From: Synergistetes bacterium ADurb.Bin155
GTDB taxonomy: Bacteria; Synergistota; Synergistia; Synergistales; Thermovirgaceae
Reading direction: 5' to 3'
Assembly (NCBI GenBank): GCA_002070395.1
Contig: MWDE01000005.1
Coordinates: forward strand, 22,800 to 86,799
DNA: 64,000 nucleotides
Each line of letters begins with the position of its first letter. The stretch's first letter is position 1. The position numbers and the translations under genes were made by a program. Positions 1-64,000 of this stretch are shown here, one piece after another. The notes beneath the pieces were generated by a model. The model saw nothing but the letters and a program-made list of their open reading frames with translations. It searched no databases and had not been told where the DNA came from.

Positions 1-819
1 GGGCTGGTGAAGGGCTATCTCGAGGAGAACGCCGAAAAGGCCGCCTCCTTCGCCACGCTGGAGACGGCCTACATGGGGCTCGTCCAGGACGGTTTCCTGG
101 AGATCTACGACGGCGACATCCGCCTGAAAGGGCCCAGGGGCCGCATCATCGACGAGTTCCCCGACTGGGCCTACCTGGACTTTATTGGTGAGCACGTCGA
201 ACCCTGGAGCTACCTCAAGTTCCCCTTCTACAAGCCCTTGGGTTTCCCCCACGGCAGTTACCGCGTCGGGCCCCTGGGTAGGGTGAACGCCTGCGACGAC
301 ATCGCCACCCCCGAAGCGTCGGCCGAACTGGCCCTCTTCCGTGAAGGGGCCGAGGACGGACTGGTCCACAAGACGCTTTACTATCACTACGCAAGGCTCA
401 TCGAGACGCTCTACGGCGTCGAGAGGATCGAGGAACTGATGGAGGACCCCGACATCATGGGCAGCGACCTCCGGGTCACCTCGACGGAACTCTACCCCGA
501 GGGCATCGGCGTCATCGAGGCGCCCCGGGGGACCCTGATCCACCATTACCAGATCGATGAGAACGGCGTCCTGACCGGGGTTAACCTCATCGTCGCCACG
601 GGGCACAACAACCACGCCATGAACAGGGGCGTCGACATGGTCGCCCGGGAGAACATCCATGGGGGCGAACCCTCCGAGGGGATCCTGAACTCCATGGAAC
701 ACGTCATCCGCTGCTACGACCCCTGCCTCTCCTGCTCCACCCATGCCGTGGGGAGGATGCCCCTGCACCTGGAGATCTACGGTGCCGACGGCAGCCTGAA
801 GGGGGAGGTCAAGAACTGA
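1..819 (+). CDS. [NiFe]-hydrogenase large subunit, C-terminal ~272 aa (5' end outside window)
   Basis: The frame of track ORF 7..819 is open from base 1. It carries EAPRGTLIHHY and the C-terminal metal-ligand box DPCLSCSTH plus a short cleavable tail, and its maturation protease follows. A cytoplasmic group-3 type is inference only. Confidence 0.9.
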   Translation, partial: GLVKGYLEENAEKAASFATLETAYMGLVQDGFLEIYDGDIRLKGPRGRIIDEFPDWAYLDFIGEHVEPWSYLKFPFYKPLGFPHGSYRVGPLGRVNACDDIATPEASAELALFREGAEDGLVHKTLYYHYARLIETLYGVERIEELMEDPDIMGSDLRVTSTELYPEGIGVIEAPRGTLIHHYQIDENGVLTGVNLIVATGHNNHAMNRGVDMVARENIHGGEPSEGILNSMEHVIRCYDPCLSCSTHAVGRMPLHLEIYGADGSLKGEVKN

Positions 820-1280
820 CGACCGACGAGGGCCGCCCTTTCCGAGTCTTCGGGTACGGGAACCCCTTCCGGCAGGACGACGGCGTGGCCCACACCCTGG
901 CGCCGCTCCTGGTCGAGGACCTGGAAAGGGCGGGCAAAAGGGCCTTCCTTTGGCTTTCGCACCAGCTGCTGCCCGAGGCGGCCCTGGGGATAGGACCCGA
1001 CGACATACTCATCTTCGTGGACGCTTCGCTGGAAGAATACGACGGCGGGTTCGCCCTGGAGAGGATCGGCCCCGACGCCGCGTCGAACCGGGGCTTGAAC
1101 ATCCACTCCTTCGGGCCGGCCTGGTTCCTCGCCCTCCTGGGAGATCTCGGCACAGGGTACGGCGACGCCTGGGCCCTGTCGGTCACCGGTGCTTCCTTCG
1201 ACTTCGGCGAGGGACTCTCCGAGGAATGCTCGCTCAGGAGCGAAAGGGCAAGAAAAGCCTTCAGGAAAAGGTTCTGCTGA
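816..1280 (+). CDS. hydrogenase maturation endopeptidase (HycI/HoxW family); start codon uncertain
   Basis: Track ORF 885..1280 begins at GTG. The family N-terminal motif RVFGYGNPFRQDDGVA (GxGNxxxxDDGxG) is encoded in the same frame at 843-890, which starts upstream of that GTG. The frame is open from 585 with no ATG/GTG/TTG before 885. CTG at 816 overlaps the hydrogenase stop (CTGA). Confidence 0.75.
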   Translation: MTTDEGRPFRVFGYGNPFRQDDGVAHTLAPLLVEDLERAGKRAFLWLSHQLLPEAALGIGPDDILIFVDASLEEYDGGFALERIGPDAASNRGLNIHSFGPAWFLALLGDLGTGYGDAWALSVTGASFDFGEGLSEECSLRSERARKAFRKRFC

Positions 1281-1304
1281 AAATCATTTGACGTCACGAT
1301 AAAA

Positions 1305-1334
1305 ACGGCCGGGCTCCTTAAGGAGCCCGGCCGT
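1305..1334. terminator. bidirectional intrinsic terminator hairpin between convergent genes
   Basis: Perfect 13-bp stem ACGGCCGGGCTCC/GGAGCCCGGCCGT with loop TTAA. It is flanked by an A-run on the left and CCTTTC on the right. Confidence 0.6.
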
Positions 1335-1358
1335 CCTTTCACGCTTTCAGGGGTCAGG

Positions 1359-1868
1359 TCAGGGAAACTCCCGGGCCGAATCCTCGATGAAACGCTTGTC
1401 GGCCCTCGCCTCCCGGGCTTTATCGGCCTTGCCTTCAAGCCACCCCGTCCGGACCTCATCTTCGGGGGCGTCGAACTCCGGGACGAAGGGCTTGATGTCG
1501 AGCAACGGCGTTCCATCGAGCATATCGACGCCCTCGACGACGAGGGTGCCTCCCTCGATGGATACCAGCCTCACCACCGAGAGCCCGACGGCGTTGGGCC
1601 GCCTCGGCGCCCTCGTGGCGAAAAGACCGCGGGCCGTGTCGTCCAGGAAGGGCTTCACGGCGAGGTCGAAACCTTCCGAGAGGTGAAAGTGGAAAAGAAG
1701 GATGACATGGGAGAACCCCTCCAGGTCGCGGATGCCTTCGCGGAAGGCCTCGTCCACTTCGACCCTTCCCAGCACCCCCTCGGCCCCCGTTGGCTGGATG
1801 GGCGTCCCCTCCCTCGACGTGAAGGGCGTCCTGATCTTCCCTATGGCTTTGAAACGGACTGGCTCCAT
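1359..1868 (-). CDS. trmO: tRNA (N6-threonylcarbamoyladenosine37-N6)-methyltransferase TrmO / TsaA-like (YaeB family)
   Basis: MEPVRFKAIGKIRTPF...FSHVILLFHFH...RAPRRPNAVGLSVVRL...DGTPLLDIKP is typical of the family. The start was moved to ATG 1868 because the longer track ORF runs across the tRNA gene. Confidence 0.85.
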   Translation of the reverse strand: MEPVRFKAIGKIRTPFTSREGTPIQPTGAEGVLGRVEVDEAFREGIRDLEGFSHVILLFHFHLSEGFDLAVKPFLDDTARGLFATRAPRRPNAVGLSVVRLVSIEGGTLVVEGVDMLDGTPLLDIKPFVPEFDAPEDEVRTGWLEGKADKAREARADKRFIEDSAREFP

Positions 1869-1949
1869 GGTCTTCTCCCCGGTATCAGAAGGAATCGCGG
1901 ACAAGGGGTCCGGCGGCGGGTCTTCAAAGCAGAGTAAGGTTTTAAAAAA

Positions 1950-2035
1950 TGGTGCCGGAGGGGGGACTCGAACCCCCACAGGGTTGCCCCCGGCGGATTT
2001 TGAGTCCGCTGCGTCTGCCATTCCGCCACTCCGGC
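1950..2035 (-). tRNA. tRNA-Leu (anticodon CAA), CCA encoded
   Basis: 86-nt cloverleaf read by hand. Acceptor is GCCGGAG/CTCCGGC, anticodon stem GCGGA/TCCGC with loop CU-CAA-AA. It has a long variable arm, T-arm GGGGG-TTCGAGT-CCCCC and 3' ACCA. Confidence 0.9.
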
Positions 2036-2178
2036 AAGCGAAGATAGTAGTACCACAGGGTGGGTCTTCTGTCCAGACAAGAAATGATATCTCCGTAGGG
2101 GGTAGAAAGAGGGCGCCGGTCGGCTTTTTTGTTCTGAATGGCGGCCCTTTCTTCATGGAAATTGAAAAAGGAGGTTTT

Positions 2179-2910
2179 TCAAGGAATATCTTCTGGGCGA
2201 TCCAGCTCTTGCCCAGCTTCCTTGCGAATCCTCTCGAAGTACTTCCGGCAGATCATACCAGCTATATCGATGGACTTCCCAAAATGGGAAGTGATAGCTT
2301 CAACCAGCTTCCCGGTCTCTTTTCCTCTGATGGCATTTATCATCTCCACGTGCTCGTTATAAAAACCCTCCCGGTATTCCTCCGCCAGGGTGATCTCCCG
2401 GCGGCACTGCAAGTCCCTGTTCCACAAGATCCTCAAATGTTGGGATATTAACCTGTTAGGGAACAGGGAATAATAAAGAGAATGGAACAAGTGGTTCTGG
2501 TTCATGGCCTTGTTGTATTTCGTAGCTCTTGAAAGCAATAAGAATTTTTGGTTGACCTTGTGCATTTCCCGTAAAACCTTTTCAACCTTAGGGTTGCCGT
2601 AATCGATCCCCGCCACCATATTTTCCGCGACATGCCTTTCCAGCACGTACTGCATTTCCAGAGTTTCCTTGAACCTTTCGAAGGACGGGCTGGCGACGCG
2701 CCACCCCAGCCACTCCTGGTAAACCACTATTTCCTCAGCCTCCAGGGCTTTTAAAGCTTCCCTCACGGGGATCTTGCTCACCCCGAATTCTTTGGCGAGC
2801 TGGTCTATGTTGATGCGTTCACCGGGCTTTATCCTTTCGTCAACGATCATCTCTTTCAAGATGCTTTTTATCTTCATCGCTATTGTGCTGTGTCGGATCT
2901 TCAAGCTCAT
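2179..2910 (-). CDS. GntR-family transcriptional regulator (wHTH + FadR/FCD-like C-terminal domain)
   Basis: N-terminal IKPGERINIDQLAKEFGVSKIPVREALKALE is a GntR wHTH. The start was set at MSLKIRH (ATG 2910). Confidence 0.85.
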   Translation of the reverse strand: MSLKIRHSTIAMKIKSILKEMIVDERIKPGERINIDQLAKEFGVSKIPVREALKALEAEEIVVYQEWLGWRVASPSFERFKETLEMQYVLERHVAENMVAGIDYGNPKVEKVLREMHKVNQKFLLLSRATKYNKAMNQNHLFHSLYYSLFPNRLISQHLRILWNRDLQCRREITLAEEYREGFYNEHVEMINAIRGKETGKLVEAITSHFGKSIDIAGMICRKYFERIRKEAGQELDRPEDIP

Positions 2911-2981
2911 TCCAACCCACCTCGACAAGAAAGGCCCGAAGGACTGGGGCATTCCCCGGGGCATTGACTGGTCTTCAAAAA

Positions 2982-3010
2982 ATTATACCGGTAAAAGCAT
3001 AATCTGTTAA
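2982..3010 (-). promoter_or_regulatory. sigma70-like promoter for the GntR gene
   Basis: On the minus strand: TTAACA, 17-nt spacer, TATAAT. It lies ~70 nt upstream of ATG 2910. Confidence 0.5.
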
Positions 3011-3381
3011 TCCCTGTTCAACCTAAAACCCGGAGTCGGTAGAAGTATAGGTGAGGTGCAATAAACACCAAGACACCCTTTCGTGAATAACGCTGCGGGA
3101 GGTACAACCCGGCCCAAGCTGAAGAAAGGCAGGGCCGGCCCGGACAGGGGAACGTGCCCCGGCAGGTTCCGGCCCTTTCGCAACGATCGAATCGTTCCCC
3201 CTTATTCCCAAACAAGAGAAAAGAGGGGAAAGGTGACGGGGCCCTCCCCCTCGTGAAAATCTGTAACGGCTACATCCGGTCCAGGTCGGGCTCTCAAGGT
3301 CCTACCGTTGCTGGTTAAACCAAAGTGCCCGCGGTTCCCTTTCGCCGCAAAGATCAACGATGTCCCCACTCGGTTGCCGGG

Positions 3382-4671
3382 CTACATAAACGCAATTGTC
3401 GGCAGGTAGGTGATGATCGACGGGAAGGCAATCACCAAAATAATGAACGCCAGCATGAGCAGGAGAAAAGGGAAAGACCATTTCGCGATCTGAACGACCG
3501 AGTAGGGAGTTATCCCGCTGATCAGGAACAGGTTGAACCCCACCGGCGGGGTGATGTTCGCAATCTGGATCAGCAGGACGATGTAGATCCCGAACCAGAT
3601 AGGACTGAAGCCGAAGGCGCTTATTATCGGCATGAAGATCGGGACCGTCATGACGATCATGGAAAAGCCGTCGATCAGGCACCCCAGGAACAGGTAAACA
3701 AGGGTGATCAAGGTCATGACCACCAGAGGACTGACGTTGCTCCCGAGCACCAGGCGGCACAAATACTTCGGTATCCCCAGGAAACCCAGGGCCGTTGAAA
3801 AAAACGAGGCCCCTATCAGGATCATTATGATCATGCTACTTGTGCTTGTGGTGCTTTTCAGGATCTCAATCATTTCCCTGACTGATAACGACCTGAACAA
3901 CAGGCCTATGAGGATAGCCCCGCCTACCCCGATGGCGGCGGCTTCCGTCGGGGTTGACCACCCCATGTAAATGCTGCCCAGGACTGCACTTATAAGGGTG
4001 ACAGTGGGTGTGACCTGCAGGAGGCTCATCGCCCATTCCCTGCGGGAAAAGATCTCACCCTTTCTTTGCTTGAAGCCGGGGTCGCGAAGCCCCACGTAAA
4101 GGGAAAAAAGTGCCATGAGGAAGATCCCCGGGACGAGACCGGCGACGAACATCTGCCCGATGCTCACATTCGCCACGATCCCGTACACGAGCATCGGCAT
4201 GCTGGGGGGTATCAGGATCCCGAGGGTCCCCGCGCTGGCGAGGCTGCCGATGATCAATTTGGGGTCGTAACCACGCTTTTCCAGTTCGGGTATCGTTATT
4301 TTGCCGACCGCCGCCGTAGTGGCTGCCACGGAACCGCTTATCGCGGCGAAGAGGGCGCTCGCCAAGACGTTTATCTGAAGCAACCCTCCCGGGATCCTCG
4401 AAACCCAGGGCGTCAACCCTTTGAAGAGCTGGGTGGATATTTTTGTTTTGACCAATATGTCACCCATGAGGATGAACAACGGGAGAGCCAGAAGGATGCT
4501 GCTGTTCGTCACATTCCACATCATCGCGGAAAGGATCTTCTCGACGGGGAGGTCCAGGAAGAGGTACATCGAGGACAAACTGACGATGAACAGCGAAACC
4601 CCGATCCAGATGCCCGAGGCCAGGCAGACGGTCAAACTGATCAAGATGAATAACAACGCTTGAGCCTGCAT
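3382..4671 (-). CDS. dctM: TRAP transporter large permease subunit (DctM family)
   Basis: 429-aa polytopic membrane protein with a DctM-type sequence. It sits 2 nt downstream of the DctQ-like gene. Confidence 0.9.
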   Translation of the reverse strand: MQAQALLFILISLTVCLASGIWIGVSLFIVSLSSMYLFLDLPVEKILSAMMWNVTNSSILLALPLFILMGDILVKTKISTQLFKGLTPWVSRIPGGLLQINVLASALFAAISGSVAATTAAVGKITIPELEKRGYDPKLIIGSLASAGTLGILIPPSMPMLVYGIVANVSIGQMFVAGLVPGIFLMALFSLYVGLRDPGFKQRKGEIFSRREWAMSLLQVTPTVTLISAVLGSIYMGWSTPTEAAAIGVGGAILIGLLFRSLSVREMIEILKSTTSTSSMIIMILIGASFFSTALGFLGIPKYLCRLVLGSNVSPLVVMTLITLVYLFLGCLIDGFSMIVMTVPIFMPIISAFGFSPIWFGIYIVLLIQIANITPPVGFNLFLISGITPYSVVQIAKWSFPFLLLMLAFIILVIAFPSIITYLPTIAFM

Positions 4672-4673
4672 CC

Positions 4674-5138
4674 CTAATTCTCCTTTACCACGAGCTTGTA
4701 GGCAACAATGGTCATCAGGAAAAACGCGCCGAGGACCATGAAAAACTGGGGAATAGCTAAGGGGGTCTCGGAGACCTGGAGGGAAACCGCTTTATAGAGA
4801 TAGGATTCCCTGAAAAGCAGGAAAAGGACGTAGGTGAGATATAAAGAAAAAACGAAACCCGCGAAATACCTTATCTTGGTGATGACGAACCGGGCCCGTT
4901 CGTTTCGGATCTTGTCAATAAAATCAATACGGATGTGGGCGTCGCAATACTCACCAAAGGACAATCCCCAAAAAGAAATAACCGCCATCATGTACCCGGC
5001 GTATTCAGTCACCACGAAAAAGGTTTTCCCGAAGGCGCTCCGATACACTATTTCGGCTATCATCATCACTGCGGAAAGAAGGATCAAAATGCCGACGATC
5101 AGCCCGTTCAGATCGTAAAACCTGGATAACTTATTCAT
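4674..5138 (-). CDS. dctQ: TRAP transporter small permease subunit (DctQ family)
   Basis: Four-TM small protein immediately upstream of dctM. Start chosen at MNKLSRF (ATG 5138), which is preceded by GGAGG. Confidence 0.8.
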   Translation of the reverse strand: MNKLSRFYDLNGLIVGILILLSAVMMIAEIVYRSAFGKTFFVVTEYAGYMMAVISFWGLSFGEYCDAHIRIDFIDKIRNERARFVITKIRYFAGFVFSLYLTYVLFLLFRESYLYKAVSLQVSETPLAIPQFFMVLGAFFLMTIVAYKLVVKEN

Positions 5139-5314
5139 GACAAGCCCTCCGAGGACCAGCTTTTTCATACAAAAGGGCGGGAGTCGAGGGGTGTCGAAGA
5201 AGGACAAATGACTCCCGCCGTGAAACACACTCAATAAATCCTTTGCCTATCGGTCAGCCTTCCCCCGTGGATCCCTATCTTCAGGGAAAACCGTCCAAGG
5301 CACCCAAAGTTTAA

Positions 5315-6310
5315 CTAGTTATATTTATTCCAGAATTCCTCGTACAACGGCTTGGCTTTGGGGTTCTTATCTATCCATTCCCTGCTGACCTTCTCACCCA
5401 GTTTCTTCAGTTCCTCCTGGATCCCGAGGTCCACCTCCATCATCTTGCAGCCGTGTTCCTCGCAGATCTTCAAGTTGCCTTCTTCTTCCTGCCTCGCCTT
5501 CTGCCACAGGTAGTCCTCTACCTCTTCAGAGGCTTTCATTATCGCTTCCTGCTGACTTGGGGTCAGTTTCTCGAAAGCCTTGAGGTTAATATTTATCATG
5601 CTGGTCGTGATCTCCATCTTGATGGGGTAGTAGTACTTCAGAACTTCCCAAAGCTTCCCATCTCTGACGGTAGTGCCGGAAGTGATGATCGAATCGATGA
5701 CCCCCGTTGCCAGGGAGGTGTAGCATTCGCTGAAGGGCATGGCCAGAGGAGTTGCGCCGACGGCCGTCATGATAAGGGCGCCGTTCCTGTCAAAGGTCCT
5801 CGTTTTGAGGCCTTTCATGTCGGCGATGGAATTGATCTCCTTCTGGGTCCATAAACCCGCGAAGGGCCAGGGGGCGATGTAAAGGATCTTCTGACCCCAT
5901 TCCTTGGCCGCCTCGTCATAGTACTTCTTGGCCATCACGTCAAAATCCCTGGCGGAATCCCAGTCATCGATCATGAAGGGCAGCGACCGGATACCGAAAA
6001 TGGTTTCATCGCCGGCGACCCCGGTGGAAACGATCTCCGCGATATGAACGGAACCATCCCTGACGGCCCTCAGAAGATCGGGTCCCTGGAAGCCGAGGGA
6101 ACCCGCCAGCTCCACGTTAAGTACCACTTCACCCTTCGTGTATTCCTCGATCTTTTCAGCCAGGACCAGGAGACCCTGTGCCTGGTAATTGGTCTCCGGG
6201 TACACCGAATAGGCCGTCAATGTCACGGCAAACGCCGCACCAGCCAAAGAAAGCATAAAAACCGCTACAAGCGAAGCTGCAAAAATAAGACGCCTGGTCT
6301 TACCCATCAT
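5315..6310 (-). CDS. dctP: TRAP transporter substrate-binding protein (DctP family)
   Basis: Signal peptide (LIFAASLVAVFMLSLAGAAFA) plus a DctP-like body. Start chosen at ATG 6310, 6 nt after GGGGAGG. It overlaps the AOR stop by 11 nt. Confidence 0.88.
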   Translation of the reverse strand: MMGKTRRLIFAASLVAVFMLSLAGAAFAVTLTAYSVYPETNYQAQGLLVLAEKIEEYTKGEVVLNVELAGSLGFQGPDLLRAVRDGSVHIAEIVSTGVAGDETIFGIRSLPFMIDDWDSARDFDVMAKKYYDEAAKEWGQKILYIAPWPFAGLWTQKEINSIADMKGLKTRTFDRNGALIMTAVGATPLAMPFSECYTSLATGVIDSIITSGTTVRDGKLWEVLKYYYPIKMEITTSMININLKAFEKLTPSQQEAIMKASEEVEDYLWQKARQEEEGNLKICEEHGCKMMEVDLGIQEELKKLGEKVSREWIDKNPKAKPLYEEFWNKYN

Positions 6311-8192
6311 ATAAAACCTCCCCAAACAATTCTCTCTGTTTTCCTTTGCTCACAACCCCGTTCTCGTGCCATCCTCTTGCCTCATAATACTCGTCGAGAA
6401 TAACTTCATTCTCGACGATGCTGCCCTCTGCCGGCCCCTCGGGCATAGGTTCAACCCTGAACCTTTTCGGAAGTAGGTCTTCTTTTCTCCTGCAACCGTT
6501 TTCCAGGTTCATGATCCTTTCAAGGTTGATAAGCCGTTCGCTGGATCTCGCCAATTCCTTGTACCCGTCGCTGGAGTCAAAACCCGAGACAGCCCTGTAA
6601 AACCCATCGATCTCGTCACACCGGGCAAAGATCGAGTCCAGGCTCTTGGCGAAGACGAACATTCCGTACCGGCACAGCCCAAGCAGGTCCGCCACGTTCG
6701 TATAGTCCTCCATGAACTTCAACAGCCTTCCCTTGCCTCTTACACCGGTGAGCGTGGCCGCTTCCTCACTCCCAAAGAGGGATACCGCTTCCTGCTTGGT
6801 GAGAACCGTCTCAAAGGCACCCAAGGTCCGACAATTATCCGCCCCCCTGGAGGCGACGCCGAAACCCACCCCCCTCCCCTTGTACCCGCGCGGATCACAC
6901 CCTTCGAACTCCATCCCTTTTACCGTCAATAAGCAATCCCGCGTTTTCTCTCCCAGAGATCTCGACGCCCGCTCGCCCCCCTCGGCCAGGATATTACCCA
7001 CACCTTCTCTCGTAGCCACTTTACGGATCAGTTCAATTGATTCATCAACCTTGCCCCAACCCAACCCGACCCCGTCCAGGTCCTTGGCGGTGATGAAGTC
7101 CCTGTCGAGGCATTCCATGAGCCATGAGAGGACCGCTCCCATGGACATGAAATCAACGCCCTTGTTGTTGCTGAGTTTTGTCATTTTACATACGCTGGGA
7201 AGGTCGCTGTTCAGGATGCGGGCCCCGTAGTTTTGCATGGCGGCGAATTCCGGCCCGTGGACTTCATACTCGCCGTCAGTCTCGTTTTTGAACCTTGAAA
7301 TGCCCTTGCACTGGATATTACAGAAAATACATCCGTAGTGCCTTACTGTAAAAGTATCCCTTAAATATTTCCCCGAGATCTTTTCGTGCTGGTCCCAGAC
7401 TCCCGTTTGCAGGTTCTTTACTTCCAGGACGCCTATCTTGTTAAAACCCTCGATCGCCGTGGTGGCCCCGTATTGTTTGGCCCCTTCGTAACTCGGGTCA
7501 TTCTTGACCAGGGAATCCAGTCGCTTCATGAACCCCTTGTCCAGGCCCAGTTCATCAAACCTCGGGACCCCTCCCTGAACGACGATGGACTTGACCCCTT
7601 TATCGCCCATTACAGCCCCAAGCCCTGTCCTTCCCGCTGCGTGGGCGCCGGAATGGATCGAGGCGAACCTCACCCTGTTCTCCCCGCCGGGTCCTATGGT
7701 AAGGGTCGAGGACCGCTTTGAACTTCCGTAGCGCTGACGCAAAATCTCTTCGGTCTCACCCACGTCCCGGCCCCAAAGGTCCGCGGCATCCTCGAAAAGA
7801 CAGCCGTTCTTTTTTATAACCAAAAAGCAGGGGGAAGCGGATCTCCCGCGGATGACCACCTGGTCTATCTCGGCCCACTTGAGGAAAACGCCGAAATCTC
7901 CGCCGACATTTGAATCGCCCAGCAGACCGGTCAGGGGTGACTTTGAAGTGAGGGTCGTCCGGTTAGCAAAAAGGCAGGGCATACCGACCAATGCCCCCGG
8001 CGCGATCAGCAATTCGTTCTCATCGGAAAAAGCATCCGCCAGGTGCAGTTTCCTGGAGTAGGCGTAATGGGCGTTCAGCCCCCTGCCGCCAACGTATTTC
8101 CTGAACTCCTGGGGTTCGATGATCTCGAATCCGAAAGATCTCTTCTGAAGGTCAACGACAAGACGGCGCCCGCTATAGCAGGATCTGAACAT
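6300..8192 (-). CDS. aldehyde:ferredoxin oxidoreductase family protein (tungstopterin AOR family)
   Basis: 630 aa. N-terminus MF..CYSGRRLVVDL..R......E....KYVGGRGL and overall similarity match the AOR N- and C-terminal domains. Confidence 0.9.
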   Translation of the reverse strand: MFRSCYSGRRLVVDLQKRSFGFEIIEPQEFRKYVGGRGLNAHYAYSRKLHLADAFSDENELLIAPGALVGMPCLFANRTTLTSKSPLTGLLGDSNVGGDFGVFLKWAEIDQVVIRGRSASPCFLVIKKNGCLFEDAADLWGRDVGETEEILRQRYGSSKRSSTLTIGPGGENRVRFASIHSGAHAAGRTGLGAVMGDKGVKSIVVQGGVPRFDELGLDKGFMKRLDSLVKNDPSYEGAKQYGATTAIEGFNKIGVLEVKNLQTGVWDQHEKISGKYLRDTFTVRHYGCIFCNIQCKGISRFKNETDGEYEVHGPEFAAMQNYGARILNSDLPSVCKMTKLSNNKGVDFMSMGAVLSWLMECLDRDFITAKDLDGVGLGWGKVDESIELIRKVATREGVGNILAEGGERASRSLGEKTRDCLLTVKGMEFEGCDPRGYKGRGVGFGVASRGADNCRTLGAFETVLTKQEAVSLFGSEEAATLTGVRGKGRLLKFMEDYTNVADLLGLCRYGMFVFAKSLDSIFARCDEIDGFYRAVSGFDSSDGYKELARSSERLINLERIMNLENGCRRKEDLLPKRFRVEPMPEGPAEGSIVENEVILDEYYEARGWHENGVVSKGKQRELFGEVLYDG

Positions 8193-8219
8193 TCACACTC
8201 ACCCCAAAGTCTACAATAT

Positions 8220-8231
8220 ACGATATATCGT
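8220..8231. promoter_or_regulatory. perfect 12-bp palindrome ACGATATATCGT, candidate operator in the AOR-TRAP leader
   Basis: It lies between the predicted -10 (8245-8250) and the AOR start codon (8192), about +8 to +19 of the predicted transcript. Binding by a GntR-type regulator is inference. Confidence 0.4.
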
Positions 8232-8244
8232 TTTCTTTTGAAAA

Positions 8245-8272
8245 AGTATAGAATCTAGGATTTAATTGTCAA
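8245..8272 (-). promoter_or_regulatory. sigma70-like promoter of the AOR-TRAP operon
   Basis: On the minus strand: TTGACA, 16-nt spacer, TATACT. Confidence 0.6.
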
Positions 8273-8345
8273 CGCTCCGACTTGGCAAAAACCCTTTGAA
8301 AAATGGGGTGTACTCTCCATACCCCTTGGGGTAAAATACCTGCCG

Positions 8346-8777
8346 GTGGTGATAAGGATGGCTTTGGAAGAACTGGAGGGCTCCAGGGGGTGCTTCGTCT
8401 GCGACCGCAGCGGCGCGAACCCGAGATCCCTCGGCGTGGTTCTCTACTGGGACGGTGACTCCGGCCGGACGGTGATACCCTTCACCCCCGACGATACCTG
8501 GTGCGGTTACGAGGGCATCGTCCACGGGGGTATACTGGCTGCGCTCTGTGACGACGCCATGGCCTGGGCCGCCAGGCAGGCCCTTGGGGAATGGACCGTA
8601 ACGGCCGGCATGAGCATCCGCTTCCTGCGGCCCGTCAAGTCCGGCGCCGGGTACACGGCCTACGGAAGCGCCCTTTCGGTGGACGGCAGGAAGGTGAAAA
8701 CCGCCGCCCGAATCGTCGGTGAGGACGGTAAAATCTACGTCGACGCCAAGGCCACCTTCGTTGGGGTCAGACCTTGA
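8346..8777 (+). CDS. PaaI-family hotdog-fold thioesterase
   Basis: HGGILAALCDDAMAWAA core motif, ~140 aa. The last 5 codons and the stop lie inside repeat core copy A. Confidence 0.8.
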   Translation: MVIRMALEELEGSRGCFVCDRSGANPRSLGVVLYWDGDSGRTVIPFTPDDTWCGYEGIVHGGILAALCDDAMAWAARQALGEWTVTAGMSIRFLRPVKSGAGYTAYGSALSVDGRKVKTAARIVGEDGKIYVDAKATFVGVRP

Positions 8778-8795
8778 ATTTGAGCAATTGTATAC
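8761..8795 (+). repeat. 35-bp repeat core, copy A (TTGGGGTCAGACCTTGAATTTGAGCAATTGTATAC)
   Basis: One mismatch to the consensus shared by copies B, C and E. Confidence 0.95.
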
Positions 8796-8810
8796 GAAAA
8801 GGGCAAGATC

Positions 8811-8873
8811 CGTGAATCGTAAATCGTGAATCGGGAATCGGGAACCAAAAACCGTGAATCGTAAATCGTAAGA
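8811..8873 (+). repeat. in-phase heptamer array (9 units)
   Basis: CGTGAAT CGTAAAT CGTGAAT CGGGAAT CGGGAAC CAAAAAC CGTGAAT CGTAAAT CGTAAGA, all in a single 7-nt register. Confidence 0.9.
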
Positions 8874-8941
8874 GCAAAAACAAAAAACCAAGGCAATCGA
8901 AAGACCAAAAACTGCACACGCCAATATAGGAGGTTCGTGAT

Positions 8942-9376
8942 ATGGACGTTTCAACGATCAGGATCAGGCACTACGCACCCGAGGGGGCCCAGTGCGGCCC
9001 CGTGAAGGAGACCTACGACACCCTCTGCAACATGGTGGAGCAACTCGGGCCGAAGCTGGCCCGGATAGGCTTTCCCGTGACCCTCGAGAAGGCCTCCTCC
9101 GATGGGGATCCGGAAAAGAACAACCTGGTGACCCTCGAGAGCGCCGATATCGATTTCCCCGAAACCCCCCTCGACGAGATACTGGGGTACGAGGCTTCCT
9201 CCAAGCCCTGCGGCTGCGACGGGGGCGATGGCCACGGCCGATGCCGGACCATCGAGGTGGCCGGCCAGACCTACCAGGCCGTCCCTCCCGGGCTCATCGC
9301 CGACGGCCTGCTCCGGGTGGCCCTATCTTCCACCGGGGGCTGCGGGAGCGGCTGCGGCACCTGCGGCGGAGGCTGA
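8942..9376 (+). CDS. hypothetical Cys-rich protein, DUF2703-like
   Basis: Strong RBS (TAGGAGG, 7 nt before the ATG). The pattern RHY..EG.QC....ETY...(n)...CGC...GRCRTIEVAGQTYQAVP resembles DUF2703, from memory only. C-terminal tail is GGCGSGCGTCGGG. Confidence 0.55.
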   Translation: MDVSTIRIRHYAPEGAQCGPVKETYDTLCNMVEQLGPKLARIGFPVTLEKASSDGDPEKNNLVTLESADIDFPETPLDEILGYEASSKPCGCDGGDGHGRCRTIEVAGQTYQAVPPGLIADGLLRVALSSTGGCGSGCGTCGGG

Positions 9377-9389
9377 GGGATCTAGGTCC

Positions 9390-9417
9390 AGGGGCTGCCG
9401 GCGGCAGCCCCTTTTTA
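9390..9417 (+). terminator. intrinsic terminator
   Basis: 10-bp stem AGGGGCTGCC/GGCAGCCCCT with a 3-nt loop, followed by TTTTTAATT. Confidence 0.7.
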
Positions 9418-9449
9418 ATTGAACCTTACATTGGACGGAGGCGATCCTG

Positions 9450-9962
9450 ATGAAAAAACCCTGGATAACGACCAGGGGAGGAGATAAGGGCACCACCGGC
9501 CTCGGCGACGGTTCCCGCCTCCCCAAGGACCACCCCAGGGTGGAGCTTTATGGAACCCTGGACGAATGCCAGGCCGCGCTCGGCCTGGCCAGAGCCTCCT
9601 GCTGCCACGGTGACATCCGGGAGGTGATCCTCCGCCTCGAGGAGGACCTGGGCGCCGTCATGGGCTACCTGGCCCTTTTCCCGGGTCTCCCCGAGCCCGA
9701 ACCGGGCGCCCTCGACGAAATAGTGGAAAAGGTCCGGGCCGTTACGGGCGAGACCTCCCGCTTCGTCCGCCCCGGCGACTCCCTCCCCGGCGCGGCCCTC
9801 CACCTGGCCAGGACGATCGCCCGCAGGGCCGAGCGGGTCGCCGTCGGCCTTCAACGGCAGGGCGATATCGGCGACGCTCCCTACGCCTGGCTGAATCGCC
9901 TCTCCGACGCCGTTTACGCCCTCTCCCTTTGGACCGACTGGGCAAACCGCGGGGGCCGGTAG
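9450..9962 (+). CDS. ATP:cob(I)alamin adenosyltransferase, PduO type
   Basis: N-terminal ITTRGGDKGTTGLGDGSRLPKDHPRVELYGTLDE is the hallmark of the PduO/MMAB family. Confidence 0.85.
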   Translation: MKKPWITTRGGDKGTTGLGDGSRLPKDHPRVELYGTLDECQAALGLARASCCHGDIREVILRLEEDLGAVMGYLALFPGLPEPEPGALDEIVEKVRAVTGETSRFVRPGDSLPGAALHLARTIARRAERVAVGLQRQGDIGDAPYAWLNRLSDAVYALSLWTDWANRGGR

Positions 9963-10058
9963 ATCCCGGGGCCGCCAAGACGTTGCGCCGTCGGCCCCGA
10001 TATGTATAATGGACAGAGTATACGTAAAACGCCCAACCCCTTTACAGGAGGCGGTACC

Positions 10059-10736
10059 ATGTTCAACGACCCGCTCTCGCCGGCGCGCAACATCGACCTT
10101 CGCCAGATCGTCTACGAAAAAATCAAGGAAGCCATCGTCGGGGGCTTCATCAAGCCCGGTGAGAGGCTCTCCGAGGTCGACCTGGCCGACAAGCTCGCCG
10201 TATCACGCACCCCCGTCAGGGAGGCTATCAGGCAGCTCGCCCAGACCGGCCTGGTGACGCTGGAGCCGCGGCGGGGCGCCTTCGTCTCCCTTCCCACCGT
10301 CAAGGACGCCTCCGACCTCTACGACCTCCGCACCCACCTGGAGATCATCGCCGTCCGGCTGGTGACCCGGCTCCAGCCCGTCGAGGAGCTGGAGCGCTGG
10401 CGCCCCGTCTTTTCGGTCATGACCGACGAGACCGAGACGGACCACTACCTTGCCGAGGACCGGCTGTTCCACGCCTCCCTCTACGAGCTGTCGGGCAACC
10501 GCTACCTGACCATGATGCTCCACAACATCGCCGACCTCATCAACCTCTGCCGGCACTACTCCGTGGAGGGCATCCCCTTGAGCACCTTCGCCCACGAGCA
10601 CGTGGCCATCATCGACGCCATCGAGACGGGCGACCCCGACAAGGCCGAGGCGGTACTGAGGGGCCACCTCGAGCGCTCCAGGGACGGGCTCCTGAACTAC
10701 CTGAGGGAGCACCCGGAACTCTCCGCCTCGGGCTAG
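10059..10736 (+). CDS. GntR-family transcriptional regulator (FCD domain)
   Basis: IKPGERLSEVDLADKLAVSRTPVREAIRQLAQTGLV. Start chosen at ATG 10059, preceded by AGGAGG. Confidence 0.85.
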   Translation: MFNDPLSPARNIDLRQIVYEKIKEAIVGGFIKPGERLSEVDLADKLAVSRTPVREAIRQLAQTGLVTLEPRRGAFVSLPTVKDASDLYDLRTHLEIIAVRLVTRLQPVEELERWRPVFSVMTDETETDHYLAEDRLFHASLYELSGNRYLTMMLHNIADLINLCRHYSVEGIPLSTFAHEHVAIIDAIETGDPDKAEAVLRGHLERSRDGLLNYLREHPELSASG

Positions 10737-10748
10737 GTCCTCCCCCCA

Positions 10749-11633
10749 ATGCTGTCCCCGCATCTCTTCGGCTATTTCCTGGCCCTGATGGCCGCCGTCA
10801 GCTGGGCGGTGGCGCCCGTTCTCTACCGCCGCGGGGTGGACCGCATTTCCTACTCCGGCCTCGGCGCCCTGCGGTGCAACGGCTACCTCGTCAGCGCCGC
10901 CCTTTTCCTCTTCCTCACCATGGGGCCCTCGGCCTTCGCCCCGCTCCCGGCGGTGACCATGGCGAAGATCTTCGCCTGCTCCGTCCTCTGGCTCGTCATG
11001 GGGGACTTTTTCTACTTCTCGTCCCTCCACAAGCTGGGGGTCTCCATATCGGTGCCCGTCACGTCCTCCTACCCCCTGATGGTGGTACCCGCCGCCTGGA
11101 TCTTCCTGGGGGAACCCGCCAAGCCCATGGTCCTCGTAGCGGCCGTACTCATCGTGGCCGGCCTCGTGCTGCTCTCTCCCCACAAGCAGGACCGAAACGG
11201 GAAACGGCAGGTCCTCGGAGGGCTGGTGGCCTCCTTCCTGGCCATGTCCTGCTGGACCTTCGGCATGATCACCAACAAGGTGCTGATGCAGACCGTACCG
11301 GTGCCACAGCTGGAATGGTGGCGCTCCGTGAGTATCACCCTTGGTTCCTGGGTCCTGTTCTACATCCTTGAAAGGTGCAGGGGGGCGGGAAGTATTTCCC
11401 GGGGTCCCATGGTCGAGATGGCCCTGGCGGGCGCCCTGGGCCTCACGGTGGGCAACCTCTTTATGACCTACGCCTTCGGGCTAGCCCCCGTCGACGCCGT
11501 GGTCTGCATCGTTTCCATCAGGCCCTTCCTGGCGGCCCTCTTCGCCACGCTCTTCCTCGGCGAGAAGCTCACCCCCCGCCTGGCGGGCGGGATCGTCCTC
11601 GTCTTCATCGGCGTCATGACCATCACTTTTTAG
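10749..11633 (+). CDS. EamA/DMT-family transporter
   Basis: About 10 TM helices in two EamA-like halves. Confidence 0.8.
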   Translation: MLSPHLFGYFLALMAAVSWAVAPVLYRRGVDRISYSGLGALRCNGYLVSAALFLFLTMGPSAFAPLPAVTMAKIFACSVLWLVMGDFFYFSSLHKLGVSISVPVTSSYPLMVVPAAWIFLGEPAKPMVLVAAVLIVAGLVLLSPHKQDRNGKRQVLGGLVASFLAMSCWTFGMITNKVLMQTVPVPQLEWWRSVSITLGSWVLFYILERCRGAGSISRGPMVEMALAGALGLTVGNLFMTYAFGLAPVDAVVCIVSIRPFLAALFATLFLGEKLTPRLAGGIVLVFIGVMTITF

Positions 11634-12920
11634 CCCGTGAAGCCGGGCCATCCCCGGTTCCTCGCCGAGGCCGCCCGGCCTGTAGAACCTCATCGGCCGG
11701 TCCATGTACTTTTGGGCCACCCAGTGCCCCGGGAAGTCGTGGGGGTAGAGGTACCCCTTGCCGCCGGGCCTCAGGTGGAGGGGAACCTCCTGTAGTTCGC
11801 CCCGCTCAATGGCCGAAAGAGCCCCGTCGATGGCCTTGTAGGCGCTGTTGCTCTTCGGCGCCAATGAGAGGTAGATGACGGCCTCCGAGAGTATTATCCT
11901 CGCCTCGGGGAGCCCCACGAAGTCCGATGCATAGGCGGCGCCGGCCGCCACCGAGAGCGCCCTCGGGTCGGCGAGCCCCACGTCCTCGGCGGCGAAGACC
12001 AGGAGCCTCCGGGCCACGAAACGCACGTCCTCGCCCCCGGCCACGAGCCGACCCAGCCAGTAGACGGCGGCGTCAGGGTCGGAGCCCCTCATGCTCTTGA
12101 TCAGCGCCGAAATGATCCTGTAGTGGTCGTCCTGGTCCCGGTCGTAGCGCTGCAAAGCCTTGGGCGAGACGTTCCTCACCGTCTCCGCGTCGATGACGCT
12201 CCCCCCGCCGGCGGCCACGGCGTGGGCCGAAAGCTCGAGCCTTGTCAGCGCCTGGCGGGCGTCACCGCCGGCACCGAGGGCGATCTCCTCCAGGGTCCGG
12301 CCCGAGGCCGAGAGCTCCAGCTCACCCAGCCCCCGCTCCCTGTCAGAGAGGGCTCTCTCCAGCAGTCTCACCAGGTCCCCGGCCCCCAGGGGCCGAAGTT
12401 CATATACCACGACCCTGGAGAGGAGTGTCTTGTTTATCTCGAAGTAGGGATTTTCCGTGGTGGTCCCCACCAGCACCAGGTCGCCCTTTTCCACCGAGGG
12501 GAGCAGGGCGTTCTGCTGCTGACGGTTGAAGTGGTAGATCTCGTCGACGAAGGCCACCGGCGCCCGGCCGGTGAGGTCCTTGAGGCGCTTCGCCTCGGCC
12601 ACCAGCTCCCTCAGGGCCGCGACGTTGGCCGAGACGGCGTTGATCTCGAGGAAGCCCCTCCCAGTCAGGGAGGCCATCAGGCGGGCGATGGTCGTCTTGC
12701 CCACGCCGGGGGGGCCGTAGAGTATGCAGCTGGGCACCCGCCCCGACCGGATCGCCCTCGCCAGGGGGGCATCCCCCGACAGGAGGTGCCCCTGCCCGGC
12801 CGTCTCCTCGAGGCTCCTGGGCCGCATCCTCTCGGCCAGGGGAACCTCCCACTTACTGGCGGGAGCCGCTTCCCCCGGTACCTCGTCCCAGAGGCTCCTC
12901 TTGTCCCTCAGTTCATCCAT
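11481..12920 (-). CDS. rarA: replication-associated recombination protein A (AAA+ ATPase RarA/MgsA)
   Basis: Walker A is GPPGVGKTTIA and Walker B is FVDEIHRF-like (FVDEIYHFN), with an MgsA C-terminal domain. Start set at MDELRD (ATG 12920). The 3' end overlaps the EamA gene by 153 nt. Confidence 0.9.
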   Translation of the reverse strand: MDELRDKRSLWDEVPGEAAPASKWEVPLAERMRPRSLEETAGQGHLLSGDAPLARAIRSGRVPSCILYGPPGVGKTTIARLMASLTGRGFLEINAVSANVAALRELVAEAKRLKDLTGRAPVAFVDEIYHFNRQQQNALLPSVEKGDLVLVGTTTENPYFEINKTLLSRVVVYELRPLGAGDLVRLLERALSDRERGLGELELSASGRTLEEIALGAGGDARQALTRLELSAHAVAAGGGSVIDAETVRNVSPKALQRYDRDQDDHYRIISALIKSMRGSDPDAAVYWLGRLVAGGEDVRFVARRLLVFAAEDVGLADPRALSVAAGAAYASDFVGLPEARIILSEAVIYLSLAPKSNSAYKAIDGALSAIERGELQEVPLHLRPGGKGYLYPHDFPGHWVAQKYMDRPMRFYRPGGLGEEPGMARLHGLKSDGHDADEDEDDPARQAGGELLAEEERGEEGRQEGPDGNDADHGVDGG

Positions 12921-13882
12921 GAGAGGACGGCCTCCTCCACCATGTCCGCCCTCGAGGGGAGTGCCAGGGGCGTCCCGTCCCTGGAGATCATCACCTGGGG
13001 GAAGCGCTCCCCCAGGACCTGGGCCAGCACCGAAAGCAGGGGCCTGTCGACGAGGGAGAGGGGCAAAAAGGGCGCCTCCTCCCACTGCTCCAGTGATAGC
13101 CTTGCCTTGGGCGCGATCCGAAGCCCGCCCACGCCGAGTGCCGCCGCGGCCAGCGCCACGGAGAGGACCTCGGGCGAAGTATCCGGGAGGGCCGCCTCTA
13201 TCTCCCAGGCCCTTTCGAGCCACTCTCTCCCCCGCTCCCTCTCCAGTTCCCGGTATTCCCAGGGCACCAGCGGCTCCGGGGCCCCGAGGGACGCCACGAA
13301 GTCCGCCAGGCGGCCGTAGGAGGCGTCGGCCCACCTCTCCCAGTCGGGGTTGCTCCGCTCGACCAGGACGGCCCTCATCCCGGCCCTACGCGCGCCGTAG
13401 AGGTCGTAGATGAAGTCTCCCACCATCAGGCAGAGCATCGGCTCCACGCCGATGGCCCCGGCGGCGGACCAGAGCGCCTGGGGGTCGGGCTTCAGCGGAC
13501 CCTCGTCCCGGGAGAGCACGACACCGGGCAAGTTTATCCCGCTCCGCTTAGCCGCCTCGAAGATGGAGTCCCGGCAGTTCCGGGAGACCACGGCCCAAGG
13601 GACCTTGCACATCTCCAGCCACTCCAGCAGTTCATGGGCGCCCTGAACGGGCGTCGCCTTACGGGCACCCTCCATCTCCAGTTCGTAGAGTTCCCTCTCC
13701 AGGTCGGCCCGACGGCTCCGCTCCAGCATGTCGGCGGCCTCCACCAGGGGGACCCGTTCGCCCTTGAAGTACTTGGCCCTGATGGGGCCGAAATCAAGCT
13801 TCGTGTCGGCCAGGACCCCGTCCCAGTCGAGGATGAAACCCCGTGACATCGACGGGTGCCAGAAGGGCGCGGCGACAGCCAT
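12908..13882 (-). CDS. HAD-superfamily hydrolase with an uncharacterised ~120-aa C-terminal extension
   Basis: Motif I is ILDWDGVLADT and the distal motif is MVGDFIYDL. Start chosen at ATG 13882, preceded by GAGGAGG. It overlaps the rarA start by 13 nt. Confidence 0.75.
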   Translation of the reverse strand: MAVAAPFWHPSMSRGFILDWDGVLADTKLDFGPIRAKYFKGERVPLVEAADMLERSRRADLERELYELEMEGARKATPVQGAHELLEWLEMCKVPWAVVSRNCRDSIFEAAKRSGINLPGVVLSRDEGPLKPDPQALWSAAGAIGVEPMLCLMVGDFIYDLYGARRAGMRAVLVERSNPDWERWADASYGRLADFVASLGAPEPLVPWEYRELERERGREWLERAWEIEAALPDTSPEVLSVALAAAALGVGGLRIAPKARLSLEQWEEAPFLPLSLVDRPLLSVLAQVLGERFPQVMISRDGTPLALPSRADMVEEAVLSWMN

Positions 13883-13900
13883 CTGATCCGCCTCCTCGGT

Positions 13901-13940
13901 AAGAAATAAAGAAAACGGGGCATGAAGACCCATGGCCCCC
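13901..13940 (-). terminator. terminator-like hairpin plus U-tract inside the 5' leader of the HAD-rarA operon (candidate attenuator)
   Basis: On the minus strand: GGGG(C)CATG-GGTCTT-CATGCCCC followed by GTTTTCTTTATTTCTT. It ends ~15 nt before the RBS. Confidence 0.45.
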
Positions 13941-14201
13941 ATACCCCGCTCCCCGTGCAAAAGAAGAAACCCCCGCGAGTGCCGTGACACGAAGGCCTTG
14001 ACCCGTTCCAAACTAGGTGGAAACCTCACCCGCCTTTGCGGGGTAGCGCCTTGGCGCCGCCATTGCCGGCGGGTAGATCGGTCTCCCACGACCGGGTGTT
14101 GGCTCAAGGCACTTCACCATGTTCACGAACACCGCAGGGCCTGTTCTCTTTTACCCGTTGCACCGATATTATATCATAACACCCGACAGGAGGGGTTCAA
14201 C

Positions 14202-15317
14202 TTGTGGAAGGGCAGGCTCCCGAGACACATCCTTGAAATGACCCAGGAAAGCTTCGCGCGGAGGAGCAAAAGCCAGCTTCACCGCCCCCCCAGTTCGTCC
14301 CTGGTGAACTGCGGGCTCGGCACCAACCCCCTGGGAGTCCCGCCGGCCGTCAGGGAACTGCTCGGCTCCTGCAGGGACTGGAACATCGGCGACTACCCGC
14401 CCCCGGTCGCCAAGGACCTCACCAAGGCCATCGCCCGCTACCTGGGGGACGAAGGGCTGGCGGACAAGATCGTCCTGGGGCAGGGGTCGATGGACGTGCT
14501 CGTGACCCTCACCCGCTTGCTGCTCCCGCCGGGCTCCCTCCTTTCGGGCGTCTCCCCCCAGTTCACCGACATGCCCCTCCAGGCCATGCAGGGCAGTGTC
14601 CGCTACCACCCGGTGCTCCTAAAGGGACCCCGCTTCGAGGCAGGTCTCGAGACCTGGATGAGGGCCGCCAGGCTGCGCCCCCACGTCCTTTTCATCGACA
14701 GGCCCCACAACCCCACGGGGCAGGTCCTCCCCTTGCGGGACCTCGAGACTGTCGTGGCCGAGTGCCTCGGGAGGGGGTGCTGGGTCATCGTCGACGAGGC
14801 CTACGGGGACTACCTCCCCCTGGAGGAGTCCGCCGTGGCCGTAAAGCGTCCCAACTGCATCGTCACCCGGTCCTTCTCCAAGGCCTGGGGCCTGGCCGGC
14901 ATGCGGGTCGGCTACGCCGTCATCGGCGACCCGGAACTGCTCCAGATCTACCAACTGCTCCAGCGTCCCTTCGGCGTGAGCCTACCGGGCATCAAGACGG
15001 CGATGGCGGCCCTGGGGGATCTGGAATTCCTCGAACAGACGAAGTCCTACGTGAAAAGTGCCAAGGCCGCCATGCTGGACGCCCTGGCGGGCGGCAGGGA
15101 CATGGAAGTGGCCGTCACCCACCCGTCGACGCCCATCATGATGGCCCGCCGCAGGAGGGGAAACCTTTTCGAGATCCTGGCCCGCCTGGGGATCGACAGC
15201 GAACCGGGGTCCGCCTACCTGGACCTAGACGATTCGGCCGTCAGGCTCAGAGTGCCTCCCCCGGAAGACCTGGAAAGGGCCGTGGAGTTCCTGTCGGGGC
15301 TTTCCGACCTGTCATGA
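14202..15317 (+). CDS. class I/II pyridoxal-phosphate aminotransferase (HisC/CobD-like)
   Basis: Carries GLGTNPLG, DEAYGDY and RSFSKAWGLAGMRVGY (the PLP-lysine motif). Start chosen at TTG 14202, 8 nt after AGGAGG. ATG 14238 is the alternative. Confidence 0.8.
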   Translation: MWKGRLPRHILEMTQESFARRSKSQLHRPPSSSLVNCGLGTNPLGVPPAVRELLGSCRDWNIGDYPPPVAKDLTKAIARYLGDEGLADKIVLGQGSMDVLVTLTRLLLPPGSLLSGVSPQFTDMPLQAMQGSVRYHPVLLKGPRFEAGLETWMRAARLRPHVLFIDRPHNPTGQVLPLRDLETVVAECLGRGCWVIVDEAYGDYLPLEESAVAVKRPNCIVTRSFSKAWGLAGMRVGYAVIGDPELLQIYQLLQRPFGVSLPGIKTAMAALGDLEFLEQTKSYVKSAKAAMLDALAGGRDMEVAVTHPSTPIMMARRRRGNLFEILARLGIDSEPGSAYLDLDDSAVRLRVPPPEDLERAVEFLSGLSDLS

Positions 15318-16679
15318 GAACCCCTGGCCGTCGCCCGTGAAACCTAGCCGGGCGAGAAGGTCCTCGGGCTCACCACAGTCGTCGCTCCTGAGGGCGATCC
15401 TCACTTCTGTCTCCACCGAGAGGCTCTGCGACGGCGATATCGCCCCCAGCCGGGACCTTATCCTCCCCGAGACCACCTCGGCGCCCTCGAGGGGTGTATG
15501 GGGCAGCAGGACGACGATCCTGCCGTCGCCCACCCGTCCGCCGATGTCCACGCTCCTGAGGTTCTTCAGCACCTCCCGGGAGAGCACCTGGACCGTCTCG
15601 GCGACGGCCTCCTCTCCGCCGGTGGCCCAGACCCTGTCGAGGTTGGTGATCTCTACCGCCATGGCCGTGAGGGGGTACCCGTAGCGCCTGGAACGGTCCA
15701 TCTCCACCTTCATGAGCCCCAGGGTCATGTCCCGGGCGAAAAGGCCCGATACGGGGTCGCGGGGGTATAGCCTGGTGATCCCCTCCACGGCGCGGTTCCT
15801 CTCGGCCGAGGAGAGGAACACGGGCCAAAGAGCCTCCAGCACGCCCCTGTTTATCTTCGCGAAGACCCCGCCTGCCCTGGCGAGGCAGAGGAGGACCGCC
15901 GGCGCCGAGCCGGTCAGCAGTACCCCGCAGAAGAGTGACCCGAAGCCAGCCTCTGTCATCAAGGGTTCCCACTCGCGTCCCTCGCAGGCCCAGGGGACCC
16001 ACCACTTCGACCCCTCCTGGATCGCCAGGCCGCCGAACTGGTGGCCGAAGGGCCCCCCCTGCGCCTCGGAGAGTTTCCTGGCAAAGGTGAGGGCGCTTTG
16101 CTTCTCGCCGAGCCCGTACTCTCCGGGGTCGGCCTCCTCCAGGGAGAGCATCCACCTCTGCCCGACCCCGTCCCAGACGAATATGCCGGCCCAGTCAACC
16201 CCCATGTGCTTCACCAGCTCCAGGAGCAACTGGGGTATGGTGCCCTTCGCATCGAAGAGCCCGAGAGCCTGGGTGAGGCGCTCCCCCATACCCAGGAGCC
16301 TGCGGTGGAACTCGTGAGGGGACAGGTCGTGGAAGAAGGCCACGAAATGCTCGCCGTCGCTCCAGCAGCTGAGGTCGAGCTCCATCTCCCCGGGGACGAG
16401 GGCCCAGCACAAGGTCTTCCATCCCTTCGCCATGACCGCCCGCAGGAGGGGTTCCAGGTCCTTGGGCCCCGGCAGCCCGGAAAGCAGGACGTCCAGCGCC
16501 TCCGGCAGTTCCAGACAGGCCGTGCCGATGAGATCGCCGAAAAAACCGTTGACCGACTCCACCACCAGCCGTTCCTCGACGATGCTCCCCGCGATCAGCG
16601 GCATGGATATCTGTTCCAGGATATCCCCGCAGACCCCTTCCAGGTCCCTCTCCTTGAGCCAGTCGCAGACGTCGGTCAC
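15312..16679 (-). CDS. GGDEF-domain protein with degenerate active site and an N-terminal sensory region
   Basis: The C-terminal fold is GGDEF-like (RRYGYPLTAMAVEITNLDRV...), but the signature reads RVGDGRIVVLL instead of GGDEF. Start at GTG 16679 is tentative. Confidence 0.7.
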   Translation of the reverse strand: MTDVCDWLKERDLEGVCGDILEQISMPLIAGSIVEERLVVESVNGFFGDLIGTACLELPEALDVLLSGLPGPKDLEPLLRAVMAKGWKTLCWALVPGEMELDLSCWSDGEHFVAFFHDLSPHEFHRRLLGMGERLTQALGLFDAKGTIPQLLLELVKHMGVDWAGIFVWDGVGQRWMLSLEEADPGEYGLGEKQSALTFARKLSEAQGGPFGHQFGGLAIQEGSKWWVPWACEGREWEPLMTEAGFGSLFCGVLLTGSAPAVLLCLARAGGVFAKINRGVLEALWPVFLSSAERNRAVEGITRLYPRDPVSGLFARDMTLGLMKVEMDRSRRYGYPLTAMAVEITNLDRVWATGGEEAVAETVQVLSREVLKNLRSVDIGGRVGDGRIVVLLPHTPLEGAEVVSGRIRSRLGAISPSQSLSVETEVRIALRSDDCGEPEDLLARLGFTGDGQGFS

Positions 16680-16756
16680 GATCGGTGAGCCTCCCCGTGG
16701 TAAGTGCTTCGCCTCATCCCTATGATAAACTCTAGGTGCCCAAAGAGCCATACTAA

Positions 16757-17554
16757 GTGAAGAAAGGGGCCCTCGACCTGGAGACAAAAAAGCTGGACGT
16801 GCCCGGGACTTTCGGAGACGGCCTCGTCCCCGTCCATATCATTGAAGGGCCGGGGACCCGCGCCGACGCCCCCCTGGTGGTGCTCCTCCACGGCGTCCAC
16901 GGGTGCGCCGGTCCGACCCCGGGGAACAAGTACGGCGACCTCGCCCGGATGCTCCTCGAGCTCGGCGCCAGGTGCGCCATCGTGGAGACGAGCCGCCGGA
17001 GGCGGGACCGGGAGACCTTCTGCGAGGATAGGGAGGCCTGGGCTCACGAGGCCTTCCGGGGCAAGACCTTCCGCCAGGACCACGCCGACGCCGTGGCGGG
17101 TATCGAGGCGGCCGCCGCTGTGGCCGCCCCCGGCGGGATCTGGCCCTTCGGGTTCTCCCTCGGGGGGATCCACGCCGTCCTGGCCGCCGGCGACGGCTCC
17201 CTCTCCTTCACCCCCGCCGGCATTATCCTGGCCGGTTCGGGGATGAGGGTCCGCCCCGAGGCGGAACTCGCCCTGGACCTGCCGATCCTCGACACCATGC
17301 CCGACGGCAAGTTCCTGGCCGAGGCCGCGGGGCGGATGAAAGCGGAAAGGCTCATCTCCTTCTGGGGCACGCTGGACTCCACCTTCAGCGAGGAGGCTTG
17401 CCGCGCCCTTGTGGAGGCGGCCCCATTGCCGCCGGAAAGGAAGGGCTTCGTCGTCATCGAGGGGGCGGACCACGCCTTCCGCAACTACAGGGGGTCGCCT
17501 TCCCTGAAGCCCCTGGAGATGATCTCCTCTTACCTGGGCCGGGCGATCTTCTAA
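16757..17554 (+). CDS. alpha/beta-fold hydrolase (dienelactone-hydrolase-like)
   Basis: VVLLHGVHG, nucleophile elbow GFSLGG, and C-terminal GADHAF. Confidence 0.7.
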   Translation: MKKGALDLETKKLDVPGTFGDGLVPVHIIEGPGTRADAPLVVLLHGVHGCAGPTPGNKYGDLARMLLELGARCAIVETSRRRRDRETFCEDREAWAHEAFRGKTFRQDHADAVAGIEAAAAVAAPGGIWPFGFSLGGIHAVLAAGDGSLSFTPAGIILAGSGMRVRPEAELALDLPILDTMPDGKFLAEAAGRMKAERLISFWGTLDSTFSEEACRALVEAAPLPPERKGFVVIEGADHAFRNYRGSPSLKPLEMISSYLGRAIF

Positions 17555-18342
17555 CCCCAGGGCCAGCCCGGCGCCATACCGAGGTACGAGAAAAACCATG
17601 ACCCCGTCAGCATCGACAGGACCCCTCCCGCCGCCAGGAACGGCCCCAGGGGAATGGGGTCCTTTCGCCTGACCCTCCGCGAGAGGAGCAGGGCCAGAGC
17701 CGTCAGGCCTCCCATCATGAAACCCGTGTAGAGGCCCCAGGCCGCCAGGCGCCACCCCAGGGCGGCCCCCATCCCGGCCGCCAGGCTGGCGTCGCCCCAG
17801 CCCATGCCTCCCCGGCTGACGATGATGATCACCGCTATGACAGCGAACCCCAGACCCGCACCCAGCAGGCCGTCGGCCAGGGCGCCCCACCCCCCGAAGA
17901 CCCGCAGTGCCAGCCCGGCGATGCCGAGCCCCCAGGCGAGGAGATCGTAAACGTAGCCGCTGTAGAGGTCCGTCAGGGCGTTCAGGAAGAGCCCCGCGGC
18001 CACCAAGGCGGCGAAGGCCGCCGTCGCCGAGGGGCCCCACTTCCAGGCAATGAGGCCGCCCATCACGGCCCCGAAGACCTCCACCAGCAGGTACCTCGCG
18101 GGGATCTTCGCCCCGCAGGAGCGGCACCGCCCGGAAAAGGCCAGCCAGGACAACAGAGGGACCAGCTCCCCGGCGGACAGCACCTTGCCGCAGCTGTCGC
18201 ACCGGGAGCGCTCGCTCCCCCACCAGGGGCGGCCCTCGACGGTCCTCGAGGCCACCACGTTGAGGAAGGAACCCATGGAAGCCCCCAGGAGGGCCGAGAA
18301 AAGGACGAAGATGACCGAAAAGACCGGAGCCAACCGCACCAC
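17551..18342 (-). CDS. pilD: prepilin peptidase (A24 family)
   Basis: GSFLNVVASR followed by the Cys pairs C-x2-C...C-x2-C, a polytopic membrane body, and GWGD/ALG motifs. Confidence 0.85.
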   Translation of the reverse strand: MVRLAPVFSVIFVLFSALLGASMGSFLNVVASRTVEGRPWWGSERSRCDSCGKVLSAGELVPLLSWLAFSGRCRSCGAKIPARYLLVEVFGAVMGGLIAWKWGPSATAAFAALVAAGLFLNALTDLYSGYVYDLLAWGLGIAGLALRVFGGWGALADGLLGAGLGFAVIAVIIIVSRGGMGWGDASLAAGMGAALGWRLAAWGLYTGFMMGGLTALALLLSRRVRRKDPIPLGPFLAAGGVLSMLTGSWFFSYLGMAPGWPWG

Positions 18343-18367
18343 CCCCCGCCGCGCCGGCGGCCCTTAT

Positions 18368-18399
18368 GAAAAAGGGTCCCGGCATTCGCCGGGACCCTT
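18368..18399 (-). terminator. intrinsic terminator after the 146-aa hypothetical gene
   Basis: Perfect 12-bp stem AAGGGTCCCGGC/GCCGGGACCCTT with loop ATTC, followed on the minus strand by TTTTC. Confidence 0.6.
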
Positions 18400-18416
18400 C
18401 CGAAGCGAGGTCAAGA

Positions 18417-18857
18417 TCAGTAGATGAGCTTGCTCTTCCCCTTGCCCTTACCGCTGAGCATGTCCAGTTGCTGGAGGACCGCCGGCGAAGCCACGTCGAT
18501 CTTCGGCTTCTCCGCCTGCTGCTTCGCCAGTTCCTGCAGCTTCTTCTCGTAATCCTCCATGGCTTTCTTGATGGCCGCCGCGTCGCCCTTGACCCATTGG
18601 AGTATCCCCTCGGCGACGGTACGGATCACGTCGTCGGCGGGGACCTCCTGGATGAGGCCCAGGTCGGCGAGGATCCTGTGCTCCTCCCTGATGGAATCGA
18701 CGATGTCCTCATCGGAGATCAGGCCCTTGCGGTACATGGCCCTGGCCAGGATGTTGAACTTCGTCTTGAGGTTCTCATCGTTGAAGGCCAGGCTGTCCAC
18801 CCTGGCCAGGAGCATGGACAGCACCTCGTCAAGACTTATCTGCATCGGCATCTGCAT
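18417..18857 (-). CDS. hypothetical protein (146 aa, Lys-rich C-terminus)
   Basis: Start at MQMPMQ (ATG 18857). Coding-like composition and its own terminator. No motif recognised. Confidence 0.55.
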   Translation of the reverse strand: MQMPMQISLDEVLSMLLARVDSLAFNDENLKTKFNILARAMYRKGLISDEDIVDSIREEHRILADLGLIQEVPADDVIRTVAEGILQWVKGDAAAIKKAMEDYEKKLQELAKQQAEKPKIDVASPAVLQQLDMLSGKGKGKSKLIY

Positions 18858-18959
18858 TTTTTTCCCCAAATCCCCCTTTGCTACGGAATCAGCCCCATTG
18901 TAACACGTGGGCAACCCACGGGCTTTGATGCCCCGCACGGAGGGATTATACTCTATCCC

Positions 18960-19847
18960 ATGAGATGGGACCCCGTAAAATACGTGAACCAGGCCGCGTC
19001 GACGATCCGGAGGGAGCTGCCGACGTTTGCCCTCGTGTCCTTCGGCACCTTCCTGGTCTCCTTCGGCATCATGGCACTGACGCTCCCCTACCGCCTCCCC
19101 ACCGCGGGCGTGGCGGGGGTAGCCGTCCTCACCAACTACGCCTTCGGCATCTCACCGGCGTGGGTGGTGGGGGTGGGCAACGTCATCCTCCTCGCCTGGG
19201 GGCTCAAGGAACTGTCTCTCCGCTTCGTGGGGTGGACCGTCTACGCCGTGGGCCTCATGACGGCGCTCCTCAAAGTCATGGAGAGCATGCCCCACCCCCA
19301 GCTCAACGAGCTGCTCCTGGTGGCGATCCTCGCCGGGGTCATCAAGGGGCTGGGGGGCGGGCTGGTGCTGCGGTCGGGGAGCTCCCTGGGCGGCACCGAC
19401 GTGCTGGTGGTGGCCCTCAGGAAGCGCTACGGGATCGAGGTGGGGCGCTTCTCCTTCTATATTAACCTGGTCATCCTCGGGGCGTCGGTCTTCATCATCG
19501 GGCTCGAGGGGGCCGTCTACGGGCTCGTCAGCATCTTCGTCAACGGCCTGCTGACCGACAACGTCCTGCGCTCCTTCGACCGGAGGAGGCAGGTCATCAT
19601 CATCAGCAACCATCCCAGGGAGACGGCCGACTTCATCACCGGCGAACTTCGCCGGGGCGTCACGATCCTTCACGGCGAGGGCGGCTTCACCCACCAGGAG
19701 CGCCCGGCCCTGCTCTGCGTCCTGACCCCGCGGCAGACGGTCGAACTGAAGCGCCACCTTTCTGTCAACGACCCCAAGGCCTTCATGATTGTCTCCGACG
19801 CCTCGGAGGTCCTCGGCCGCGGCTTCAAGAGCTGGACCTCCCTCTAG
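18960..19847 (+). CDS. YitT-family membrane protein (DUF2179 C-terminal domain)
   Basis: Carries FGTFLVSFGI...LPTAGVAGVAVL...GGTDVLVVAL...RQVIIISN...ITILHGEGGFT. Start set at ATG 18960. Confidence 0.85.
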   Translation: MRWDPVKYVNQAASTIRRELPTFALVSFGTFLVSFGIMALTLPYRLPTAGVAGVAVLTNYAFGISPAWVVGVGNVILLAWGLKELSLRFVGWTVYAVGLMTALLKVMESMPHPQLNELLLVAILAGVIKGLGGGLVLRSGSSLGGTDVLVVALRKRYGIEVGRFSFYINLVILGASVFIIGLEGAVYGLVSIFVNGLLTDNVLRSFDRRRQVIIISNHPRETADFITGELRRGVTILHGEGGFTHQERPALLCVLTPRQTVELKRHLSVNDPKAFMIVSDASEVLGRGFKSWTSL

Positions 19848-19850
19848 CCT

Positions 19851-19885
19851 TTGGGGTCAGACCTTGAATTTGAGCATTTGTATAC
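19851..19885 (+). repeat. 35-bp repeat core, copy B (consensus)
   Basis: Identical to copies C and E. It begins 4 nt after the YitT stop. Confidence 0.95.
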
Positions 19886-20330
19886 AGGAAGGGCAAAATA
19901 CGTGAATCGTAAATCGTGAATCGAAGGGGCAAAACCAACAATCAGGAATTGGAAGAGCGAAAAACCGGAAAACAAGGCGACAGGAAACAGTCGTCAGGAG
20001 GCAGAAAGAACTCAAGGCCATAAAAAAGCAGACATAAGGCGACAGCCTGCGGAAAACTCAAGGGCATGGTACCGGGAACACTTTGGTTCTGCCGATCCAT
20101 GCCCTTCGTTTTTCGTATTGCCTGCGCCTTTCTTTTACGTCTAACGTCTAACTTCTCACGCTCTTTTACTTTTCGCCTTTGTCCTTGCCCTTCCTGCCGC
20201 CCGTTGCCTGACGCCTGTCTCCTTGTTTCTTGGTTTTTCGTCTCCCGTCTCACGTCTTACGCTCTTAAAATTTGGCCTTGCCCCTTCGATTCACGATTAA
20301 CGGCCCTTACAACTCGCGGCACTTGCGATT
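19886..20330. repeat. ~450-bp imperfect palindrome built from repeat modules
   Basis: Centre stem is AAGGGCATGG (20060-20069) / CCATGCCCTT (20097-20106). An outer 18-nt perfect inverted match is CGTGAATCGAAGGGGCAA (19915-19932) / TTGCCCCTTCGATTCACG (20278-20295). Further matched blocks lie between them. Confidence 0.85.
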
Positions 20331-20349
20331 CACGCTTTTCTAAAGGATC

Positions 20350-21339
20350 CTACCGTTCCAGCCCTTCCATCTCCTTCTCTATCCTGGCCAGTTCCTCCCT
20401 CGTGGAGGGCAGCAGCCCCTCCATCAGGCTCTCCCTGAACCTGGCGCCGGCCTTCGCCCGGTCCTCGCCTTTTTCCGCCTTGGCTCCCCAGCTGTACTTC
20501 TTCTTCCCCTCGAAAAGGTCCAGGTCCACCAGGCGCTTCCCCGAGGCACCGTACTCCATCCCCATGAGCATACCCTTCACCTGCTCGGGCTCCAGGAAGG
20601 TGGCCAGCTGGAACCGGTAGATGATCAGCTGCATCAGGATGCGGGCGTAATCCTTCCCCCGGCCCTCGCCCAGCACGAGGCCTATCTCCAATTCGTCCAG
20701 CACGAGGCGGAGCCTCTTCGCCTGGAGGGGGTACCTCTCCCACACGTCGTAAACCCGGATCTCCAGGTTCTTCCAGTCGGCGTACCCCCGGGCCTCGTTG
20801 AAGTAGGACATGGCCCTGCTCCGGAGGCTCCTGAAAAGTTTTTCGTAGGGCATCTTCACGTAGAGCACTTCGGGGAAGAGGTCCTTCTTGTCGATCGGGC
20901 GGTTCAGGTTGTTCCGGGTGAACATGACGGCCACCCAGTCGCCGGCGTCGCCCCAGCGCAGGAAGAAGGGGATCCTCCCGACCTTCCCGTCGTAATCCTG
21001 CCTCATCTGCTCAATTATCTCCGGGAAGTCCCCGTCCACCCTGAACAGTATGGTCCTGGGAAGGGTCCTCACCTCGTCCACCTTGTCGCAATACTTCCCG
21101 TTCAGGAGGAAGACCAGGATCTCCGTGGGCCCCACGTCGGCGAGGAAGACCCTCGAGTCCGCCAGGTGGCCGCCCCGGCTGAAGGCGAATATGAGCGTCT
21201 GACCCTCGTCGGAGTGGTCCAGCGCGTCCTTGTAGCGCTTCTCCTCCAGGGGGAACTCCCCGGCCAGCGCCCCCAGGACCGACTCGTCCCTGTACCTGAG
21301 GAACATCCCCCTCGTGCCGCCCCTCACCAGCGAAAGCAT
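20350..21339 (-). CDS. hypothetical protein (329 aa)
   Basis: Long ORF with coding-like composition, 18 nt downstream of the phosphoesterase gene. No motif recognised. Confidence 0.6.
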   Translation of the reverse strand: MLSLVRGGTRGMFLRYRDESVLGALAGEFPLEEKRYKDALDHSDEGQTLIFAFSRGGHLADSRVFLADVGPTEILVFLLNGKYCDKVDEVRTLPRTILFRVDGDFPEIIEQMRQDYDGKVGRIPFFLRWGDAGDWVAVMFTRNNLNRPIDKKDLFPEVLYVKMPYEKLFRSLRSRAMSYFNEARGYADWKNLEIRVYDVWERYPLQAKRLRLVLDELEIGLVLGEGRGKDYARILMQLIIYRFQLATFLEPEQVKGMLMGMEYGASGKRLVDLDLFEGKKKYSWGAKAEKGEDRAKAGARFRESLMEGLLPSTREELARIEKEMEGLER

Positions 21340-21357
21340 CCCCTCATCCCTCCCTGG

Positions 21358-21972
21358 TCACAGGCCCCTTTTCCGCTTGCAGGACCTGGCGTCGTCCACG
21401 TAGAGGGGGTAGGGCAGCACCGACACCTCACCGCTTTCGACGAGGATCACGTTTATCCCGAGGACGCCGTTGAGGTAACGGGCGCCCTCGCTGTCGGGCA
21501 CCACGTCGGCATTGTGCCCGAAGAGGTTGAAGGCCGCCGGCGGCTGGGGCAGTTCCTCCCGGGAGTGCGCCAGGGCCACGTCCAGCCCGCAGAGGGACAG
21601 CCTCACCCCCCGTTCGAAGACCTTCGCCCGGGGGAAGGCCGGGTGAATCTCCCCGGCGAGGTCATGGTTGCCAGCCACGATGGTGACCCTCTCGCCCGGG
21701 ACCTTGCCCATGGCCTTCACCAGGCCCTTCAGTCTGCGCCGGAAAAGGGCGTCGTCCCCCGGCCTCAGGCCCAGCTTGACCTCGTCCACCAGGTCCCCCG
21801 TGTGGACGAGGCAAAGAGGTTCGAGGTAACCCAGGAGCTTGTCCAGGTCGCCGTAAAACGCCGACGGCGTGTCGGAGACATGGACGAGGCACCTCCCCCG
21901 GGCCCCCTCCAGGCAGACCGGCAGAGGCAGTCCCATCCTGAAACAGGCCAGGAAGTCCCTTACGGCCCCCAT
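21358..21972 (-). CDS. calcineurin-like metallophosphoesterase
   Basis: Motifs HVSDTP, GDLVD and GNHD in the canonical order. Confidence 0.8.
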   Translation of the reverse strand: MGAVRDFLACFRMGLPLPVCLEGARGRCLVHVSDTPSAFYGDLDKLLGYLEPLCLVHTGDLVDEVKLGLRPGDDALFRRRLKGLVKAMGKVPGERVTIVAGNHDLAGEIHPAFPRAKVFERGVRLSLCGLDVALAHSREELPQPPAAFNLFGHNADVVPDSEGARYLNGVLGINVILVESGEVSVLPYPLYVDDARSCKRKRGL

Positions 21973-21987
21973 GGCGCTGTCATCCTC

Positions 21988-22461
21988 CTAGGACCTCAGG
22001 ACGTGCAGGCTGTCCGGGGTGGCTATGGGCGACTTGTGGCAGTGGACCAGTTTCCACTCGGGCTTTTCCGCGGTGCCGAAATTATTGAAGACCCTGGTCT
22101 CGTTATGGCTCTTGTGCACCACGTTCCCCGGCGAGGCGGCCCTCACCATGAGGGTGAAGGTAACGATCGCCGTCGACCCGTAGACCTGGACATGGGGAGT
22201 CAGGACCTCGTGCTCCAGGGTATGGTCCTCCGACCCCAACTGGGTAGGGCCACCGCCGACCACCAGCCGGTGCACCCGTAGCTCCCTGAGGTGGAAATCC
22301 AGGCCGTCTATCCTCTGGGGGGAAATGTACCACTCGAAGAAAGTGCAGTCGTCAGAAGTGGTCTCCCGGTATGCTGCAACGTCCCCGTCCCATATACTCT
22401 GCAGGTTCCTCTCCATTACGGCGAGGACTTCCTGCTCGATCGACTTGCCTTGGTCTGCCAT
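21988..22461 (-). CDS. SnoaL/NTF2-like (DUF4440-type) protein
   Basis: Its size and the W-D-GD...Y...D pattern at the N-terminus are typical of NTF2-like folds. This is a weak call. Confidence 0.5.
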   Translation of the reverse strand: MADQGKSIEQEVLAVMERNLQSIWDGDVAAYRETTSDDCTFFEWYISPQRIDGLDFHLRELRVHRLVVGGGPTQLGSEDHTLEHEVLTPHVQVYGSTAIVTFTLMVRAASPGNVVHKSHNETRVFNNFGTAEKPEWKLVHCHKSPIATPDSLHVLRS

Positions 22462-22502
22462 GGCGCTTCACCAACCTTCATCATCGATATTGTCGCCGAA
22501 TA

Positions 22503-22862
22503 TTATAACCGCTGCCGGAAACCCGAAAGAAAAGCACCCAGGGCGATCCCGGAAAGCATACCCAGCAGGTCGGCCGCTATATCGGCGGCCTCGCAGCTCC
22601 TGAAGGGCACCATCGCCTGAAGTCCCTCCGAGGCCAGGGCCAGGAGGACGAGCACCACCACTACCGTCCTGGTCCTGAGAGCTTCACCGGCCGTAGGGAA
22701 GAGCGCCAGGATGAGAAAGACCCCGAAGTGCGCCGCTTTGTCGGCCATCGCCACCTCCGGGAGGGGCGACCGGCTCAAGGGCATGATCGATATCACCAAA
22801 AAGGCCGCGATGCCCGCCACCCAGGCAAACCTCAGCCATCGGACGGTCCTTTCAGTCGGCAT
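22503..22862 (-). CDS. VanZ-like family membrane protein
   Basis: DKAAHFGVFLILA...SEGLQAMVPFR....ADIAADLLG. Start at MPTERT (ATG 22862). Confidence 0.7.
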   Translation of the reverse strand: MPTERTVRWLRFAWVAGIAAFLVISIMPLSRSPLPEVAMADKAAHFGVFLILALFPTAGEALRTRTVVVVLVLLALASEGLQAMVPFRSCEAADIAADLLGMLSGIALGAFLSGFRQRL

Positions 22863-22942
22863 GGGCAGTATCCCTCGAAAGATAAAAAAAGAGGGGCCCC
22901 TTCCCTGGGGAAGCGCCCCTCGAAAGAACGTTACCCCGTCAA

Positions 22943-23116
22943 CTACTGGGAAATAGCACTCACGGGGCAGACCGCCACGCAGGCACCGCACTCGATGCAG
23001 GTATCGGGGTCAACCTGGGCCTTCCCCTCCTCCATGCTGATGGCCGACACGGGGCAGGTCCCCACGCAAGCTTCGCAACCGATACAAAGATCCCTGTCAA
23101 CTACTGCCTTTGCCAT
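22943..23116 (-). CDS. 2x[4Fe-4S] ferredoxin (57 aa), absent from the ORF track
   Basis: Hand translation: MAKAVVDRDLCIGCEACVGTCPVSAISMEEGKAQVDPDTCIECGACVAVCPVSAISQ*. It has two CxxCxxCxxxCP motifs and an AAGGAGGG RBS. Confidence 0.85.
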   Translation of the reverse strand: MAKAVVDRDLCIGCEACVGTCPVSAISMEEGKAQVDPDTCIECGACVAVCPVSAISQ

Positions 23117-23160
23117 GAAGCTTCCCTCCTTGTATAGGGTGATCCAAATCCAACGTTCGC

Positions 23161-23189
23161 AGTATCGTTTATTTTAGCGTAAATTTCAA
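23161..23189 (-). promoter_or_regulatory. sigma70-like promoter of the ferredoxin gene
   Basis: On the minus strand: TTGAAA, 17-nt spacer, GATACT. Confidence 0.45.
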
Positions 23190-23258
23190 GGGCGCCAAAC
23201 CCTCACCCTTGACATCGCGTCGAACCATGGGTGAAGCGGTGGGCCTTCGAGGCGGGCC

Positions 23259-24698
23259 TCACCCGGCGATGCCAAGCCTTTCCCCGAAGGCGGCCTCCAG
23301 GGCTCTCCTGGCGTTGGGGACCTCCTCCGTGTTGCCAGGCACCTCCTCCAGGGACTTCAAAAAGGGCCCCAGGAGATCCCTTCCGGAGATCGCCCCCGCC
23401 AGCTGCGCCGCCCTGGCGGCGTAACCCAGCACCTGGACCGTCTCGATCCTGGAGATGTCGTCGAAGAACCACCCGCAGCTGGTGTACATGAGCATGGCGA
23501 ATCGCTCCATCTCCAGCAGGTCCTCCGCCCGCCCCTCCGGCCTTCCGCCGCCCAGGAGGGAGTCGATGTACCCGTCCCGGGCCTCCCAGGGATCACCGAA
23601 GTATTCGCCCCCGGCCTCCTCAAAGAGGCGGTCCACCTCCTCCCGGAGGCGGTCCAGGGAATCCCTCAGGGGCTTCCTCCATGCCTGGCGCCACTCGGGG
23701 TGGTCCCCGGCCCTGCACCCGCAGTCGGACCTCCACCGCTCCACGCCGTGGGTGCAGCTCCAGGACGTGTTCTCGGCGATCTCGACCGCCGCCGTCGGTG
23801 GGTGCTTTTCCAGGAACTCGCCGTAGACGGTCAACTCCGCCTCGCCGCCCCCCTCCACCGTCTCAAGGCAGTAGGCCAGGGCCATCTCGCCGAAGCGTCG
23901 GTGGTGGCCGAAGGTCTCGCCGTCGACGGCCGCGTGGGAGAGCCTCGCCCCCTCCCCCTGGGCCCCGTCGATCATTCGGCCGGCGAAGGTCCCACCGTTC
24001 TCCAGGAGGTTGCCGAAGGCGATATCGTGGGCCAGCGCGCCGTTGTAGAAGAAAAGGGCGATGTTCCTCCCCGAGGGCAGTTCGCACCGGTAGGGCACCG
24101 TCGTGTCCAGTCCCTCGGCGGTGACGTCGCGCCAGGCGCCCCCCTCCCGAACCCTCGACGCCTGGTGGGGCGCCAGGATCGTGAAAAGGATCCCCGCTTT
24201 CGCCATGACCTCCAGCGTTTCCAGGTCCACTGCCGTCTCGGGCAGCCACATCCCCTCCGGGTCACGCCCGAAGCGGTGCCGGAAATCCCTCTTCCCCCAG
24301 GCGACCTGGGTCCTCTTGTCCCTGGCCGACGCCAGGGGCATGATCATGTGGTTGTAGGCCTGGGCCATGGCCCCGCCGTGGCCCGAAAAGCGCCCCGCGC
24401 TCTCACCGTCGGCGGAGAGGACGGCCGAATAGGTCTCCGGGCTGGCCCCCTCCATCCATGAAAGCAGCGTGGGGCCGAAGTTGAAGCTCATCCTCGAATA
24501 GTTGTTCAGCCTCCGGCGCACCTTCCCTGAACCGTCGAGGAGCCGCGCCGCCGCATTGGGCGCATAGCACTGGATGGTCACCCGCTCATTCCAGTCGTGG
24601 TAGGGCAGCGCGCTCTCCTGGCGCCCCACCCTCCCCGTCCGGGGGTCCTCCCTGGGTGGTTGATAAAAATGCCCGTGAATGCAAACGTACCTGGTCAT
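23259..24698 (-). CDS. glycoside hydrolase family 57 protein (alpha-glucan-active)
   Basis: The N-terminus YVCIHGHFYQPPRE is the GH57 signature. It lies downstream of glgB. Confidence 0.8.
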   Translation of the reverse strand: MTRYVCIHGHFYQPPREDPRTGRVGRQESALPYHDWNERVTIQCYAPNAAARLLDGSGKVRRRLNNYSRMSFNFGPTLLSWMEGASPETYSAVLSADGESAGRFSGHGGAMAQAYNHMIMPLASARDKRTQVAWGKRDFRHRFGRDPEGMWLPETAVDLETLEVMAKAGILFTILAPHQASRVREGGAWRDVTAEGLDTTVPYRCELPSGRNIALFFYNGALAHDIAFGNLLENGGTFAGRMIDGAQGEGARLSHAAVDGETFGHHRRFGEMALAYCLETVEGGGEAELTVYGEFLEKHPPTAAVEIAENTSWSCTHGVERWRSDCGCRAGDHPEWRQAWRKPLRDSLDRLREEVDRLFEEAGGEYFGDPWEARDGYIDSLLGGGRPEGRAEDLLEMERFAMLMYTSCGWFFDDISRIETVQVLGYAARAAQLAGAISGRDLLGPFLKSLEEVPGNTEEVPNARRALEAAFGERLGIAG

Positions 24699-24699
24699 A

Positions 24700-24897
24700 A
24701 AGCCGTCTCCCGCCCCAAGGTTTTCCCCGTTGCCTGGTTTTTGTCCTTCCGTCTTACGTCTCCCGTCTCACGCTCTCCGGTTTTTCCCTGTCTCCCTGTC
24801 GCCTTGCCTTTGCTCTTCCGTCTCACGTCTCACCTCTCACGCTCTTAAAGTTTGGCCTTGCTCCTTCGATTCACGATTCACGATTTACGATTCACGG
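24700..24897 (-). repeat. repeat-module block filling the glgB-GH57 intergenic region
   Basis: GTCTTAC/GTCTCCC/GTCTCAC heptamers, then CACGCTCTTAAAGTTTGGCCTTGCTCCTTCGATTCACGATT. The latter is near-identical to 20258-20303. CGATTCA heptamers follow. Confidence 0.85.
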
Positions 24898-26793
24898 CTT
24901 TTGCCCTTCCGCCTCCAACAAAAGCATTCCCAGCGGCGGCAACGACAGCTGCACCCTCCAAGGGAACCCGTGGGAGGGCTCCTCCACGGCCTCGACCCCG
25001 CCCAGGTTGCCCACCCCGCTGCCGCCGTAGACCCCGGCGTCGCTGTTCAGCACTTCCCTCCAGGTCCCTCCCCGGGGCACCCCCAGGACGTAGCCGTGCC
25101 TTGGCACGGGCGTGAAGTTGCAGACCGCCAGCACGACCTCTCCTTCCTTCGAGAAGCGCAGGAAGGAGATGACGCTGTTGTCGCGGTCCCTGGCGTCGAC
25201 CCACCGGAAACCCTCCGGGGAGCAGTCCTGTTCGTGTAGGGCCTTCTTCGCCTTGTAGACCCTGTTCAGGTCACCCACCCAGCGCCGGATCCCGCCGTTG
25301 GGCTCCCGATCCAGCAGCTCCCAATCCAGCTGCCCCTCGTGGTCCCACTCCCTCTCCTGGGCGAACTCCCCGCCCATGAAGAGCAGCTTCTTGCCGGGGT
25401 GGGCGAACATGTACCCGAAGAGGAGCCGCAGGTGGGCGAATTTTTGCCACTCGTCGCCGGGCATCTTCGCGAAGAGCGAACCCTTCCCGTGGACCACCTC
25501 GTCGTGGGAGAGGGGCAGCACGAAGTTCTCCGAGAAGGCATACCAGGCCGAAAAGGTCAGCCGGTCGTGCTCGTACTTCCGGAAGACGGGGTCCTTCGAC
25601 AGGTAGAAGAGGGTATCGTGCATCCACCCCATGTTCCACTTCAGCCCGAAGCCCAGCCCCCCGGTGTGGACGGGCCGGGTCACCATGGGCCACGCCGTCG
25701 ACTCCTCGGCGAAGGTCTCGATGCCCGGGAAGTCCCTGTAGAGGGCCGTGTTGAGGTCCCTCAGGAACCTTATGGCCTCCAGGTTCTCCTTCCCGCCGTG
25801 GATGTTGGGCACCCACTCGCCCCTTTTCCTGGAGTAGTCCAGGTAAAGCATGGAGGCCACGGCGTCGACCCTCAATCCGTCGACGTGGAACCGGTCGGCC
25901 CAGAAGGAGGCGCTGCTCAGCAGGAAGGACCGCACCTCGTCCCGCCCGTAGTTGAATATGCAGCTCTTCCAGTCGGGGTGGAAGCCCTTCCTCGGGTCGG
26001 CGTGCTCGAAGAGGTGGGTCCCGTCGAACTTCGCCAACCCGTGGGGGTCGTCGGGGAAGTGGGAGGGCACCCAGTCCAGGATCACCCCTATCCCCGCCCT
26101 GTGAAGGGTGTCGACGAGGTACATCAGGTCCTCGGGGCTCCCAAACCGGCTCGTCGGGGCGAAGTACCCCGTCACCTGGTACCCCCAGGAGCCGTAGAAG
26201 GGGTGCTCCATCACGGGCATCAGTTCCACGTGGGTGAAACCCATCTCCGCGGCGTACCCGGCCAGCAGGGGGGCCATCTCCCGCCAGGTCAGGAACCCCC
26301 CGCCGGCGTCGCGCCTCCAGGAACCCGGATGCACTTCGTAGATCGAAAGGGGGCTCTCCAGGGTTTTCCGCCCGGCCCGTGCGGCCATCCACCGGCCGTC
26401 GCCCCAGGCGTGGGAACCGTCCCAGACCACCGAGGCCGTCCCGGGCGGCGTCTCCCAGCGGCGGGCGAAGGGATCGCCCTTCAGGGCCTCGCCGCCGGGT
26501 GAACGGAAAAAGAACTTGTAGAGTGCTCCCGGCCTCACCCCAGGCACGAAGCCCTCCCAGATGCCTGAGGAGTCCCACCGGGGCTTCAGGGGGCAGGCCC
26601 TCTCGTCCCAGCCGTTGAAGTCGCCCACTACGGAGACGCCCTTCGCCGACGGCGCCCACAGGGCGAAGTGGGTCCCCGCTTCCCCTCCTGGGTCAATAAA
26701 ATGGGCGCCGAGCCTCTCGTAAAGCCGGCAATGGCGCCCTTCCCTGAAAAGGTATATGTCCTGCTCCGTCAGGAGCGAGGTGTCATAGCGCAT
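24892..26793 (-). CDS. glgB: 1,4-alpha-glucan branching enzyme
   Basis: 633 aa with GH13 catalytic motifs ([30 protein letters not shown]). Confidence 0.92.
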
Positions 26794-26819
26794 GGGGCCG
26801 CGTAGGATCGCCCGGGGCC

Positions 26820-27203
26820 TCAGTCCTTCTGCAGGATCCCGTAGAAGGAACCCCTCCCGGAGTGGTCGTCAAAGGACCACTTGCCCAGGAAGCGGTTCAT
26901 GAAATCGATCCGCCCCAGGAAGTAGATGGAGGCGCCCTCCCCACCGACGGTCATGAACTCGCAGTCCCCGCCCAGTTCCCACCTTCCCTCCACCTCCAGG
27001 TCCATGAGGGCCACGTTGGAATGGACGGTCCCGGTGATGGTCCCGCCGGGCTCCACCTCGACGACGAACCAGCCGTAGTCGTCGCCGATGAAGGTCCCCC
27101 TGTAGGTCCCCGTGTAGGAGGACTGGGCCATCGCCGCTGATGCAACCCCCAGGAGCATTGCGGCCGCCAGAACCGCCGCCCACTTCACCCTTCTCGACCT
27201 CAT
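26820..27203 (-). CDS. hypothetical secreted protein (127 aa)
   Basis: Signal peptide [26 protein letters not shown]. No motif recognised. Confidence 0.5.
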
Positions 27204-27266
27204 ACTCCATCACTCCCTTTCAAGGATATTTCCAGTCCAGAGATAATATCACATCATCCCGTTATT

Positions 27267-27797
27267 TCAGCGCATCCTGCCCCCGTGGTGCCTCCTGCAT
27301 CGGCGCCTTCCGCCCATGCCGAAAACTTCGAAGGGCTCGTCGAGGACGCCCTTCTCCCGGCACTCGGCGCAAATCACCGCCATCTCGAAGGTCTGAGGCA
27401 GCAGTTCAAAACCCTCCCGCTCGGCCCACTCCTTCACGACGGCCATCTTCCTGTTCTCATCGTCGAGGTGCACCAGCTTGCCGCAGGACCGGCAGAAGAC
27501 GTGGAAATGCATCTGCTCGTCGGGCACCTCAAAGCGCCAGAAACCCTCCTCTAGGTTCACCATGTTCAACATGCCCAGGCTGTTCAAAAGTTCGATGGTC
27601 CGGTATATCGTGGCTATCCCTATGGAGGGGTCCTCCCGCTGGGCCAGTTCGAGCAGTTCCCTGGCGTTCAGGTGTGTCCCGAGGTGGCGCAGGAGCGTCT
27701 CCACGATGATCCGCCTCTGGCTCGTCAGCCTGAAGCCTAGCGACTTCAGCCTCCCCATGTACATTTCGATGCTCTCGGTCAGTTCCTCCTCACGCAT
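27267..27797 (-). CDS. Fur-family metalloregulator with Arg/His-rich C-terminal tail
   Basis: RLTSQRRIIVETL...ATIYRTIELL...HFHVFCRSCGKLVHL...CAEC is a Fur-family pattern. The tail is GMGGRRRCRRHHGGRMR. Confidence 0.8.
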   Translation of the reverse strand: MREEELTESIEMYMGRLKSLGFRLTSQRRIIVETLLRHLGTHLNARELLELAQREDPSIGIATIYRTIELLNSLGMLNMVNLEEGFWRFEVPDEQMHFHVFCRSCGKLVHLDDENRKMAVVKEWAEREGFELLPQTFEMAVICAECREKGVLDEPFEVFGMGGRRRCRRHHGGRMR

Positions 27798-27830
27798 TCA
27801 AGGCTCCTTTCCCTCTCGGGAGGCCCGCTC

Positions 27831-29336
27831 TCAGCGGAAGATCAGCTCCTTGTCCGAGGGGTAGGTCACGGTGTACTTCACGCTTACCTGGCTGCTCTTC
27901 CCCTTGTCGAGGGCGATCTCCCAGGTGAGGAAACCCTTCTCGTCCCTCTCAGCGGGCGCGGGGGAAAGGGTTACATCCTGGATCTTGATCGCCTCGTTGG
28001 CCGGCACGGGCACCCGGTCCTTTACCCTCACCTTCACGGCCTTATCCAGGCCGTTGCTCACCGTTATTATATACCCCCGCTGGTGCTTGCCCTTCACGAT
28101 CCAGCTGGTGCCCGTGGTGGGGATCATCTCCTCCCGCTCCGCCGTCACCAGGGGCGTCGTCCCGAAGGGCAGCACCGCCTCCTGCCCCATGGATAGGGCC
28201 TCGAGGCGCGTCCTGCCCGTGTCCTTGCCGTCGACGGAGAGCCTCGCCTCGCCGGGCAGCAAGGCCCTCCCGAGGGACTTCACCGTCGCCACCGTCCAGG
28301 CCTCGGGCGAGTACTCGGGGATGCAGACCAGCGAGACCTCACTCTCTTCCGTGAAGGTCCCCGCGTCGATGGTCACGTCCTCGCCGGAACCGTTGACCGC
28401 CGCGCTGGTCCTGATGGCCACGTCGGTGAGCCCCTCTTCGAGGTACTCCCCGGCGGCGCCGTCCAGGGCGGGAGCAGCCGCCCTCATAGCGAGCTCGAAG
28501 GCCTTCTTGTTCTTGTCGGGGTCATGGATATCGGCTATCAGCGGGGGCATATCGGGGATACGGACCCCGCCCCTGGGCCTCACCGTGTGGAAGACCACCT
28601 CGCCGTCCCAGTCGATGCCGCTCTTCTGGTTCACCTCGACGCCGTAGACGCCCCGGATCTCCCCCGTCGAACTGTTCAGTTCCAGCCGGTAGAGCGGCCT
28701 CCACCGGGCGCTGTCGGTCCGGGCTGTCAGCAGGACCTCCCCCTTGCCCTCCGTCGAAAAGGTCACGAGGACGACCCTGTCGGGCCGGCCGGGGAAGCGT
28801 CCCTCGTACTCCGCCTTCAGAGCCTCGTACTCCTTCTGGGCCTTCTCCAGGAGCCCCTTCGTCTCCGAAGCCTTCAACTCCAGGGCCTCCCGTTTCTTCA
28901 AAGCCGCGTCCACGTAGGCCGCCAGCTCAACCTCCTTCAGCCCCTCGGGCACGGCCGCCTCAAGGTGCTTCACCCCCTGGGCGATCGAGGCGGCCCTGGA
29001 GGAGAGCACCTCCACCTGGGCATGGGCCTTTTCCACTTCCTCGGCGAGGGGGGCCAGCGATGGAGGCACCCACCCCGTACGGGGGACTTCCCTCACGTCG
29101 AGACCGGCCACCTTTACGTCGCCCTCACCGCTCACCGTGACCGAAGAGGGGTCAAAGGCCGAGGGCAGCTCCAGGGACATAGCGGGTTCCGCGGCCAGGC
29201 TTATTCTCACGACCGCTTCCCCGGGGTAGACGTCCACGCGCCCCGCCGTCACCGCCGCCAAGGCCGTGCCGCAAAACAGCGTCAGCAACATCACCGCCAA
29301 GGATGTCAAAAAGAATCCACGCCTCATCCATCTCAC
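27831..29336 (-). CDS. DUF4139-domain protein (mucoidy-inhibitor MuiA-like), secreted
   Basis: Signal peptide, a coiled-coil middle region and a beta-rich C-terminus ending ...VKYTVTYP, typical of this family. The call is from memory. Confidence 0.65.
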   Translation of the reverse strand: MRWMRRGFFLTSLAVMLLTLFCGTALAAVTAGRVDVYPGEAVVRISLAAEPAMSLELPSAFDPSSVTVSGEGDVKVAGLDVREVPRTGWVPPSLAPLAEEVEKAHAQVEVLSSRAASIAQGVKHLEAAVPEGLKEVELAAYVDAALKKREALELKASETKGLLEKAQKEYEALKAEYEGRFPGRPDRVVLVTFSTEGKGEVLLTARTDSARWRPLYRLELNSSTGEIRGVYGVEVNQKSGIDWDGEVVFHTVRPRGGVRIPDMPPLIADIHDPDKNKKAFELAMRAAAPALDGAAGEYLEEGLTDVAIRTSAAVNGSGEDVTIDAGTFTEESEVSLVCIPEYSPEAWTVATVKSLGRALLPGEARLSVDGKDTGRTRLEALSMGQEAVLPFGTTPLVTAEREEMIPTTGTSWIVKGKHQRGYIITVSNGLDKAVKVRVKDRVPVPANEAIKIQDVTLSPAPAERDEKGFLTWEIALDKGKSSQVSVKYTVTYPSDKELIFR

Positions 29337-29437
29337 CTCCCATGATCAGTATTCCATTCTACCGGAACCCGCCAAATAATGCTGTTTCTTGCCCCTTGTC
29401 ATTGGCCTTCCCCTTGATCTCTGCCCCTGGTCCTTGT

Positions 29438-29551
29438 CTTGATCCTGGCCTTGATCCTGGTCTTGATCCTGGCCTTGATCCTGGCCTTGATCCTGGCCTT
29501 GATCCTGGCCTTGATCCTGGTCTTGATCCTGGTCCTCGTCTTGATCCTGGT
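29438..29551 (+). repeat. 12-bp tandem repeat CTTGATCCTGGY (8 contiguous units, then a 6-bp gap and a 9th unit)
   Basis: Read directly. The units abut with no spacers. Confidence 0.95.
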
Positions 29552-29765
29552 CTTTGTCTTTGTCCCTGCCCTTGCCCTGTTCCTCCCTCGCCCTCACCTT
29601 TGCCCTTGTCTTAGGCCCTCTCGATCCCATGACCCCTAACGACAGCATTGGTTCAACCTTCCACCCACATTTTCCCTCCCGATCCCCTCCCGCTCCTTCA
29701 CCGCCATCTCATCTCCCCATCCCGCGCCCCCGCTTTTTGCCCCTAAGCCTTGGCCCTTCAGGTTT

Positions 29766-29821
29766 ACGATTCACGATTCACGATTCACGATTCACGATTC
29801 ACGATTCACGATTTACGATTT
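29766..29821 (-). repeat. heptamer tandem array (6x ACGATTC + 2x ACGATTT on the plus strand, i.e. CGTGAAT/CGTAAAT on the minus strand)
   Basis: Read directly. It lies adjacent to core copy C. Confidence 0.95.
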
Positions 29822-29849
29822 ACGGAACTTACCCTTCCTACCTCATAAT

Positions 29850-29884
29850 GTATACAAATGCTCAAATTCAAGGTCTGACCCCAA
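29850..29884 (-). repeat. 35-bp repeat core, copy C (consensus, inverted)
   Basis: The reverse complement is identical to copy B. Confidence 0.95.
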
Positions 29885-29886
29885 TC

Positions 29887-29936
29887 AGGTCTGACCCCAA
29901 TCTCCCACAAATTCAAGGTCTGACCCCAATCTCCCA
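29887..29936 (-). repeat. two extra partial copies of the core outer end
   Basis: AGGTCTGACCCCAATCTCCCA occurs at 29887-29907 and at 29916-29936. The second is preceded by CAAATTCA from the core. Confidence 0.9.
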
Positions 29937-29967
29937 GGAGTGATAAACTATCTACGAGGTGAAGTCC

Positions 29968-31059
29968 ATGCTCAGCTGCGGCATCGTGGGCCTGCCCCTT
30001 TCAGGCAAGACCACACTCTTCAACGTCATCACCAAGGCGGGCGCCGAGGTCAAGCCCTACGCGGGGGGAAAGACCGACCCCAACAGGGCCGTGATACCCG
30101 TGCCGGACGCCCGTTTCGACAAATTGACGGAAATCTGCCACCCCCGGAAGGCAACGCCGGCCGTGGTGGAGTTCGTCGACCTGGCCGGCCTCTCCCGGGA
30201 CGCCAGCAAGGGCGCCGGCCTGGGCAACTCCTTTCTCTCCTTCGTCGCCGAATCGGCCGCCCTGGTCCACGTGGTACGCTGCTTCGACAACCCCGACGTC
30301 CCCCACTCGGAGGAGACCCTCGACCCCGTCCGGGACTGGCACATCGTCGAGACGGAACTTATCCTGAGGGACCTCTCCGCCATCGAGAACAGGCTCGGCA
30401 AATTGGCCGAGAAAAAAAGGCCCATCCCCACCGAGGCGGCCGAACAGGCCCTGCTGGAGCGCTGCCGCGACCACCTCTACGAGGAGCGCCCCCTGAGGGA
30501 GATGGCCCTCTCCGGCGAGGACGAGAAGGCCCTCCGGGGCTTCACCTTCCTCACCCAGAAACCTGAACTGGTGGTCCTCAACCTCGACGAGACCCAAATC
30601 TCCTCGGACCTCCCCTGGGGCGAGGCCATGGAAAAACTCGCCTCCGAGAGGGGGCTGGGCCTCGCCAGAGTCTTCGGCCGCATGGAGATGGAGATGGCCG
30701 AACTCCTCCCCGACGAACAGGCCGAATTCATGGCTGAACTGGGGCTGACGGAACCCGGCAGGGAGAGGCTCATCCGCGAGGCCTACTCCCGGCTGGGGCT
30801 CATCAGCTTCTTCACCATAGGCAAGGACGAGGTCAAGGCCTGGACCCTCAAAAAGGGAGGCACCGCCCTCGACGCCGCCGGCGCGATTCACACCGACCTC
30901 GCCAGGGGTTTCATCAGGGCCCAGGTGGTCCGCTACGACGACTTCGAGGCTTGCGAATTCTCTAGCGCCGCCTGCCGCGAGAAGGGCCTCCTGGGGCTAG
31001 AAGGAAAGGACTACACCGTCAGGGACGGTGATATCATCGAGATAAGGTTCAACGTCTGA
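29968..31059 (+). CDS. ychF: redox-regulated ATPase YchF (Obg-like GTPase family)
   Basis: GIVGLPLSGKTTLFNVIT is the P-loop, with a C-terminal TGS-like domain. ATG 29968 follows GAGGTGA. Confidence 0.9.
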   Translation: MLSCGIVGLPLSGKTTLFNVITKAGAEVKPYAGGKTDPNRAVIPVPDARFDKLTEICHPRKATPAVVEFVDLAGLSRDASKGAGLGNSFLSFVAESAALVHVVRCFDNPDVPHSEETLDPVRDWHIVETELILRDLSAIENRLGKLAEKKRPIPTEAAEQALLERCRDHLYEERPLREMALSGEDEKALRGFTFLTQKPELVVLNLDETQISSDLPWGEAMEKLASERGLGLARVFGRMEMEMAELLPDEQAEFMAELGLTEPGRERLIREAYSRLGLISFFTIGKDEVKAWTLKKGGTALDAAGAIHTDLARGFIRAQVVRYDDFEACEFSSAACREKGLLGLEGKDYTVRDGDIIEIRFNV

Positions 31060-31075
31060 TGGGAGGAATGCCTTC

Positions 31076-32080
31076 ATGACCCTGCTTTTCGAACCCCTGG
31101 AGATCCGGGGGCACCGCCTGCGGAACAGGATCGTGGCGCCCCCCATGGCGTCGCTCACGTCCACCAAGACGGGGCTGCCCACGGTGGACACCCTCGACAA
31201 CTACCGTCCCCTGACGGAGAGCGGTGTGGGCCTGGCCATCCTGGAACACCACGCCGTCCATGCCGAGGGCAGGACCCGCCTCCGCCAGCTCCTGCTCGAC
31301 CGGGACGAAGTGCTCTCCTACCAGGGCGACCTGGCGGGGCTCTTCTCCGGGGCCGGGCTCCCGGCGCTGGTCCAGGTCAACCACGCAGGCTCCTACGTGG
31401 AGGACGACGACCTCCTTGACGACGGTTGGCTCCCCAAGGCCCCCTCGCCGATAAGGCACCCCCGTTCCACCGCCCTCATCATGCCCGTCAAGCTGACCCT
31501 CGAGGAGATCGCCCTGATACCGGTGGCCTTCCTCGAGGCCGCCTCAAGGGCCGTCAGGGCGGGCTACTGCGGCGTGGAAATCCACGCCGCCCACGGCTAC
31601 CTCCTGGGGCAGTTCCTCAGCCCCATGACCAACCGGCGCTCCGACAACTACGGCGGGAGCATCAAGAACAGGGCCAGGCTCCTCTTCGAAGTCCACGAGG
31701 CGGTGCGCGAAGCCGTCGGCGACGAGGCCGTCGTCGCGGTGAGGCTGGGCATGGCCGACACCCTCCCGGGGGCCGAACCCGTCGGCCAGACCGTCGACGA
31801 CGCCCGGTGGGTGGCTGCGGAGTTCTCCTCCGTCGGCCTGGACCTGCTGGACTTCTCGGGCAACATGTGCGGCTACGACGGCCACGGCGAGGCCTGGTTC
31901 GCCCCCTACTGCCGCACCGTCAAGGACTCCGCCGGCGACGTCCCCACCATCTGCACCGGGGGTATCCGCTCCGCCGAGACGGCCCTGCGGCTCTTGGAGA
32001 GGGGCGACTGCGACCTCGTCGGCGTAGGGAGGGCGCTCAAAAGAGACCCGGGCCTTATCCATAAATGGAAGGACCTTTAA
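31076..32080 (+). CDS. NADH:flavin oxidoreductase (Old Yellow Enzyme family)
   Basis: LRNRIVAPPM...GVEIHAAHGYLLGQFLSP..N.R.D.YGGS..NR is the OYE signature. Confidence 0.85.
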   Translation: MTLLFEPLEIRGHRLRNRIVAPPMASLTSTKTGLPTVDTLDNYRPLTESGVGLAILEHHAVHAEGRTRLRQLLLDRDEVLSYQGDLAGLFSGAGLPALVQVNHAGSYVEDDDLLDDGWLPKAPSPIRHPRSTALIMPVKLTLEEIALIPVAFLEAASRAVRAGYCGVEIHAAHGYLLGQFLSPMTNRRSDNYGGSIKNRARLLFEVHEAVREAVGDEAVVAVRLGMADTLPGAEPVGQTVDDARWVAAEFSSVGLDLLDFSGNMCGYDGHGEAWFAPYCRTVKDSAGDVPTICTGGIRSAETALRLLERGDCDLVGVGRALKRDPGLIHKWKDL

Positions 32081-32985
32081 TGAGAGTCCTGGGGGCGGAC
32101 CTGGGGGGGCACTTCATAAAGGCCGCCCTCGTCGAGGGCGGGGCGGTGGCGGCCCGGGAGACGGTCCCAACCCCCGAAAGCCGCTCCCCCGCTGACGTCA
32201 TCGCCGCCGTCGCGGCCCTGGCATCGAGGCTGGACCCGGAACGTTCGGTCAAAGCCCTGGGCGTCGGCTTCCCTGGTATGCTGGACAGCCGGCGGGAAAA
32301 GGTCCTCCAGGCTCCCAACTTTCCCCTCATGGTGGGCTACCCCTTCCGGTCAGCCCTCGCCCAGGCATGCGGCCGCGAAGTGGCCCTCGAGAACGACGCC
32401 CACTGCGCCGCCCTGGGGGAGTGGGCTTTCGGAGCCGCCAAGGACCTGACGGACTTCGTCCTTCTCACCCTTGGGACGGGCATCGGCGGGGCGATCGTAT
32501 CGGGGGGCCGCCTGGTCACGGGGGCCTACGGCAAGGCCGGCGAACTGGGGCACCTGGCCGTGGCCGGCGACGCCCCCTGCGGCTGCGGAGCTTTGGGGCA
32601 CGCCGAGGCCCTCTTCGGCGCCGACGCCCTGGGCCGGGCCTTCTCCGAAGCCGGCATAGAAGGCGACCTCCCGGAGCTCTGGCTCCGACGCGGCGAACCC
32701 CGCCTGGCACCGCTGTGGGAAAAGGCCCTGGACGCCCTGGCGAGGCTCATCGCCTCCGTGTCCCACGCCCTCGACCCCCAGGCCGTCATCCTCGGCGGCG
32801 GCCTCTCCCGCGGCCTCGGCCTCGTTGAGACCCTCCGGCCGCTGGTCCTGCGCTACACCGCCCCGCCCTTCAGGGAGACCTTCGACCTCCGCCTCGCCGC
32901 CCTCGGCGACGACGCCGCCCTCCTCGGCTCCGCCCTCGGCTTCGCCTTGGGGTCAGACCTTGAATTTGATCAATTGTGTACATAA
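32080..32985 (+). CDS. ROK-family sugar kinase (glucokinase-like)
   Basis: Carries GADLGGHFIKA, LTLGTGIGGAIV, and the zinc motif GHL...C.CG..GH.E. The start overlaps the OYE stop (TAATG). The last 12 codons and the stop lie inside repeat core copy D. Confidence 0.85.
   Translation: MRVLGADLGGHFIKAALVEGGAVAARETVPTPESRSPADVIAAVAALASRLDPERSVKALGVGFPGMLDSRREKVLQAPNFPLMVGYPFRSALAQACGREVALENDAHCAALGEWAFGAAKDLTDFVLLTLGTGIGGAIVSGGRLVTGAYGKAGELGHLAVAGDAPCGCGALGHAEALFGADALGRAFSEAGIEGDLPELWLRRGEPRLAPLWEKALDALARLIASVSHALDPQAVILGGGLSRGLGLVETLRPLVLRYTAPPFRETFDLRLAALGDDAALLGSALGFALGSDLEFDQLCT
32947..32981 (+). repeat. 35-bp repeat core, copy D (3 mismatches)
   Basis: TTGGGGTCAGACCTTGAATTTGATCAATTGTGTAC. 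Confidence 0.95.
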
Positions 32986-33217
32986 GGGCGTGAGACGGGA
33001 GACGTTAGACGGTAGACGTAGGGTCAAAAGCTTGAAGCCAAAGGAAAACTCGTAAATCGGGGATCGAAAAAAAGTGGCAGTGGACGACAGCCGCTCCCCG
33101 CTTTTTGCTTTTGGTCTTCCGTCTTACTTCTCACGCCCTTCAGGCCCTCCCTGCCTCCTATTGCCTCGTTTTTTGTTTTTCCGTCTTCCGTCTCACGTCT
33201 ACCGTCTCACGCCCTTA
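32983..33217. repeat. pair of inverted heptamer arrays (CGTGAGA/CGGGAGA/CGTTAGA/CGGTAGA flavour)
   Basis: The left arm is TAAGGGCGTGAGACGGGAGACGTTAGACGGTAGACG (32983-33018). The right arm is CGTCTTCCGTCTCACGTCTACCGTCTCACGCCCTTA (about 33182-33217). Confidence 0.85.
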
Positions 33218-33225
33218 GTGTTTCC

Positions 33226-34077
33226 CTATCCCTCAAACCTGAACCTGTCGGCAAGGTCCGCCATTCTTTCTTCCGTGAAGGCGGCCCTCACCAGTTCGAC
33301 GTCTTCATCCTCGAGAAAGGGCTCGACATCATCGAAAGCTTTGCGGAAATTTACTCTTCTGCAGACTTCAACATAATGTTCCTTAAAAAGATCCTGTGTA
33401 AGAGAAACCCTTTCCTCCAACTTGCCGGACTGCTTCATCTTCCTTTCCAGACACTCGATTCTCAAAGGGATCTCCTGTCCCAGGTACCAGAGCATGTCAA
33501 ACCAGTCACGCCCCTTCACCCGGAATCTCCAGCTCCTGAAAAGGACTGCATGCATCTTCCCCGCAAAAAGATCCGGCTTTTGAAAGGTCGAGACCAAAAA
33601 GGGGGCGGGCGAAAGGACCTGTTCTGTCACCGGTTCCGGGCGGCAGGGATCGTCGAGGTCTATCTCCAGCCTCACCATGACCTGCTTCCGTGCGTGGACA
33701 GCATCGATAAGGTGCCGCCCCTGGGGGTAATAGGCCCTCCTGTTGGACAGGCTCTCTCTCAGCATCACTCTTACAAGCATCTTCGGGGTGCTCTGCCCCG
33801 ATCTAAGTTCAACATCGGAGACCGAAAACCCGTAAGCCTCGGCGTATTTCCTCACCGAAGAGAGAAAGGGCTCCCAAGAGAACGATTCACAATCCTCCAG
33901 GCAGGCAAAGTCAAGATCCTCGGAACTGCGCCTCAAACCGTAAAGGAGCCTCAGGGCCGTACCCCCGTAAAAGATGTTGCTCACGAAGAAACGCTCCCTG
34001 CTGAGAGCCAGAAGGATCACCCTCTGGAGGTCTTCCCTCAGAACGTTCTCAAGCTGCCCCAGCGTATCCAAAAGCAT
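33226..34077 (-). CDS. abiEii: AbiEii/AbiGii-family nucleotidyltransferase toxin (type IV TA / abortive infection)
   Basis: The N-terminus ...FYGGTALRLLYGL.R.SEDLDF is the characteristic DUF1814/AbiEii motif. It lies directly downstream of the AbiEi-like gene with no gap. Confidence 0.85.
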   Translation of the reverse strand: MLLDTLGQLENVLREDLQRVILLALSRERFFVSNIFYGGTALRLLYGLRRSSEDLDFACLEDCESFSWEPFLSSVRKYAEAYGFSVSDVELRSGQSTPKMLVRVMLRESLSNRRAYYPQGRHLIDAVHARKQVMVRLEIDLDDPCRPEPVTEQVLSPAPFLVSTFQKPDLFAGKMHAVLFRSWRFRVKGRDWFDMLWYLGQEIPLRIECLERKMKQSGKLEERVSLTQDLFKEHYVEVCRRVNFRKAFDDVEPFLEDEDVELVRAAFTEERMADLADRFRFEG

Positions 34078-34746
34078 CTACCTCCCTTTCAAGACCCTGG
34101 CTAGGGCCTCTACCTTCCTCGAACGGTACCCCTCGGCGATCTCCTCGATCAGGACAGGGTCCAGTTCCGAAAGGGCGGCCTCTTCTATCCTTAAATTGTC
34201 CAGCAGGTATTCCCGCGTCTCGCCGATGGCTGGCGAAAGGCCCTTTTCAAAAAAGACCTTGTCGGCCAGGGCTTTTTCGGGAAACCCCATGGCAAAAAAG
34301 GTCACGCCGTCACCGAAGGAGGCCTCGTAAGACCCCACTCCCCTGGGGTAAGCTCGGGCCGGGATAAACCGGTACGTGAAGATCCCCTCGGGAGTGTGAA
34401 ACCTTTTTGCTCTTGATGACGGAGAATTCCTCATGGCGACAGAGGTCACCTGCCTTGGAGCCTCCGGGATAAGGTTGTGATAGGCCAGCGCCCACTCCAG
34501 GGAGACATAGGACGGCCAGTAAACGCGGTTGGCTAGGACCTCCAGGGGGAAAGCGCCCCGGCGGAACCCGGGCGCTACCGCGTAAAGGCCCCGCTTGATC
34601 CTGACAATGTACCCTCCCCGGACAAGGTCCCGCAGTTTGCTGTTGGGGTCCCCGAATCCTCGAAGGACCTGGACCGCTTCCGATGTATCGAAGATCACGG
34701 GGAACTGGAGCATGAGCAGGGCGTTGCTTCTCTTCATAGCCGACAC
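34078..34746 (-). CDS. abiEi: AbiEi-family antitoxin / transcriptional regulator
   Basis: The N-terminal wHTH pattern (F...EA......G....KL..LV..G.I.RI.RGLYA) is typical of AbiEi_4. It is paired with abiEii. Confidence 0.8.
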   Translation of the reverse strand: MSAMKRSNALLMLQFPVIFDTSEAVQVLRGFGDPNSKLRDLVRGGYIVRIKRGLYAVAPGFRRGAFPLEVLANRVYWPSYVSLEWALAYHNLIPEAPRQVTSVAMRNSPSSRAKRFHTPEGIFTYRFIPARAYPRGVGSYEASFGDGVTFFAMGFPEKALADKVFFEKGLSPAIGETREYLLDNLRIEEAALSELDPVLIEEIAEGYRSRKVEALARVLKGR

Positions 34747-34791
34747 CTCAAGACTATATTACGTTATAACAATTGGCTAATATCGCCATTT

Positions 34792-34819
34792 ATTATAACT
34801 CTTTATATGTTATATTCAA
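34792..34819 (-). promoter_or_regulatory. sigma70-like promoter of abiEi-abiEii
   Basis: On the minus strand: TTGAAT, 16-nt spacer, TATAAT. GTTATAA is repeated twice downstream and is a possible AbiEi autoregulation site. Confidence 0.5.
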
Positions 34820-34870
34820 CCCGTCCTCCGATTCTCCTCCTATACTCCTCGCCTTATTCTTTTGATCTTT

Positions 34871-34968
34871 CGTCTAACGTCTTTCGTCTCCCGTCTTACG
34901 CCCCTTAGGTTTTCCTGCCGCCTGTCGCCTGGTTTTCCGATTCACGATTCACGTATTTTGTCCTTTTC
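34871..34968 (-). repeat. heptamer arrays internal to core copy E
   Basis: CGTCTAA CGTCTTT CGTCTCC CGTCTTA..., then CCGATTCACGATTCACG and the linker GTATTTTGTCCTTTTC. Confidence 0.85.
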
Positions 34969-35003
34969 GTATACAAATGCTCAAATTCAAGGTCTGACCC
35001 CAA
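34969..35003 (-). repeat. 35-bp repeat core, copy E (consensus, inverted)
   Basis: The reverse complement is identical to copy B. Together with copy D it forms an inverted pair around the AbiE genes. Confidence 0.95.
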
Positions 35004-35022
35004 TGTTCTAAAAAATTAAACC

Positions 35023-35052
35023 TTGCAAATCCTCTGAGGATGACAATATAAT
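35023..35052 (+). promoter_or_regulatory. sigma70-like promoter of the polysaccharide export arm
   Basis: TTGCAA, 18-nt spacer, TATAAT. It lies ~70 nt upstream of GTG 35121. Confidence 0.55.
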
Positions 35053-35120
35053 TACTTTTGTATTCCGGTCCCCATCCATTCCCTTGAAGGGGTCGCAACC
35101 CCGCCGAAGGAGGTCCAGCA

Positions 35121-37340
35121 GTGAAAAAAGTCCTTTTCCTTTTCACTTGTCTTTCCCTACTCTGGTGCGGCCCGGCCTTCGCCCAGCTGGCCGAAGGGGG
35201 TTCCGGCGCCGAGATCGCCATCCCCGACATTCCCGGCACCAGCGAGGCGGGCACCATCCAGGCCCCCGCCATACCGGACCTCAACGGCCCCGGTATACCC
35301 GACATCTTCCCCGCCCAGCCCGATACGCCCCACCTCCCCACCCAGGCTCCGGGCGCTTCCGAGGCACCTGCCGGCTGGGCCGATGCCGACCCCTTGGCCG
35401 AGTTCGAGCGCTTCATCACGGGTTCCCTCCCCGAGGACCGGCTCACCCAGATCAGCCGCTACGGCTCCGAGTTCTTCCGCACCGCCCCCTCCACCTTCGC
35501 CCCCGACGAGGCCGCCCCGGTCCGCCCCGACTACGTCATCGGCCCCGGCGACCAGCTCCGCATCGACGTCTGGGGCATGGTTGAAGGCTCCTGGACGGTC
35601 ACCGTCAGCCGCGACGGCACTATCACCATCCCCCGGGTCGGAGTCATCGGCGTGGCGGGCCTCGACTTCGAACAGCTGCAGGACGTCCTGGACGAGCAGT
35701 TCTCTCGCTTCTACTCCAACTACGAGATGAGCGTCACCCTGGGCGCCCTCAAGAACATAAAGGTCTACGTCGTGGGCAACGCCCGCAGGCCCGGCGGCTA
35801 CACCATCTCCTCCCTCTCCACCCTGGTCAACGCCCTGCTCGTCTCGGGCGGCCCCAACGAGAGCGGCTCCATGAGGAGCGTCCAGGTCAAGCGGGGCGGC
35901 AAGGTCGTCACCGACTTCGACCTCTACGACCTCCTCATGAAGGGCGACAAGACCAAGGACATCCGCCTCATGCCCGAGGACGTCATCTTCATCCCCAACG
36001 TGGGTCCCCAGGTGGCCGTCACGGGCAACGTCCGGCGCCCCGCCATATATGAAATGAAGAAACCCCTGAGCGTCGACGGCCTCATCGAAATGGCCGGGGG
36101 CATGACCTCCACCGGCTTCGAGGGGCGCATCCAGCTGATGCGCGTCGTGGACCGCCAGTACCGCACCATGCTCGAGGGCGACCTCAAGGCCCTCTCCCGC
36201 ACCTCCCTCAAGGGCACCACCCTGCAGGACGGCGACTACCTCCGCCTCTTCTCGGTGGTGGAGCGGCAGAGCGTCGTCCGCGTCTCGGGACCCGTGGCCA
36301 AACCGGGCGAGTTCGCCATCAATGGGGGCGTCAACAAGGTCAGCGACGTCATCCACTGGGCCGGCGGCCTGCTCTACTACGCCGCCGACGAAGCCGAGAT
36401 CACCCGCGTCGAGGTCACCGACAGCGGGCCCAAAACCACCAGGATCAAGGTCAGCCTCGGCGCGGCCCTCAAGGGCGACCCCGCCCACAACATCACCCTC
36501 CAGATGAACGACTACATCTTCGTCCGGGCCGTCCCCGACTGGCAGCTATACAAGCAGGTCGCCGTCTACGGCGAGGTGACCTACCCCGGCGTCTACACCA
36601 TCGGGCCCGGCGAACGCCTCTCCTCCCTCATCGAGCGCGCCGGCGGCTTCTCCCTCAACGCCTACACCCGCGGGGCCATCTTCACCCGCGAGAGCGTCAA
36701 GAAGGCCCAGCAGCAACAGATCGACGAGATGGTCCAGCGCTTCGAGAAGGACCTGCTGGCCGTGGGCCTCAACGAACTCTCCTCGGCCCTCACCCCTGAC
36801 GAGACCAGGATGCTCCAGATGGAGGCCCAGCAGAAGACCCGCCTCCTCGAGGCCCTGAGGAACACCAAGGCCACGGGCCGGGTCACCACCATGATCGCCG
36901 CCCCGTCCGTGCTGAAGGGCTCGGCCTACGACATCGAACTGGAGCACGGCGACAAGCTCTACGTGCCCCGCAACCCGTCCACGGTGCAGGTCATCGGGGC
37001 GGTGCTCAACCCGTCGTCCTTCGTCTACGACAAGAACCTCTCCTACAAGCAGTACATCCTCATGGCCGGCGGCTACTCCCGCGAGGCCAGCCCCGAGAGG
37101 GTCTACGTCCTCAAGGCTGACGGCACGGCCATGCGCACCAAGGAGTCGGCCAGGGCCACCACGCCCTGGGTCAAGGAGTTCAACCAGGACATCGAGTGGA
37201 ACCTCATCGAACCGGGCGACGCCATCGTGGTCCCCCAGAAAATCGAAAGCTACCGGGGTCTCCGCCAGACCCGGGACTACGTGGACATAATCTACAAGAT
37301 GGCCGTGACGGCCCTGAGCATCCACAACATAACCAACTAG
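35121..37340 (+). CDS. polysaccharide export protein (Wza-like: Poly_export plus multiple SLBB domains), 739 aa
   Basis: Signal peptide, then YVIGPGDQLRIDVWG....W.V.VSRDGTITIPRVGVIGVAGL (Poly_export motif) and repeated SLBB-like segments. Confidence 0.85.
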   Translation: MKKVLFLFTCLSLLWCGPAFAQLAEGGSGAEIAIPDIPGTSEAGTIQAPAIPDLNGPGIPDIFPAQPDTPHLPTQAPGASEAPAGWADADPLAEFERFITGSLPEDRLTQISRYGSEFFRTAPSTFAPDEAAPVRPDYVIGPGDQLRIDVWGMVEGSWTVTVSRDGTITIPRVGVIGVAGLDFEQLQDVLDEQFSRFYSNYEMSVTLGALKNIKVYVVGNARRPGGYTISSLSTLVNALLVSGGPNESGSMRSVQVKRGGKVVTDFDLYDLLMKGDKTKDIRLMPEDVIFIPNVGPQVAVTGNVRRPAIYEMKKPLSVDGLIEMAGGMTSTGFEGRIQLMRVVDRQYRTMLEGDLKALSRTSLKGTTLQDGDYLRLFSVVERQSVVRVSGPVAKPGEFAINGGVNKVSDVIHWAGGLLYYAADEAEITRVEVTDSGPKTTRIKVSLGAALKGDPAHNITLQMNDYIFVRAVPDWQLYKQVAVYGEVTYPGVYTIGPGERLSSLIERAGGFSLNAYTRGAIFTRESVKKAQQQQIDEMVQRFEKDLLAVGLNELSSALTPDETRMLQMEAQQKTRLLEALRNTKATGRVTTMIAAPSVLKGSAYDIELEHGDKLYVPRNPSTVQVIGAVLNPSSFVYDKNLSYKQYILMAGGYSREASPERVYVLKADGTAMRTKESARATTPWVKEFNQDIEWNLIEPGDAIVVPQKIESYRGLRQTRDYVDIIYKMAVTALSIHNITN

Positions 37341-37359
37341 GCCGCGCCATCAACGGAGA

Positions 37360-38634
37360 ATGGAAATGACTGAAAAACAGCATGAAGAGGCCCAGCGGCC
37401 GCGAGAGGCCTATGGCCCCCGCCCCGAAGACGACGAACTCTCCCTCCTCGACCTGATGCTTGTCCTGGCGAGGCACAAGCGACTCATTTTCCGCGTCACG
37501 GCGGCCTTCGCAATTCTCGCCGTGATCGTCAGCCTCGTCATGACAAAGCAGTACAAAGCCACGGCCCGCATCCTCAACCCCGTGGAGCAGTCCGCCATGG
37601 CCACCCTCCTCCAGCAGCAGCTGGGCGGCGGCGTGGCCGAACTGATCAAGCCCGACATCAAGGGAAACGTCTACGTGGGCATGCTCAAAAGCCGCACCCT
37701 CCAGGACTGGGTCCTCGACCGCTTCGGCCCCGAGGGCTGGCGGGAGACCACGGGCCACGGCAAGGAGAACCTCCGCAAGGACATAGTCAAGGAGTACATC
37801 GGCGAGGCCGAGGCCCTGGAGGACAAGGACGGCACCATCTCCCTCTCCGTCGTCTACACCGACCCCGTCAAGGCCGCCGCCATAGCCAACGCCTACATCG
37901 AGGGCCTCAAGTGGATGGCCGACACCTTCGCCGTCACCGGCGCCTCCCAGCGCCGCCTCTACCTCGAAAAGGAGCTCGAAAAGGCCCGGGCCAGCCTCAA
38001 CCGGGCCGAGGCCGACTTCCAGAAGTACCAGCAGTCCACGGGCGTCTACATGGGCGAGGCCCAGCTCACGGCCAACATCCAGAACCGCATCAACCTCCGG
38101 GCCCAGGTCGCCGCCAGGGAGATCCAGCTCAACTCCCTGCTGGCCTATGCCACCCCCCAGAACCCCGAGGCGGTCAAACTGCGCAACCAGATCGACGCCC
38201 TCAAGGCCGAGATCCAGCGCCTCGAGGAGCAGCCCGACCCCGGCGACCCCCTCAACCCCGCAGGGGGCATGCCCGCCGCCCGCTTCGAATACCTCGAAAA
38301 GTACCGCGACTGGAAGTTCCAGGAAGTACTCTATAGCACCCTGCTGAAATTCTTCGAGACCGCCCGCCTCGAGGAGGCCTCCCACCCCGTGGTTATCCAG
38401 GTCCTCGACAAGGCCGACCCGCCGGAGCTGCGCTTCAAGCCCAAGCGCAAGCTCATGGTCATCCTCGCCACGATGCTCGGCTTCTTCGTGGCCGTCTTCG
38501 CGGCCTTCGCGGCCGACTTCGTCCGGAGGGCCAAACAGGACCCCGAGCAGAGCGCCAAGCTCCAGGAATTCTCCCAGGCCTTGAACCTGGAAAGGTTCAC
38601 CCGGAGGCGGCGCCCCTCGCCCAGGGAGAGTTGA
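37360..38634 (+). CDS. polysaccharide chain-length determinant / co-polymerase (Wzz/GumC-like), no kinase domain
   Basis: An N-terminal TM (LSLLDLMLVLARHKRLIF...), a long coiled-coil periplasmic region and a C-terminal TM. Confidence 0.85.
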   Translation: MEMTEKQHEEAQRPREAYGPRPEDDELSLLDLMLVLARHKRLIFRVTAAFAILAVIVSLVMTKQYKATARILNPVEQSAMATLLQQQLGGGVAELIKPDIKGNVYVGMLKSRTLQDWVLDRFGPEGWRETTGHGKENLRKDIVKEYIGEAEALEDKDGTISLSVVYTDPVKAAAIANAYIEGLKWMADTFAVTGASQRRLYLEKELEKARASLNRAEADFQKYQQSTGVYMGEAQLTANIQNRINLRAQVAAREIQLNSLLAYATPQNPEAVKLRNQIDALKAEIQRLEEQPDPGDPLNPAGGMPAARFEYLEKYRDWKFQEVLYSTLLKFFETARLEEASHPVVIQVLDKADPPELRFKPKRKLMVILATMLGFFVAVFAAFAADFVRRAKQDPEQSAKLQEFSQALNLERFTRRRRPSPRES

Positions 38635-38638
38635 CGTC

Positions 38639-39916
38639 ATGAGGGGGCCCTCACGGGGGATGATCCTGGGCGCGATAGCCGTGGCGGTCTTCGCCCTCGC
38701 CTGGGGCACACCCGCCCCCGCCGGGGGCGAGGTTCCCCAGGGCTGGACCTTCCCCACCATAGGGTCCTTAAACGGCACCTGGGAGCTCAGCGTCGGCGCC
38801 CACCTCTGGGCCGATCATTTCGACCTCCGCAACCTCCAGCTCCGGGCCGACATCGACCTGGCGCCGGGGCTCCGCTGGCACGCCCTCGCCCGCTCCAATA
38901 GGCTGCTCAACGGCCTGGGAGAGTGGGAACCCCGCCTCGACGAGCACTACCTCGAGTGGTACGGCTTCCACAACTCTCCCTCAGGGGTCTTCAGCTTCAG
39001 TGTCAAGGCCGGGCGGGTGCGGTACCTCCGCTTCCCCTACCCCGATGCCATCTCCACCTTCGACCAGGTCCCTGGCGTCGAGGACCTAGGCGGGGGAGTG
39101 GACGTCACCGGCTACTCCGGCGTCATCGCCACCGTCGACTACGCCCACCGATCGGGCTTCGGCCTCCACGCCGCCTGGGTCGACTGGTGCTTCGGCGTCG
39201 ACCGCCCCGCCGAGTGGGCCGAGCGGTACGTCTTCTACCGCCGCACCTCCCCCCCGTGGCACTTCGAGGCCCGTTTCGGCGATCTGCCCCTCCGCACGCT
39301 GCCCATGGGAAAAACAGGTGGGGGCTACAGCCTCTTTGTGGGGCGCAGCATGGGAGACTGGGACGTGGGGCTCCTCTGGGAGGACATATCGGGCCAGCAG
39401 ACCTACACCGGCATCGTGGTCACCTTCAAGCAGGACAGCATCACCCGGTGGATGGGCGGCCTGGCCTTCGACTACACCCGCGCCCCCGAGGGCTTCGCCT
39501 TCCAGCTGCCGCTCCTTTCGGGCACCTTCGGCAGCCTCACCCGGCTCGACGCCAGCCGGGAGCCGGCCTTCACGGGCGTCCTCATGGCCCCCGGCCGAAG
39601 GGGCTTCCTCGAACCCCGGGGGCTGGTCCTGGTGGGCGAGATTGTTGCCGAGCGGGTCCGTACCTACTGGCAGAACGGCCAGGTGCGCAACTGGTACGAA
39701 CACCGGCTCTCCTCCTGGGGCAGGACCTCCGGCAGGGGCGTCGTGGCCGTCATGGTGGAGGACCCCTGGTACCTGCAGCTGGAGGCCCTGGTCAGCCCCC
39801 ACACCACCTTCTCCAGCTGGGAGGCCCTCCAAGAGTGGGAGCGCGACCGCCTCGGCCCCGCCCAACTCAGCCAGAGGGTGGTCTACCGGTTCTACGCGCC
39901 TCCCGGCGTGATATAA
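38639..39916 (+). CDS. hypothetical secreted protein (425 aa), Trp/Tyr/Gly-rich and probably beta-rich
   Basis: Signal peptide (ILGAIAVAVFALAWGTPAPA). It starts 4 nt after the wzz-like stop, inside the export module. No family recognised. Confidence 0.6.
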   Translation: MRGPSRGMILGAIAVAVFALAWGTPAPAGGEVPQGWTFPTIGSLNGTWELSVGAHLWADHFDLRNLQLRADIDLAPGLRWHALARSNRLLNGLGEWEPRLDEHYLEWYGFHNSPSGVFSFSVKAGRVRYLRFPYPDAISTFDQVPGVEDLGGGVDVTGYSGVIATVDYAHRSGFGLHAAWVDWCFGVDRPAEWAERYVFYRRTSPPWHFEARFGDLPLRTLPMGKTGGGYSLFVGRSMGDWDVGLLWEDISGQQTYTGIVVTFKQDSITRWMGGLAFDYTRAPEGFAFQLPLLSGTFGSLTRLDASREPAFTGVLMAPGRRGFLEPRGLVLVGEIVAERVRTYWQNGQVRNWYEHRLSSWGRTSGRGVVAVMVEDPWYLQLEALVSPHTTFSSWEALQEWERDRLGPAQLSQRVVYRFYAPPGVI

Positions 39917-39944
39917 TAGAGTATACTGATTCTTGGTGTAGGGG

Positions 39945-41270
39945 GTGACGGCAGTCATGAGGGAGACCCTGGACCGCATGCGTATGGCGAAATACCTGCA
40001 GCTGTTAGTCCATACCACTGTCTTCTGGGGGACCGTGTACATAATCCAACTGGTCAAGTCCAATTGCGGCATCTACTTTTTCAGCCAGTATCTCATCCTG
40101 TACTGCGCCGTCACTCTGGGTGTCTACGCCTTCCGCGGCTTCGACATGGTGCGCCGCCACCACCTCTACCACGCCGTCATCTCCATCTTCGTGGGGATCC
40201 TGGCCGGATGCCTCATAACAATTCCCGTCTTCATTCTTTTCTATGGCCAGAAAATCTCCAAACTGGAAATGACCCTGATCTTCGGGACGACCTTCTTTGG
40301 GCTGAGTATCTATCGTGCCGCGGCTTCTTACTTCGTCCTGGGCAAGAGGGAAGGCAAGAAGTTATTCGTCATCGGCGACCGGGAAAGGTGGGAACCTCTG
40401 ATCAGGGAGGTAGCCAGTCACCTGGGAGACAATCTGGACGTCAAGGCCTACATCAACCCTACCATTTTGCATTCCCTGGAACATACTCCGGCCCCTGCCT
40501 GCGCGATCCTGGTGGGCAATCCCGAAATCTATGCCGATCCGGCGGTGAAGCAATGGACCGACCGGCTTCGGGCCGAAGGCTGTTACCTGGAGTTCGCGCC
40601 CCAGCTCGCGGAAGACACCCTGGGCAGGATCCCCCTGGTGGTGGCCCATGCCTTCCGCAACTACTACAACATGCTCTTCCAGATGACCTTCCCCCAACCC
40701 GGCCAGAGGGTTCTGGACCTACTGGTGGCGGTGCCGGGCTTTATCATCGGAGCTCTCCTGTCCCTGGTCATCATTCCGGCTATCATCATTGACTCGGGCT
40801 TTCCGGTGTTCTACACACAAAATCGCGTTGGCTTGGAGGGCAACACCTTCACCATGCACAAGTACCGCACCATGAAAAACCGCGAAAACGCGCAGGCCGC
40901 TTTCGCCGACGACGACGCCGACCTGATAACCCCCGTCGGGGCGTTCCTCCGCAAGTTCCGTCTCGACGAGATCCCCCAACTTTGGGACGTGCTGAGGGGG
41001 AAGATGAGCATCGTCGGCCCCCGGCCTGAACAGCCAGAGTTCGCCGCCGAATACGAAGAAAAAATCCCCTTCTACACGCACCGCCACAGGCTCCGTCCGG
41101 GCATCACCGGCTGGGCCCAGGTAAACTACCGCTACGCCGCGGGGATAGAGGACACGAAAAAGAAACTGGAGTACGACCTGTACTATCTGAAGAACCGCGA
41201 CACACTGCTGGACATCCAGATCATCCTGGAGACCGCTGAGACCATGCTCGGCATGCGGGGGGCGAAGTAG
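39945..41270 (+). CDS. polyprenyl-phosphate glycosyl-1-phosphate transferase (WbaP/EpsB-type bacterial sugar transferase)
   Basis: The C-terminal domain carries PVFYTQNRVG..G..F...K.RTM....................FLRKFRLDEIPQLWDVLRGKMSIVGPRP. Confidence 0.9.
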   Translation: MTAVMRETLDRMRMAKYLQLLVHTTVFWGTVYIIQLVKSNCGIYFFSQYLILYCAVTLGVYAFRGFDMVRRHHLYHAVISIFVGILAGCLITIPVFILFYGQKISKLEMTLIFGTTFFGLSIYRAAASYFVLGKREGKKLFVIGDRERWEPLIREVASHLGDNLDVKAYINPTILHSLEHTPAPACAILVGNPEIYADPAVKQWTDRLRAEGCYLEFAPQLAEDTLGRIPLVVAHAFRNYYNMLFQMTFPQPGQRVLDLLVAVPGFIIGALLSLVIIPAIIIDSGFPVFYTQNRVGLEGNTFTMHKYRTMKNRENAQAAFADDDADLITPVGAFLRKFRLDEIPQLWDVLRGKMSIVGPRPEQPEFAAEYEEKIPFYTHRHRLRPGITGWAQVNYRYAAGIEDTKKKLEYDLYYLKNRDTLLDIQIILETAETMLGMRGAK

Positions 41271-41290
41271 ATGATAGGGGCGGAAATAGC

Positions 41291-42541
41291 TTGAAGCTCT
41301 GGGTAATAAACCAGTACGCTTCCAAGCCTGACGTTGCCGGGTTGACCCGGCATTTCGAACTGGCTAAAAGGCTCATCGGGTCGGGTATAAGGACACTGAT
41401 AATCTATGGGAGCTTTGACCTTTACCTAAAAAAGCAGCCCACTAACGATGACCTGCCAAAAAAGCCCAAGGTCCAGCTATCGGAGTTCGAAGGCGTCCAA
41501 TTCCTGACGATCCCCACACCGCCTTACAGGGACAATAGGTCTTTAGGGCGGATTATAAACATGATCGCTTTTAGGCGGCGTGCCTACAGCGAAATGGCAT
41601 TGGGCCGGCATGGGAAACCGGATATGATCCTGGGTTCGACGATGACCCTTTTCGGGGCCGACGCAGCGAGAATACTGGCGAAACAGTTCGACGTCCCCTT
41701 CGTCTACGAGGTGAGGGACCTCTGGCCCCTTACACCCATAGAACTGGGCGGTTACTCCCGATGGCATCCTTTCCTGGTCTACCTGGACCATCTGGACCGG
41801 AAACTGGCTCGGTCGGCGGACCTAGTGATAATCACAGCACCGTTGATGAAGGAGTACTACAAAGAACGTTTCGGCATCCCCGATGAGAAGTTCCTATGGA
41901 TCACCAACGGGACGGACCTGGAACTTTTCAAGAACTTGCCCCAGGCCGATGAAGAAGCGGGGAAAGATTCTTTCGACATTTGCTATGCCGGGGCCCACGG
42001 CCTAGCCAACGGGCTCGACCAGGTCTTCGACAAGTTGCCCGCTGTCACCCGAAAGCACCCCGAGATCCGCCTTACCCTCGTCGGCGACGGACCGTTGAAA
42101 CCCCGCCTGAGGGAGCGAGCGCAAAAGGAAGGCCTTCCAGTCTGTTTCCTGGACGCCGTGCCTAAAAATGAACTACCCCCAATATTGAACAAGGCCGACG
42201 CGCTGTTAACCTACCTTGAACCCTGCCGCCTCTACCGCTACGGCATAAGCCTGAACAAACTGGCAGATTACCACGCGATGGGCAAGCCGATACTTTTCAT
42301 AGGAGACTGTGCAGAGAACCCGGTAATGCAATCGGGGGCAGGCCTGATCGCCCAGAGTATTGAAGATTTCCCTTCCGTTCTCAATAAAGTAATCCAAATG
42401 TCTCCAAAAGAAAGGCAGGAAATGGGATACAGGGGTCGCGCCTACGCTGAGGAGCATTACGACTGGGCGGCGTTGGCGGAGAAAATGTCAATCACTCTGG
42501 ATAAGCTAATAGCGCATAGGTCGGATCATGAAGAAGCCTAA
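41291..42541 (+). CDS. glycosyltransferase family 4 (WbuB-like)
   Basis: The N-terminus is MKLWVINQYA.P......TRHFELAK.L. It has a GT-B C-terminal domain and a TTG start. Confidence 0.85.
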   Translation: MKLWVINQYASKPDVAGLTRHFELAKRLIGSGIRTLIIYGSFDLYLKKQPTNDDLPKKPKVQLSEFEGVQFLTIPTPPYRDNRSLGRIINMIAFRRRAYSEMALGRHGKPDMILGSTMTLFGADAARILAKQFDVPFVYEVRDLWPLTPIELGGYSRWHPFLVYLDHLDRKLARSADLVIITAPLMKEYYKERFGIPDEKFLWITNGTDLELFKNLPQADEEAGKDSFDICYAGAHGLANGLDQVFDKLPAVTRKHPEIRLTLVGDGPLKPRLRERAQKEGLPVCFLDAVPKNELPPILNKADALLTYLEPCRLYRYGISLNKLADYHAMGKPILFIGDCAENPVMQSGAGLIAQSIEDFPSVLNKVIQMSPKERQEMGYRGRAYAEEHYDWAALAEKMSITLDKLIAHRSDHEEA

Positions 42542-43799
42542 TTTATTACTGCTTTCCGGCGTTTACCCCTTTAGAGGCGGGGAGCCCTTTTTAGATTTGG
42601 AAGTACAAATAATTTCGAAATATTTTAATGTATTTATTTTGCCCTGTGGGGCTAATAACCAACAACGAGTGTATAACCTCCCGGAAAATGTCAGCGTGCT
42701 TGAACTTGAATCACAATACGTAACAAACCAAAAAAGGAGCGTGATCTCTTTAATTAGGTATTGCCTTGGCTCTTTTCCGTACCTTTTTCAAGAAGGCAGG
42801 AATGACTTGATCCATTTGCTTCATCCCCTTGGTTTTATAAGAGCCTTTTGGAGGGCCGTCAGGGCACAGATCATTGCCCCAATTATTTCTGAAATATCCA
42901 GAACGAAAGGTATACAGGTAATTTACAGTTACTGGATGAGCTACGAGGCTTTGGCCGCGGTTATTTCGCGGGGGAAAGCAGGTGTGGACCTGCTCACTAT
43001 TACCCGGGCCCATGGACACGACCTTTACGATTATGCCAATACGCCCCGATTTTGTCCTTTTCAGAGGCACATAATGGAAAATATTGATGCAGTGGTGACC
43101 ATTTCTCAAAATGGAGAAAACTATTTGGCGAGCAAGTATCCCGGTTTCAAAAATAAAGTCCATACTTTTCGGCTTGGGGTCGCCCGTGGTGGGAAAGCGA
43201 GCTTTTCAACCGATGGAATTTTTAGGATAGCTTCATGCTCTTCCCTTAAACCATTGAAGAGGGTCCATCTAATCCCAGAAGCCCTACGTCAAGTAGACTT
43301 TCCTGTTTTATGGACCCATATCGGTGACGGCCCCGAGATGAGCAGGGTCCTACGTTCTGTTAACGAAACAAAAAAAGAAAATCCGCTTTTTTCAGCCAAT
43401 CTCATTGGTTATTTTAAAAATGAAAAGGTACTGGAATTTTATGAGACAAACCCGGTAGATCTGTTCATTAGTGTCAGCTCCAGTGAAGGAATACCCGTCA
43501 GTATTATGGAAGCTGTGAGCAGAGGAATCCCCAGTGTTGCGACCAATGTCGGAGGCACTTCTGAATTAATCACGCCGGAACTAGGTGGCAGTTGGCTACT
43601 ACCCCCAAAAGTATCCCCAGAAGATATCGCAAATCTACTGACCCTCATTAAAAGACAGGAATGGCATATCACGGAAAGAGACAAGGCCTTTTACCTTTGG
43701 GAAAACCGATTTGATGCAACAAAAAATTACAGTATTTTCGCCAAATGGCTAATAGGATTTCAAGAAAGCAAAACAATTGAAGGGGTGGTGCCGGAGTAA
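42528..43799 (+). CDS. glycosyltransferase family 4
   Basis: GT-B fold pattern with SSSEGIPVSIMEAVSRGIPSVATNVGG (an EX7E-like motif). AT-rich gene. Confidence 0.8.
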   Translation: MKKPNLLLLSGVYPFRGGEPFLDLEVQIISKYFNVFILPCGANNQQRVYNLPENVSVLELESQYVTNQKRSVISLIRYCLGSFPYLFQEGRNDLIHLLHPLGFIRAFWRAVRAQIIAPIISEISRTKGIQVIYSYWMSYEALAAVISRGKAGVDLLTITRAHGHDLYDYANTPRFCPFQRHIMENIDAVVTISQNGENYLASKYPGFKNKVHTFRLGVARGGKASFSTDGIFRIASCSSLKPLKRVHLIPEALRQVDFPVLWTHIGDGPEMSRVLRSVNETKKENPLFSANLIGYFKNEKVLEFYETNPVDLFISVSSSEGIPVSIMEAVSRGIPSVATNVGGTSELITPELGGSWLLPPKVSPEDIANLLTLIKRQEWHITERDKAFYLWENRFDATKNYSIFAKWLIGFQESKTIEGVVPE

Positions 43800-44986
43800 T
43801 GAAAGTGGTTTTTCTCTATGTTGGAGGATTCTCTCCTCAACATTTGGGAGTTTGGCAGAAAATTTTATCACAACACAACGCATTATGCGAAAAGGGTATT
43901 TCTTCTTGGCTTCTACTAATTAATGAGGATGGAAGTACCCTTTATGATGGTCCTTTAGAGTTAAGCAAATCTTTGCCCATTTCCTCAAATTCATTATCCT
44001 TTTCTAGGTTACGTAAATTAACCCAAAAAAAAGTTATCTACGAAAAAGCACTTCTACAAATCAGAAAGCTGAATCCTGATATTGTTTACTTAAGATATCC
44101 CGCGGGCGATCCTTTTTTTGGGTTTTTCCTTAACGAAATTGAGAAACCGGTAATAACAGAACATCAAACAAACGAGATAAAAGAATTGCTTTCAAATCGA
44201 GATTGGCCGAAATTTTTTTTCGAAAAGACAATAGGTCCGATAACAAAGTCGAGAACAAGTGGCATGGTATGCGTAACCAATGAAATAGCACGGGACCAAA
44301 GTGCGATTTTAGCAAAAGTGACAAAAAAGCTTATTCCAATAAGGGTCATTTCAAACGGTATTTCATTAAAACATTCCCCTGTAAGGAGGAAAGCACCTAT
44401 CTTTGACCGGGAAATGAATTTGATTTTTGTCGGTAATATCAGTAAATGGCATGGATTAGATTCTATTATTAAAAGTATCGCAAAATACAATGGACCTAAA
44501 AAAATATCATTCAATATTGTTGGAGCTGGAAAAAACAATCAAAGGCTTAAAGAGATTTCAAAAAGGTTAGACATTGAAGATGCTATTAGATTTTGGGAAC
44601 CAAGGTCACCCAGAGCGCTGGATTCTTTTTTTGACAATGCTCATCTTGGCGTTGGCAGTTTCGGCAGACATCGAACAGGAATGTCTGAAGGTTGTGCCTT
44701 GAAACTCAGAGAGTATTGTGTTCGCGGAATACCCTTTATTGACGGCACAATTGATCCCGACTTCCCTCCGACATTTCCTTTTGGCATGCACCTTCAACCA
44801 AACAAGGACGGGTATATTAACTTGGCCCAGGTTGTGACTTTTGTTGAAAGCCTATATTTTAATTTTGAACCATTAGCCATGGTGAAAGAGATTAGGTCTT
44901 TCGCTGAGGAAAAATTAGATTGGAACATAAAAATAGAAAAACTTATTCATTTTTTTAACGAGATTATCGGAGGTCTTGAAAAATGA
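43799..44986 (+). CDS. glycosyltransferase (GT-B, GT1/GT4-like)
   Basis: FVGNISKWHGLD....I and a C-terminal ...EGCALKLREY..RGIPFI pattern. The stop and start overlap those of its neighbours. Confidence 0.7.
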   Translation: MKVVFLYVGGFSPQHLGVWQKILSQHNALCEKGISSWLLLINEDGSTLYDGPLELSKSLPISSNSLSFSRLRKLTQKKVIYEKALLQIRKLNPDIVYLRYPAGDPFFGFFLNEIEKPVITEHQTNEIKELLSNRDWPKFFFEKTIGPITKSRTSGMVCVTNEIARDQSAILAKVTKKLIPIRVISNGISLKHSPVRRKAPIFDREMNLIFVGNISKWHGLDSIIKSIAKYNGPKKISFNIVGAGKNNQRLKEISKRLDIEDAIRFWEPRSPRALDSFFDNAHLGVGSFGRHRTGMSEGCALKLREYCVRGIPFIDGTIDPDFPPTFPFGMHLQPNKDGYINLAQVVTFVESLYFNFEPLAMVKEIRSFAEEKLDWNIKIEKLIHFFNEIIGGLEK

Positions 44987-46227
44987 CCTTAACGTTATTA
45001 ATAATATTCGGCATTATGTTCTTATTTTTTTCTATATTTCTTCGGAACGTGATGAAAAATCCCCAATGGTTTATTTCCCCCCCTGCCCTTTTCTGTGGAG
45101 GTCTAATAATCCATTTATCATTCCTGTCGTTTTTTGAAATCACGAAGGAATTAAGACTAGAGCATCAGTTCTCAATAGAGTCAGCCATTTTTTTTGTCTC
45201 TTTTTCGACCCTCTTTTTATTCAGTTCGCTGATAGGGATTATTTGTATTAAAACAAAAAATAAAAACGAAATATCAGAAAAAGGACCTTACCATTTTTCT
45301 TTTCTAACATGCGTCTTATCAGGAACGATTGGTTCCTTCAAATTAATCCAAGGTATGGATATACACAACTTATCTTTATTGATAGATTTGTATTTAAACA
45401 ATCATTATTTACTTGAAAGTTCCTTTTTCAATAGTTCCTGGACTTTACTTTGGCAAGCAAATATAGCAGCTTTGTTCTGGTTTAATTTTACTGACAGGAA
45501 GAAGACATGGCCATTAGTTCCTTTATTGTTATTCTCTATCTCCCTAAGAGCTGCCTTTCTTTACCTGACTGTCGCCATTTTTTATCTGATCGTCCCCATT
45601 GTTTATTCCTTCAAAGTGAGAAAAACCCATGTATACTTTTTTCTGTTCCTTATTATATTTTTTATGGGATCCATGTTTATAAAAGAAGGTCGCACCTCTG
45701 AACAACCAGACAGAATATCCCCTTACTCCTTCGGAAATTTTTCAAGCTTCAATTATTATTATGAAACACCTTCATACCGTAAAATTACATTTGAAGATAT
45801 CGGGTTAAACATGGGGCTTGGTCAAATATTTATTTATTCGAATAAATATTTCGGCACAAAGCTACGGTACACTCCATCTTGGCATCATGGTTTCCTTCGA
45901 CAAGTCAAGAACAGCTCTGAAAAAGGAAATGTCGTTCCTTTACAAACATATTTGATTTATCTCCCCCTGTTTCTATCTTTGGCCTTTTTTTCATTCCTAG
46001 GTTTTCTTTGCGGTTTTTTATTCAAAGTTGCTTCATCAAACCTATGGGGTTTGAGTATATATTCGTGGTTTGCTGCTTCCTTATTCATGGTTCATTCAGG
46101 TGGGGGATTCTTTGCAACCACAAAATTCTTTCCCGCGATGATGTATATATGGCCATTCCTGTTGTTTTATTCCATTAAAGACTTTTTCTTAGCAGTAGCG
46201 AAACCAGGATGTAATAATCACGGGTGA
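44983..46227 (+). CDS. polytopic membrane protein, putative O-antigen/EPS polymerase (Wzy-like)
   Basis: At least 10 predicted TM segments, very AT-rich, and in the position expected for wzy. No strong motif. Confidence 0.6.
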   Translation: MTLTLLIIFGIMFLFFSIFLRNVMKNPQWFISPPALFCGGLIIHLSFLSFFEITKELRLEHQFSIESAIFFVSFSTLFLFSSLIGIICIKTKNKNEISEKGPYHFSFLTCVLSGTIGSFKLIQGMDIHNLSLLIDLYLNNHYLLESSFFNSSWTLLWQANIAALFWFNFTDRKKTWPLVPLLLFSISLRAAFLYLTVAIFYLIVPIVYSFKVRKTHVYFFLFLIIFFMGSMFIKEGRTSEQPDRISPYSFGNFSSFNYYYETPSYRKITFEDIGLNMGLGQIFIYSNKYFGTKLRYTPSWHHGFLRQVKNSSEKGNVVPLQTYLIYLPLFLSLAFFSFLGFLCGFLFKVASSNLWGLSIYSWFAASLFMVHSGGGFFATTKFFPAMMYIWPFLLFYSIKDFFLAVAKPGCNNHG

Positions 46228-46307
46228 GAAATCTAAAAACCGCGATGGTTCATTATAGAGGACAATAAAATATCATAATCTTGTATACTGTCAATATATA
46301 TCCTTTC

Positions 46308-47742
46308 GGTAGTGTCAAGAATTTTTCGCACATTTTTTTCTCGGGCTTAATATTCAGCAGTCTCCCCGAACAAGGGTGTCATTTTATTAAAACGCATCCG
46401 GCCATAACCTCAGGTTCACGATCCCTTTCGTATGCATATAGCTTTTCCATGTCCATGTACTTTCGAGTTCCCCATTTGGTAGATACTATATGTCTTAGTC
46501 TGGCAGCCACAAGCATGAGGGCCGAATTGCCGTCCGGGAAAGCGCCAACCACCCGCGTTCTGCGCCGGATCTCGCGGTTAATTCGCTCAAGGGGGTTGTT
46601 CGTCCTGAGACTTCTGCGGTGCTCCGGGGGGAAGTTATAGTAGCTGAAGGTCTCGGAGACGCCTTTTTTTACTATCTCAGCAGCCTTATGAAGCTTCATT
46701 TCCCGCAGTTTCACCACCACGTCCTCCGCTTTTTTCTCCGCAGCCTTAAGATCTTCAGAAGCGTGAATCGCCTTGAGCATGTCTGCCACTGCGCGCATCT
46801 TGCCACGGGGAGTTACGGTGAATACGTTGCGATAGAAATGAACCGCGCACCTCTGCCATCTAGATTCAGGAAAGGCTTCACCAAGGGCATCCACAAGTCC
46901 TGAGCATTTATCAGAGATGAAGAGGCGAACACCCTTCAGCCCCCTTTCCTTCAAGTACCTTAGAAAGTTCAGCCAGCTCTCCTTGTCCTCCTTGCCGCCT
47001 TCAGCCACGCCGATAACTTTTCTGTAGCCCTCGCTGTCTACACCTATCGCCACTAGTACGGATATGTTCTCAACCTCGCCTCCCCAGTTTCTCTTCAGCC
47101 AGATTCCGTCAAGATAGACATAGGGGTGCTCTCCCTCAAGGGGACGATTCCTCCAGCTTTCTATATGGCCGTAAATCTTCCGGTTCATGTTGCTTATGGT
47201 CGAAGGGCTTACCTTAGTACCCCAAAGGGCTTCCGTGATATCTTCAACACGCCTCACGGATACACCGGCGAGATACATCTCAATCATGGCCTCCTCTACC
47301 GAAGCCTCCCTCCTGCGGTACCTTTCTATTATGGAGGTCTCAAAGGTCAACTTTCTGAGCTTGGGCATCCGGAGGGTCACTTCGCCGGCCTTCGTATTCA
47401 GCTGCCTGGTGTAGTAACCTGCCCTGGTATCCACACGGTCCGGGGAACGCTCATATCGCGTGGCCTTGCACAAAGCGTCGGCTTCGGCGTCCAGGAGACT
47501 GTTCAGCGTGTCTTCCACACTCTTCTTTACCATCTGGTCAAGATGATTGCGGATCTCTCCCTCGTCAATGCTGTTGATTTTAGAAACCGGCCGTGTCTCA
47601 CACGCTTTTTTCGTGATATCTTTCATATGCAGCAGCCTCCGCTTCAGGGGTAGGTTTTGTTGTCGCAGATAAAACCTTACACCCTTCAGGGGACTGCTGC
47701 TTCTTATTAAACACAATTGTGCGAAAAATATTGTACGTTATC
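46308..47742 (-). mobile_element. IS256-family insertion sequence (~1.43 kb)
   Basis: The transposase gene is flanked by imperfect terminal inverted repeats: GGTAGTGTCAAGAATTTTTCGCACA (46308-46332) and the reverse complement of 47718-47742, GATAACGTACAATATTTTTCGCACA (18/25 match). No target duplication is visible, so the ends are approximate. Confidence 0.7.
46379..47626 (-). CDS. IS256-family (Mutator-type) transposase
   Basis: Typical sequence YERS..R...R.GYY.R.L.T..G...L..P..R......S.I.ERY.RRE and DG...K......V..A.GV...G....LG, with the C-terminal part matching CAVHF.RN. Start at MKDITKK. Confidence 0.9.
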   Translation of the reverse strand: MKDITKKACETRPVSKINSIDEGEIRNHLDQMVKKSVEDTLNSLLDAEADALCKATRYERSPDRVDTRAGYYTRQLNTKAGEVTLRMPKLRKLTFETSIIERYRRREASVEEAMIEMYLAGVSVRRVEDITEALWGTKVSPSTISNMNRKIYGHIESWRNRPLEGEHPYVYLDGIWLKRNWGGEVENISVLVAIGVDSEGYRKVIGVAEGGKEDKESWLNFLRYLKERGLKGVRLFISDKCSGLVDALGEAFPESRWQRCAVHFYRNVFTVTPRGKMRAVADMLKAIHASEDLKAAEKKAEDVVVKLREMKLHKAAEIVKKGVSETFSYYNFPPEHRRSLRTNNPLERINREIRRRTRVVGAFPDGNSALMLVAARLRHIVSTKWGTRKYMDMEKLYAYERDREPEVMAGCVLIK

Positions 47743-48071
47743 GACAAACTTGACCCTGAACAGTGGATATTTCGGTTCAAATTTCCCGACTTGCAGGAAA
47801 AGGTCGTGGGGATGAAACAAAATATCGCTAAACTGGGGCTAGACCCAGAACAACAGAGAAGCATACTCCAAAAATATTACAGAACAATCGAATTCATAGC
47901 GGGGGCTGGGACAAAACTGAACCAAAACAACCCTACGCCCGGATGATCTCCTCATATATCTCCCAGTCCTTTTCCGACAGAAAGGAGCTGTTGTGCCAGA
48001 GGAGGGTTACGGCCCCGCCAAACCTCCGACATTAGTCTTTCCACTTTCCCGCCCAGCTCATCTTTGACATC

Positions 48072-48109
48072 TGTTTTTGAAAACCCCGAGGAATCCCAAT
48101 TCCTCGGGG
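48072..48109 (-). terminator. intrinsic terminator closing the ImmA/DUF4411 transcription unit
   Basis: 11-bp perfect stem CCCCGAGGAAT/ATTCCTCGGGG with loop CCCA, followed on the minus strand by TTTTCAAAAA. Confidence 0.7.
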
Positions 48110-48147
48110 TAACAAATAGGTGTTCCGTTACAGATTATTAAAAAGTT

Positions 48148-48375
48148 TTATCCATCCGGAGAAGTCGTGGAAGGTATAGCCTCAACAGGAACATCAACGT
48201 CTACCGTCAGTAAGCCTGTAAAGTTTTCTTTGCCTGCATTCAGGACAAAACCTTTGTTAGTTTTCCAGCAAAATCCCAACACTAATTTCCTGGCGGCCGA
48301 CTCGGTACCAATAAAGTGTTCATAAGCCATGAGGTCCATAGCACCATCCTGATACCAGTGCCAAATAGAGTACAA
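48148..48375 (-). CDS. hypothetical small protein (75 aa), possible third gene of the module
   Basis: This ORF lies between the DUF4411 gene and the terminator. No motif recognised and no clear RBS checked. Confidence 0.3.
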   Translation of the reverse strand: MYSIWHWYQDGAMDLMAYEHFIGTESAARKLVLGFCWKTNKGFVLNAGKENFTGLLTVDVDVPVEAIPSTTSPDG

Positions 48376-48507
48376 TCACCTTACTTTGTTGCAAGAGTCC
48401 CTCGTCTACGATTTCGTGGCGCTCAACACTTAGGAAAAGCGAAGTACCACATTCAAAATAAAACCTTGAATAGGAGACTCCTTTTGAATTTACACCAGCA
48501 TCAGAAC

Positions 48508-49002
48508 TCAATCCTTTTTAAATGTAGAATGTAAATGTGTCCACAGAAAAGCAGGAAGACTGAACCAAGGTATTCCCAATTTTTCACAGACATTAGGTAT
48601 ACTCATATTACCCGGCTTGATTGCGTTGTTCCTTCTTTCATATGTCACGATCGTTGCTTTTTTGCCATCTTCCCGTATTGCCATTGCATGAGCAATGATT
48701 ATCGCGTCGTTTTCATTCTTTCCTAAATCTTTAGCTTCAATATTACCTCCATAAGCTTGTAAAACCCTTCTTAGATATGGAAAAGCTTTGTTATCCGATG
48801 TTTCATAGGGTTCTGCGTGCTCATGCAACCAACATGCCAGCTTATCGGTACCTGAACACTCTTTCAACACGACGGAAGGAAAGGATATTGCTCCCTTTTC
48901 AGTTTGCTCGGACATCCAGTCCCAGAATGGTTGAAATCGTGTAAATGGAAGGTCGATACGATGTGCTGTAATAAGAGCGCATGCATCAAAGACATAAATC
49001 AT
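48508..49002 (-). CDS. DUF4411-family PIN-like predicted nuclease
   Basis: MIYVFDACALI (first PIN acidic residue), FWDWM, NENDAIIIAHA, and C-terminal IPNVCEKLGIPWFSL. These are typical of DUF4411, called from memory. Confidence 0.8.
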   Translation of the reverse strand: MIYVFDACALITAHRIDLPFTRFQPFWDWMSEQTEKGAISFPSVVLKECSGTDKLACWLHEHAEPYETSDNKAFPYLRRVLQAYGGNIEAKDLGKNENDAIIIAHAMAIREDGKKATIVTYERRNNAIKPGNMSIPNVCEKLGIPWFSLPAFLWTHLHSTFKKD

Positions 49003-50195
49003 GCCATCACCTTGTCAAACCTTCCAGCTTTAATGTTCAGTGCATAGGATGCGCTTGAGTAAGAAATTATCCCACTGTCAGCCGCTTCAATAATCCGGCT
49101 TGCCAGTTTTTCACCCAGACGGTATTTTGCAACTACGTTGGCGCTTGGCCCTCCTTTTCTTGACCCTCTTTCCCAACTTTTTTTGCCAGCCTGGGCAAGC
49201 GAGTCATAAAACGTCCAATACGTTGAGTCGTTTATGTATTTTAAATCCTTCAGTTTTCGGGCGATAACCAGCCTGCTGACATGAAAGTCTTTTGCTATAA
49301 CGGCTACTTCATTTGCAAATTCCTGCAAGTCCATACTACCGATATCCTCAGGGATGATTTGAAGGAGATATTTTTCCGGGACGAGGAATTCAGCGGTTAC
49401 GCTGTTACAAAAAAGCTCTTCTTTTACATATTTTTGAGAAATCTGGTCGTCCAGGTTGGATATTGCACTGTTTCCCAAGAGAATATGTACAAATTCATGG
49501 ATCAGCGTAAAGACATGGGCTGCATCCGAATCATAGGGATTTATTACAATCAGCGGCGCAATTTTGTCTGCTATGGCAATTCCCCTAAATTCCGACGGCT
49601 GGATTTGGGTATGATAACTGCCTAAATCGCCCCTGAGGGTCACGTAAACCCCTAAAACCTGAATTTTCTCCCTGAGTTCATTAAAAGCATCTCTCGGCGT
49701 TCTTAAATTCGCAGGCACGGGCACAGACCACGGAATTAGGGAGTTGATGGTTTCAACTGCTTTTTCAATAGGAGTTTCCATAGTCAACGAACCAACAAAA
49801 GGTACCAGGGGTTCAGGGTCGGCTTCGGAAATCTCTTTCAGCGTGTCGTGAAGGGATTCAATTCTTAGTTTAAGCGCCAAAAACTTTGGGGAGGATACGG
49901 TAAACCTGTGGTTACCGATGGTTCGAAAATCTTTTAGTCCAGATACTTCTATCGGGGGAGAGGGCAGAAAGAAGGTTATGACGGGGAGGAAATAGATGCG
50001 GGCAAGGTCCTTTAATTGTGTTGCCGTGGGAGCACTCTCTCCCGATTCCCACGATAACAACCGCTCCTCCGGGGATTTCCCGTCTCTGCCGGCACGAATC
50101 TTCGCCTTAGCAACCGCCTCATCTATAGAATAGCCAGCACGTTCCCGCGCCCAGACCAATACTTCCGTTGTAACAGGAAGTATATCTTCGCTCAT
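48999..50195 (-). CDS. XRE-type HTH + ImmA/IrrE (COG2856, M78) zinc metallopeptidase
   Basis: HExxH motif in FTLIHEFVHILLGN, with an N-terminal HTH-like region. Start at MSEDILP (ATG 50195), preceded by GAAGGAGG. The stop overlaps the DUF4411 start (ATGA). Confidence 0.85.
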   Translation of the reverse strand: MSEDILPVTTEVLVWARERAGYSIDEAVAKAKIRAGRDGKSPEERLLSWESGESAPTATQLKDLARIYFLPVITFFLPSPPIEVSGLKDFRTIGNHRFTVSSPKFLALKLRIESLHDTLKEISEADPEPLVPFVGSLTMETPIEKAVETINSLIPWSVPVPANLRTPRDAFNELREKIQVLGVYVTLRGDLGSYHTQIQPSEFRGIAIADKIAPLIVINPYDSDAAHVFTLIHEFVHILLGNSAISNLDDQISQKYVKEELFCNSVTAEFLVPEKYLLQIIPEDIGSMDLQEFANEVAVIAKDFHVSRLVIARKLKDLKYINDSTYWTFYDSLAQAGKKSWERGSRKGGPSANVVAKYRLGEKLASRIIEAADSGIISYSSASYALNIKAGRFDKVMA

Positions 50196-50974
50196 TTCAA
50201 TACCTCCTTCTCGAAAGGGGCATTTCCAGGAGGTTCGCCCGTCTGAAAGTACCCGAATACTGCTGCGACGAAATTTCACTGGGGCCGAATGATTTTTCCA
50301 GATCTTCGAAAATTTACGGTATTGCTAAATTGGAGTAGGCGACTTCCCTTGTCAAGATTCTACTAATGTTGAGCAAAAAAATAAAAGATGTCCGCCTTAT
50401 CGAAGAGCGGGGCATTGTGAATCGCGATCTTCACATTATTGTTCTGCATTCTGAGATAGCATCTTATATTTCGCTGCAACAGGTGGTCGCCGTATTGCCC
50501 TAACATCTCGACTATATTCTTAACGAATGTCCAACCACTCAATCGCTGATCGATAATCCCAGCGTTAATATACATATTAGGCCTCTAAACAAAGAGCAAT
50601 GAACCTAATCCCCGTTTCCCATCCTTTAGTTCTCTCTCTGGGAAAGATGTATTTTCAGCTTCGAATCATTTTTTCAAATGACCTATGCTAATTTTCTGTC
50701 ATTATAGCCCAAAGTAGCCTTGTTAAGCTTAAACATCTTCCGCAGATTGGTTGTGGCAAGAGGCAACTATCTTTTCAGCGGGGTTTTCTTTCGGGTACGA
50801 TAAACCTACCACCAACAGAAGCGAAACGCCGTAGGCTTTGAGACTGCTTATTAAGGTGCTCTGACGGAATACTCCGCGACCTCCCCCTACAGCCGTCCGG
50901 GATGACAGGAAAATGGCGGACGTTCGATAAGCTACAGCTCTTCGTCCTGCTCCAGGTTACAAAGAATAAAAGAA

Positions 50975-52594
50975 CTAATCTTGAGGCTTTCTATTATTTA
51001 ATCCATTTATGTAATCCACTGCCAGAAGAGAGTTAATCATTGAAGCCCCATTCTTTATCTGTTCGATGACATATCCATCCTCGTGAATTCCATACCAACC
51101 CATTGGATCGTCCTTAAAAAAATGAAGTCTCCTTTTCTTTCTCAACCAGTTTTTGATCTCATCTGGCAATACCCGCTTCGCGATTGGGATCAGTTTCTTT
51201 TTGGAGAACAACTCCTTGACCTCTTTTTCATGTATTGCAACACCCAGCTCCTTTGCAAGATTGTCAACAAACTTGATATACAGTGACTGGTTAAGTCTAT
51301 TTTCTGGCCTTATCCAGCACCAGTAATCCATGAACTTCTTATCCCAGAAGGGGATCCACCATTCATAACCAAAGTATTCGTAAACCCTCAAGGAGTTGAC
51401 AATAAATTTGGGCTGTCTTTCAGAAATATCCCAGGATTCAAAAGCACTCGACTGGTCGGGATATTGATCTAGGCTATCCAGAACTTCCAGGATCTTCTTT
51501 TCGAAAAGGGAGTACAGTTTGCCCTTCCTCTTTGACCAATCGAACAGGTTGTAATGACAATTCATTATTTCTTGGGGCAAATTAATCTTTCTGCTTGAAT
51601 TGTAAATACAAGGACAGGACCTACTCAAGCTCCCTGTTATTTTGTCTCCAGTATGTCCTGGCACGAAAATTGAATTATCGGGTATCCGATCTTCTTTTTT
51701 GAAAGCCCACACGGCAGGCCAGTCCTGGATGTGCGGAAGAGAAGATAGATTCCCTGCCATGTCAAAATATGCTTTCATCTCTGGGGACTCATACCACTCT
51801 CTCCAAAGGTCGTTGGAATACTCTACAAACTCCCAACGTACGCCGAGGCTATCTGCAACCTGTTTGCTGATATCCGCTTCATGGTTCCCCGGTCTTCCGT
51901 AGGAGAAGGACACCAAGTCAGGGTAGCCTACTTTTTTTAACATCAGGGCGATGAGCCTTGAATCGTGGCCACCGCTTAGGGGAATGACTATTGTTCTGCC
52001 AGCGGCAAAACGGATGAGCCTATCAATAATATTTTCCATCACCCCCTGATGGAATCGAAGAAGATCTTCTTCAGTTATGCTTTGCATTGGGTAATGATGA
52101 ACGTATCGGTAGTACCTTTGAGTGTTTGATCCGGCGTCAAATTCAGAGGGTCGCATTTCGAGAAACTCCCCCGCCTGGAGTTGCTTTACATTGGGGAATA
52201 AAGTATCTGGGCCTGTCACGTAACCGCAGGCCAAAAACTCTTCCTTCGCCAAAGGGTCCATTTGCGTATCACCGACCTGTTCCCGGACCCATTCGGCCGT
52301 GTCGCTCAAGAAAAAGTCGTCACTCTTTTGGCCATAAAAGAGGGGTATGCTCCGTATCCGATCGACGGCGGCGACTAGATCGCCGTTTTTCCTGACGGCA
52401 AAAGCGTAAAAGCCGTTCAGGTCGGGAAGGGTTTGGACGAGGTTATTGGCGGCATCAAAGGATGCGACATAATTCATCAAGGCTTCCCCGGAAAGCATCT
52501 GCCCTGTTTTCGTGAAGGCCGTTCCTGTTACGAAACCAGTTTCCGACTCGTAATATTGACGGTATTGTTTGTTTTTCAACTTCATATGAATCAT
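50975..52594 (-). CDS. asparagine synthase (AsnB)-like amidotransferase lacking the N-terminal catalytic Cys
   Basis: PP-loop SGGHDSRLIA plus an AsnB-like N-domain. The predicted N-terminus MIHMKLKNK has no MC(G) nucleophile. Start at ATG 52594, preceded by CAGGAGG. Confidence 0.85.
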   Translation of the reverse strand: MIHMKLKNKQYRQYYESETGFVTGTAFTKTGQMLSGEALMNYVASFDAANNLVQTLPDLNGFYAFAVRKNGDLVAAVDRIRSIPLFYGQKSDDFFLSDTAEWVREQVGDTQMDPLAKEEFLACGYVTGPDTLFPNVKQLQAGEFLEMRPSEFDAGSNTQRYYRYVHHYPMQSITEEDLLRFHQGVMENIIDRLIRFAAGRTIVIPLSGGHDSRLIALMLKKVGYPDLVSFSYGRPGNHEADISKQVADSLGVRWEFVEYSNDLWREWYESPEMKAYFDMAGNLSSLPHIQDWPAVWAFKKEDRIPDNSIFVPGHTGDKITGSLSRSCPCIYNSSRKINLPQEIMNCHYNLFDWSKRKGKLYSLFEKKILEVLDSLDQYPDQSSAFESWDISERQPKFIVNSLRVYEYFGYEWWIPFWDKKFMDYWCWIRPENRLNQSLYIKFVDNLAKELGVAIHEKEVKELFSKKKLIPIAKRVLPDEIKNWLRKKRRLHFFKDDPMGWYGIHEDGYVIEQIKNGASMINSLLAVDYINGLNNRKPQD

Positions 52595-52665
52595 AGGGAA
52601 TTCCTCCTGTACGCTGCTCAAACAACTTGCCAGGGAATGATTATCTAAAAACCAACATCCGGCCA

Positions 52666-54198
52666 CTAGAAGTCAAGGAGCCCTGGTAGTTCTTTGTTTA
52701 GCACCCAGACGTACATAATACCCACAATTAAAATTAAAAGAAAAGAAAGCAACAAAGAAGTCTTCAACAGCAACGCAAGTGTTACTGGGAATAAAAATAT
52801 TATTGCCCGAAACCATTCTTTTGAAAGGTCATAGATTATTTCGCCCTTCCTATTGCCGGTTTCTGCCATTAGCCAAATGATTATTAATAAAAGAAAAAAA
52901 CAATTAACGCCGCTGAAAAGAGTCAAAACAAAAAGGCTGTCGCCCAGTTTTGTCCCAAACACTAGAACCGATGTTCTTGAAAGGACAAAACTCACCTCGA
53001 ACGCAAGCCCAACTTCTTGCCTGTTCTGAATTGAAAAAAGGACAGAAAGAGGTGAACTAATAAAAGACAGTGCCACCCAAGGGGACAACACTCTGGCATA
53101 CACCCCTGCCATATGCCATTGAGGTCCAAATACGATACTAAAAATTTGAGGAGCTATGAGCCCCAAACACAGGATGGGGAAAATCCCCACCAACAGCAAG
53201 ACTTTGAAAAAATGTCTGGAAGTTTCTTGTAAGTTGCCTTGATATTTGGCCACGCTCGCTCTTTGTACAAAAACTTGTGACATTGCCTGTCCAACAAAAT
53301 AGGCCGGGAGATGCAAAATTTGGAGACTAAAAGCAAAATAACCCGCTACTTGGGGTCCCCAAAAAGCAACAAGAAAAAAAGGCGCGATATGTCTCCCAAG
53401 GCTGTTCAGTAAGGCCTGCCAGGTAGTAAAAAGGGGGAATTTACGGTATTTGATCGTTACTTGCTTTAACCTACTTAAATCGGCCTTAGGGATCCCCCTT
53501 TTCCTGACAAGCCTGTTACCTAGGCTTATGGTGCCACCAGCCTGGCTGACGATTGCTCCCAGCAGGAGCCCGAGAGGCTTTAGCCCCCAAAAACCCAAAA
53601 AAAGTTTGGTCATGATCCCCGAAATACTTTGAACCAGCTTGGTCTTGGCTATCAATGGGAATTCTTGCTCTCTGATTGCCCACTGGGAAAAAATAAGATA
53701 AGACCCCATTGCTCCAATTCCTAGAGGAATTAGTACCCAATAAGGCATTAATAAATCCGAAGAGACTAGCCCTAGCAGGGTACTTCTTGCAAAAAACAAA
53801 GCAATCGCCATTAAAGAAATAAAAACAAACTGGATAATAAAACTGAGTAAGACAAGGCTATCGGCAAAAGCATCCTTTTTGGGTAAGGGAATCGCGCCAT
53901 AGTAGCGTAGGTTTGATATTTCTAACAGAATTCCCGTTAAAGACGTAAAAAGAGCCAGTACGCCAAAATCAGCAGGTGAATACACTCTGGAAAGGATGGG
54001 CATTGATGCAATATTTAATATTTGAGCAATCGCTGTTCCACCAGTTAAGAGGAGGACGCTATTAGCTACGCTATTTCTTGTCAGAAGTATCGACAAAAGG
54101 TTATCTCGGGTTTTAAAGCATTTTCCCTCAGAGTCCTGTTTTGTGGGAGGTGAAGTAGCAGCTCCCTGCAATTTTTCCATCATCTTTACGTACCGCAT
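52666..54198 (-). CDS. oligosaccharide flippase (Wzx, MOP superfamily)
   Basis: About 12-14 TM segments, with an N-terminal region typical of Polysacc_synt proteins (..LLLTGGTAIAQILNIASMPILSRVYSPADFG). Confidence 0.8.
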   Translation of the reverse strand: MRYVKMMEKLQGAATSPPTKQDSEGKCFKTRDNLLSILLTRNSVANSVLLLTGGTAIAQILNIASMPILSRVYSPADFGVLALFTSLTGILLEISNLRYYGAIPLPKKDAFADSLVLLSFIIQFVFISLMAIALFFARSTLLGLVSSDLLMPYWVLIPLGIGAMGSYLIFSQWAIREQEFPLIAKTKLVQSISGIMTKLFLGFWGLKPLGLLLGAIVSQAGGTISLGNRLVRKRGIPKADLSRLKQVTIKYRKFPLFTTWQALLNSLGRHIAPFFLVAFWGPQVAGYFAFSLQILHLPAYFVGQAMSQVFVQRASVAKYQGNLQETSRHFFKVLLLVGIFPILCLGLIAPQIFSIVFGPQWHMAGVYARVLSPWVALSFISSPLSVLFSIQNRQEVGLAFEVSFVLSRTSVLVFGTKLGDSLFVLTLFSGVNCFFLLLIIIWLMAETGNRKGEIIYDLSKEWFRAIIFLFPVTLALLLKTSLLLSFLLILIVGIMYVWVLNKELPGLLDF

Positions 54199-55379
54199 AA
54201 AGGATTTTCAAAAGTCTGCTCATAGACTTGCATAATTTTCCCTGCTACTTTTAGGAAATCAAAAGATGATATAGCAAACTCTCTGATTTTATAATTGTCA
54301 AAGGTTCTGTAGTTTAAAAGGACATCCTCCATAGCACTTGCAATGGAATTCACCGAATCGACAGGAACACGAAACCCGACAAACTCTGGACAAATTTCTT
54401 CAGGTACAGCTTCTGTGGCAACTATCGGGAGTCCGCAACTCATAGCCTCTATGAAACATACGGGTTGTGCTTCCAGCCTAGTTGCGAGCACAAAAGCATC
54501 TGAATTTCGAAGGATTGATGCAACCTCCTCCCGTGACTGGGAGCCCCAAAAAAACACATGGTCCTGCAAACCCAAGGAAAGGGATAATTCTTTTAAGGTT
54601 CGTTCTTCTGAACCGCCGCCCACAATTTCTAGCCGAATATCAGCGGTTGACTTATTTAACAAAATTTCGAAAGCCTTCAAAAGGACATCATAACCTTTTA
54701 AAAAGTTTAATCCCCCTACTGAGACAAACGTAAACGCCTCTTTTTTCTTTTCTTCTTTCATTGAAAACCTATCAGTGAAAACACCATTAGGGATTATGGC
54801 AATCCTTCCATCATCGGGTGCAATATATTTTTGTAAGCCATTGATCAGATGCCTAGCAACTAAAATCACGCGATTGGCATTCCCATATATTCTCGTCAGA
54901 AAAAAAGAAAACCAGCCCTTTACTTTTTTCCTACAGGACGGGTGGTTTAAAGTAAACCTGCCCCGATGCTCTGTTATGACGTAAGGGATCTCATATCTTT
55001 GTTTTATTTTATAGGCAGCCCAACCAGCCCATACTGCGCTGTGAACATGTATAACATCGGGCATTCTGTTATCTTTCTGGAATTGGTCAAAGAGGCACAA
55101 AAAGGCCTTGGTTTGAAGATACAAATTCACGAGTTGGAATTTAGGGAGCTGGTAATATTTTTTCCGGATCGTAATAATGCCAAACTCTTCGTTACGCTCG
55201 ATCCTAAATTTTCTTATCGTTGATTTAAAACCATTGCTAAAAATTTTTCTTAACCCGACAGGCTCGGCGTAAAGGACCGAAATATCCTTAATTCCAATCT
55301 TTTGGAGGGCTTGAATCTGTTCAACAAAGAAGCTCCCTCCATCTGGTGGGTACCAAGATGGGAAAACAAGTACTCTCAC
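54186..55379 (-). CDS. glycosyltransferase family 4
   Basis: MRVLVFPSWYP......F.EQ at the N-terminus, with a C-terminal GT-B domain (LEAQPVCFIEAMSCGLPIVAT). Confidence 0.85.
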   Translation of the reverse strand: MRVLVFPSWYPPDGGSFFVEQIQALQKIGIKDISVLYAEPVGLRKIFSNGFKSTIRKFRIERNEEFGIITIRKKYYQLPKFQLVNLYLQTKAFLCLFDQFQKDNRMPDVIHVHSAVWAGWAAYKIKQRYEIPYVITEHRGRFTLNHPSCRKKVKGWFSFFLTRIYGNANRVILVARHLINGLQKYIAPDDGRIAIIPNGVFTDRFSMKEEKKKEAFTFVSVGGLNFLKGYDVLLKAFEILLNKSTADIRLEIVGGGSEERTLKELSLSLGLQDHVFFWGSQSREEVASILRNSDAFVLATRLEAQPVCFIEAMSCGLPIVATEAVPEEICPEFVGFRVPVDSVNSIASAMEDVLLNYRTFDNYKIREFAISSFDFLKVAGKIMQVYEQTFENPLCGT

Positions 55380-55463
55380 AATTATCGTCCTTCCAATTCA
55401 TTGGAATGGTTGCTTTTTGCTACTCCAACCGGAGAATTGCCTAAACAATTCCCCATGCTTGAG

Positions 55464-56507
55464 TCACCTTGGCAGGGCGCCGGGCTTGACCTGGCTACCC
55501 GAAAGGGCCGACTGGTACGCCGCCTCAATGATCTCCACAGTCTTGCGGCCTTCCCTGCCGCTGACCAGCTCCTCCGCCCCGTTATCAAGCACGTCCAGGC
55601 AGTGGCGGTAGAAGTCCAGGTGGCCAAAGCCGTAGACGCTGCCCGTCTCGTAGCTGATGCTTTCGACCTCTTCATCCATGGGGTGGGGGGCGTCAAACTG
55701 CCACTGCTCTATCCTGTTGAGGGCGACGCCCCCGATGCGGGCGGTACCCTTCTCGCCTAGGATGGTGATGCTGCCCTCAAGGTTCCTGGGGTAGGTGAGG
55801 ACCGTCACGTTTATGCTCCCCAGGGCACCGCTGCGAAAGCGGAGGTTCACCACGATGGTGTCCTCGGCCTCGATCCTGCGGGAGAGAGTGGCGCTGAAGG
55901 CCTGGACGGACTCCACGGCCCCGCCGAACCACTGCACGAGGTCTACGTAGTGGGCGGCCTGGTTCGATAGGCAACCGCCGTCGAGGGGCCAAGTGCCACG
56001 CCAGGGTGCCATGTCGTAGTAGTCCTGAGGCCGGGTCCAGAAGACGTTGGAGGTGATTATGTAGAGGCGGCCGAACCGGCCGGCTTCCAGGGCTTTTCTC
56101 AGGAGTTGCACGGTTTTGTTGAAGCGGTTCTGCTTGACGACGAAGTACTTGACGCCGGCCGTATCACAGGCATCGATGGCGGCATCTACCTCGGCAAGCT
56201 TCGTGCCTGACGGCTTTTCGCACAGGACATGTTTGCCGGCCATGGCTGCCAGGATCGTGTGCTTTGGGTGCAGGCCCGAGGGAGTGCAGATGGAGACGAT
56301 ATCAAAGTCTTCCTTTTCAAGCATTTCCGCATAATCGGTATAAATTTTGCAGGACCCACCCCAAGGTCTGGCCGCCCCCTTCGCACGATCCGGCAGAATG
56401 TCGCAAACCGCTGCCAGGTTTACACGGAATTCGGAGAAAAGGGAACGGATGGATTCAAGATGCTTTTCGCTTATTCTTCCGCACCCTACAAGGGCAAACC
56501 TATGCAC
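55464..56507 (-). CDS. Gfo/Idh/MocA oxidoreductase, WbpB/WlbA-like (UDP-2-acetamido-2-deoxy-glucuronate 3-dehydrogenase type)
   Basis: FALVGCGRISEKH, LCEKP, and WTRPQDYYDMAPWRGTWPLDGGCLSNQAAHYVD match this subfamily. Confidence 0.8.
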   Translation of the reverse strand: MHRFALVGCGRISEKHLESIRSLFSEFRVNLAAVCDILPDRAKGAARPWGGSCKIYTDYAEMLEKEDFDIVSICTPSGLHPKHTILAAMAGKHVLCEKPSGTKLAEVDAAIDACDTAGVKYFVVKQNRFNKTVQLLRKALEAGRFGRLYIITSNVFWTRPQDYYDMAPWRGTWPLDGGCLSNQAAHYVDLVQWFGGAVESVQAFSATLSRRIEAEDTIVVNLRFRSGALGSINVTVLTYPRNLEGSITILGEKGTARIGGVALNRIEQWQFDAPHPMDEEVESISYETGSVYGFGHLDFYRHCLDVLDNGAEELVSGREGRKTVEIIEAAYQSALSGSQVKPGALPR

Positions 56508-56985
56508 CGTCTTTCACCCCTTTCATCGGCCTTAGGAGCCGGGCCGGGTTTCCTACATAAAACCCGGGGGTATCTATATCCTTGGTGACCACGGCACCGG
56601 CGCCTATAACGACATGGTCGCAGATAGACACCGGCATTAGGGTGGCATTCGTCCCAATGGACACGTGGCAGCCTATGTTGGTGGCTTTCCAGAGGCTTTT
56701 GTTGCCTCCCGCGGGGCCGCCCGTTGAGAAGGTGTCGTTCACGAACATTACCCCATGAGAGATGAAACAGTCGTCCCCTATGGTGACCAGTTCGCAGATG
56801 AAAGCGTGGGACTGGACCCTGCACCGCTTACCAATGATCACGCCTTTCTGGATCTCCACGAAGGGCCCTATGAATGAGCCGTCACCGATGGCGCAATCGT
56901 AGAGGTTCACCGGTTCAACAACAGTGACATCATCGCCGAAAAGAACATCGCGAATTCCGGATTTTAGGATCCTGGGTTCTGCCAC
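56500..56985 (-). CDS. hexapeptide-repeat acetyltransferase, WbpD/WlbB-like
   Basis: Left-handed beta-helix repeats, ~160 aa, located between the aminotransferase and the dehydrogenase. Confidence 0.8.
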   Translation of the reverse strand: MAEPRILKSGIRDVLFGDDVTVVEPVNLYDCAIGDGSFIGPFVEIQKGVIIGKRCRVQSHAFICELVTIGDDCFISHGVMFVNDTFSTGGPAGGNKSLWKATNIGCHVSIGTNATLMPVSICDHVVIGAGAVVTKDIDTPGFYVGNPARLLRPMKGVKDGA

Positions 56986-56988
56986 GGT

Positions 56989-58104
56989 TCACACCCCTCC
57001 CGATTTCCGGAGGACCTCGCCGAGGTTATCGCAGACATAGGACACCTGTTCCTCGGTCATCTCGGGGAAGATCGGCAGGCTTAAGACCTCACGGGAGTAC
57101 CTGGAAGAAACAGGGAAATCCTGGGGTTTCAGGCTGAGGTGCTTGTATGCCCCGAGGTCCGGCAGGGCATCGGGGTAATGGATCCCTGTGGCGATACTCT
57201 TTTCGGAAAGGAATTCCCTGACCCTTTCCCTTTCGCGGACCCGCACGACCAGAAGGTGGTAGACATGTGTGCCGCCGGCCGTTTCTCTCTGGAAGGGAAG
57301 GTCGAGGGAAGAAAGGTTCGCCCGGTAAAGGTCGGCGATCTTCCTGCGTCTTGCGTTCCAGTCATCGAGGTGCGGCAGTTTCACCGAAAGGATGGCCGCC
57401 TGGATGCCGTCGAGGCGGCTGTTGGTCCCCTCGAACTCATGATCGTATTTCTGAACCCTCCCGTGGTTGGCGTACATCTTCACCCGTTTTGCGAGCTCGG
57501 GGTCATCGGTGACGACGCACCCACCGTCCCCGTAGGCGCCAAGGTTCTTTCCAGGGTAGAAGCTGAAAGTGGCGGCGTGCCCGAAAGATCCCACCTTCGC
57601 GCCCTGGTACCGCGCACCGTGGGCCTGGGCGACATCCTCCACAAGGAACAGACCCTTGGAGTCGGCCAGTTCTTTCAGTTCGGCCGCCGGGGCGGGGTTG
57701 CCGTAAAGGTGAACGGGCATTATCGCCCGAGTCCGGGATGTTAAGGCTTTTTCGACCGTTTCCGGGGTTATTGTCTGGGTGTCGGGATCGCAGTCGGCAA
57801 AGGTGGCTTTCCCGCCAGCCAGGGTTACCGCTTCGGAGGTTCCGATGAAGGTGTTGGCAGGGACGACCACTTCGTCACCCTCCTTGATACCAAGGGCTTT
57901 AAGCACAAGGGTGAGAGCATCGGTACCGTTGCCCACCCCAATACAGTGTTTTACCCCCAGATAGGAGGCAAACTCCTGCTCAAATTGGATGACATATTTC
58001 CCGCCTATGAAAGCGGTGTCATTGATCACGTTCTCGATTGCCACGTTTACCTCGTTTTTGATCGCCTGGTACTGGAGTTTGAGGTCGACGAAAGGTACCT
58101 TCAA
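56989..58104 (-). CDS. DegT/DnrJ/EryC1/StrS-family sugar aminotransferase, WbpE/WlbC-like
   Basis: Carries VPFVDLK.QY, GDEVVVPANTFI, and SFYPGKNLGAYGDGG (PLP lysine). Confidence 0.9.
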   Translation of the reverse strand: MKVPFVDLKLQYQAIKNEVNVAIENVINDTAFIGGKYVIQFEQEFASYLGVKHCIGVGNGTDALTLVLKALGIKEGDEVVVPANTFIGTSEAVTLAGGKATFADCDPDTQTITPETVEKALTSRTRAIMPVHLYGNPAPAAELKELADSKGLFLVEDVAQAHGARYQGAKVGSFGHAATFSFYPGKNLGAYGDGGCVVTDDPELAKRVKMYANHGRVQKYDHEFEGTNSRLDGIQAAILSVKLPHLDDWNARRRKIADLYRANLSSLDLPFQRETAGGTHVYHLLVVRVRERERVREFLSEKSIATGIHYPDALPDLGAYKHLSLKPQDFPVSSRYSREVLSLPIFPEMTEEQVSYVCDNLGEVLRKSGGV

Positions 58105-58141
58105 AGGCCATTCTCCTCCATTCTTTTATGGCGGTTCGGTA

Positions 58142-59467
58142 TTAGTTCCTCCCGACCCCATAGTAAATGAAGCCGTGCTTCCTGAGCAGTTCCGGGTTGT
58201 ACTGGTTCCGGCCGTCGAATATGACCGGCTCTTTCATAAGGATCCTTATCTGGTCGAAGTCGGGTTTCCGAAATTGGGGCCACTCGGTCACGAGGACAAG
58301 GGCGTCGGCCCCGGAGAGGGTGCCGTAGCTGTCTTCGGAAAAGGTAACGCCCGGGTTTCCTTCGAAAATGACCCTGGCGTTTCCCATGGCTACCGGGTCG
58401 AAGGCCTTTACCGTAGCCCCTCTTGAAACCAGCTCCCTGATGATCTCGATGGCGGGGGCTTCCCTTATGTCGTCGGTATGGGGCTTGAAACTGAGGCCCC
58501 AAACGGCGAACCTCTTTCCTGAAATATCGCTGTCGTAGTGACGGTTGATCTTTTCAAGGAAGACCTGTTTCTGTTTTTTGTTTACTTCTTCCACGGCCTT
58601 GAGGATGGTGAGGTCGTGACCCCTTTCCCGGGCTGACTGGATTAGGGCCTTGACGTCCTTGGGAAAGCAGGACCCGCCGTAGCCGACCCCGGGGTACAGG
58701 AAGGCCGTTCCGATCCTTTTATCGGAACCCATGCCGTGCCGGACCTCTTCGATGTCGGCACCAGCGGATTCACAGAAGTTGGCCAGTTCGTTCATGAAAC
58801 TGATCCGCGTCGCGAGCATGGCGTTGGAAGCATACTTGGTCATTTCGGCAGAGGGGATGCTCATGGAGATGATCCTGGGCTCTCTCTGGACGAAGGGTGA
58901 GAAGAGTTCCTTCAGGAATTCCGAAGTGCGTTCCTTATCGGTACCAATGACTATGCGGTCGGGCCGCATGAAATCCTCTACGGCCGAGCCTTCCTTAAGG
59001 AACTCAGGGCAGAAAGCTACATCGAACTCCAAGTCGTTTCGCTGTCGCCGTGACAGTTCGTCGGTGATAATACCCTTGACCTTTTCGGTGGTGCCTACAG
59101 GAACGGTGGACTTGGTGACTATGATTTTGTAGCTGTCAAGGCACTGCCCTATCTCACGGGCGGCATCCAGGACGAACCGGAGGTCGGCTTCGCCGTTATC
59201 CATGGGGGGAGTGCCTACAGCGATGAAAATGAAGAGGCTGTTGGTGACGGCCTCTTCTGTGTCGGTGGTGAACTGGAGGCGGCCCTGGACGACGTTCCTT
59301 TTGATGATGTCCTCAAGGCCCGGTTCATAGATAGGGACAATGCCTGAGTTGAGCCTGGCGATCTTTTCTTCATCGACATCAACGCACCGGACATTGTTGC
59401 CCATCTCCGCCAGGCAAGCACCCGTAACCAACCCAACATAGCCGGTACCAATCATGCAGATGCGCAT
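58142..59467 (-). CDS. nucleotide-sugar 6-dehydrogenase (UDP-glucose/UDP-GlcNAc dehydrogenase family)
   Basis: MRICMIGTGYVGLVTGACLA Rossmann motif and catalytic GGSCFPKD. Start moved to ATG 59467. Confidence 0.9.
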   Translation of the reverse strand: MRICMIGTGYVGLVTGACLAEMGNNVRCVDVDEEKIARLNSGIVPIYEPGLEDIIKRNVVQGRLQFTTDTEEAVTNSLFIFIAVGTPPMDNGEADLRFVLDAAREIGQCLDSYKIIVTKSTVPVGTTEKVKGIITDELSRRQRNDLEFDVAFCPEFLKEGSAVEDFMRPDRIVIGTDKERTSEFLKELFSPFVQREPRIISMSIPSAEMTKYASNAMLATRISFMNELANFCESAGADIEEVRHGMGSDKRIGTAFLYPGVGYGGSCFPKDVKALIQSARERGHDLTILKAVEEVNKKQKQVFLEKINRHYDSDISGKRFAVWGLSFKPHTDDIREAPAIEIIRELVSRGATVKAFDPVAMGNARVIFEGNPGVTFSEDSYGTLSGADALVLVTEWPQFRKPDFDQIRILMKEPVIFDGRNQYNPELLRKHGFIYYGVGRN

Positions 59468-59647
59468 TAGAGGCCTCCGGGAGCGGAAAACTAGGGAGCC
59501 GGCGACAATGAGCAAGGGGCAAGCAACAAGCGATAGACTGCAGGTTACTAACGAAAGGAGACTGAAATAATTAGGGCGAATAATATGCCCCTGTTTTTTA
59601 AACTTGCCCTGTGCCATCCAGCCCCTGCAAGACATCGATTACGAGTA

Positions 59648-59676
59648 ATTTTATTGCTCTTTTACGGATAATGCAA
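59648..59676 (-). promoter_or_regulatory. candidate sigma70-like promoter of the sugar-nucleotide arm, within a 24-bp block shared with 62746-62769
   Basis: On the minus strand: TTGCAT, 17-nt spacer, TAAAAT. Confidence 0.4.
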
Positions 59677-59988
59677 GGCGGCAGGCCACAGTAGGCAGGC
59701 AGAAGGAAAGGCAAGGGCAGAAGCGTAAGAGGTGAGACGTGAGAAGGGAGACGTAGGATAAAAAAAGCAAGGAGACAGGCAACAGGTTGCAGGCAACAGG
59801 AAAGGCTTAGGGGCGCAAGGCATCAAACGATAGACGTACAACGAAAGAGCACGGGGCAAGGGCAAGCCTTAAGAGCGAGAGGAGAAAGGCAGGGGCTGGG
59901 AACGGAAAAGCAAGATGACAGGCGCGGGAAATAAGCCTTCAGGAAAACGAAATGCTATTTATTCTCCCCAGAACAGGCCGGTCATTGG

Positions 59989-60027
59989 AGAAAAAAGGGC
60001 GGGGCCGCACCCATGGCGGTCCCGCTC
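59989..60027 (-). terminator. intrinsic terminator after the sigma-factor gene
   Basis: On the minus strand: GAGCGGGACCGC-CATGGGT-GCGGCCCCGCCC (12-bp stem with 2 mismatches), followed by TTTTTTCTCC. Confidence 0.55.
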
Positions 60028-60119
60028 TTAGCCCTGCTGCGCAGAGGTTCTCGTTTTCCTTGGCCTTGGGGTTGGTTTTACGTTCACGGCTCCTGTTATT
60101 CGTTGACGGTTTTTAGCCC

Positions 60120-60611
60120 TTACCGACTCCCGCCGCTTGGCTCCTCGTTTTTCAACAACTTTCTCCTGATCCTCCCCACCCGGTAACTGACGGCCTGCTG
60201 GGTGACGCCCAGGTGCTGGGCGATCTCCTGCTGGGTGAAGCCCGCTTCCAGGAGCCGCAAGACCCGGACGTCGCCCTCGGGGAGGATCCCTTCGGCCGCC
60301 CAGCGGGTCCAGGGCAGCGGTTCCTCGTAGTGGGGCGAGTGCTTTTCGGGGTCGAACTCCACCTTCACGCCTGGGCGGTTCCACCTCCAGAGGGCGGCCG
60401 CCCTGGCCCGGACCCTGGCCCTGACCCTCCACTTGAGGAACTTGGCCAGGTACTGCCTGTTCCTGCAGCGGGGGAGCAGTTCCAGTATGGCGAGGTAGCC
60501 CTCCTGGACGAGGTCCTCGAACTCGGCCCCGTTGCCCCGGTAGGAGCGGGCGATGGATTCCACCAGGGGGCGGAAGCTCCGCAGTATGTCCTCATGTTCC
60601 TGCCGCCCCAT
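60120..60611 (-). CDS. small sigma-70-family factor (regions 2 and 4 only)
   Basis: FEDLVQEGYLAILE resembles region 2. FTQQEIAQHLGVTQQAVSYRVGRIRRKL is a region-4 HTH. Confidence 0.7.
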   Translation of the reverse strand: MGRQEHEDILRSFRPLVESIARSYRGNGAEFEDLVQEGYLAILELLPRCRNRQYLAKFLKWRVRARVRARAAALWRWNRPGVKVEFDPEKHSPHYEEPLPWTRWAAEGILPEGDVRVLRLLEAGFTQQEIAQHLGVTQQAVSYRVGRIRRKLLKNEEPSGGSR

Positions 60612-61014
60612 GGAGCGGCACCGCCATTTCCCATTTATGCTGCCTCACGGGCAGGATGACCCTTTCGTCCCGGCCGAAGACCCCCAGGTGGACGAAGTTC
60701 CTCTTGCCATAGGGGATGACCTGGTCGAAGGCCATTTTTTCCGCCAATTCGGTGAATTCCCTCTGCACATCGTAGAGCACGACGACGTCGGCGGCCTGCC
60801 CCAAAAGGTGCAGGCTGGCCTCGGCGCCGTTGACGCTGCGGTTGTGCCTGCTGCAGCGGAAGCCGCTGGTGACAAGCAACGGGCTGCCCCAGGCGTCGCG
60901 CAGTTTTTCCAGTTTTACCAGAAGCTCGGGGTGCAGTTGGACGCACCCGCAACACCTACATTGAAACTCGGCCAGCCTGAAGTGGGGGGAGACGAAGATG
61001 TTGTTTACCTTCAA
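60592..61014 (-). CDS. peptidase M15A-family zinc D-Ala-D-Ala carboxypeptidase-like protein
   Basis: F.L.EF.C.C.........L...LE.LR...G.PL.VTSGFRC..HN...NGA..S.H..G.AAD is the M15 signature. TTG start, 1 nt after the YvrJ stop. Confidence 0.8.
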   Translation of the reverse strand: MKVNNIFVSPHFRLAEFQCRCCGCVQLHPELLVKLEKLRDAWGSPLLVTSGFRCSRHNRSVNGAEASLHLLGQAADVVVLYDVQREFTELAEKMAFDQVIPYGKRNFVHLGVFGRDERVILPVRQHKWEMAVPLHGAAGT

Positions 61015-61015
61015 G

Positions 61016-61165
61016 CTAGGCGCCTCCCCTGTTGACTATGGCGACCTGCAGGTCCCTGATAGCCTTGGTGAGCTCTTCGAGCCGGCTTTCCATCCTCACC
61101 AGCAGGTAGGCCGCCACGGCGATGGCGAATCCGCTCTGGATGGCGGAAGCCACGAAGTCTTCCAT
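61016..61165 (-). CDS. YvrJ-family small membrane protein (49 aa), absent from the ORF track
   Basis: Hand translation: MEDFVASAIQSGFAIAVAAYLLVRMESRLEELTKAIRDLQVAIVNRGGA*. RBS is AGGAGGGA. The pattern GF.I.V..YLL.R.E..L..L matches YvrJ, from memory. Confidence 0.75.
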   Translation of the reverse strand: MEDFVASAIQSGFAIAVAAYLLVRMESRLEELTKAIRDLQVAIVNRGGA

Positions 61166-61234
61166 GGTCTGTTCCCTCCTTGGATCACCCCCGGGCCCCC
61201 TGGGCCCGAGGGCGAGCGATATTTATGGTTGCAA

Positions 61235-61447
61235 CTAGTTCTTGAACAGGTCGGTGACGGTCCTGCCAATGATCTGGGCGGCCAGCGCATCGGTCAGCCC
61301 CGAGGCGAAGACGTCGGCCTCGATGACGGCCTCCATGGCCGCCTCCACGTCCTCGGCGTCGAGGTCATCCTTGGGGTACCGGAGGGTCATCTGCCACTTG
61401 TCGCCCCCGGCGGTGCCGAAAACCATCTTCAGGGTCTTTGTCTCCAT
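61235..61447 (-). CDS. DUF2922-family protein (70 aa)
   Basis: K.L.MVF....G....M.L..PKDDL....V..AME.VI....F......AA.I..RTVTDLF is typical of DUF2922. Confidence 0.75.
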   Translation of the reverse strand: METKTLKMVFGTAGGDKWQMTLRYPKDDLDAEDVEAAMEAVIEADVFASGLTDALAAQIIGRTVTDLFKN

Positions 61448-61483
61448 CGTTTCACCTCCTTTCCGTCAGTCGCGATGGATCTA

Positions 61484-61699
61484 CTAGACCACGAGGTTCG
61501 TGTCGATCTTGCTGGTTTCCACTATGGGGTACGCCAGGAGATCGCCGAGGGCGGAAACCGCGTCGGAAACGTCATCGGCGGCGGCGTCTTCGGAAAGGTC
61601 CCTCAAGGAAAGGCTCCTGAGGATGGGACGGCCGTCGTCGTTGGTGCCGATCTGGAGCCTGAGGCTCAGGCGGCTTGAAGCGGTGATGTACTCTGCCAT
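61484..61699 (-). CDS. DUF1659-family protein (71 aa)
   Basis: Start at MAEYITASS (ATG 61699), preceded by GGAGGTGA. Classic partner of DUF2922 and YvrJ in Firmicutes. Confidence 0.75.
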   Translation of the reverse strand: MAEYITASSRLSLRLQIGTNDDGRPILRSLSLRDLSEDAAADDVSDAVSALGDLLAYPIVETSKIDTNLVV

Positions 61700-61794
61700 G
61701 GACTTCACCTCCTTTCGATGTCGGGCTGTCGTGCCCTGACATATATAAGAGTACTTCGGAAGGGTTAGATATACAAATAGTAAACCTAAGGGCA

Positions 61795-61829
61795 TTGGGG
61801 TCAGACCTTGAATTTGAGCATTTGTGTAC
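61795..61829 (+). repeat. 35-bp repeat core, copy F (1 mismatch)
   Basis: TTGGGGTCAGACCTTGAATTTGAGCATTTGTGTAC. Confidence 0.95.
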
Positions 61830-61859
61830 AAAAAGGCAGGAGGGGCGAAAGGAGGGAGC

Positions 61860-61894
61860 CGTGAATCGTTAATCGTTAATCAGGAATCGGATGG
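61860..61894 (+). repeat. heptamer array following core F
   Basis: CGTGAAT CGTTAAT CGTTAAT CAGGAAT CGGATGG, all in one register. Confidence 0.85.
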
Positions 61895-62055
61895 GCGGGA
61901 GGCCGGAAAGCAGGAGGCGGAGGAAGGTCAGGAGCGTGAGAGGCTAGACACGAAACGGAAGAGCGGGAAGCAAGGAGACAGACGTCGGGCGACAGGGAAG
62001 GCTTAAAACGTAAATCGGGGTTTGGTAATCGGGTGTGATTTCCCCGCTTACCCTT

Positions 62056-62610
62056 TTACATTGACAGTCCATAACCCTTGGGGTTATCCCACACCAGGAT
62101 GGCCTTTTCTTTTTCGAACTTCTCCTCCAGTTTCTGATACTCGTCGCGGGCGAGGACAAGGGTGCGGATCTTGCGGTCGATAAGTTTCTCGGCCTTTTTG
62201 GCCAATTCGGCGAGGTAGATCTCGTCGACCTCCCCGACCAGGACGAGGTCGATGAGGCCCGAGTCAACGCCGCGGGCGTAGTCGCCGGTGACGAAGGCCA
62301 GCTCCACGCTGCCCAAGCGGGATACGACCTGCTCGACAAGCCTGTCGAGGCCCACGGTCTTGGCGACGATGCGCTGGACTTCGGGGAAAAGGGGGTGCTT
62401 TTTGTTGGCCTTGTAGAGGATGGTGCGGCCTTCGGCCCTGGACTCGAGGATGCCGGCCCTGGAGAGACGGTTCAGTTCCACTCGCACGGCGTTGGTGGAT
62501 TCGCCGAATTCGTCGGCCAGCCCTCGCAGGTAGGCGGTGGTGTCGGGATTGATGAAGAACTTGAGGAGCAGTTTGACGCGCGTTTTCGAGGTGATGAAGC
62601 TTTCGAGCAT
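62056..62610 (-). CDS. winged-helix (ArsR/MarR-like) DNA-binding domain fused to a minimal nucleotidyltransferase (MNT-like) domain
   Basis: The N-terminal wHTH is LRGLADEFGESTNAVRVELNRLSRAGIL. The C-terminal half has VTGDYARG....IDLVLVG, a GS/YxRG...DxD-type NTase motif. Confidence 0.7.
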   Translation of the reverse strand: MLESFITSKTRVKLLLKFFINPDTTAYLRGLADEFGESTNAVRVELNRLSRAGILESRAEGRTILYKANKKHPLFPEVQRIVAKTVGLDRLVEQVVSRLGSVELAFVTGDYARGVDSGLIDLVLVGEVDEIYLAELAKKAEKLIDRKIRTLVLARDEYQKLEEKFEKEKAILVWDNPKGYGLSM

Positions 62611-62754
62611 GGATCCCTCCAGCGGGGCTAAAAGTTTAGCGACTGGCTTTAGGAGCCGGCTTCAAGGCACGAACAATGGGACCTCAAGGCAAGGTGACGA
62701 AGCCTTGAACTTCTGGTAGTAACGCTGCTTTTCGCTCGGCAATGTTTACGAGTA

Positions 62755-62783
62755 ATTTTATTGCTCTTTGGGAGGAAAGGCAA
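62755..62783 (-). promoter_or_regulatory. candidate sigma70-like promoter of the wHTH-NTase gene (same 24-bp block as at 59639-59662)
   Basis: On the minus strand: TTGCCT, 17-nt spacer, TAAAAT. Confidence 0.4.
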
Positions 62784-62956
62784 GGGCCGTGAATCGTCAA
62801 TCGGGAATCGGAGGGCAGGAGACGGAAAGACAAGGAGGTAAGAGACGGCAGCGGGCAACAGGTAGTGCAAAAGCAAAAGGACAAGAGCTTAAAGCGAAGG
62901 TGGAATCCGCCAACTGGGGATCGGGGACAAGGTTTTCACGTTGGACTATCAAGGTT

Positions 62957-63300
62957 TTAAGGCACCAGGGACCTGAGCCCGAGGGCGAATACGCCTTCCA
63001 ATAGTTGCTGTTTACCCTCTCCGTCGAAGAGGACATATCCCTCTTTTATCAGGCCTTCGCGCCTCGCTTCTATAAGTGTTTTCGCGTGGGACAGGTTGAC
63101 GGAGGTGGTTTTCTTGACTTCGAAACCGATGTTGCCGTCGCGGCCCTGGAGGATGAAGTCGGCTTCCATGTTGTTACGGTCGAGATACCAGAAAAGGGCT
63201 GTGCCCGGTTTTAGGGAACTCCAGGCGCGAAGGGTCGTGAAAGCTGCGTTTTCGAAGAGGCTCCCGCCTTTCGTGTTCCCCAGGTAGGAGGCGAACCCGG
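62957..63300 (-). pseudogene. 3' remnant of a DUF4143-containing AAA+ ATPase gene
   Basis: The open frame reads ...GFASYLGNTKGGSLFENAAFTTLRAWSSLKPGTALFWYLDRNNMEADFILQGRDGNIGFEVK..., which is the C-terminal DUF4143 pattern. There is no N-terminal ATPase part, and the frame breaks at a repeat-like GGGGTCAGGG at about 63296. Confidence 0.6.
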
Positions 63301-63562
63301 GGTCAGGGCGAGAAAGTCGTTAATAGTGAATCGAAATGGGCAAGGCCAAACCCTTTTCACCACTAAAACGGGACGACTGGCTGTAGGCTGGATCTTCGAT
63401 CTCCCCACGGTTATGCTGCTCGCTCGAAATGACAGCCAGGAGCGTTCGTTGCTTTTTTGTGCCTTTTTGAAAAATTGTCCAGGTTGTTGCGACTGGTTCC
63501 CGAAGCGCTATAGTGAAACCTGTAATCCATGGCGTTAATCATGGGTTGGGGAATCAGCCTTC

Positions 63563-64000
63563 ATGTTTGGGGTGATAGATATGGGATTTTGGGATTCAGG
63601 GGAAACGCGTTTGCCGCTTTCGGAAGTAGAAAGAAGGGTGCTTCTGCTTTCGTCGCCGTTGGCAAGGAGAGCTTTTGGTTCGTTTTTGAGAGGTGACCTT
63701 GAAAGGGAAGGTGATATTTGGATCGCGTTGCTTAATTTTGACGAATTGCTCCTGATGGGGGAATGTATCAACAGAGACGTATGCCTTTTGGCGGCCGGGA
63801 AGGACCGGACAATTCTTGAGGGGATCCTTTCGAAGGTGCGAGACCGCGTTAATGATCTGCCTTCCCTCGCAGATTCTCCTTCGGACAGGGTTCGCCCCTG
63901 GGCGCCGGGCGATGAATTCAGGCAAAAGGTAGCCCAAACAGTAAAAGACTGGGAAAATGGGCGCTTACCGGATTTGGACAAGGCGCTGAAAAAACTCTCC
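63563..64000 (+). CDS. hypothetical protein, N-terminal 146 aa (runs off the window end)
   Basis: Hand translation from ATG 63563 (MFGVIDMGFWDSGETRLPLSEVERRVLLLSS...) stays open to base 64000. It competes with minus-strand track ORFs 63535..63981 and 63596..63937. The strand choice is tentative. Confidence 0.35.
   Translation, partial: MFGVIDMGFWDSGETRLPLSEVERRVLLLSSPLARRAFGSFLRGDLEREGDIWIALLNFDELLLMGECINRDVCLLAAGKDRTILEGILSKVRDRVNDLPSLADSPSDRVRPWAPGDEFRQKVAQTVKDWENGRLPDLDKALKKLS

Follow-up and report, generated by a model that had tools for sequence, protein, structure and literature searches.

A dispersed 35-nt repeat of Thermovirgaceae is a predicted transposase terminal repeat joined to heptamer tracts

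Background

What is a 35-nt sequence that occurs six times within 64 kb of a Synergistota genome, at or near gene ends and beside arrays of 7-nt units? The stretch analysed here, referred to as the window, comprises 64,000 nucleotides of a Thermovirgaceae contig. An earlier note, made from the letters alone, had described the repeat as a modular extragenic family without a match to any REP, BIME or MITE family or Rfam RNA. We find it to be a Synergistota example of a known bacterial repeat class, to which an unusual array is attached.

The core repeat in the window

All six cores lie at the positions and on the strands that had been reported; three are identical, and the others carry one to three mismatches (Table 1). 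No core match was found in 100 dinucleotide-preserving shuffles of the window (0 expected by chance). In-register heptamer arrays, defined by a regular expression as at least three contiguous CGNNARN units, number 13 against an estimated 0.06 or so expected by chance. With these figures, the claim of a genuine modular extragenic family is borne out. The core starts with TT-GGGGTCAG, subsequently referred to as the outer end, and its inner end reads GTATAC. Copies clip gene 3' ends as the earlier note had stated, at the 4HBT thioesterase and ROK genes. The purine-rich linker that it had placed after every core follows four or five of the six, not all. Two partial cores and one core remnant (Table 1) come in addition to the copies that it had listed.

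The 5' flanks of the core are heterogeneous at 42 independent loci, among which neither a strict insertion target nor a target-site duplication was found. A TGA directly precedes the core at nine of these loci, where about 1/64 would be expected.

Several readings of the core could be discarded. Neither single strand of the solo core forms a hairpin (-0.9 and -0.6 kcal/mol; z +1.4 and +1.0), and its small palindromes GGTC-A-GACC and GTATAC do not form a stable stem. A promoter scan found no promoter-like site inside any core. By eye, the two elements of a sigma-70 promoter (TTGAAT-N11-TATAC) would be wrongly spaced, and a sigma-54 promoter would read TTGA instead of TTGC at -12. A small reverse-strand peptide, MLKFKV, was rejected, since its start codon is not conserved among the copies.

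Table 1. Cores, heptamer tracts and hairpins in the 64-kb window; orphan TIR assignments are predictions
Feature	Position	Strand	Remarks
Core (orphan TIR)	8761..8795	+	1 mismatch; supplies the TGA stop codon of the 4HBT thioesterase gene (8775-8777, inside the core)
Single-arm heptamer tract	8796..8935	+	linker, then A-type CGTGAAT units; extends to the DUF2703 gene's ribosome-binding site; whole modules inserted or deleted between orthologous alleles
Core (orphan TIR)	19851..19885	+	identical to consensus; 3 nt past the stop of the YitT-family gene
Foldback left arm	19886..20051	+	sense +
Central hairpin	20052..20114	.	U-runs on both strands; bidirectional-terminator-like; z -5.2 (+), -4.3 (-)
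Foldback right arm	20115..20340	-	75-90% complementary to left arm; outer end without core
Core-less single-arm tract	24700..24896	-	between branching-enzyme gene and GH57 gene; upstream gene takes its stop codon from the first unit; a core sits at the 5' edge of the matching tract in sister strain L034
Single-arm tract	29346..29849	-	nine A-type heptamers (29762-29824), then purine-rich modules including a 12-nt repeat x10 at 29412-29532
Core (orphan TIR)	29850..29884	-	identical to consensus
Two partial outer-end core copies	29885..29929	-	29885-29900 and 29908-29929; TGGGAGA direct repeats; L014 without core at the site, L017/L059 with one
Core (orphan TIR)	32947..32981	+	3 mismatches; ROK gene reads across the whole core (stop 32983-32985)
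Foldback left arm	32982..33057	+	B-type CGTGAGA units
Central hairpin of foldback	33058..33121	.	significant on + only: z -2.6 (+), +1.2 (-)
Foldback right arm	33122..33225	-	B-type; 83% complementary to left arm; directly 3' of the AbiEii gene
Single-arm tract	34825..34968	-	A-, C- and B-type units; upstream of promoter-like site 34819-34792
Core (orphan TIR)	34969..35003	-	identical to consensus; flanked by two divergent near-consensus sigma-70-like promoters
Core-less tract	59677..59950	+	B- and C-type units; in sister strain L035 a core directly before the hairpin replaces the tract
Terminator-like hairpin, then T-run	59990..60030	-	downstream of gene 60120-60611
Short opposing arm	60030..60120	-	
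Core (orphan TIR)	61795..61829	+	1 mismatch; same junction without core in strain L024
Single-arm tract	61830..62030	+	
Core-less single-arm tract	62770..62900	+	begins at the -35 of a repeated promoter module
Diverged core remnant (GGGGTCAGGGC) and array stub	63299..63350	+	deleted remnant at 63299-63309; as comparison with L046 and L043 shows, the deletion behind it also cut short an ATPase gene

A transposase gene bracketed by cores

The identity of the core emerged from related contigs. In L046, two inverted cores bracket an ORF of 285 aa (12211-13152); the upstream one stops 12 nt short of the ATG, and the downstream one begins 1 nt past the stop codon. The same layout occurs in L061; it recurs in L009/L030 and L072/L073, where one of the two ends is degenerate or truncated. 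In L063, an ortholog with 67% identity is bracketed likewise in another genomic context, and its flanking repeats have co-diverged. The gene itself is absent from the window (tblastn). Contig L073 is 100.000% identical to positions 52056-64000 of the window and carries an intact copy 7.6 kb past its right end. The exact-sequence gene lies at the same locus in every contig examined.

The 285-aa protein contains a Y1_Tnp domain (Pfam PF01797, 44.1 bits, cut-off 23) and a C-terminal HTH at residues 246-283 (HTH_28, 27.7 bits; HTH_23, 25.6 bits). It also matches the NCBIfam model NF047646, 'REP-associated tyrosine transposase', with 83.1 bits (cut-off 80). The best match in the PDB is E. coli TnpA-REP (4ER8, E=2e-4), and the alignment pairs both the HUH motif (HFH) and the tyrosine of the YxxxNP motif (Y of RYVVLNPV). 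The protein has at least 7835 relatives, several of them named 'REP element-mobilizing transposase RayT' by JGI.

According to two papers (Di Nocera 2013, PMC3733652; Quentin et al. 2018, PMC6006769), the terminal inverted repeats (TIRs) that flank the genes for TIR-associated tyrosine transposases (TIRYTs) in so-called TIRtrons share the motif GGGGWSAS. In the latter, TnpA-REP subclass 2.1.2 carries a C-terminal Bac_DnaA_C, HTH_23 or HTH_28 domain. The outer end of our core, GGGGTCAG, fits GGGGWSAS, and we therefore interpret the six window copies as orphan TIRs. Sequence and layout indicate that the 35-nt core is the TIR of an element with a RAYT-like Y1 tyrosine transposase. It belongs to a described class of terminus, not to a named IS. 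The earlier statement that the core has no REP-, BIME- or MITE-type counterpart thus is not supported: in kind, this is the match to a described IS or MITE terminus that the note itself had named as refuting its view.

In every close pair of cores, the outer ends face outward. Paired 21-nt core matches are spaced 73–81 nt apart (MITE-like), 348–420 nt apart (enclosing arrays and a hairpin) or about 890 nt apart (enclosing the gene). The MITE-like inverted pairs (L046 10824-10945, L007 and L015) fold strongly as single-stranded DNA (z about -10 to -11); each was seen at one locus only and none in the window. A composite of two TIRs and arrays likewise was seen at a single locus.

With the described TIRtrons, our element shares a RAYT-related Y1/HUH transposase with a C-terminal HTH_23/HTH_28, a gene bracketed by long inverted repeats instead of REP hairpins, an outer end that fits GGGGWSAS, and TIRs dispersed extragenically both singly and in pairs. 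It differs in its host, a member of the Synergistota, in its own 35-nt sequence, and in the joining of orphan TIRs, in strict polarity, to heptamer tracts and foldbacks. Heptamer tracts or foldbacks joined to TIRs are not described in the accessible parts of PMC3733652 or PMC6006769.

The layout also resembles the REP/REPIN/BIME systems with RAYT of E. coli and Pseudomonas, in which a single-copy Y1 transposase gene is flanked by inverted repeat copies. Like REPs and BIMEs, the cores are short extragenic repeats near gene 3' ends that form a mosaic with other motifs, and in related contigs they form inverted doublets, each at one locus only, that fold as hairpins in the way of REPINs. Classical REPs are imperfect palindromes of 20–40 nt that form a stem-loop and carry a GTAG or CGTC tag at one end. 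In contrast, the solo core is non-palindromic and has neither tag (its ends read TTGGGG and GTATAC), and where BIMEs have their L/S/l/r motifs, it is accompanied by 7-nt tandem arrays. The transposases of the IS200/IS605 family belong to the same superfamily (Pfam Y1_Tnp, HUH plus catalytic tyrosine). However, those elements lack TIRs and have subterminal hairpins and a strict tetra- or pentanucleotide target, whereas we found 35-nt TIRs and neither a hairpin nor a strict target. The substrates of TnpA-REP, too, have the hairpin that is missing from the solo core.

Heptamer tracts and foldbacks

Tandem Repeats Finder placed period-7 arrays at 8811-8869, 19896-19923, 24867-24896, 29766-29824, 32992-33018, 34866-34897, 59724-59754 and 61860-61881, among other positions; the window contains no comparable tracts at the other periods from 5 to 11. 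The nine-unit array reported at 8811-8873 is present in one register, although one of its units is degenerate (CAAAAAC), and the shared module CACGCTCTTAAARTTTGGCCTTGC indeed recurs, at 20258 and 24838. Units such as CGTGAAT, CGTAAAT, CGGGAAT and CGTGAGA follow the form CGnnAnn, in which CG and A are fixed at 7-nt spacing. There are three main flavours: A-type CGTGAAT, B-type CGTGAGA and a C-type that is ACAGGCG-like. A 12-nt repeat flavour extends the tract of the core at 29850 as far as 29346. Altogether, tracts take up about 3.5% of the window, and their sense strand consists of 73% purines (A.38, G.35, C.16, T.11).

The association with the core has a clear polarity. Arrays in sense orientation lie within 120 nt of the inner (GTATAC) side in 34 of 64 unique contexts, antisense arrays in none, and only three contexts have arrays on the outer side. 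The core is joined to three different array flavours, always via an A-rich junction. A core or core remnant accompanies seven of the ten tract loci in the window, and two more have one in a sister strain.

Tracts that face each other form foldbacks of 350–500 bp around a terminator-like hairpin, with a TIR at one or both outer ends and arms that are 75–90% complementary. The whole gap containing the 19886-20340 foldback folds at z -8.4. Where genes converge, the sense tract belonging to each gene comes first, then the hairpin and then the complement of the other tract. Facing tracts, hairpin and outer TIRs together therefore make up a mosaic that resembles a BIME and combines transposase end-repeat, minisatellite and hairpin. 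Single-arm tracts, on the other hand, fold no better than shuffled sequence on either the sense or the antisense strand, and array RNA structure via G-U pairs (UCGUGA) was rejected on the same result.

These data bear on the idea that core and array constitute a structured non-coding RNA or a 3'-UTR element. Several copies do lie in probable 3' UTRs, right after stop codons. However, Rfam scans returned nothing on cores or arrays at gathering thresholds or even at E<=1, in agreement with the earlier note (6S RNA, tRNA-Leu and a sub-threshold BjrC68 were the matches elsewhere in the window). The solo core does not fold, the tracts fold no better than shuffled sequence, and the copy at 34969-35003, with predicted divergent promoter-like sites on either side, probably is not transcribed. 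Since cores moreover bracket a transposase gene as inverted repeats, we regard an RNA element as highly improbable. By inspection, CRISPR (contiguous units without spacers) and integron attC sites (no R''/L'' architecture) could be dismissed as well.

The tracts might also be functional cis elements to which the cores are incidental, either directional insulators or protein-bound heptad arrays. As insulators, they would give rise to antisense RNA that is C/U-rich, G-poor and unstructured, as is the RNA of Rho-loading (rut) sites. As heptad arrays, they would be bound cooperatively by a DNA-binding protein or by the HTH domain of TIRYT; the omega repressor, for example, binds WATCACW heptads (compare ATTCACG). 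The composition of the sense strand, the lack of structure in single arms on both strands, the order of elements in convergent gaps and the invariant CG and A all agree with such a role. Their orientation relative to transcription is mixed, however, and was rejected as a rule: 3 of 12 tracts are antisense to both co-directional neighbours (59.6–63 kb), and one lies between two divergent promoter-like sites and is therefore probably untranscribed. Tract content is not conserved among sister strains, and the likeness to omega heptads and rut sites is at most tentative. Taken together, we consider a primary cis function rather unlikely. The purine content of whole gaps, sorted by gene arrangement, was uninformative.

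As tandem intergenic 7-nt units of variable copy number and restricted to certain lineages, the arrays resemble cyanobacterial STRRs, the TAACTGA repeats of Beggiatoaceae, Cyanobacteria and Bacteroidetes (PMC4679880) and the heptanucleotide repeats of Geobacter (PMC2700814). They differ from all of these in their units, in the mixture of flavours within a tract, in their strong purine asymmetry, in their pairing as foldbacks and in being physically capped by a transposase TIR. The units of STRR1-3 are CCCCAGT, TTGGTCA and CAACAGT; our heptamers match neither these nor TAACTGA. For the arrays, the earlier comparison with STRRs as the closest concept, with differing units, proved apt.

Variation between strains and origin of the tracts

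The same cores and arrays are found in independent assemblies (NCBI MAGs, JGI, ENA and Logan). In metagenome-type data, repeats can break assemblies, and an artefact or collapsed repeats might be suspected. However, the same junctions are present in many independent assemblies, including a JGI contig with 100.000% identity over 11.9 kb and a MAG with 92–97% identity, which makes this explanation negligible.

At orthologous loci of sister strains, cores and arrays are present or absent independently of each other, and their treatment as one indivisible unit in the earlier note is not supported. The outer flank is kept at such loci, while ungapped similarity on the inner side of the core has a median of 23 nt. 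Units and entire modules have been gained or lost among the tract alleles, one of which is reduced to a minimal hairpin; we attribute these changes to slippage and ectopic recombination. A growth zone solely beside the core was ruled out by indels found all along the tracts. Apart from the transposase gene itself, unrelated loci have no more than about 57 nt of inner sequence in common. Nothing therefore indicates directly that core and tract move as one unit, and we rejected joint transposition. No arrays were found in about 60 kb from lineages with a diverged core subtype, nor in about 13 kb at the Thermovirga sp. loci L063-L065, which carry variant TIRs (TTGATTTTGAC) and are overlapping copies of one locus. 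The system therefore does not necessarily produce arrays. Since the related loci were collected with the core as seed, they form a biased sample.

With a probability of roughly 70%, we favor the view that the cores are orphan TIRs of a TIRtron whose transposase has scattered copies of them, and that the tracts are the interior of decaying, TIR-bounded elements. The TIRtron would consist of a single-copy TIRYT gene (TnpA-REP subclass 2.1.2) and two inverted cores with their GGGGTCAG ends outward. By analogy to REP/RAYT systems, TIRYT would act in trans on single-stranded DNA at the TIR and would have distributed TIR copies across extragenic space, their outer ends coming to lie next to unique DNA and in many cases at or within a stop codon. 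The tracts would then have formed the inside of non-autonomous elements. Besides the transposase gene between two cores, the outward-facing core pairs, the polarity and association of the arrays, their hypervariability and the foldbacks speak for this view. Against it speak the lack of a hairpin in the solo core, the short inner sequence shared by unrelated loci, the pairs and composite known from single loci, the core-less tracts, the shared tract boundary with and without a core, and the core-bearing lineages in which no arrays were found. Mobilisation of cores by the transposase is modelled on these systems as well, and would agree with the finding that a core can be present at a site in one strain and absent in another. 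Any benefit to the host, for example in 3'-end termination, would probably be secondary.

A less probable, though still reasonable, possibility is that the arrays are independent host minisatellites of the STRR or TAACTGA kind. TIRs would then home separately and in fixed orientation to the 5' edge of a tract, guided by an HUH enzyme that prefers its target in a strand-specific way. IS200/IS605 enzymes do insert in fixed orientation beside a short target. The boundary at which the tract begins is the same at three orthologous loci whether a core is present or not, which also fits core insertion beside pre-existing arrays. Core-less tracts exist, three flavours are joined to the core through the same A-rich kind of junction, and the excess of TGA just before the core points in the same direction. 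However, a single target motif is absent on both sides of the core. The presence of a core at nine of ten window tract loci, here or in a sister strain, is tighter than homing needs, and the outer end always abuts unique DNA, as expected for an element boundary.

More speculatively, TIRYT itself might make or remodel tracts at the inner face of the TIR, by nicking there followed by slipped or templated repair synthesis. The strand-asymmetric tracts could then have been co-opted as directional spacers or insulators, or as heptad landing pads for the HTH domain, the latter because A-type CGTGAAT resembles CTTGAAT within the TIR. We think this improbable; if true, TIRYT would be a transposase-driven minisatellite generator, which is undescribed for HUH enzymes.

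Conclusions

A formerly "unclassifiable" repeat becomes testable through the assignment of the core, since one strain has both a defined 35-nt TIR and an intact single-copy TIRYT gene, and there are natural alleles that either have or lack the TIR at a given junction. According to the accessible parts of PMC3733652 and PMC6006769, action of a TIRYT on its own TIR has never been shown, so this clade offers clean substrates for such a test. The tracts cut into real gene ends, and metagenome assemblies of Thermovirgaceae probably break up because of them. Hypervariable heptamer arrays that lie in strict polarity to a transposase end are a regularity that could shed light on the origin and turnover of bacterial minisatellites, STRR and TAACTGA repeats among them.

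Six cores and their heptamer arrays

A search of the 64-kb window allowing up to three mismatches recovered exactly the six 35-nt cores claimed in the earlier note, on the strands given there. Three are identical, as had been said, and the others carry 1, 3 and 1 mismatches. No match occurred in 100 dinucleotide-preserving shuffles of the window. Tandem Repeats Finder placed the claimed period-7 arrays beside all six cores and found such arrays in several further intergenic gaps of the window; the shared module CACGCTCTTAAARTTTGGCCTTGC was indeed present at 20258 and 24838. The observation as a whole was confirmed.

By regular expression, the window holds 13 arrays of at least three contiguous CGNNARN units (chance estimate about 0.06), and a scan for comparable tracts at any other period from 5 to 11 found none. 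The commonest of the 302 units counted are CGTGAAT (103), CGTAAAT (40), CGGGAAT (18), CGTTAAT (12), CGTGAGA (11) and CGGGAGA (10). Twelve delimited tracts sum to about 2 kb, and tracts and cores together make up 3.5% of the window. The sense strand of the tracts is composed of A.38, G.35, C.16 and T.11, and single arms do not fold above shuffles on either strand.

The ORFs flanking the repeats are real genes (4HBT thioesterase, DUF2703, YitT-family protein, GH57, glycogen branching enzyme, YchF, ROK and AbiEii). Genes without a Pfam check were called by a home-made codon-usage scorer, and promoters and terminators were called from consensus matches alone. Three cores touch gene 3' ends, which bears out the clipping that had been claimed (Table).

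Features of the window and of related contigs (window coordinates unless a contig is named)
Feature	Location	Strand	Remark
tRNA-Leu(CAA)	1950-2035	-	
Core at thioesterase gene	8775-8777		Stop codon at this position, within core
Core at ROK gene			Whole core translated through by gene
Core at YitT-family gene			Gene end 3 nt upstream of core
6S RNA	13966-14143	-	Rfam 59.6 bits, gathering score 46.4
BjrC68-like match	18364-18444	-	Rfam 30.5 bits, gathering score 39, E=6e-4
Foldback in convergent gap	19851-20340		Folds with z -8.4
Foldback in convergent gap	32947-33225		
Locus 24890	24890		Core in L034 only
12-nt unit x10	29412-29532	-	Inside weak 100-aa ORF 29346-29648
Locus 29940	29940		L014 without core; array begins at same junction
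Low-GC island	~42500-55500		GC 0.42-0.46, 0.63-0.67 nearby; low GC3
21-nt AT-rich module	59641-59661; 62748-62768	+	Identical copies
Locus 59677	59677		L035: core directly before hairpin; window: 274-nt tract there instead
Locus 61795	61795		L024 without core; array begins at same junction
ATPase pseudogene	62924-63316		Truncated
TIR-bracketed transposase gene	L046 12211-13152		
Right TIR and toxin gene fragment	L046 13150-13363		
TIR-bracketed transposase gene	L061 630-1561		Right TIR with 4 mismatches

The core is the terminal inverted repeat of a transposase gene

Among the species representatives of the genome collection, the exact core 23-mer occurred in just three, each a member of Synergistota: a Thermovirgaceae MAG (JAXGNU01), a Synergistaceae MAG and Synergistales 58_81. 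Contig 7 of JAXGNU01 matches window 8.3-34.4 kb at 92-97% identity. Metagenomes scanned with the core 21-mer yielded 51 stretches (digesters, sludge, sediment); with the window added, the total came to 84 core instances, in 69 distinct contexts. An enlarged set comprised 121 instances at 42 independent loci, independence being judged by the outer flank. Since an exact match to the outer 21-23 nt served as seed in these scans, the outer part is invariant by construction, and the sample is biased towards cores and redundant.

When all contexts were aligned, some cores ran into the start of a gene (MTRPLRLEFPGAVYHV...) and others into the reverse complement of its end. In the related contig L046, two cores in inverted orientation surround a single 285-aa ORF, with 12 nt between the left core and the ATG and 1 nt between the stop codon and the right core. 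The protein matches Pfam Y1_Tnp (44.1 bits, cut-off 23), carries HTH_28/HTH_23 domains at its C-terminus and scores above the cut-off of the NCBIfam equivalog model 'REP-associated tyrosine transposase' (83.1 bits, cut-off 80). Among proteins of solved structure its best relative is E. coli TnpA-REP (4ER8), and the two align at the HUH motif (HFH) and at the tyrosine of RYVVLNPV. Database proteins related to it at E<=1e-10 number at least 7835, and several carry the JGI label 'REP element-mobilizing transposase RayT'.

Contig L061 shows the bracketed arrangement too, as do L009/L030, where one end is degenerate. In a Thermovirga sp., a 67%-identical ortholog in another gene neighbourhood is bracketed likewise by repeats that have co-diverged (TTGGGGTCAGACCTTGATTTTGAC...). 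The gene is absent from the 64-kb window, where the cores are dispersed orphan TIRs. JGI contig L073, which equals window 52056-64000 at 100.000% identity over 11,945 nt and runs 8.6 kb on, has an intact copy about 7.6 kb past the window's right end; one of its TIRs is perfect and the other lacks its outer 13 nt.

L061 shares its left flank and left TIR with L046, but the two transposases are only 54% identical; gene replacement inside a conserved site may have occurred. In L046 the right TIR abuts a Gp49/HigB-like toxin gene fragment, which lies upstream of an HTH_3 antitoxin-like gene; L032, from another strain, lacks the fragment, and there the TIR lies directly against the HTH_3 gene.

Related contigs also contain MITE-like inverted core pairs (21-nt matches 73-81 nt apart) that fold as single ssDNA hairpins with z of about -10 to -11, and the GGGG ends point outward in every close pair. 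A core on its own forms no stem-loop (MFE -0.9 kcal/mol, z +1.4) and carries no GTAG or CGTC tag, and a classical REP was ruled out on these grounds. In their account of such genes, Di Nocera et al. (PMC3733652) describe RAYT-like genes flanked by long terminal inverted repeats in place of REPs, named TIRYTs and TIRtrons; GGGGWSAS is common to many of these TIRs, which in some species occur as dispersed families of moderate abundance, made up of singles, dimers and clusters. Most TIRYTs fall in TnpA-REP subclass 2.1, and the C-terminal domains listed for group 2.1.2 are Bac_DnaA_C, HTH_23 or HTH_28 (Quentin et al., PMC6006769). Since the core start TT-GGGGTCAG fits GGGGWSAS and the protein has an HTH_23/28 tail, the core joins the known TIRYT/TIRtron class as a new member. 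It would work in like manner to REP/RAYT systems without being a REP.

Tract polarity and foldbacks

With at least two units within 120 nt as the criterion, 34 of 64 unique core contexts with sufficient flank carry sense units on the inner (GTATAC) side and none carries antisense units there; outer-side units occur in only 3/64. The polarity of core and tract is strict.

In two convergent gaps (Table), two tracts face each other as arms that are 75-90% complementary, with a hairpin at the centre. On both strands the hairpin in gap 19851-20340 is strong and has U-runs after it, so that it looks like a bidirectional terminator; the central hairpins are putative transcription terminators. A foldback composite with a core at both ends is found in JAXGNU contig 6 (L002/L018) and its ortholog L054, with core matches 348-420 nt apart.

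The tracts might themselves be functional, as Rho-type directional insulators or protein-bound heptad arrays. This is possible but weak: their orientation to transcription is not uniform, 3 of 12 are antisense to both neighbour genes, tract 34825-35003 lies between two divergent near-consensus promoter-like sites, and tract content is not conserved across strains.

The arrays belong to the loosely defined intergenic heptamer repeats, together with STRR, TAACTGA (PMC4679880) and the Geobacter heptanucleotide repeats (PMC2700814). We did not find described the coupling seen here, in which a transposase TIR caps multi-flavour heptamer minisatellites with strict polarity and foldbacks.

Turnover between strains

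The repeats turn over rapidly. At orthologous loci the outer flank is kept, but inward of the core the median length of ungapped similarity is only 23 nt. At the thioesterase locus, about 220 nt of extra modules, spread over three places, distinguish one strain; at the LemA locus each of four strains has a left arm of its own, and in one of them only a minimal hairpin is left of the foldback. Cores and tracts are gained or lost separately at the same locus (Table). Among the tract-bearing loci of the window, 7/10 have a core, remnants counted, and at two others a sister strain has one. No arrays were found in about 60 kb of loci with the diverged core subtype GACCG, nor in the roughly 13 kb surrounding the Thermovirga sp. 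ortholog, where the TIRs represent another variant of the core; the arrays are therefore lineage-specific and not an obligatory by-product of the TIR/TIRYT system.

TGA directly precedes the core at 9/42 independent loci. The junction varies at the same locus between strains (cagccc|core, cagcccCTGA|core, cagcccTTGA|core), and contig L029 has a 26-nt tandem duplication across it. Such patterns may reflect either repeated events at one site or slippage on CCTTGA microhomology. The ATPase pseudogene misses about 880 nt compared with L046 and L043; the deletion fuses GGGGTCA in the gene with the GGGGTCA of a diverged core, a microhomology of 7 nt, and another, small deletion falls between two GGGC repeats. 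The 12-nt repeat (CCAGGATCAAGG, sense strand) looks like another purine-rich tract flavour rather than a gene, and its L014 ortholog is much shorter.

Other features of the window

No above-threshold Rfam or ARAGORN matches were found in the window beyond 6S RNA and tRNA-Leu(CAA). The sub-threshold match to the Bradyrhizobiaceae sRNA BjrC68, in the divergent gap just upstream of the YitT-family gene, is probably due to chance. The 21-nt module ACGAGTAATTTTATTGCTCTT has on its minus strand a TAAAAT -10-like hexamer, with a TTGCCT or TTGCAT -35-like hexamer from the adjacent array's start; it resembles a promoter cassette that is repeated and would serve the minus-strand genes 58142-59635 and 62056-62610. 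In L016 and L035 it also lies just upstream of cores. The low-GC island, probably horizontally acquired, contains no cores or arrays. It lies within a polysaccharide-export and glycosyltransferase region (Poly_export, Wzz and Bac_transf from 35121) whose Pfam calls span 35.1 to about 40.6 kb, outside the island. In L001 (JAXGNU MAG) tRNA-Leu directly adjoins the thioesterase region, so that about 6.2 kb of the window (2080-8304) is absent or moved there, which suggests an indel beside the tRNA gene.

Origin of the tracts

Unrelated loci share no inner sequence longer than about 57 nt among the core contexts compared, and so give no direct sign of core and tract transposing as a unit. The main rival to our reading holds that the tracts are independent minisatellites and that TIRs home to their 5' edge; alleles with the same boundary, with and without a core, also fit this rival. 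TnpA-REP and IS200/IS605 are models for mobilisation in trans on single-stranded DNA, which to our knowledge has been demonstrated for no TIRYT. By analogy with them, the TIRYT would mobilise its TIR in this way. The tracts probably change through slippage and ectopic recombination. In our preferred reading, they would form the inside of TIR-bounded foldback elements that are non-autonomous and decaying, the whole being a BIME-like mosaic.

Follow-up and report, generated by a model that had tools for sequence, protein, structure and literature searches.

In the 64,000-nucleotide stretch analysed here (the window), an abiEi-abiEii operon lies between the genes for a ROK-family kinase and a Wza-like polysaccharide exporter (Table 1), flanking identities that an earlier note on this DNA had proposed and that are confirmed here. 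The operon is oriented opposite to both neighbours. It is bracketed by an inverted repeat with arms at 32947-32988 and 34962-35003 (42 nt, 86% complementary, 1973 nt between), the outer tip of each arm being TTGGGG. The 2,057-bp segment so delimited is preceded by GGCTTCGCC (ending TTCGCC) and followed by TGTTCT, with no target-site duplication seen at these flanks, as noted before. The last 13 codons and stop codon of the ROK gene (301 aa as called in public assemblies, of which orthologues cover only 95%) are contained in the left core, and the core also overlaps the ROK end in the related sequences L026 and L028-31. On the other side, a promoter-like site upstream of wza (35023-35052) is situated just outside the right core.

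Table 1. Features of the abiE locus and other copies of the 35-bp core in the window
Feature	Position	Strand	Remarks
Core copy supplying the stop codon of a thioesterase gene (8346-8777)	8761..8795	+	
Core plus ~490-bp repeat element	19851..20340	+	Homologous to the 394-bp L012 doublet; second core missing
One full and two partial cores upstream of ychF	29850..29929	-	
ROK-family kinase gene	32080..32985	+	PF00480, E 2e-54
Left 35-bp core, TIRYT-type TIR	32947..32981	+	TTGGGG tip toward ROK; kept at ROK 3' end in three other species
Left repeat-rich spacer	32982..33225		GAGACGG array 32989-33019; inverted CGTCTNN arrays 33102-33140, 33179-33211
abiEii, DUF1814 nucleotidyltransferase toxin, 283 aa	33226..34077	-	Motifs I-IV intact
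abiEi, antitoxin and autorepressor (by family), 219 aa	34078..34737	-	
abiE promoter and putative operator	34738..34828	-	Module end conserved across species
Right repeat-rich spacer	34829..34968		CGTCTNN heptamers 34866-34897; CGATTCA heptamers 34938-34953
Right 35-bp core, TIRYT-type TIR	34969..35003	-	TTGGGG tip toward wza; upstream of wza also in L162, absent in L159
wza-like polysaccharide exporter, first gene of EPS cluster	35121..37340	+	
Core at outer edge of sigma70/M15/YvrJ/DUF2922/DUF1659 block	61795..61829	+	

The abiE pair is complete, as previously claimed. AbiEii matches PF08843 (E 3.4e-27) and PADLOC AbiEii (219 bits), while AbiEi matches PF13338 at 25.8 bits (cutoff 25) and PADLOC AbiEi at 164.5 bits. 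AbiEii contains YGG(37-39)...R50..D54LD56, K174-R181 and R190DWFD, to be set beside the published definitions hG[GS]..DhD with R (motifs I-II), K..R (motif III) and +DxxD (motif IV) (PMC3985639). The gene for AbiEi is immediately upstream, and its stop codon (34078) abuts the abiEii start codon (34077). The AT-rich promoter proposed in the earlier note, TTGAAT-16-TATAAT on the minus strand (34819..34792), has 10/12 matches and is overlapped by 6-7-nt inverted repeats (TATAACA/TGTTATA, GTTATAA/TTATAAC), a putative operator. Characterized AbiE systems (Dy et al., 2014, PMC3985639; MenAT relatives, PMC7450476) share the bicistronic antitoxin-toxin operon, the DUF1814 motifs I-IV, the winged-HTH antitoxin and an AT-rich promoter with inverted repeats, features known here from sequence alone; the spacing between motifs I and II is 14 residues here as against ~15-16. 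No match of the AbiE proteins to any solved structure is detectable by sequence. Judged on these features, the pair is an intact type IV toxin-antitoxin (TA)/abortive-infection operon. By analogy with the characterized family, AbiEi would repress its own promoter and neutralize AbiEii, a predicted GTP-binding nucleotidyltransferase that would arrest growth once released. The module is more AT-rich than its neighbours, again as claimed (GC content 0.55 versus 0.73 for ROK and 0.66 for wza), and this low GC is common to all four species compared.

The 35-bp core occurs seven times in the window, where none is expected. Its 23-mer TTGGGGTCAGACCTTGAATTTGA has matches at 8761+, 19851+, 29862-, 29907-, 32947+, 34981- and 61795+, against an expectation of 0.00 from shuffles, and every core copy has TT-GGGGTCAG as its tip. 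The family appears to disperse as singles and as outward-facing doublets filling intergenic gaps, with the TTGGGG tip always abutting, in the proposed scheme, the neighbouring gene and sometimes supplying its stop codon. Orientation of paired cores is related to content. The cores upstream of ychF, together with the left core, bracket ychF-OYE-ROK in the -/+ sense, and -/+ pairs enclose housekeeping genes just as +/- pairs enclose accessory genes. Among inverted pairs, an inventory of which the earlier note had proposed, those of up to 500 bp are all +/- doublets, and each of the three kb-scale +/- pairs seen holds an accessory module (a TIRYT transposase gene, abiE and a Panacea TA module). 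The accessory content of all three hints at more than passive framing.

Just inside both abiE-flanking cores are arrays of a heptamer, CGTCTNNCGTCTNNCGTCT (19 matches versus 0.09 expected). These arrays are short, with 2.3-4.6 copies each (32989-33019, 33179-33211, 34866-34897 and 34938-34953). Their presence inside both cores agrees with the earlier description of arrays at 32983-33217 and 34871-34968; they do not, however, fill these ranges continuously, and 32983-33217 resolves into a pair of inverted arrays with a 141-nt spacer between them.

The 35-bp core is identified as the terminal inverted repeat (TIR) of a TIRYT element or 'TIRtron', in which the TIRYT enzyme is a Y1 HUH transposase of RAYT-like type that bears a C-terminal HTH. 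The tip GGGGTCAG fits GGGGWSAS, the published consensus of TIRYT TIRs (PMC3733652). In the Synergistota sequences L152-155 and L156-158, a TIRYT gene is bracketed by core(+) and core(-), 872-873 bp apart (3065-3099 and 3972-4006 in L152-155); the transposase gene of L019 is likewise flanked by cores, and one ORF of Y1_Tnp plus DnaA_C-like type, with no other, lies between outward-facing cores in both L108 and L074. The enzymes match PF01797 (E 2e-11 to 4e-14) and carry an HTH_23/HTH_28 domain; L019, P0168 and P0051 score 80.4-83.1 bits against NCBIfam REP_Tyr_transpos NF047646 (cutoff 80). A C-terminal Bac_DnaA_C, HTH_23 or HTH_28 domain is reported for subclass 2.1 of TnpA-Y1 (PMC6006769). 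The genome of the window itself encodes a TIRYT ~7.6 kb past the window end (P0168, carried by L163, which is 100% identical to window 61615-64000); its upstream TIR is intact, and its downstream TIR is down to 22 nt and has lost the tip. The search for a transposase that co-varies with the repeat, suggested in the earlier note, ends at TIRYT. In L156-158 and L162, every core carries ...CAG(A/G)GCTTGATTTT... alongside the 80%-identical TIRYT P0051, while L152-155 and the window have the core type ...CAGACCTTGAATTT..., so that in the two lineages compared a change of enzyme goes with a genome-wide change of core variant. TIRYT probably spreads the TIRs. The gene is single-copy and syntenic (baeRF-TIRYT-DUF2207-LemA), and therefore even the TIRtron is not mobile.

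Described TIRtrons (Di Nocera, De Gregorio & Rocco, 2013, PMC3733652; Quentin et al., 2018, PMC6006769) share with this system a Y1 HUH gene between long TIRs that are not individual palindromes, a tip fitting GGGGWSAS, the C-terminal Bac_DnaA_C/HTH_23/HTH_28 domains, a single-copy, syntenic gene, and dispersal of the TIRs as singles, dimers and clusters. A term search finds Synergistota in neither paper. Here, the identical TIR-tip stretch is much longer (18 nt), even across genomes with TIRYTs 30-48% identical; period-7 arrays, unmentioned in PMC3733652, accompany the TIRs; and doublets can have long spacers (49-394 bp) and can contain genes as cargo. REP/REPIN-RAYT systems (Nunvar, 2010; Bertels & Rainey, 2011, PMC3116915, PMC3337134) similarly include a domesticated Y1 transposase, present in single copy with its own repeat on either side, hairpin-forming inverted doublets, an intergenic location and repeat-enzyme co-variation, and the present enzyme is above the NCBIfam REP_Tyr_transpos cutoff. 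In contrast to these systems, the core is not a palindrome and lacks a GTAG tag, and the enzyme has an extra HTH domain. The classical REP/REPIN unit, a short imperfect palindrome with GTAG, is rejected for the core, which does not fold and has no terminal GTAG.

The earlier note interpreted the 2,057-bp segment as a non-autonomous transposable cassette. With the transposase identified here, the segment would be a composite transposon (a 'pseudo-TIRtron') whose TIRs TIRYT recognizes in trans, excising and reinserting abiE as a unit. With outward tips ~2 kb apart in a 42-nt inverted repeat (86%), the geometry matches a TIRtron exactly, except that abiE takes the place of the transposase; this genome also encodes the cognate enzyme, and the cargo has a lower GC content than its flanks. 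Y1 HUH transposases (IS200/IS605, RAYT chemistry) are not known to make target-site duplications, so the missing duplication is not evidence against mobility. Against mobility, the ends are not inherited with the cargo. Anchoring of the left core to the 3' end of ROK is shown by its conservation in species whose ROK is 77% and 69% identical, whatever lies downstream. It stands at the ROK stop codon in L026, L027 and L028-31, although what follows differs in five ways, with hipBA, IS110, TumE/MarR and a giant ORF among the contents. In L028, L030 and L031 it occurs without abiE. The right core lies where the wza block begins, at its edge, and the homology of L159 to the window starts at 35015, outside this core.

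Orthologues of abiE (78-90% amino acid identity) are found behind ROK in at least four further lineages in which one core is missing or decayed. The right core is absent beside abiE in L026/L063, L093 and L159, and L162 retains abiE and the right core together with a decayed left core. abiE without a core is thus found at this locus for each core separately, an outcome that the earlier note had named as contrary to its reading. In L026, L063 and L093, abiE directly adjoins the sigma70/M15/YvrJ/DUF2922/DUF1659 block; either the EPS block moved to its place beside abiE or L026 and L093 lost it. The conserved module ends inside the repeats, at approximately 33196-34828 (for L026, L029 and L093, homology stops at 34821-34828). 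The position of the left spacer is occupied by hipBA in L026 and by a hipA remnant in L093; the right spacer is collinear with L162 and absent from L026, L093 and L159. The nucleotide divergence of abiE tracks that of its flanks (87.1 versus 85.6%, 81.6 versus 76-78% and 84.1 versus 84.7%), which, like the shared low GC content, speaks for long residence of abiE at this locus. L093 is a mosaic, its ROK end being 94.8% identical to the window and its abiE 98% identical to L026; the locus therefore undergoes recombination across lineages, and vertical descent accounts for only part of its history.

Content at the ROK-wza junction is polymorphic between species and strains, and the comparison of relatives proposed in the earlier note reveals different cargo. 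All 63 same-species contigs examined have an identical arrangement, and neither these nor five related lineages contain an empty site; no second copy of the core-abiE-core unit is present in the sequences compared. In the single strain-level gain or loss of abiE observed, an exchange of abiE for another module, the breakpoints are at an IS110 end and upstream of hipB, away from the cores. In addition, the TIRtron itself is single-copy and syntenic, with a tipless downstream TIR in this genome, and arms separated by 2 kb do not readily pair into the hairpin of a short doublet. Transposition of abiE as a unit is thus highly improbable, and on the sequences compared this reading is largely refuted by synteny. 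Composite and MITE-flanked cargo transposons, including IS-bounded composites and Tn3-derived TIMEs, also have two inverted short terminal repeats around passenger genes with no transposase inside. Here, by contrast, the cargo does not share the inheritance of the ends, target-site duplication, second copy and empty site are all lacking, and the ends belong to a Y1 (HUH) rather than a DDE system.

It is instead likely that the segment comprises two juxtaposed things, an abiE operon and border TIRs, and not a single element, with abiE a long-standing resident of a small variable TA/defence islet and not a mobile cassette. In the proposed arrangement, the islet lies between a conserved ychF-OYE-ROK block and the wza/EPS block in this Thermovirgaceae lineage; the left core is part of the ROK border, the right core is part of that of wza, and the two together frame an islet whose interior changes (hipBA, IS110, TumE/MarR, abiE) within a constant frame. 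The inverted geometry around abiE would then follow from this framing rule and not from abiE transposition. Variable TA/defence islets at hotspots are comparable in their conserved housekeeping flanks, a GC content below that of the core genome, and strain and species turnover (here of abiE, hipBA, TumE/MarR, IS110 and a giant ORF). This islet differs in being framed by a transposase-linked repeat, with no integrase in it and no tRNA gene at the ROK-wza junction.

The frame could have been kept by selection if the repeats act mainly as transcriptional or mRNA-level insulators (hairpin terminators or stabilizers) between abiE and ROK/wza. REP/MITE elements are reported as RNA hairpins with such terminator or stabilizer roles (PMC3733652). 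The cores lie at the 3' ends of genes or immediately outside promoters, the left spacer folds as a long hairpin (z -6.2), and the ROK-end core is conserved far better than neutral DNA at 69-77% ROK identity. This conservation can, however, be explained by concerted evolution with TIRYT and by the partly coding nature of the core in ROK. A core by itself does not fold (MFE -1.8 kcal/mol, z +0.58), a terminator-like site was found in neither spacer, and relatives manage without one core or the other, so that an insulator role seems quite improbable.

A further alternative is that an empty TIR doublet first filled the ROK-wza gap, doublets being preferred landing or recombination sites for TA, defence and IS modules. 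In that case the repeats would play an active part in capturing cargo but would not move it, which is the trapping half of the earlier suggestion of mobilizing or trapping defence genes, mobilization having found no support. Empty doublets of 119-394 bp exist at other sites, and L012 and L042, from different species, allow such a site to be compared directly: both cores are kept in each, with the L012 doublet empty (394 bp) and 2.33 kb with a SocA/Panacea TA module replacing 210 bp of the interior in L042. The contrast between short +/- doublets and kb-scale +/- pairs holding TIRYT, abiE and the Panacea TA module is consistent with capture, as is the turnover behind the ROK core. Inverted doublets of 59-394 nt form hairpins (z -3.6 to -14), very stable ones at z -7 to -14, and REP sequences are known IS insertion targets, for example of ISPpu9 (PMC8450116). 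Set against this, the argument concerns two loci only, with no TIR-free intergenic control; the swap breakpoints are not at TIRs or obvious heptamer arrays; operon boundaries are generic hotspots for TA/defence islets; and a second, unrelated abiE pair nearby in the same genome has no cores. Trapping at this locus is therefore considered unlikely, and the general proposition that TIRYT-type doublets are preferred capture sites for TA/defence modules, via a hairpin/cruciform or TIRYT-made nicks, is put forward as decidedly doubtful.

On the preferred reading of a framed islet, the locus reveals no new way to mobilize defence genes; abiE would be an ordinary, old islet resident, enclosed by inverted repeats because the repeat family decorates gene borders. 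This cautions against a tempting false positive, the equation of TIR-cargo-TIR with a transposon. The repeat family of the window is now identified as the TIR family of TIRYT and provides a clear Synergistota example, including the cognate gene, repeat-enzyme co-variation, and empty and filled doublets, to which are added an 18-nt tip common to highly dissimilar genomes and a still unexplained link to period-7 arrays. This little-studied TIRYT system, and the attraction of accessory genes to its doublets, are now directly testable. If the capture reading were true, a domesticated Y1 transposase and its repeats would organize small defence islets at Synergistota gene borders, and this might extend to many other taxa that share the 18-nt TIR tip.

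The segment between a ROK kinase gene and a wza-like exporter gene is bounded by inverted arms of 42 nt that are 86% complementary, with 1973 nt between them. An earlier note reported the 35-bp core at both ends of this segment without a target-site duplication. Both observations are confirmed: the TTGGGG tips face outward on the arms, and the flanks, ending in TTCGCC on the left and beginning with TGTTCT on the right, show no duplication. Seven copies of the core's first 23 nt are present in the 64-kb window, where 0.00 would be expected. Between the cores lies a complete, bicistronic abiEi-abiEii pair with its own AT-rich promoter (TTGAAT-16-TATAAT), overlapped by inverted repeats of 6-7 nt. 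The greater AT-richness of this cargo, also described in the note, is evident in a GC content of 0.55, compared with 0.73 for ROK and 0.66 for wza. AbiEii motifs I-IV, as defined in PMC3985639, are present (YGG37-39...R50...D54LD56, K174...R181, R190DWFD), and abiE is intact. A phmmer comparison of AbiEii and AbiEi with the PDB gave no matches.

The note had read the segment as a 2,057-bp mobile cassette, with the cores as its termini. ROK orthologues at 77%, 69% and 66% identity and their neighbourhoods were compared. In the 77% species (L026, L027) and the 69% species (L028-31), the left core overlaps the 3' end of ROK and contains its stop codon. It is kept there before varied contents, namely hipBA with abiE and a sigma70 block, a giant ORF of 1,817-1,959 aa, IS110 fragments with abiE and hipBA, or IS110 with TumE/MarR and hipBA, and is thus also found without abiE. 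The 66% species (L032) has neither core nor abiE at the ROK position. Orthologues of abiE are present in L026/L063, L093, L029/L159 and L162 (AbiEii 78-85% and AbiEi 85-90% identity). The DNA conserved with the window is limited to approximately 33196-34828, from the abiEii stop to just past the promoter, a stretch inside the repeats. L026/L063 have abiE between hipA and a sigma70/M15/YvrJ/DUF2922/DUF1659 block, 94% identical to its window counterpart, and no core adjoins abiE. L093 carries the ROK end, core and left spacer of the window type (94.8%), a hipA 3' remnant, abiE and the sigma70 block, and lacks the right core. L159, from the contig that also contains L029, has abiE-hipBA-164 aa-wza; wza lacks an upstream core there, and similarity to the window starts at 35015, just outside the core. 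L162 is collinear with the window through ROK-abiE-wza (~84% identity) and retains the right core and heptamers, with a left core decayed to TTGGGGCCCAGAGCTCAAAGG. Each core is therefore present or absent independently of abiE, which occurs without the right core in three of these relatives and with a decayed left core in the fourth. It is very improbable that the segment is a mobile TIR-cargo-TIR cassette.

Features of the window and of related loci (bare coordinates refer to the window)
Feature	Location	Strand	Remark
Arms of inverted repeat	32947-32988; 34962-35003		
AbiEii	33226-34077	-	Pfam and PADLOC
AbiEi	34078-34737	-	Pfam and PADLOC
abiE promoter	34819..34792		
ROK 3' end within core	32947-32985		
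4HBT thioesterase	8346-8777		8761-8777 in core
wza	35121-37340		
EPS cluster	34829-59958		25 kb
sigma70 block	59959-61886		
Period-7 arrays beside TIR, window	32989-33019; 33179-33211; 34866-34953; 29760-29830; 8810-8870		
Period-7 arrays beside TIR, other loci	L050 ~4025; L072 ~1845; L035/L059; L029 8410-8480		
TGATCCTGGYCT-like tandem repeat	29500-29560		upstream of ychF repeat region
6S RNA	13966-14143	-	59.6 bits
tRNA-Leu(CAA)	1950-2035	-	
18-nt TIR tip, metagenome loci	L108 3484-4769; L074 1459-2475		18-nt tip also in L126, L140, L104, L069
TIRYT of the window's genome	L163 10001-10858		
Second abiE pair	L163 4533-6135		~2.1-3.7 kb past right end of window
CTGTCATCCCGAATTCCTGAAAGGGATGAGGGATCTGG repeat	L029 13440-13800; L159 4800-5400		
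Empty doublet	L012 5433-5826		394 bp
Orthologous filled gap	L042 1433-3938		

The window species, a member of the Thermovirgaceae (Synergistota), is common in anaerobic digesters, and 23, 20 and 20 contigs from exact-protein look-ups with AbiEii, ROK and Wza, respectively, were read. All have the order ROK-abiEii-abiEi-wza, and an empty site at the ROK/wza junction was found in none of these same-species contigs; MAG JAXGNU01 (~96% identical) also has the layout of the window. Nucleotide identities of abiE and its flanks are 87.1 vs 85.6% in L026, 81.6 vs 76-78% in L029 and 84.1 vs 84.7% in L162, and a low GC content of abiE (0.49-0.55) is common to all four species. As divergence tracks the flanks and the composition is shared, abiE is an old resident rather than a recent arrival.

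The contents of this gap do turn over. L029 and L031, strains of a single species, share 99.4% identity across ROK, core and IS110. Past IS110, L029 has 3.85 kb with abiE (9953-13800) and L031 has 0.98 kb with TumE/MarR-like genes (9960-10938), homology resuming ~200 bp upstream of hipB. The swap has no breakpoint at a core. The IS110 beside the swapped segment is intact in L031 and in fragments in L029. L093 1-4280 is mosaic, with 94.8% identity to the window at the ROK end and left spacer, and 98.3% identity to L026 in abiE and the sigma70 block. Together with the hipA 3' remnant, this sequence pattern provides evidence for recombination between lineages and deletion of hipBA at the locus. 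In addition, several copies of a dispersed hairpin-like repeat, CTGTCATCCCGAATTCCTGAAAGGGATGAGGGATCTGG, occupy the spacers flanking hipBA in the 69% species.

One reading had the neighbouring EPS cluster enter the window lineage by insertion, separating abiE from the sigma70 block. This is now no more than one possible order of events, since wza adjoins the same gap in two further species (L162, L159). Wza shares 91% identity with its counterpart in the species in which ROK identity is just 69%, GC content falls to 34-46% in the middle of the cluster (40000-55000), and same-species contigs differ within it (L005, L020). These features suggest horizontal exchange and strain-level variation of the EPS locus. 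A lower-GC stretch at 2-8.2 kb of the window encodes GntR, a TRAP transporter and aldehyde:ferredoxin oxidoreductase, which are not defence genes.

Scanning metagenomes with the first 18 nt of the core (TTGGGGTCAGACCTTGAA) gave over 117 stretches, which belong to very different organisms. Two AT-rich contigs, L108 and L074, have outward-facing core pairs around one ORF of 314-315 aa. The encoded protein combines a Y1_Tnp (IS200-like, HUH) domain with a DnaA-C-like HTH, and 'REP-associated tyrosine transposase' is its best match in NCBIfam. In L019, L124 and L125, homologues of this protein, here termed TIRYT, lie beside the Synergistota-type core, and the family is large, with 6,261 matches, many called RayT by JGI. 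In the Synergistota loci L152-155 and L156-158, the gene lies tightly between core(+) and core(-), 872-873 bp apart, in a conserved order baeRF-TIRYT-DUF2207-LemA. In the L156-158 genome, all copies of the core are of a variant type (...CAGAGCTTGATTTT...), and the TIRYT is 80% identical. The repeat thus changes together with its enzyme, and TIRYT is a co-varying transposase of the kind that the note had proposed to seek. The Synergistota TIRYTs score 80.4-83.1 against the NCBI curated cutoff of 80, and contain HTH_23/HTH_28.

L163 is 100% identical to window positions 61615-64000, so the window's genome encodes a TIRYT ~7.6 kb past the right end. This gene has an intact core 13 bp upstream, and its downstream TIR is reduced to the inner 22 nt; both TIRs are intact in L152, from a relative 92% identical. 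The note's statement that the segment contains no transposase holds for TIRYT, since tblastn found no match within the window, the gene being just outside.

Tn3 inverted repeats start GGGGTCTGAC and end TAAG, and one 38-bp copy of the form GGGG...TAAG suggested a Tn3-family terminus. This was rejected because TT precedes GGGG in every copy, there are no 5-bp duplications, and the partner is a Y1 transposase. A single core shows no folding (z +0.58) and doublets of 59-394 nt, in which two cores are inverted with tips outward, give very stable folds (z -3.6 to -14). The repeat unit is thus a TIR; it differs from a classical REP in that the Synergistota core alone is not a palindrome.

RAYT-like genes between long TIRs with a shared tip motif, GGGGWSAS, have been described as TIRYTs or 'TIRtrons', and dispersed TIR families are moderately abundant as singles, dimers and clusters (PMC3733652). 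TnpA-Y1 subclass 2.1, to which TIRYTs correspond, has C-terminal Bac_DnaA_C/HTH_23/HTH_28 domains (PMC6006769). The core tip GGGGTCAG fits the consensus, and the Synergistota elements resemble this class in the RAYT-like gene between TIRs, the tip and the C-terminal HTH domains. The shared tip here, at 18 nt, is far longer than the 8-nt consensus (PMC3733652). It is identical across genomes of very different base composition in which TIRYTs are only 30-48% identical, a breadth of sharing set by the exact search through which these loci were ascertained. GC-rich JADHED01 contigs (L037, L045, L052, L066, L091, L109, L118, L127, L147) contain tandem units of ~132-200 bp, in which the 18-mer comes first and TTTCAACATCG next; the units may be TIR clusters or repeats in coding sequence. 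The 18-mer had one match in a viral collection (L034), with an unrelated tail. Spread of the repeats by the enzyme has been proposed for RAYTs and REPINs (PMC3116915, PMC3733652), and TIRYT probably spread cores to the ROK and wza borders likewise.

The heptamer arrays described in the note are present inside both cores, although each is short (2.3-4.6 copies). Heptamers of the CGTCTNN/CGTGAAT type number 19 in the window against 0.09 expected, and occur in several of its other intergenic regions. Period-7 arrays also adjoin the TIR in unrelated taxa, the heptamer differing by taxon: CGTGAAT, CGTCTNN and CGTCAGT in the window lineage, CCGTTNA in the 69% species, and CAGTCNN/TAGTCNN and AGTTAGN in AT-rich contigs. 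They are unmentioned in the 2013 TIRYT paper (PMC3733652), and could serve as arrays of binding sites for the TIRYT C-terminal HTH. A separate short tandem repeat of TGATCCTGGYCT-like units is also present. A terminator role for the spacers around abiE was dismissed, as a consensus scan found no site in them. Rfam at gathering thresholds detected only 6S RNA and one tRNA in the whole window, both routine; a permissive scan of the region gave one chance-level match, and it was not retained as a known RNA family.

Along the lines that the note suggested, neighbouring pairs of Synergistota-type cores were surveyed in all non-redundant fetched DNA. At up to 500 bp, all four inverted pairs face outward (+/-) and are empty doublets (spacers of 49, 49, 324 and 329 bp). 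At 0.5-5 kb, -/+ pairs are as common as +/- pairs. The latter enclose TIRYT (872-873 bp), abiE (1,987 bp) and a Panacea/SocA TA module (2,436 bp, L042), and the former enclose housekeeping genes (baeRF; ychF-OYE-ROK). One rule accounts for all pairs: each TTGGGG tip lies against the conserved gene next to it, so that intergenic content is bracketed +/- and a conserved block -/+. Two window genes, ROK and a 4HBT thioesterase, end in a core, which supplies their last codons and stop codon; ROK orthologues are alike in two other species. The doublet in L012 fills one intergenic gap. In the orthologous gap of a related species (L042), both cores and the flanking genes are the same, and 2.33 kb (a SocA/Panacea antitoxin and a 165-aa ORF) replaces the 210-bp interior. 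This second framed gap is the best evidence for a weaker idea, that accessory modules land inside pre-existing doublets; we consider such a 'trap', based on two loci (this gap and the abiE one) without a control, unlikely.

AbiEii is predicted to be a GTP-binding nucleotidyltransferase (PMC3985639), and its MenT relatives modify tRNA acceptor stems and so block translation (PMC7450476). By analogy with the family, AbiEi would repress the promoter and neutralize AbiEii, and phage infection would free AbiEii and abort the infection. The same genome has a second, unrelated pair, AbiEii (330 aa) and DUF6088-AbiEi (207 aa); no cores were found near it, its flanks being purine-rich repeat DNA. The abiE operon is a known system, and the repeat family is a new Synergistota instance of the described but little-studied TIRYT/TIRtron class, whose cores would have come to rest beside ROK and wza, framing the contents of the gap rather than moving them.
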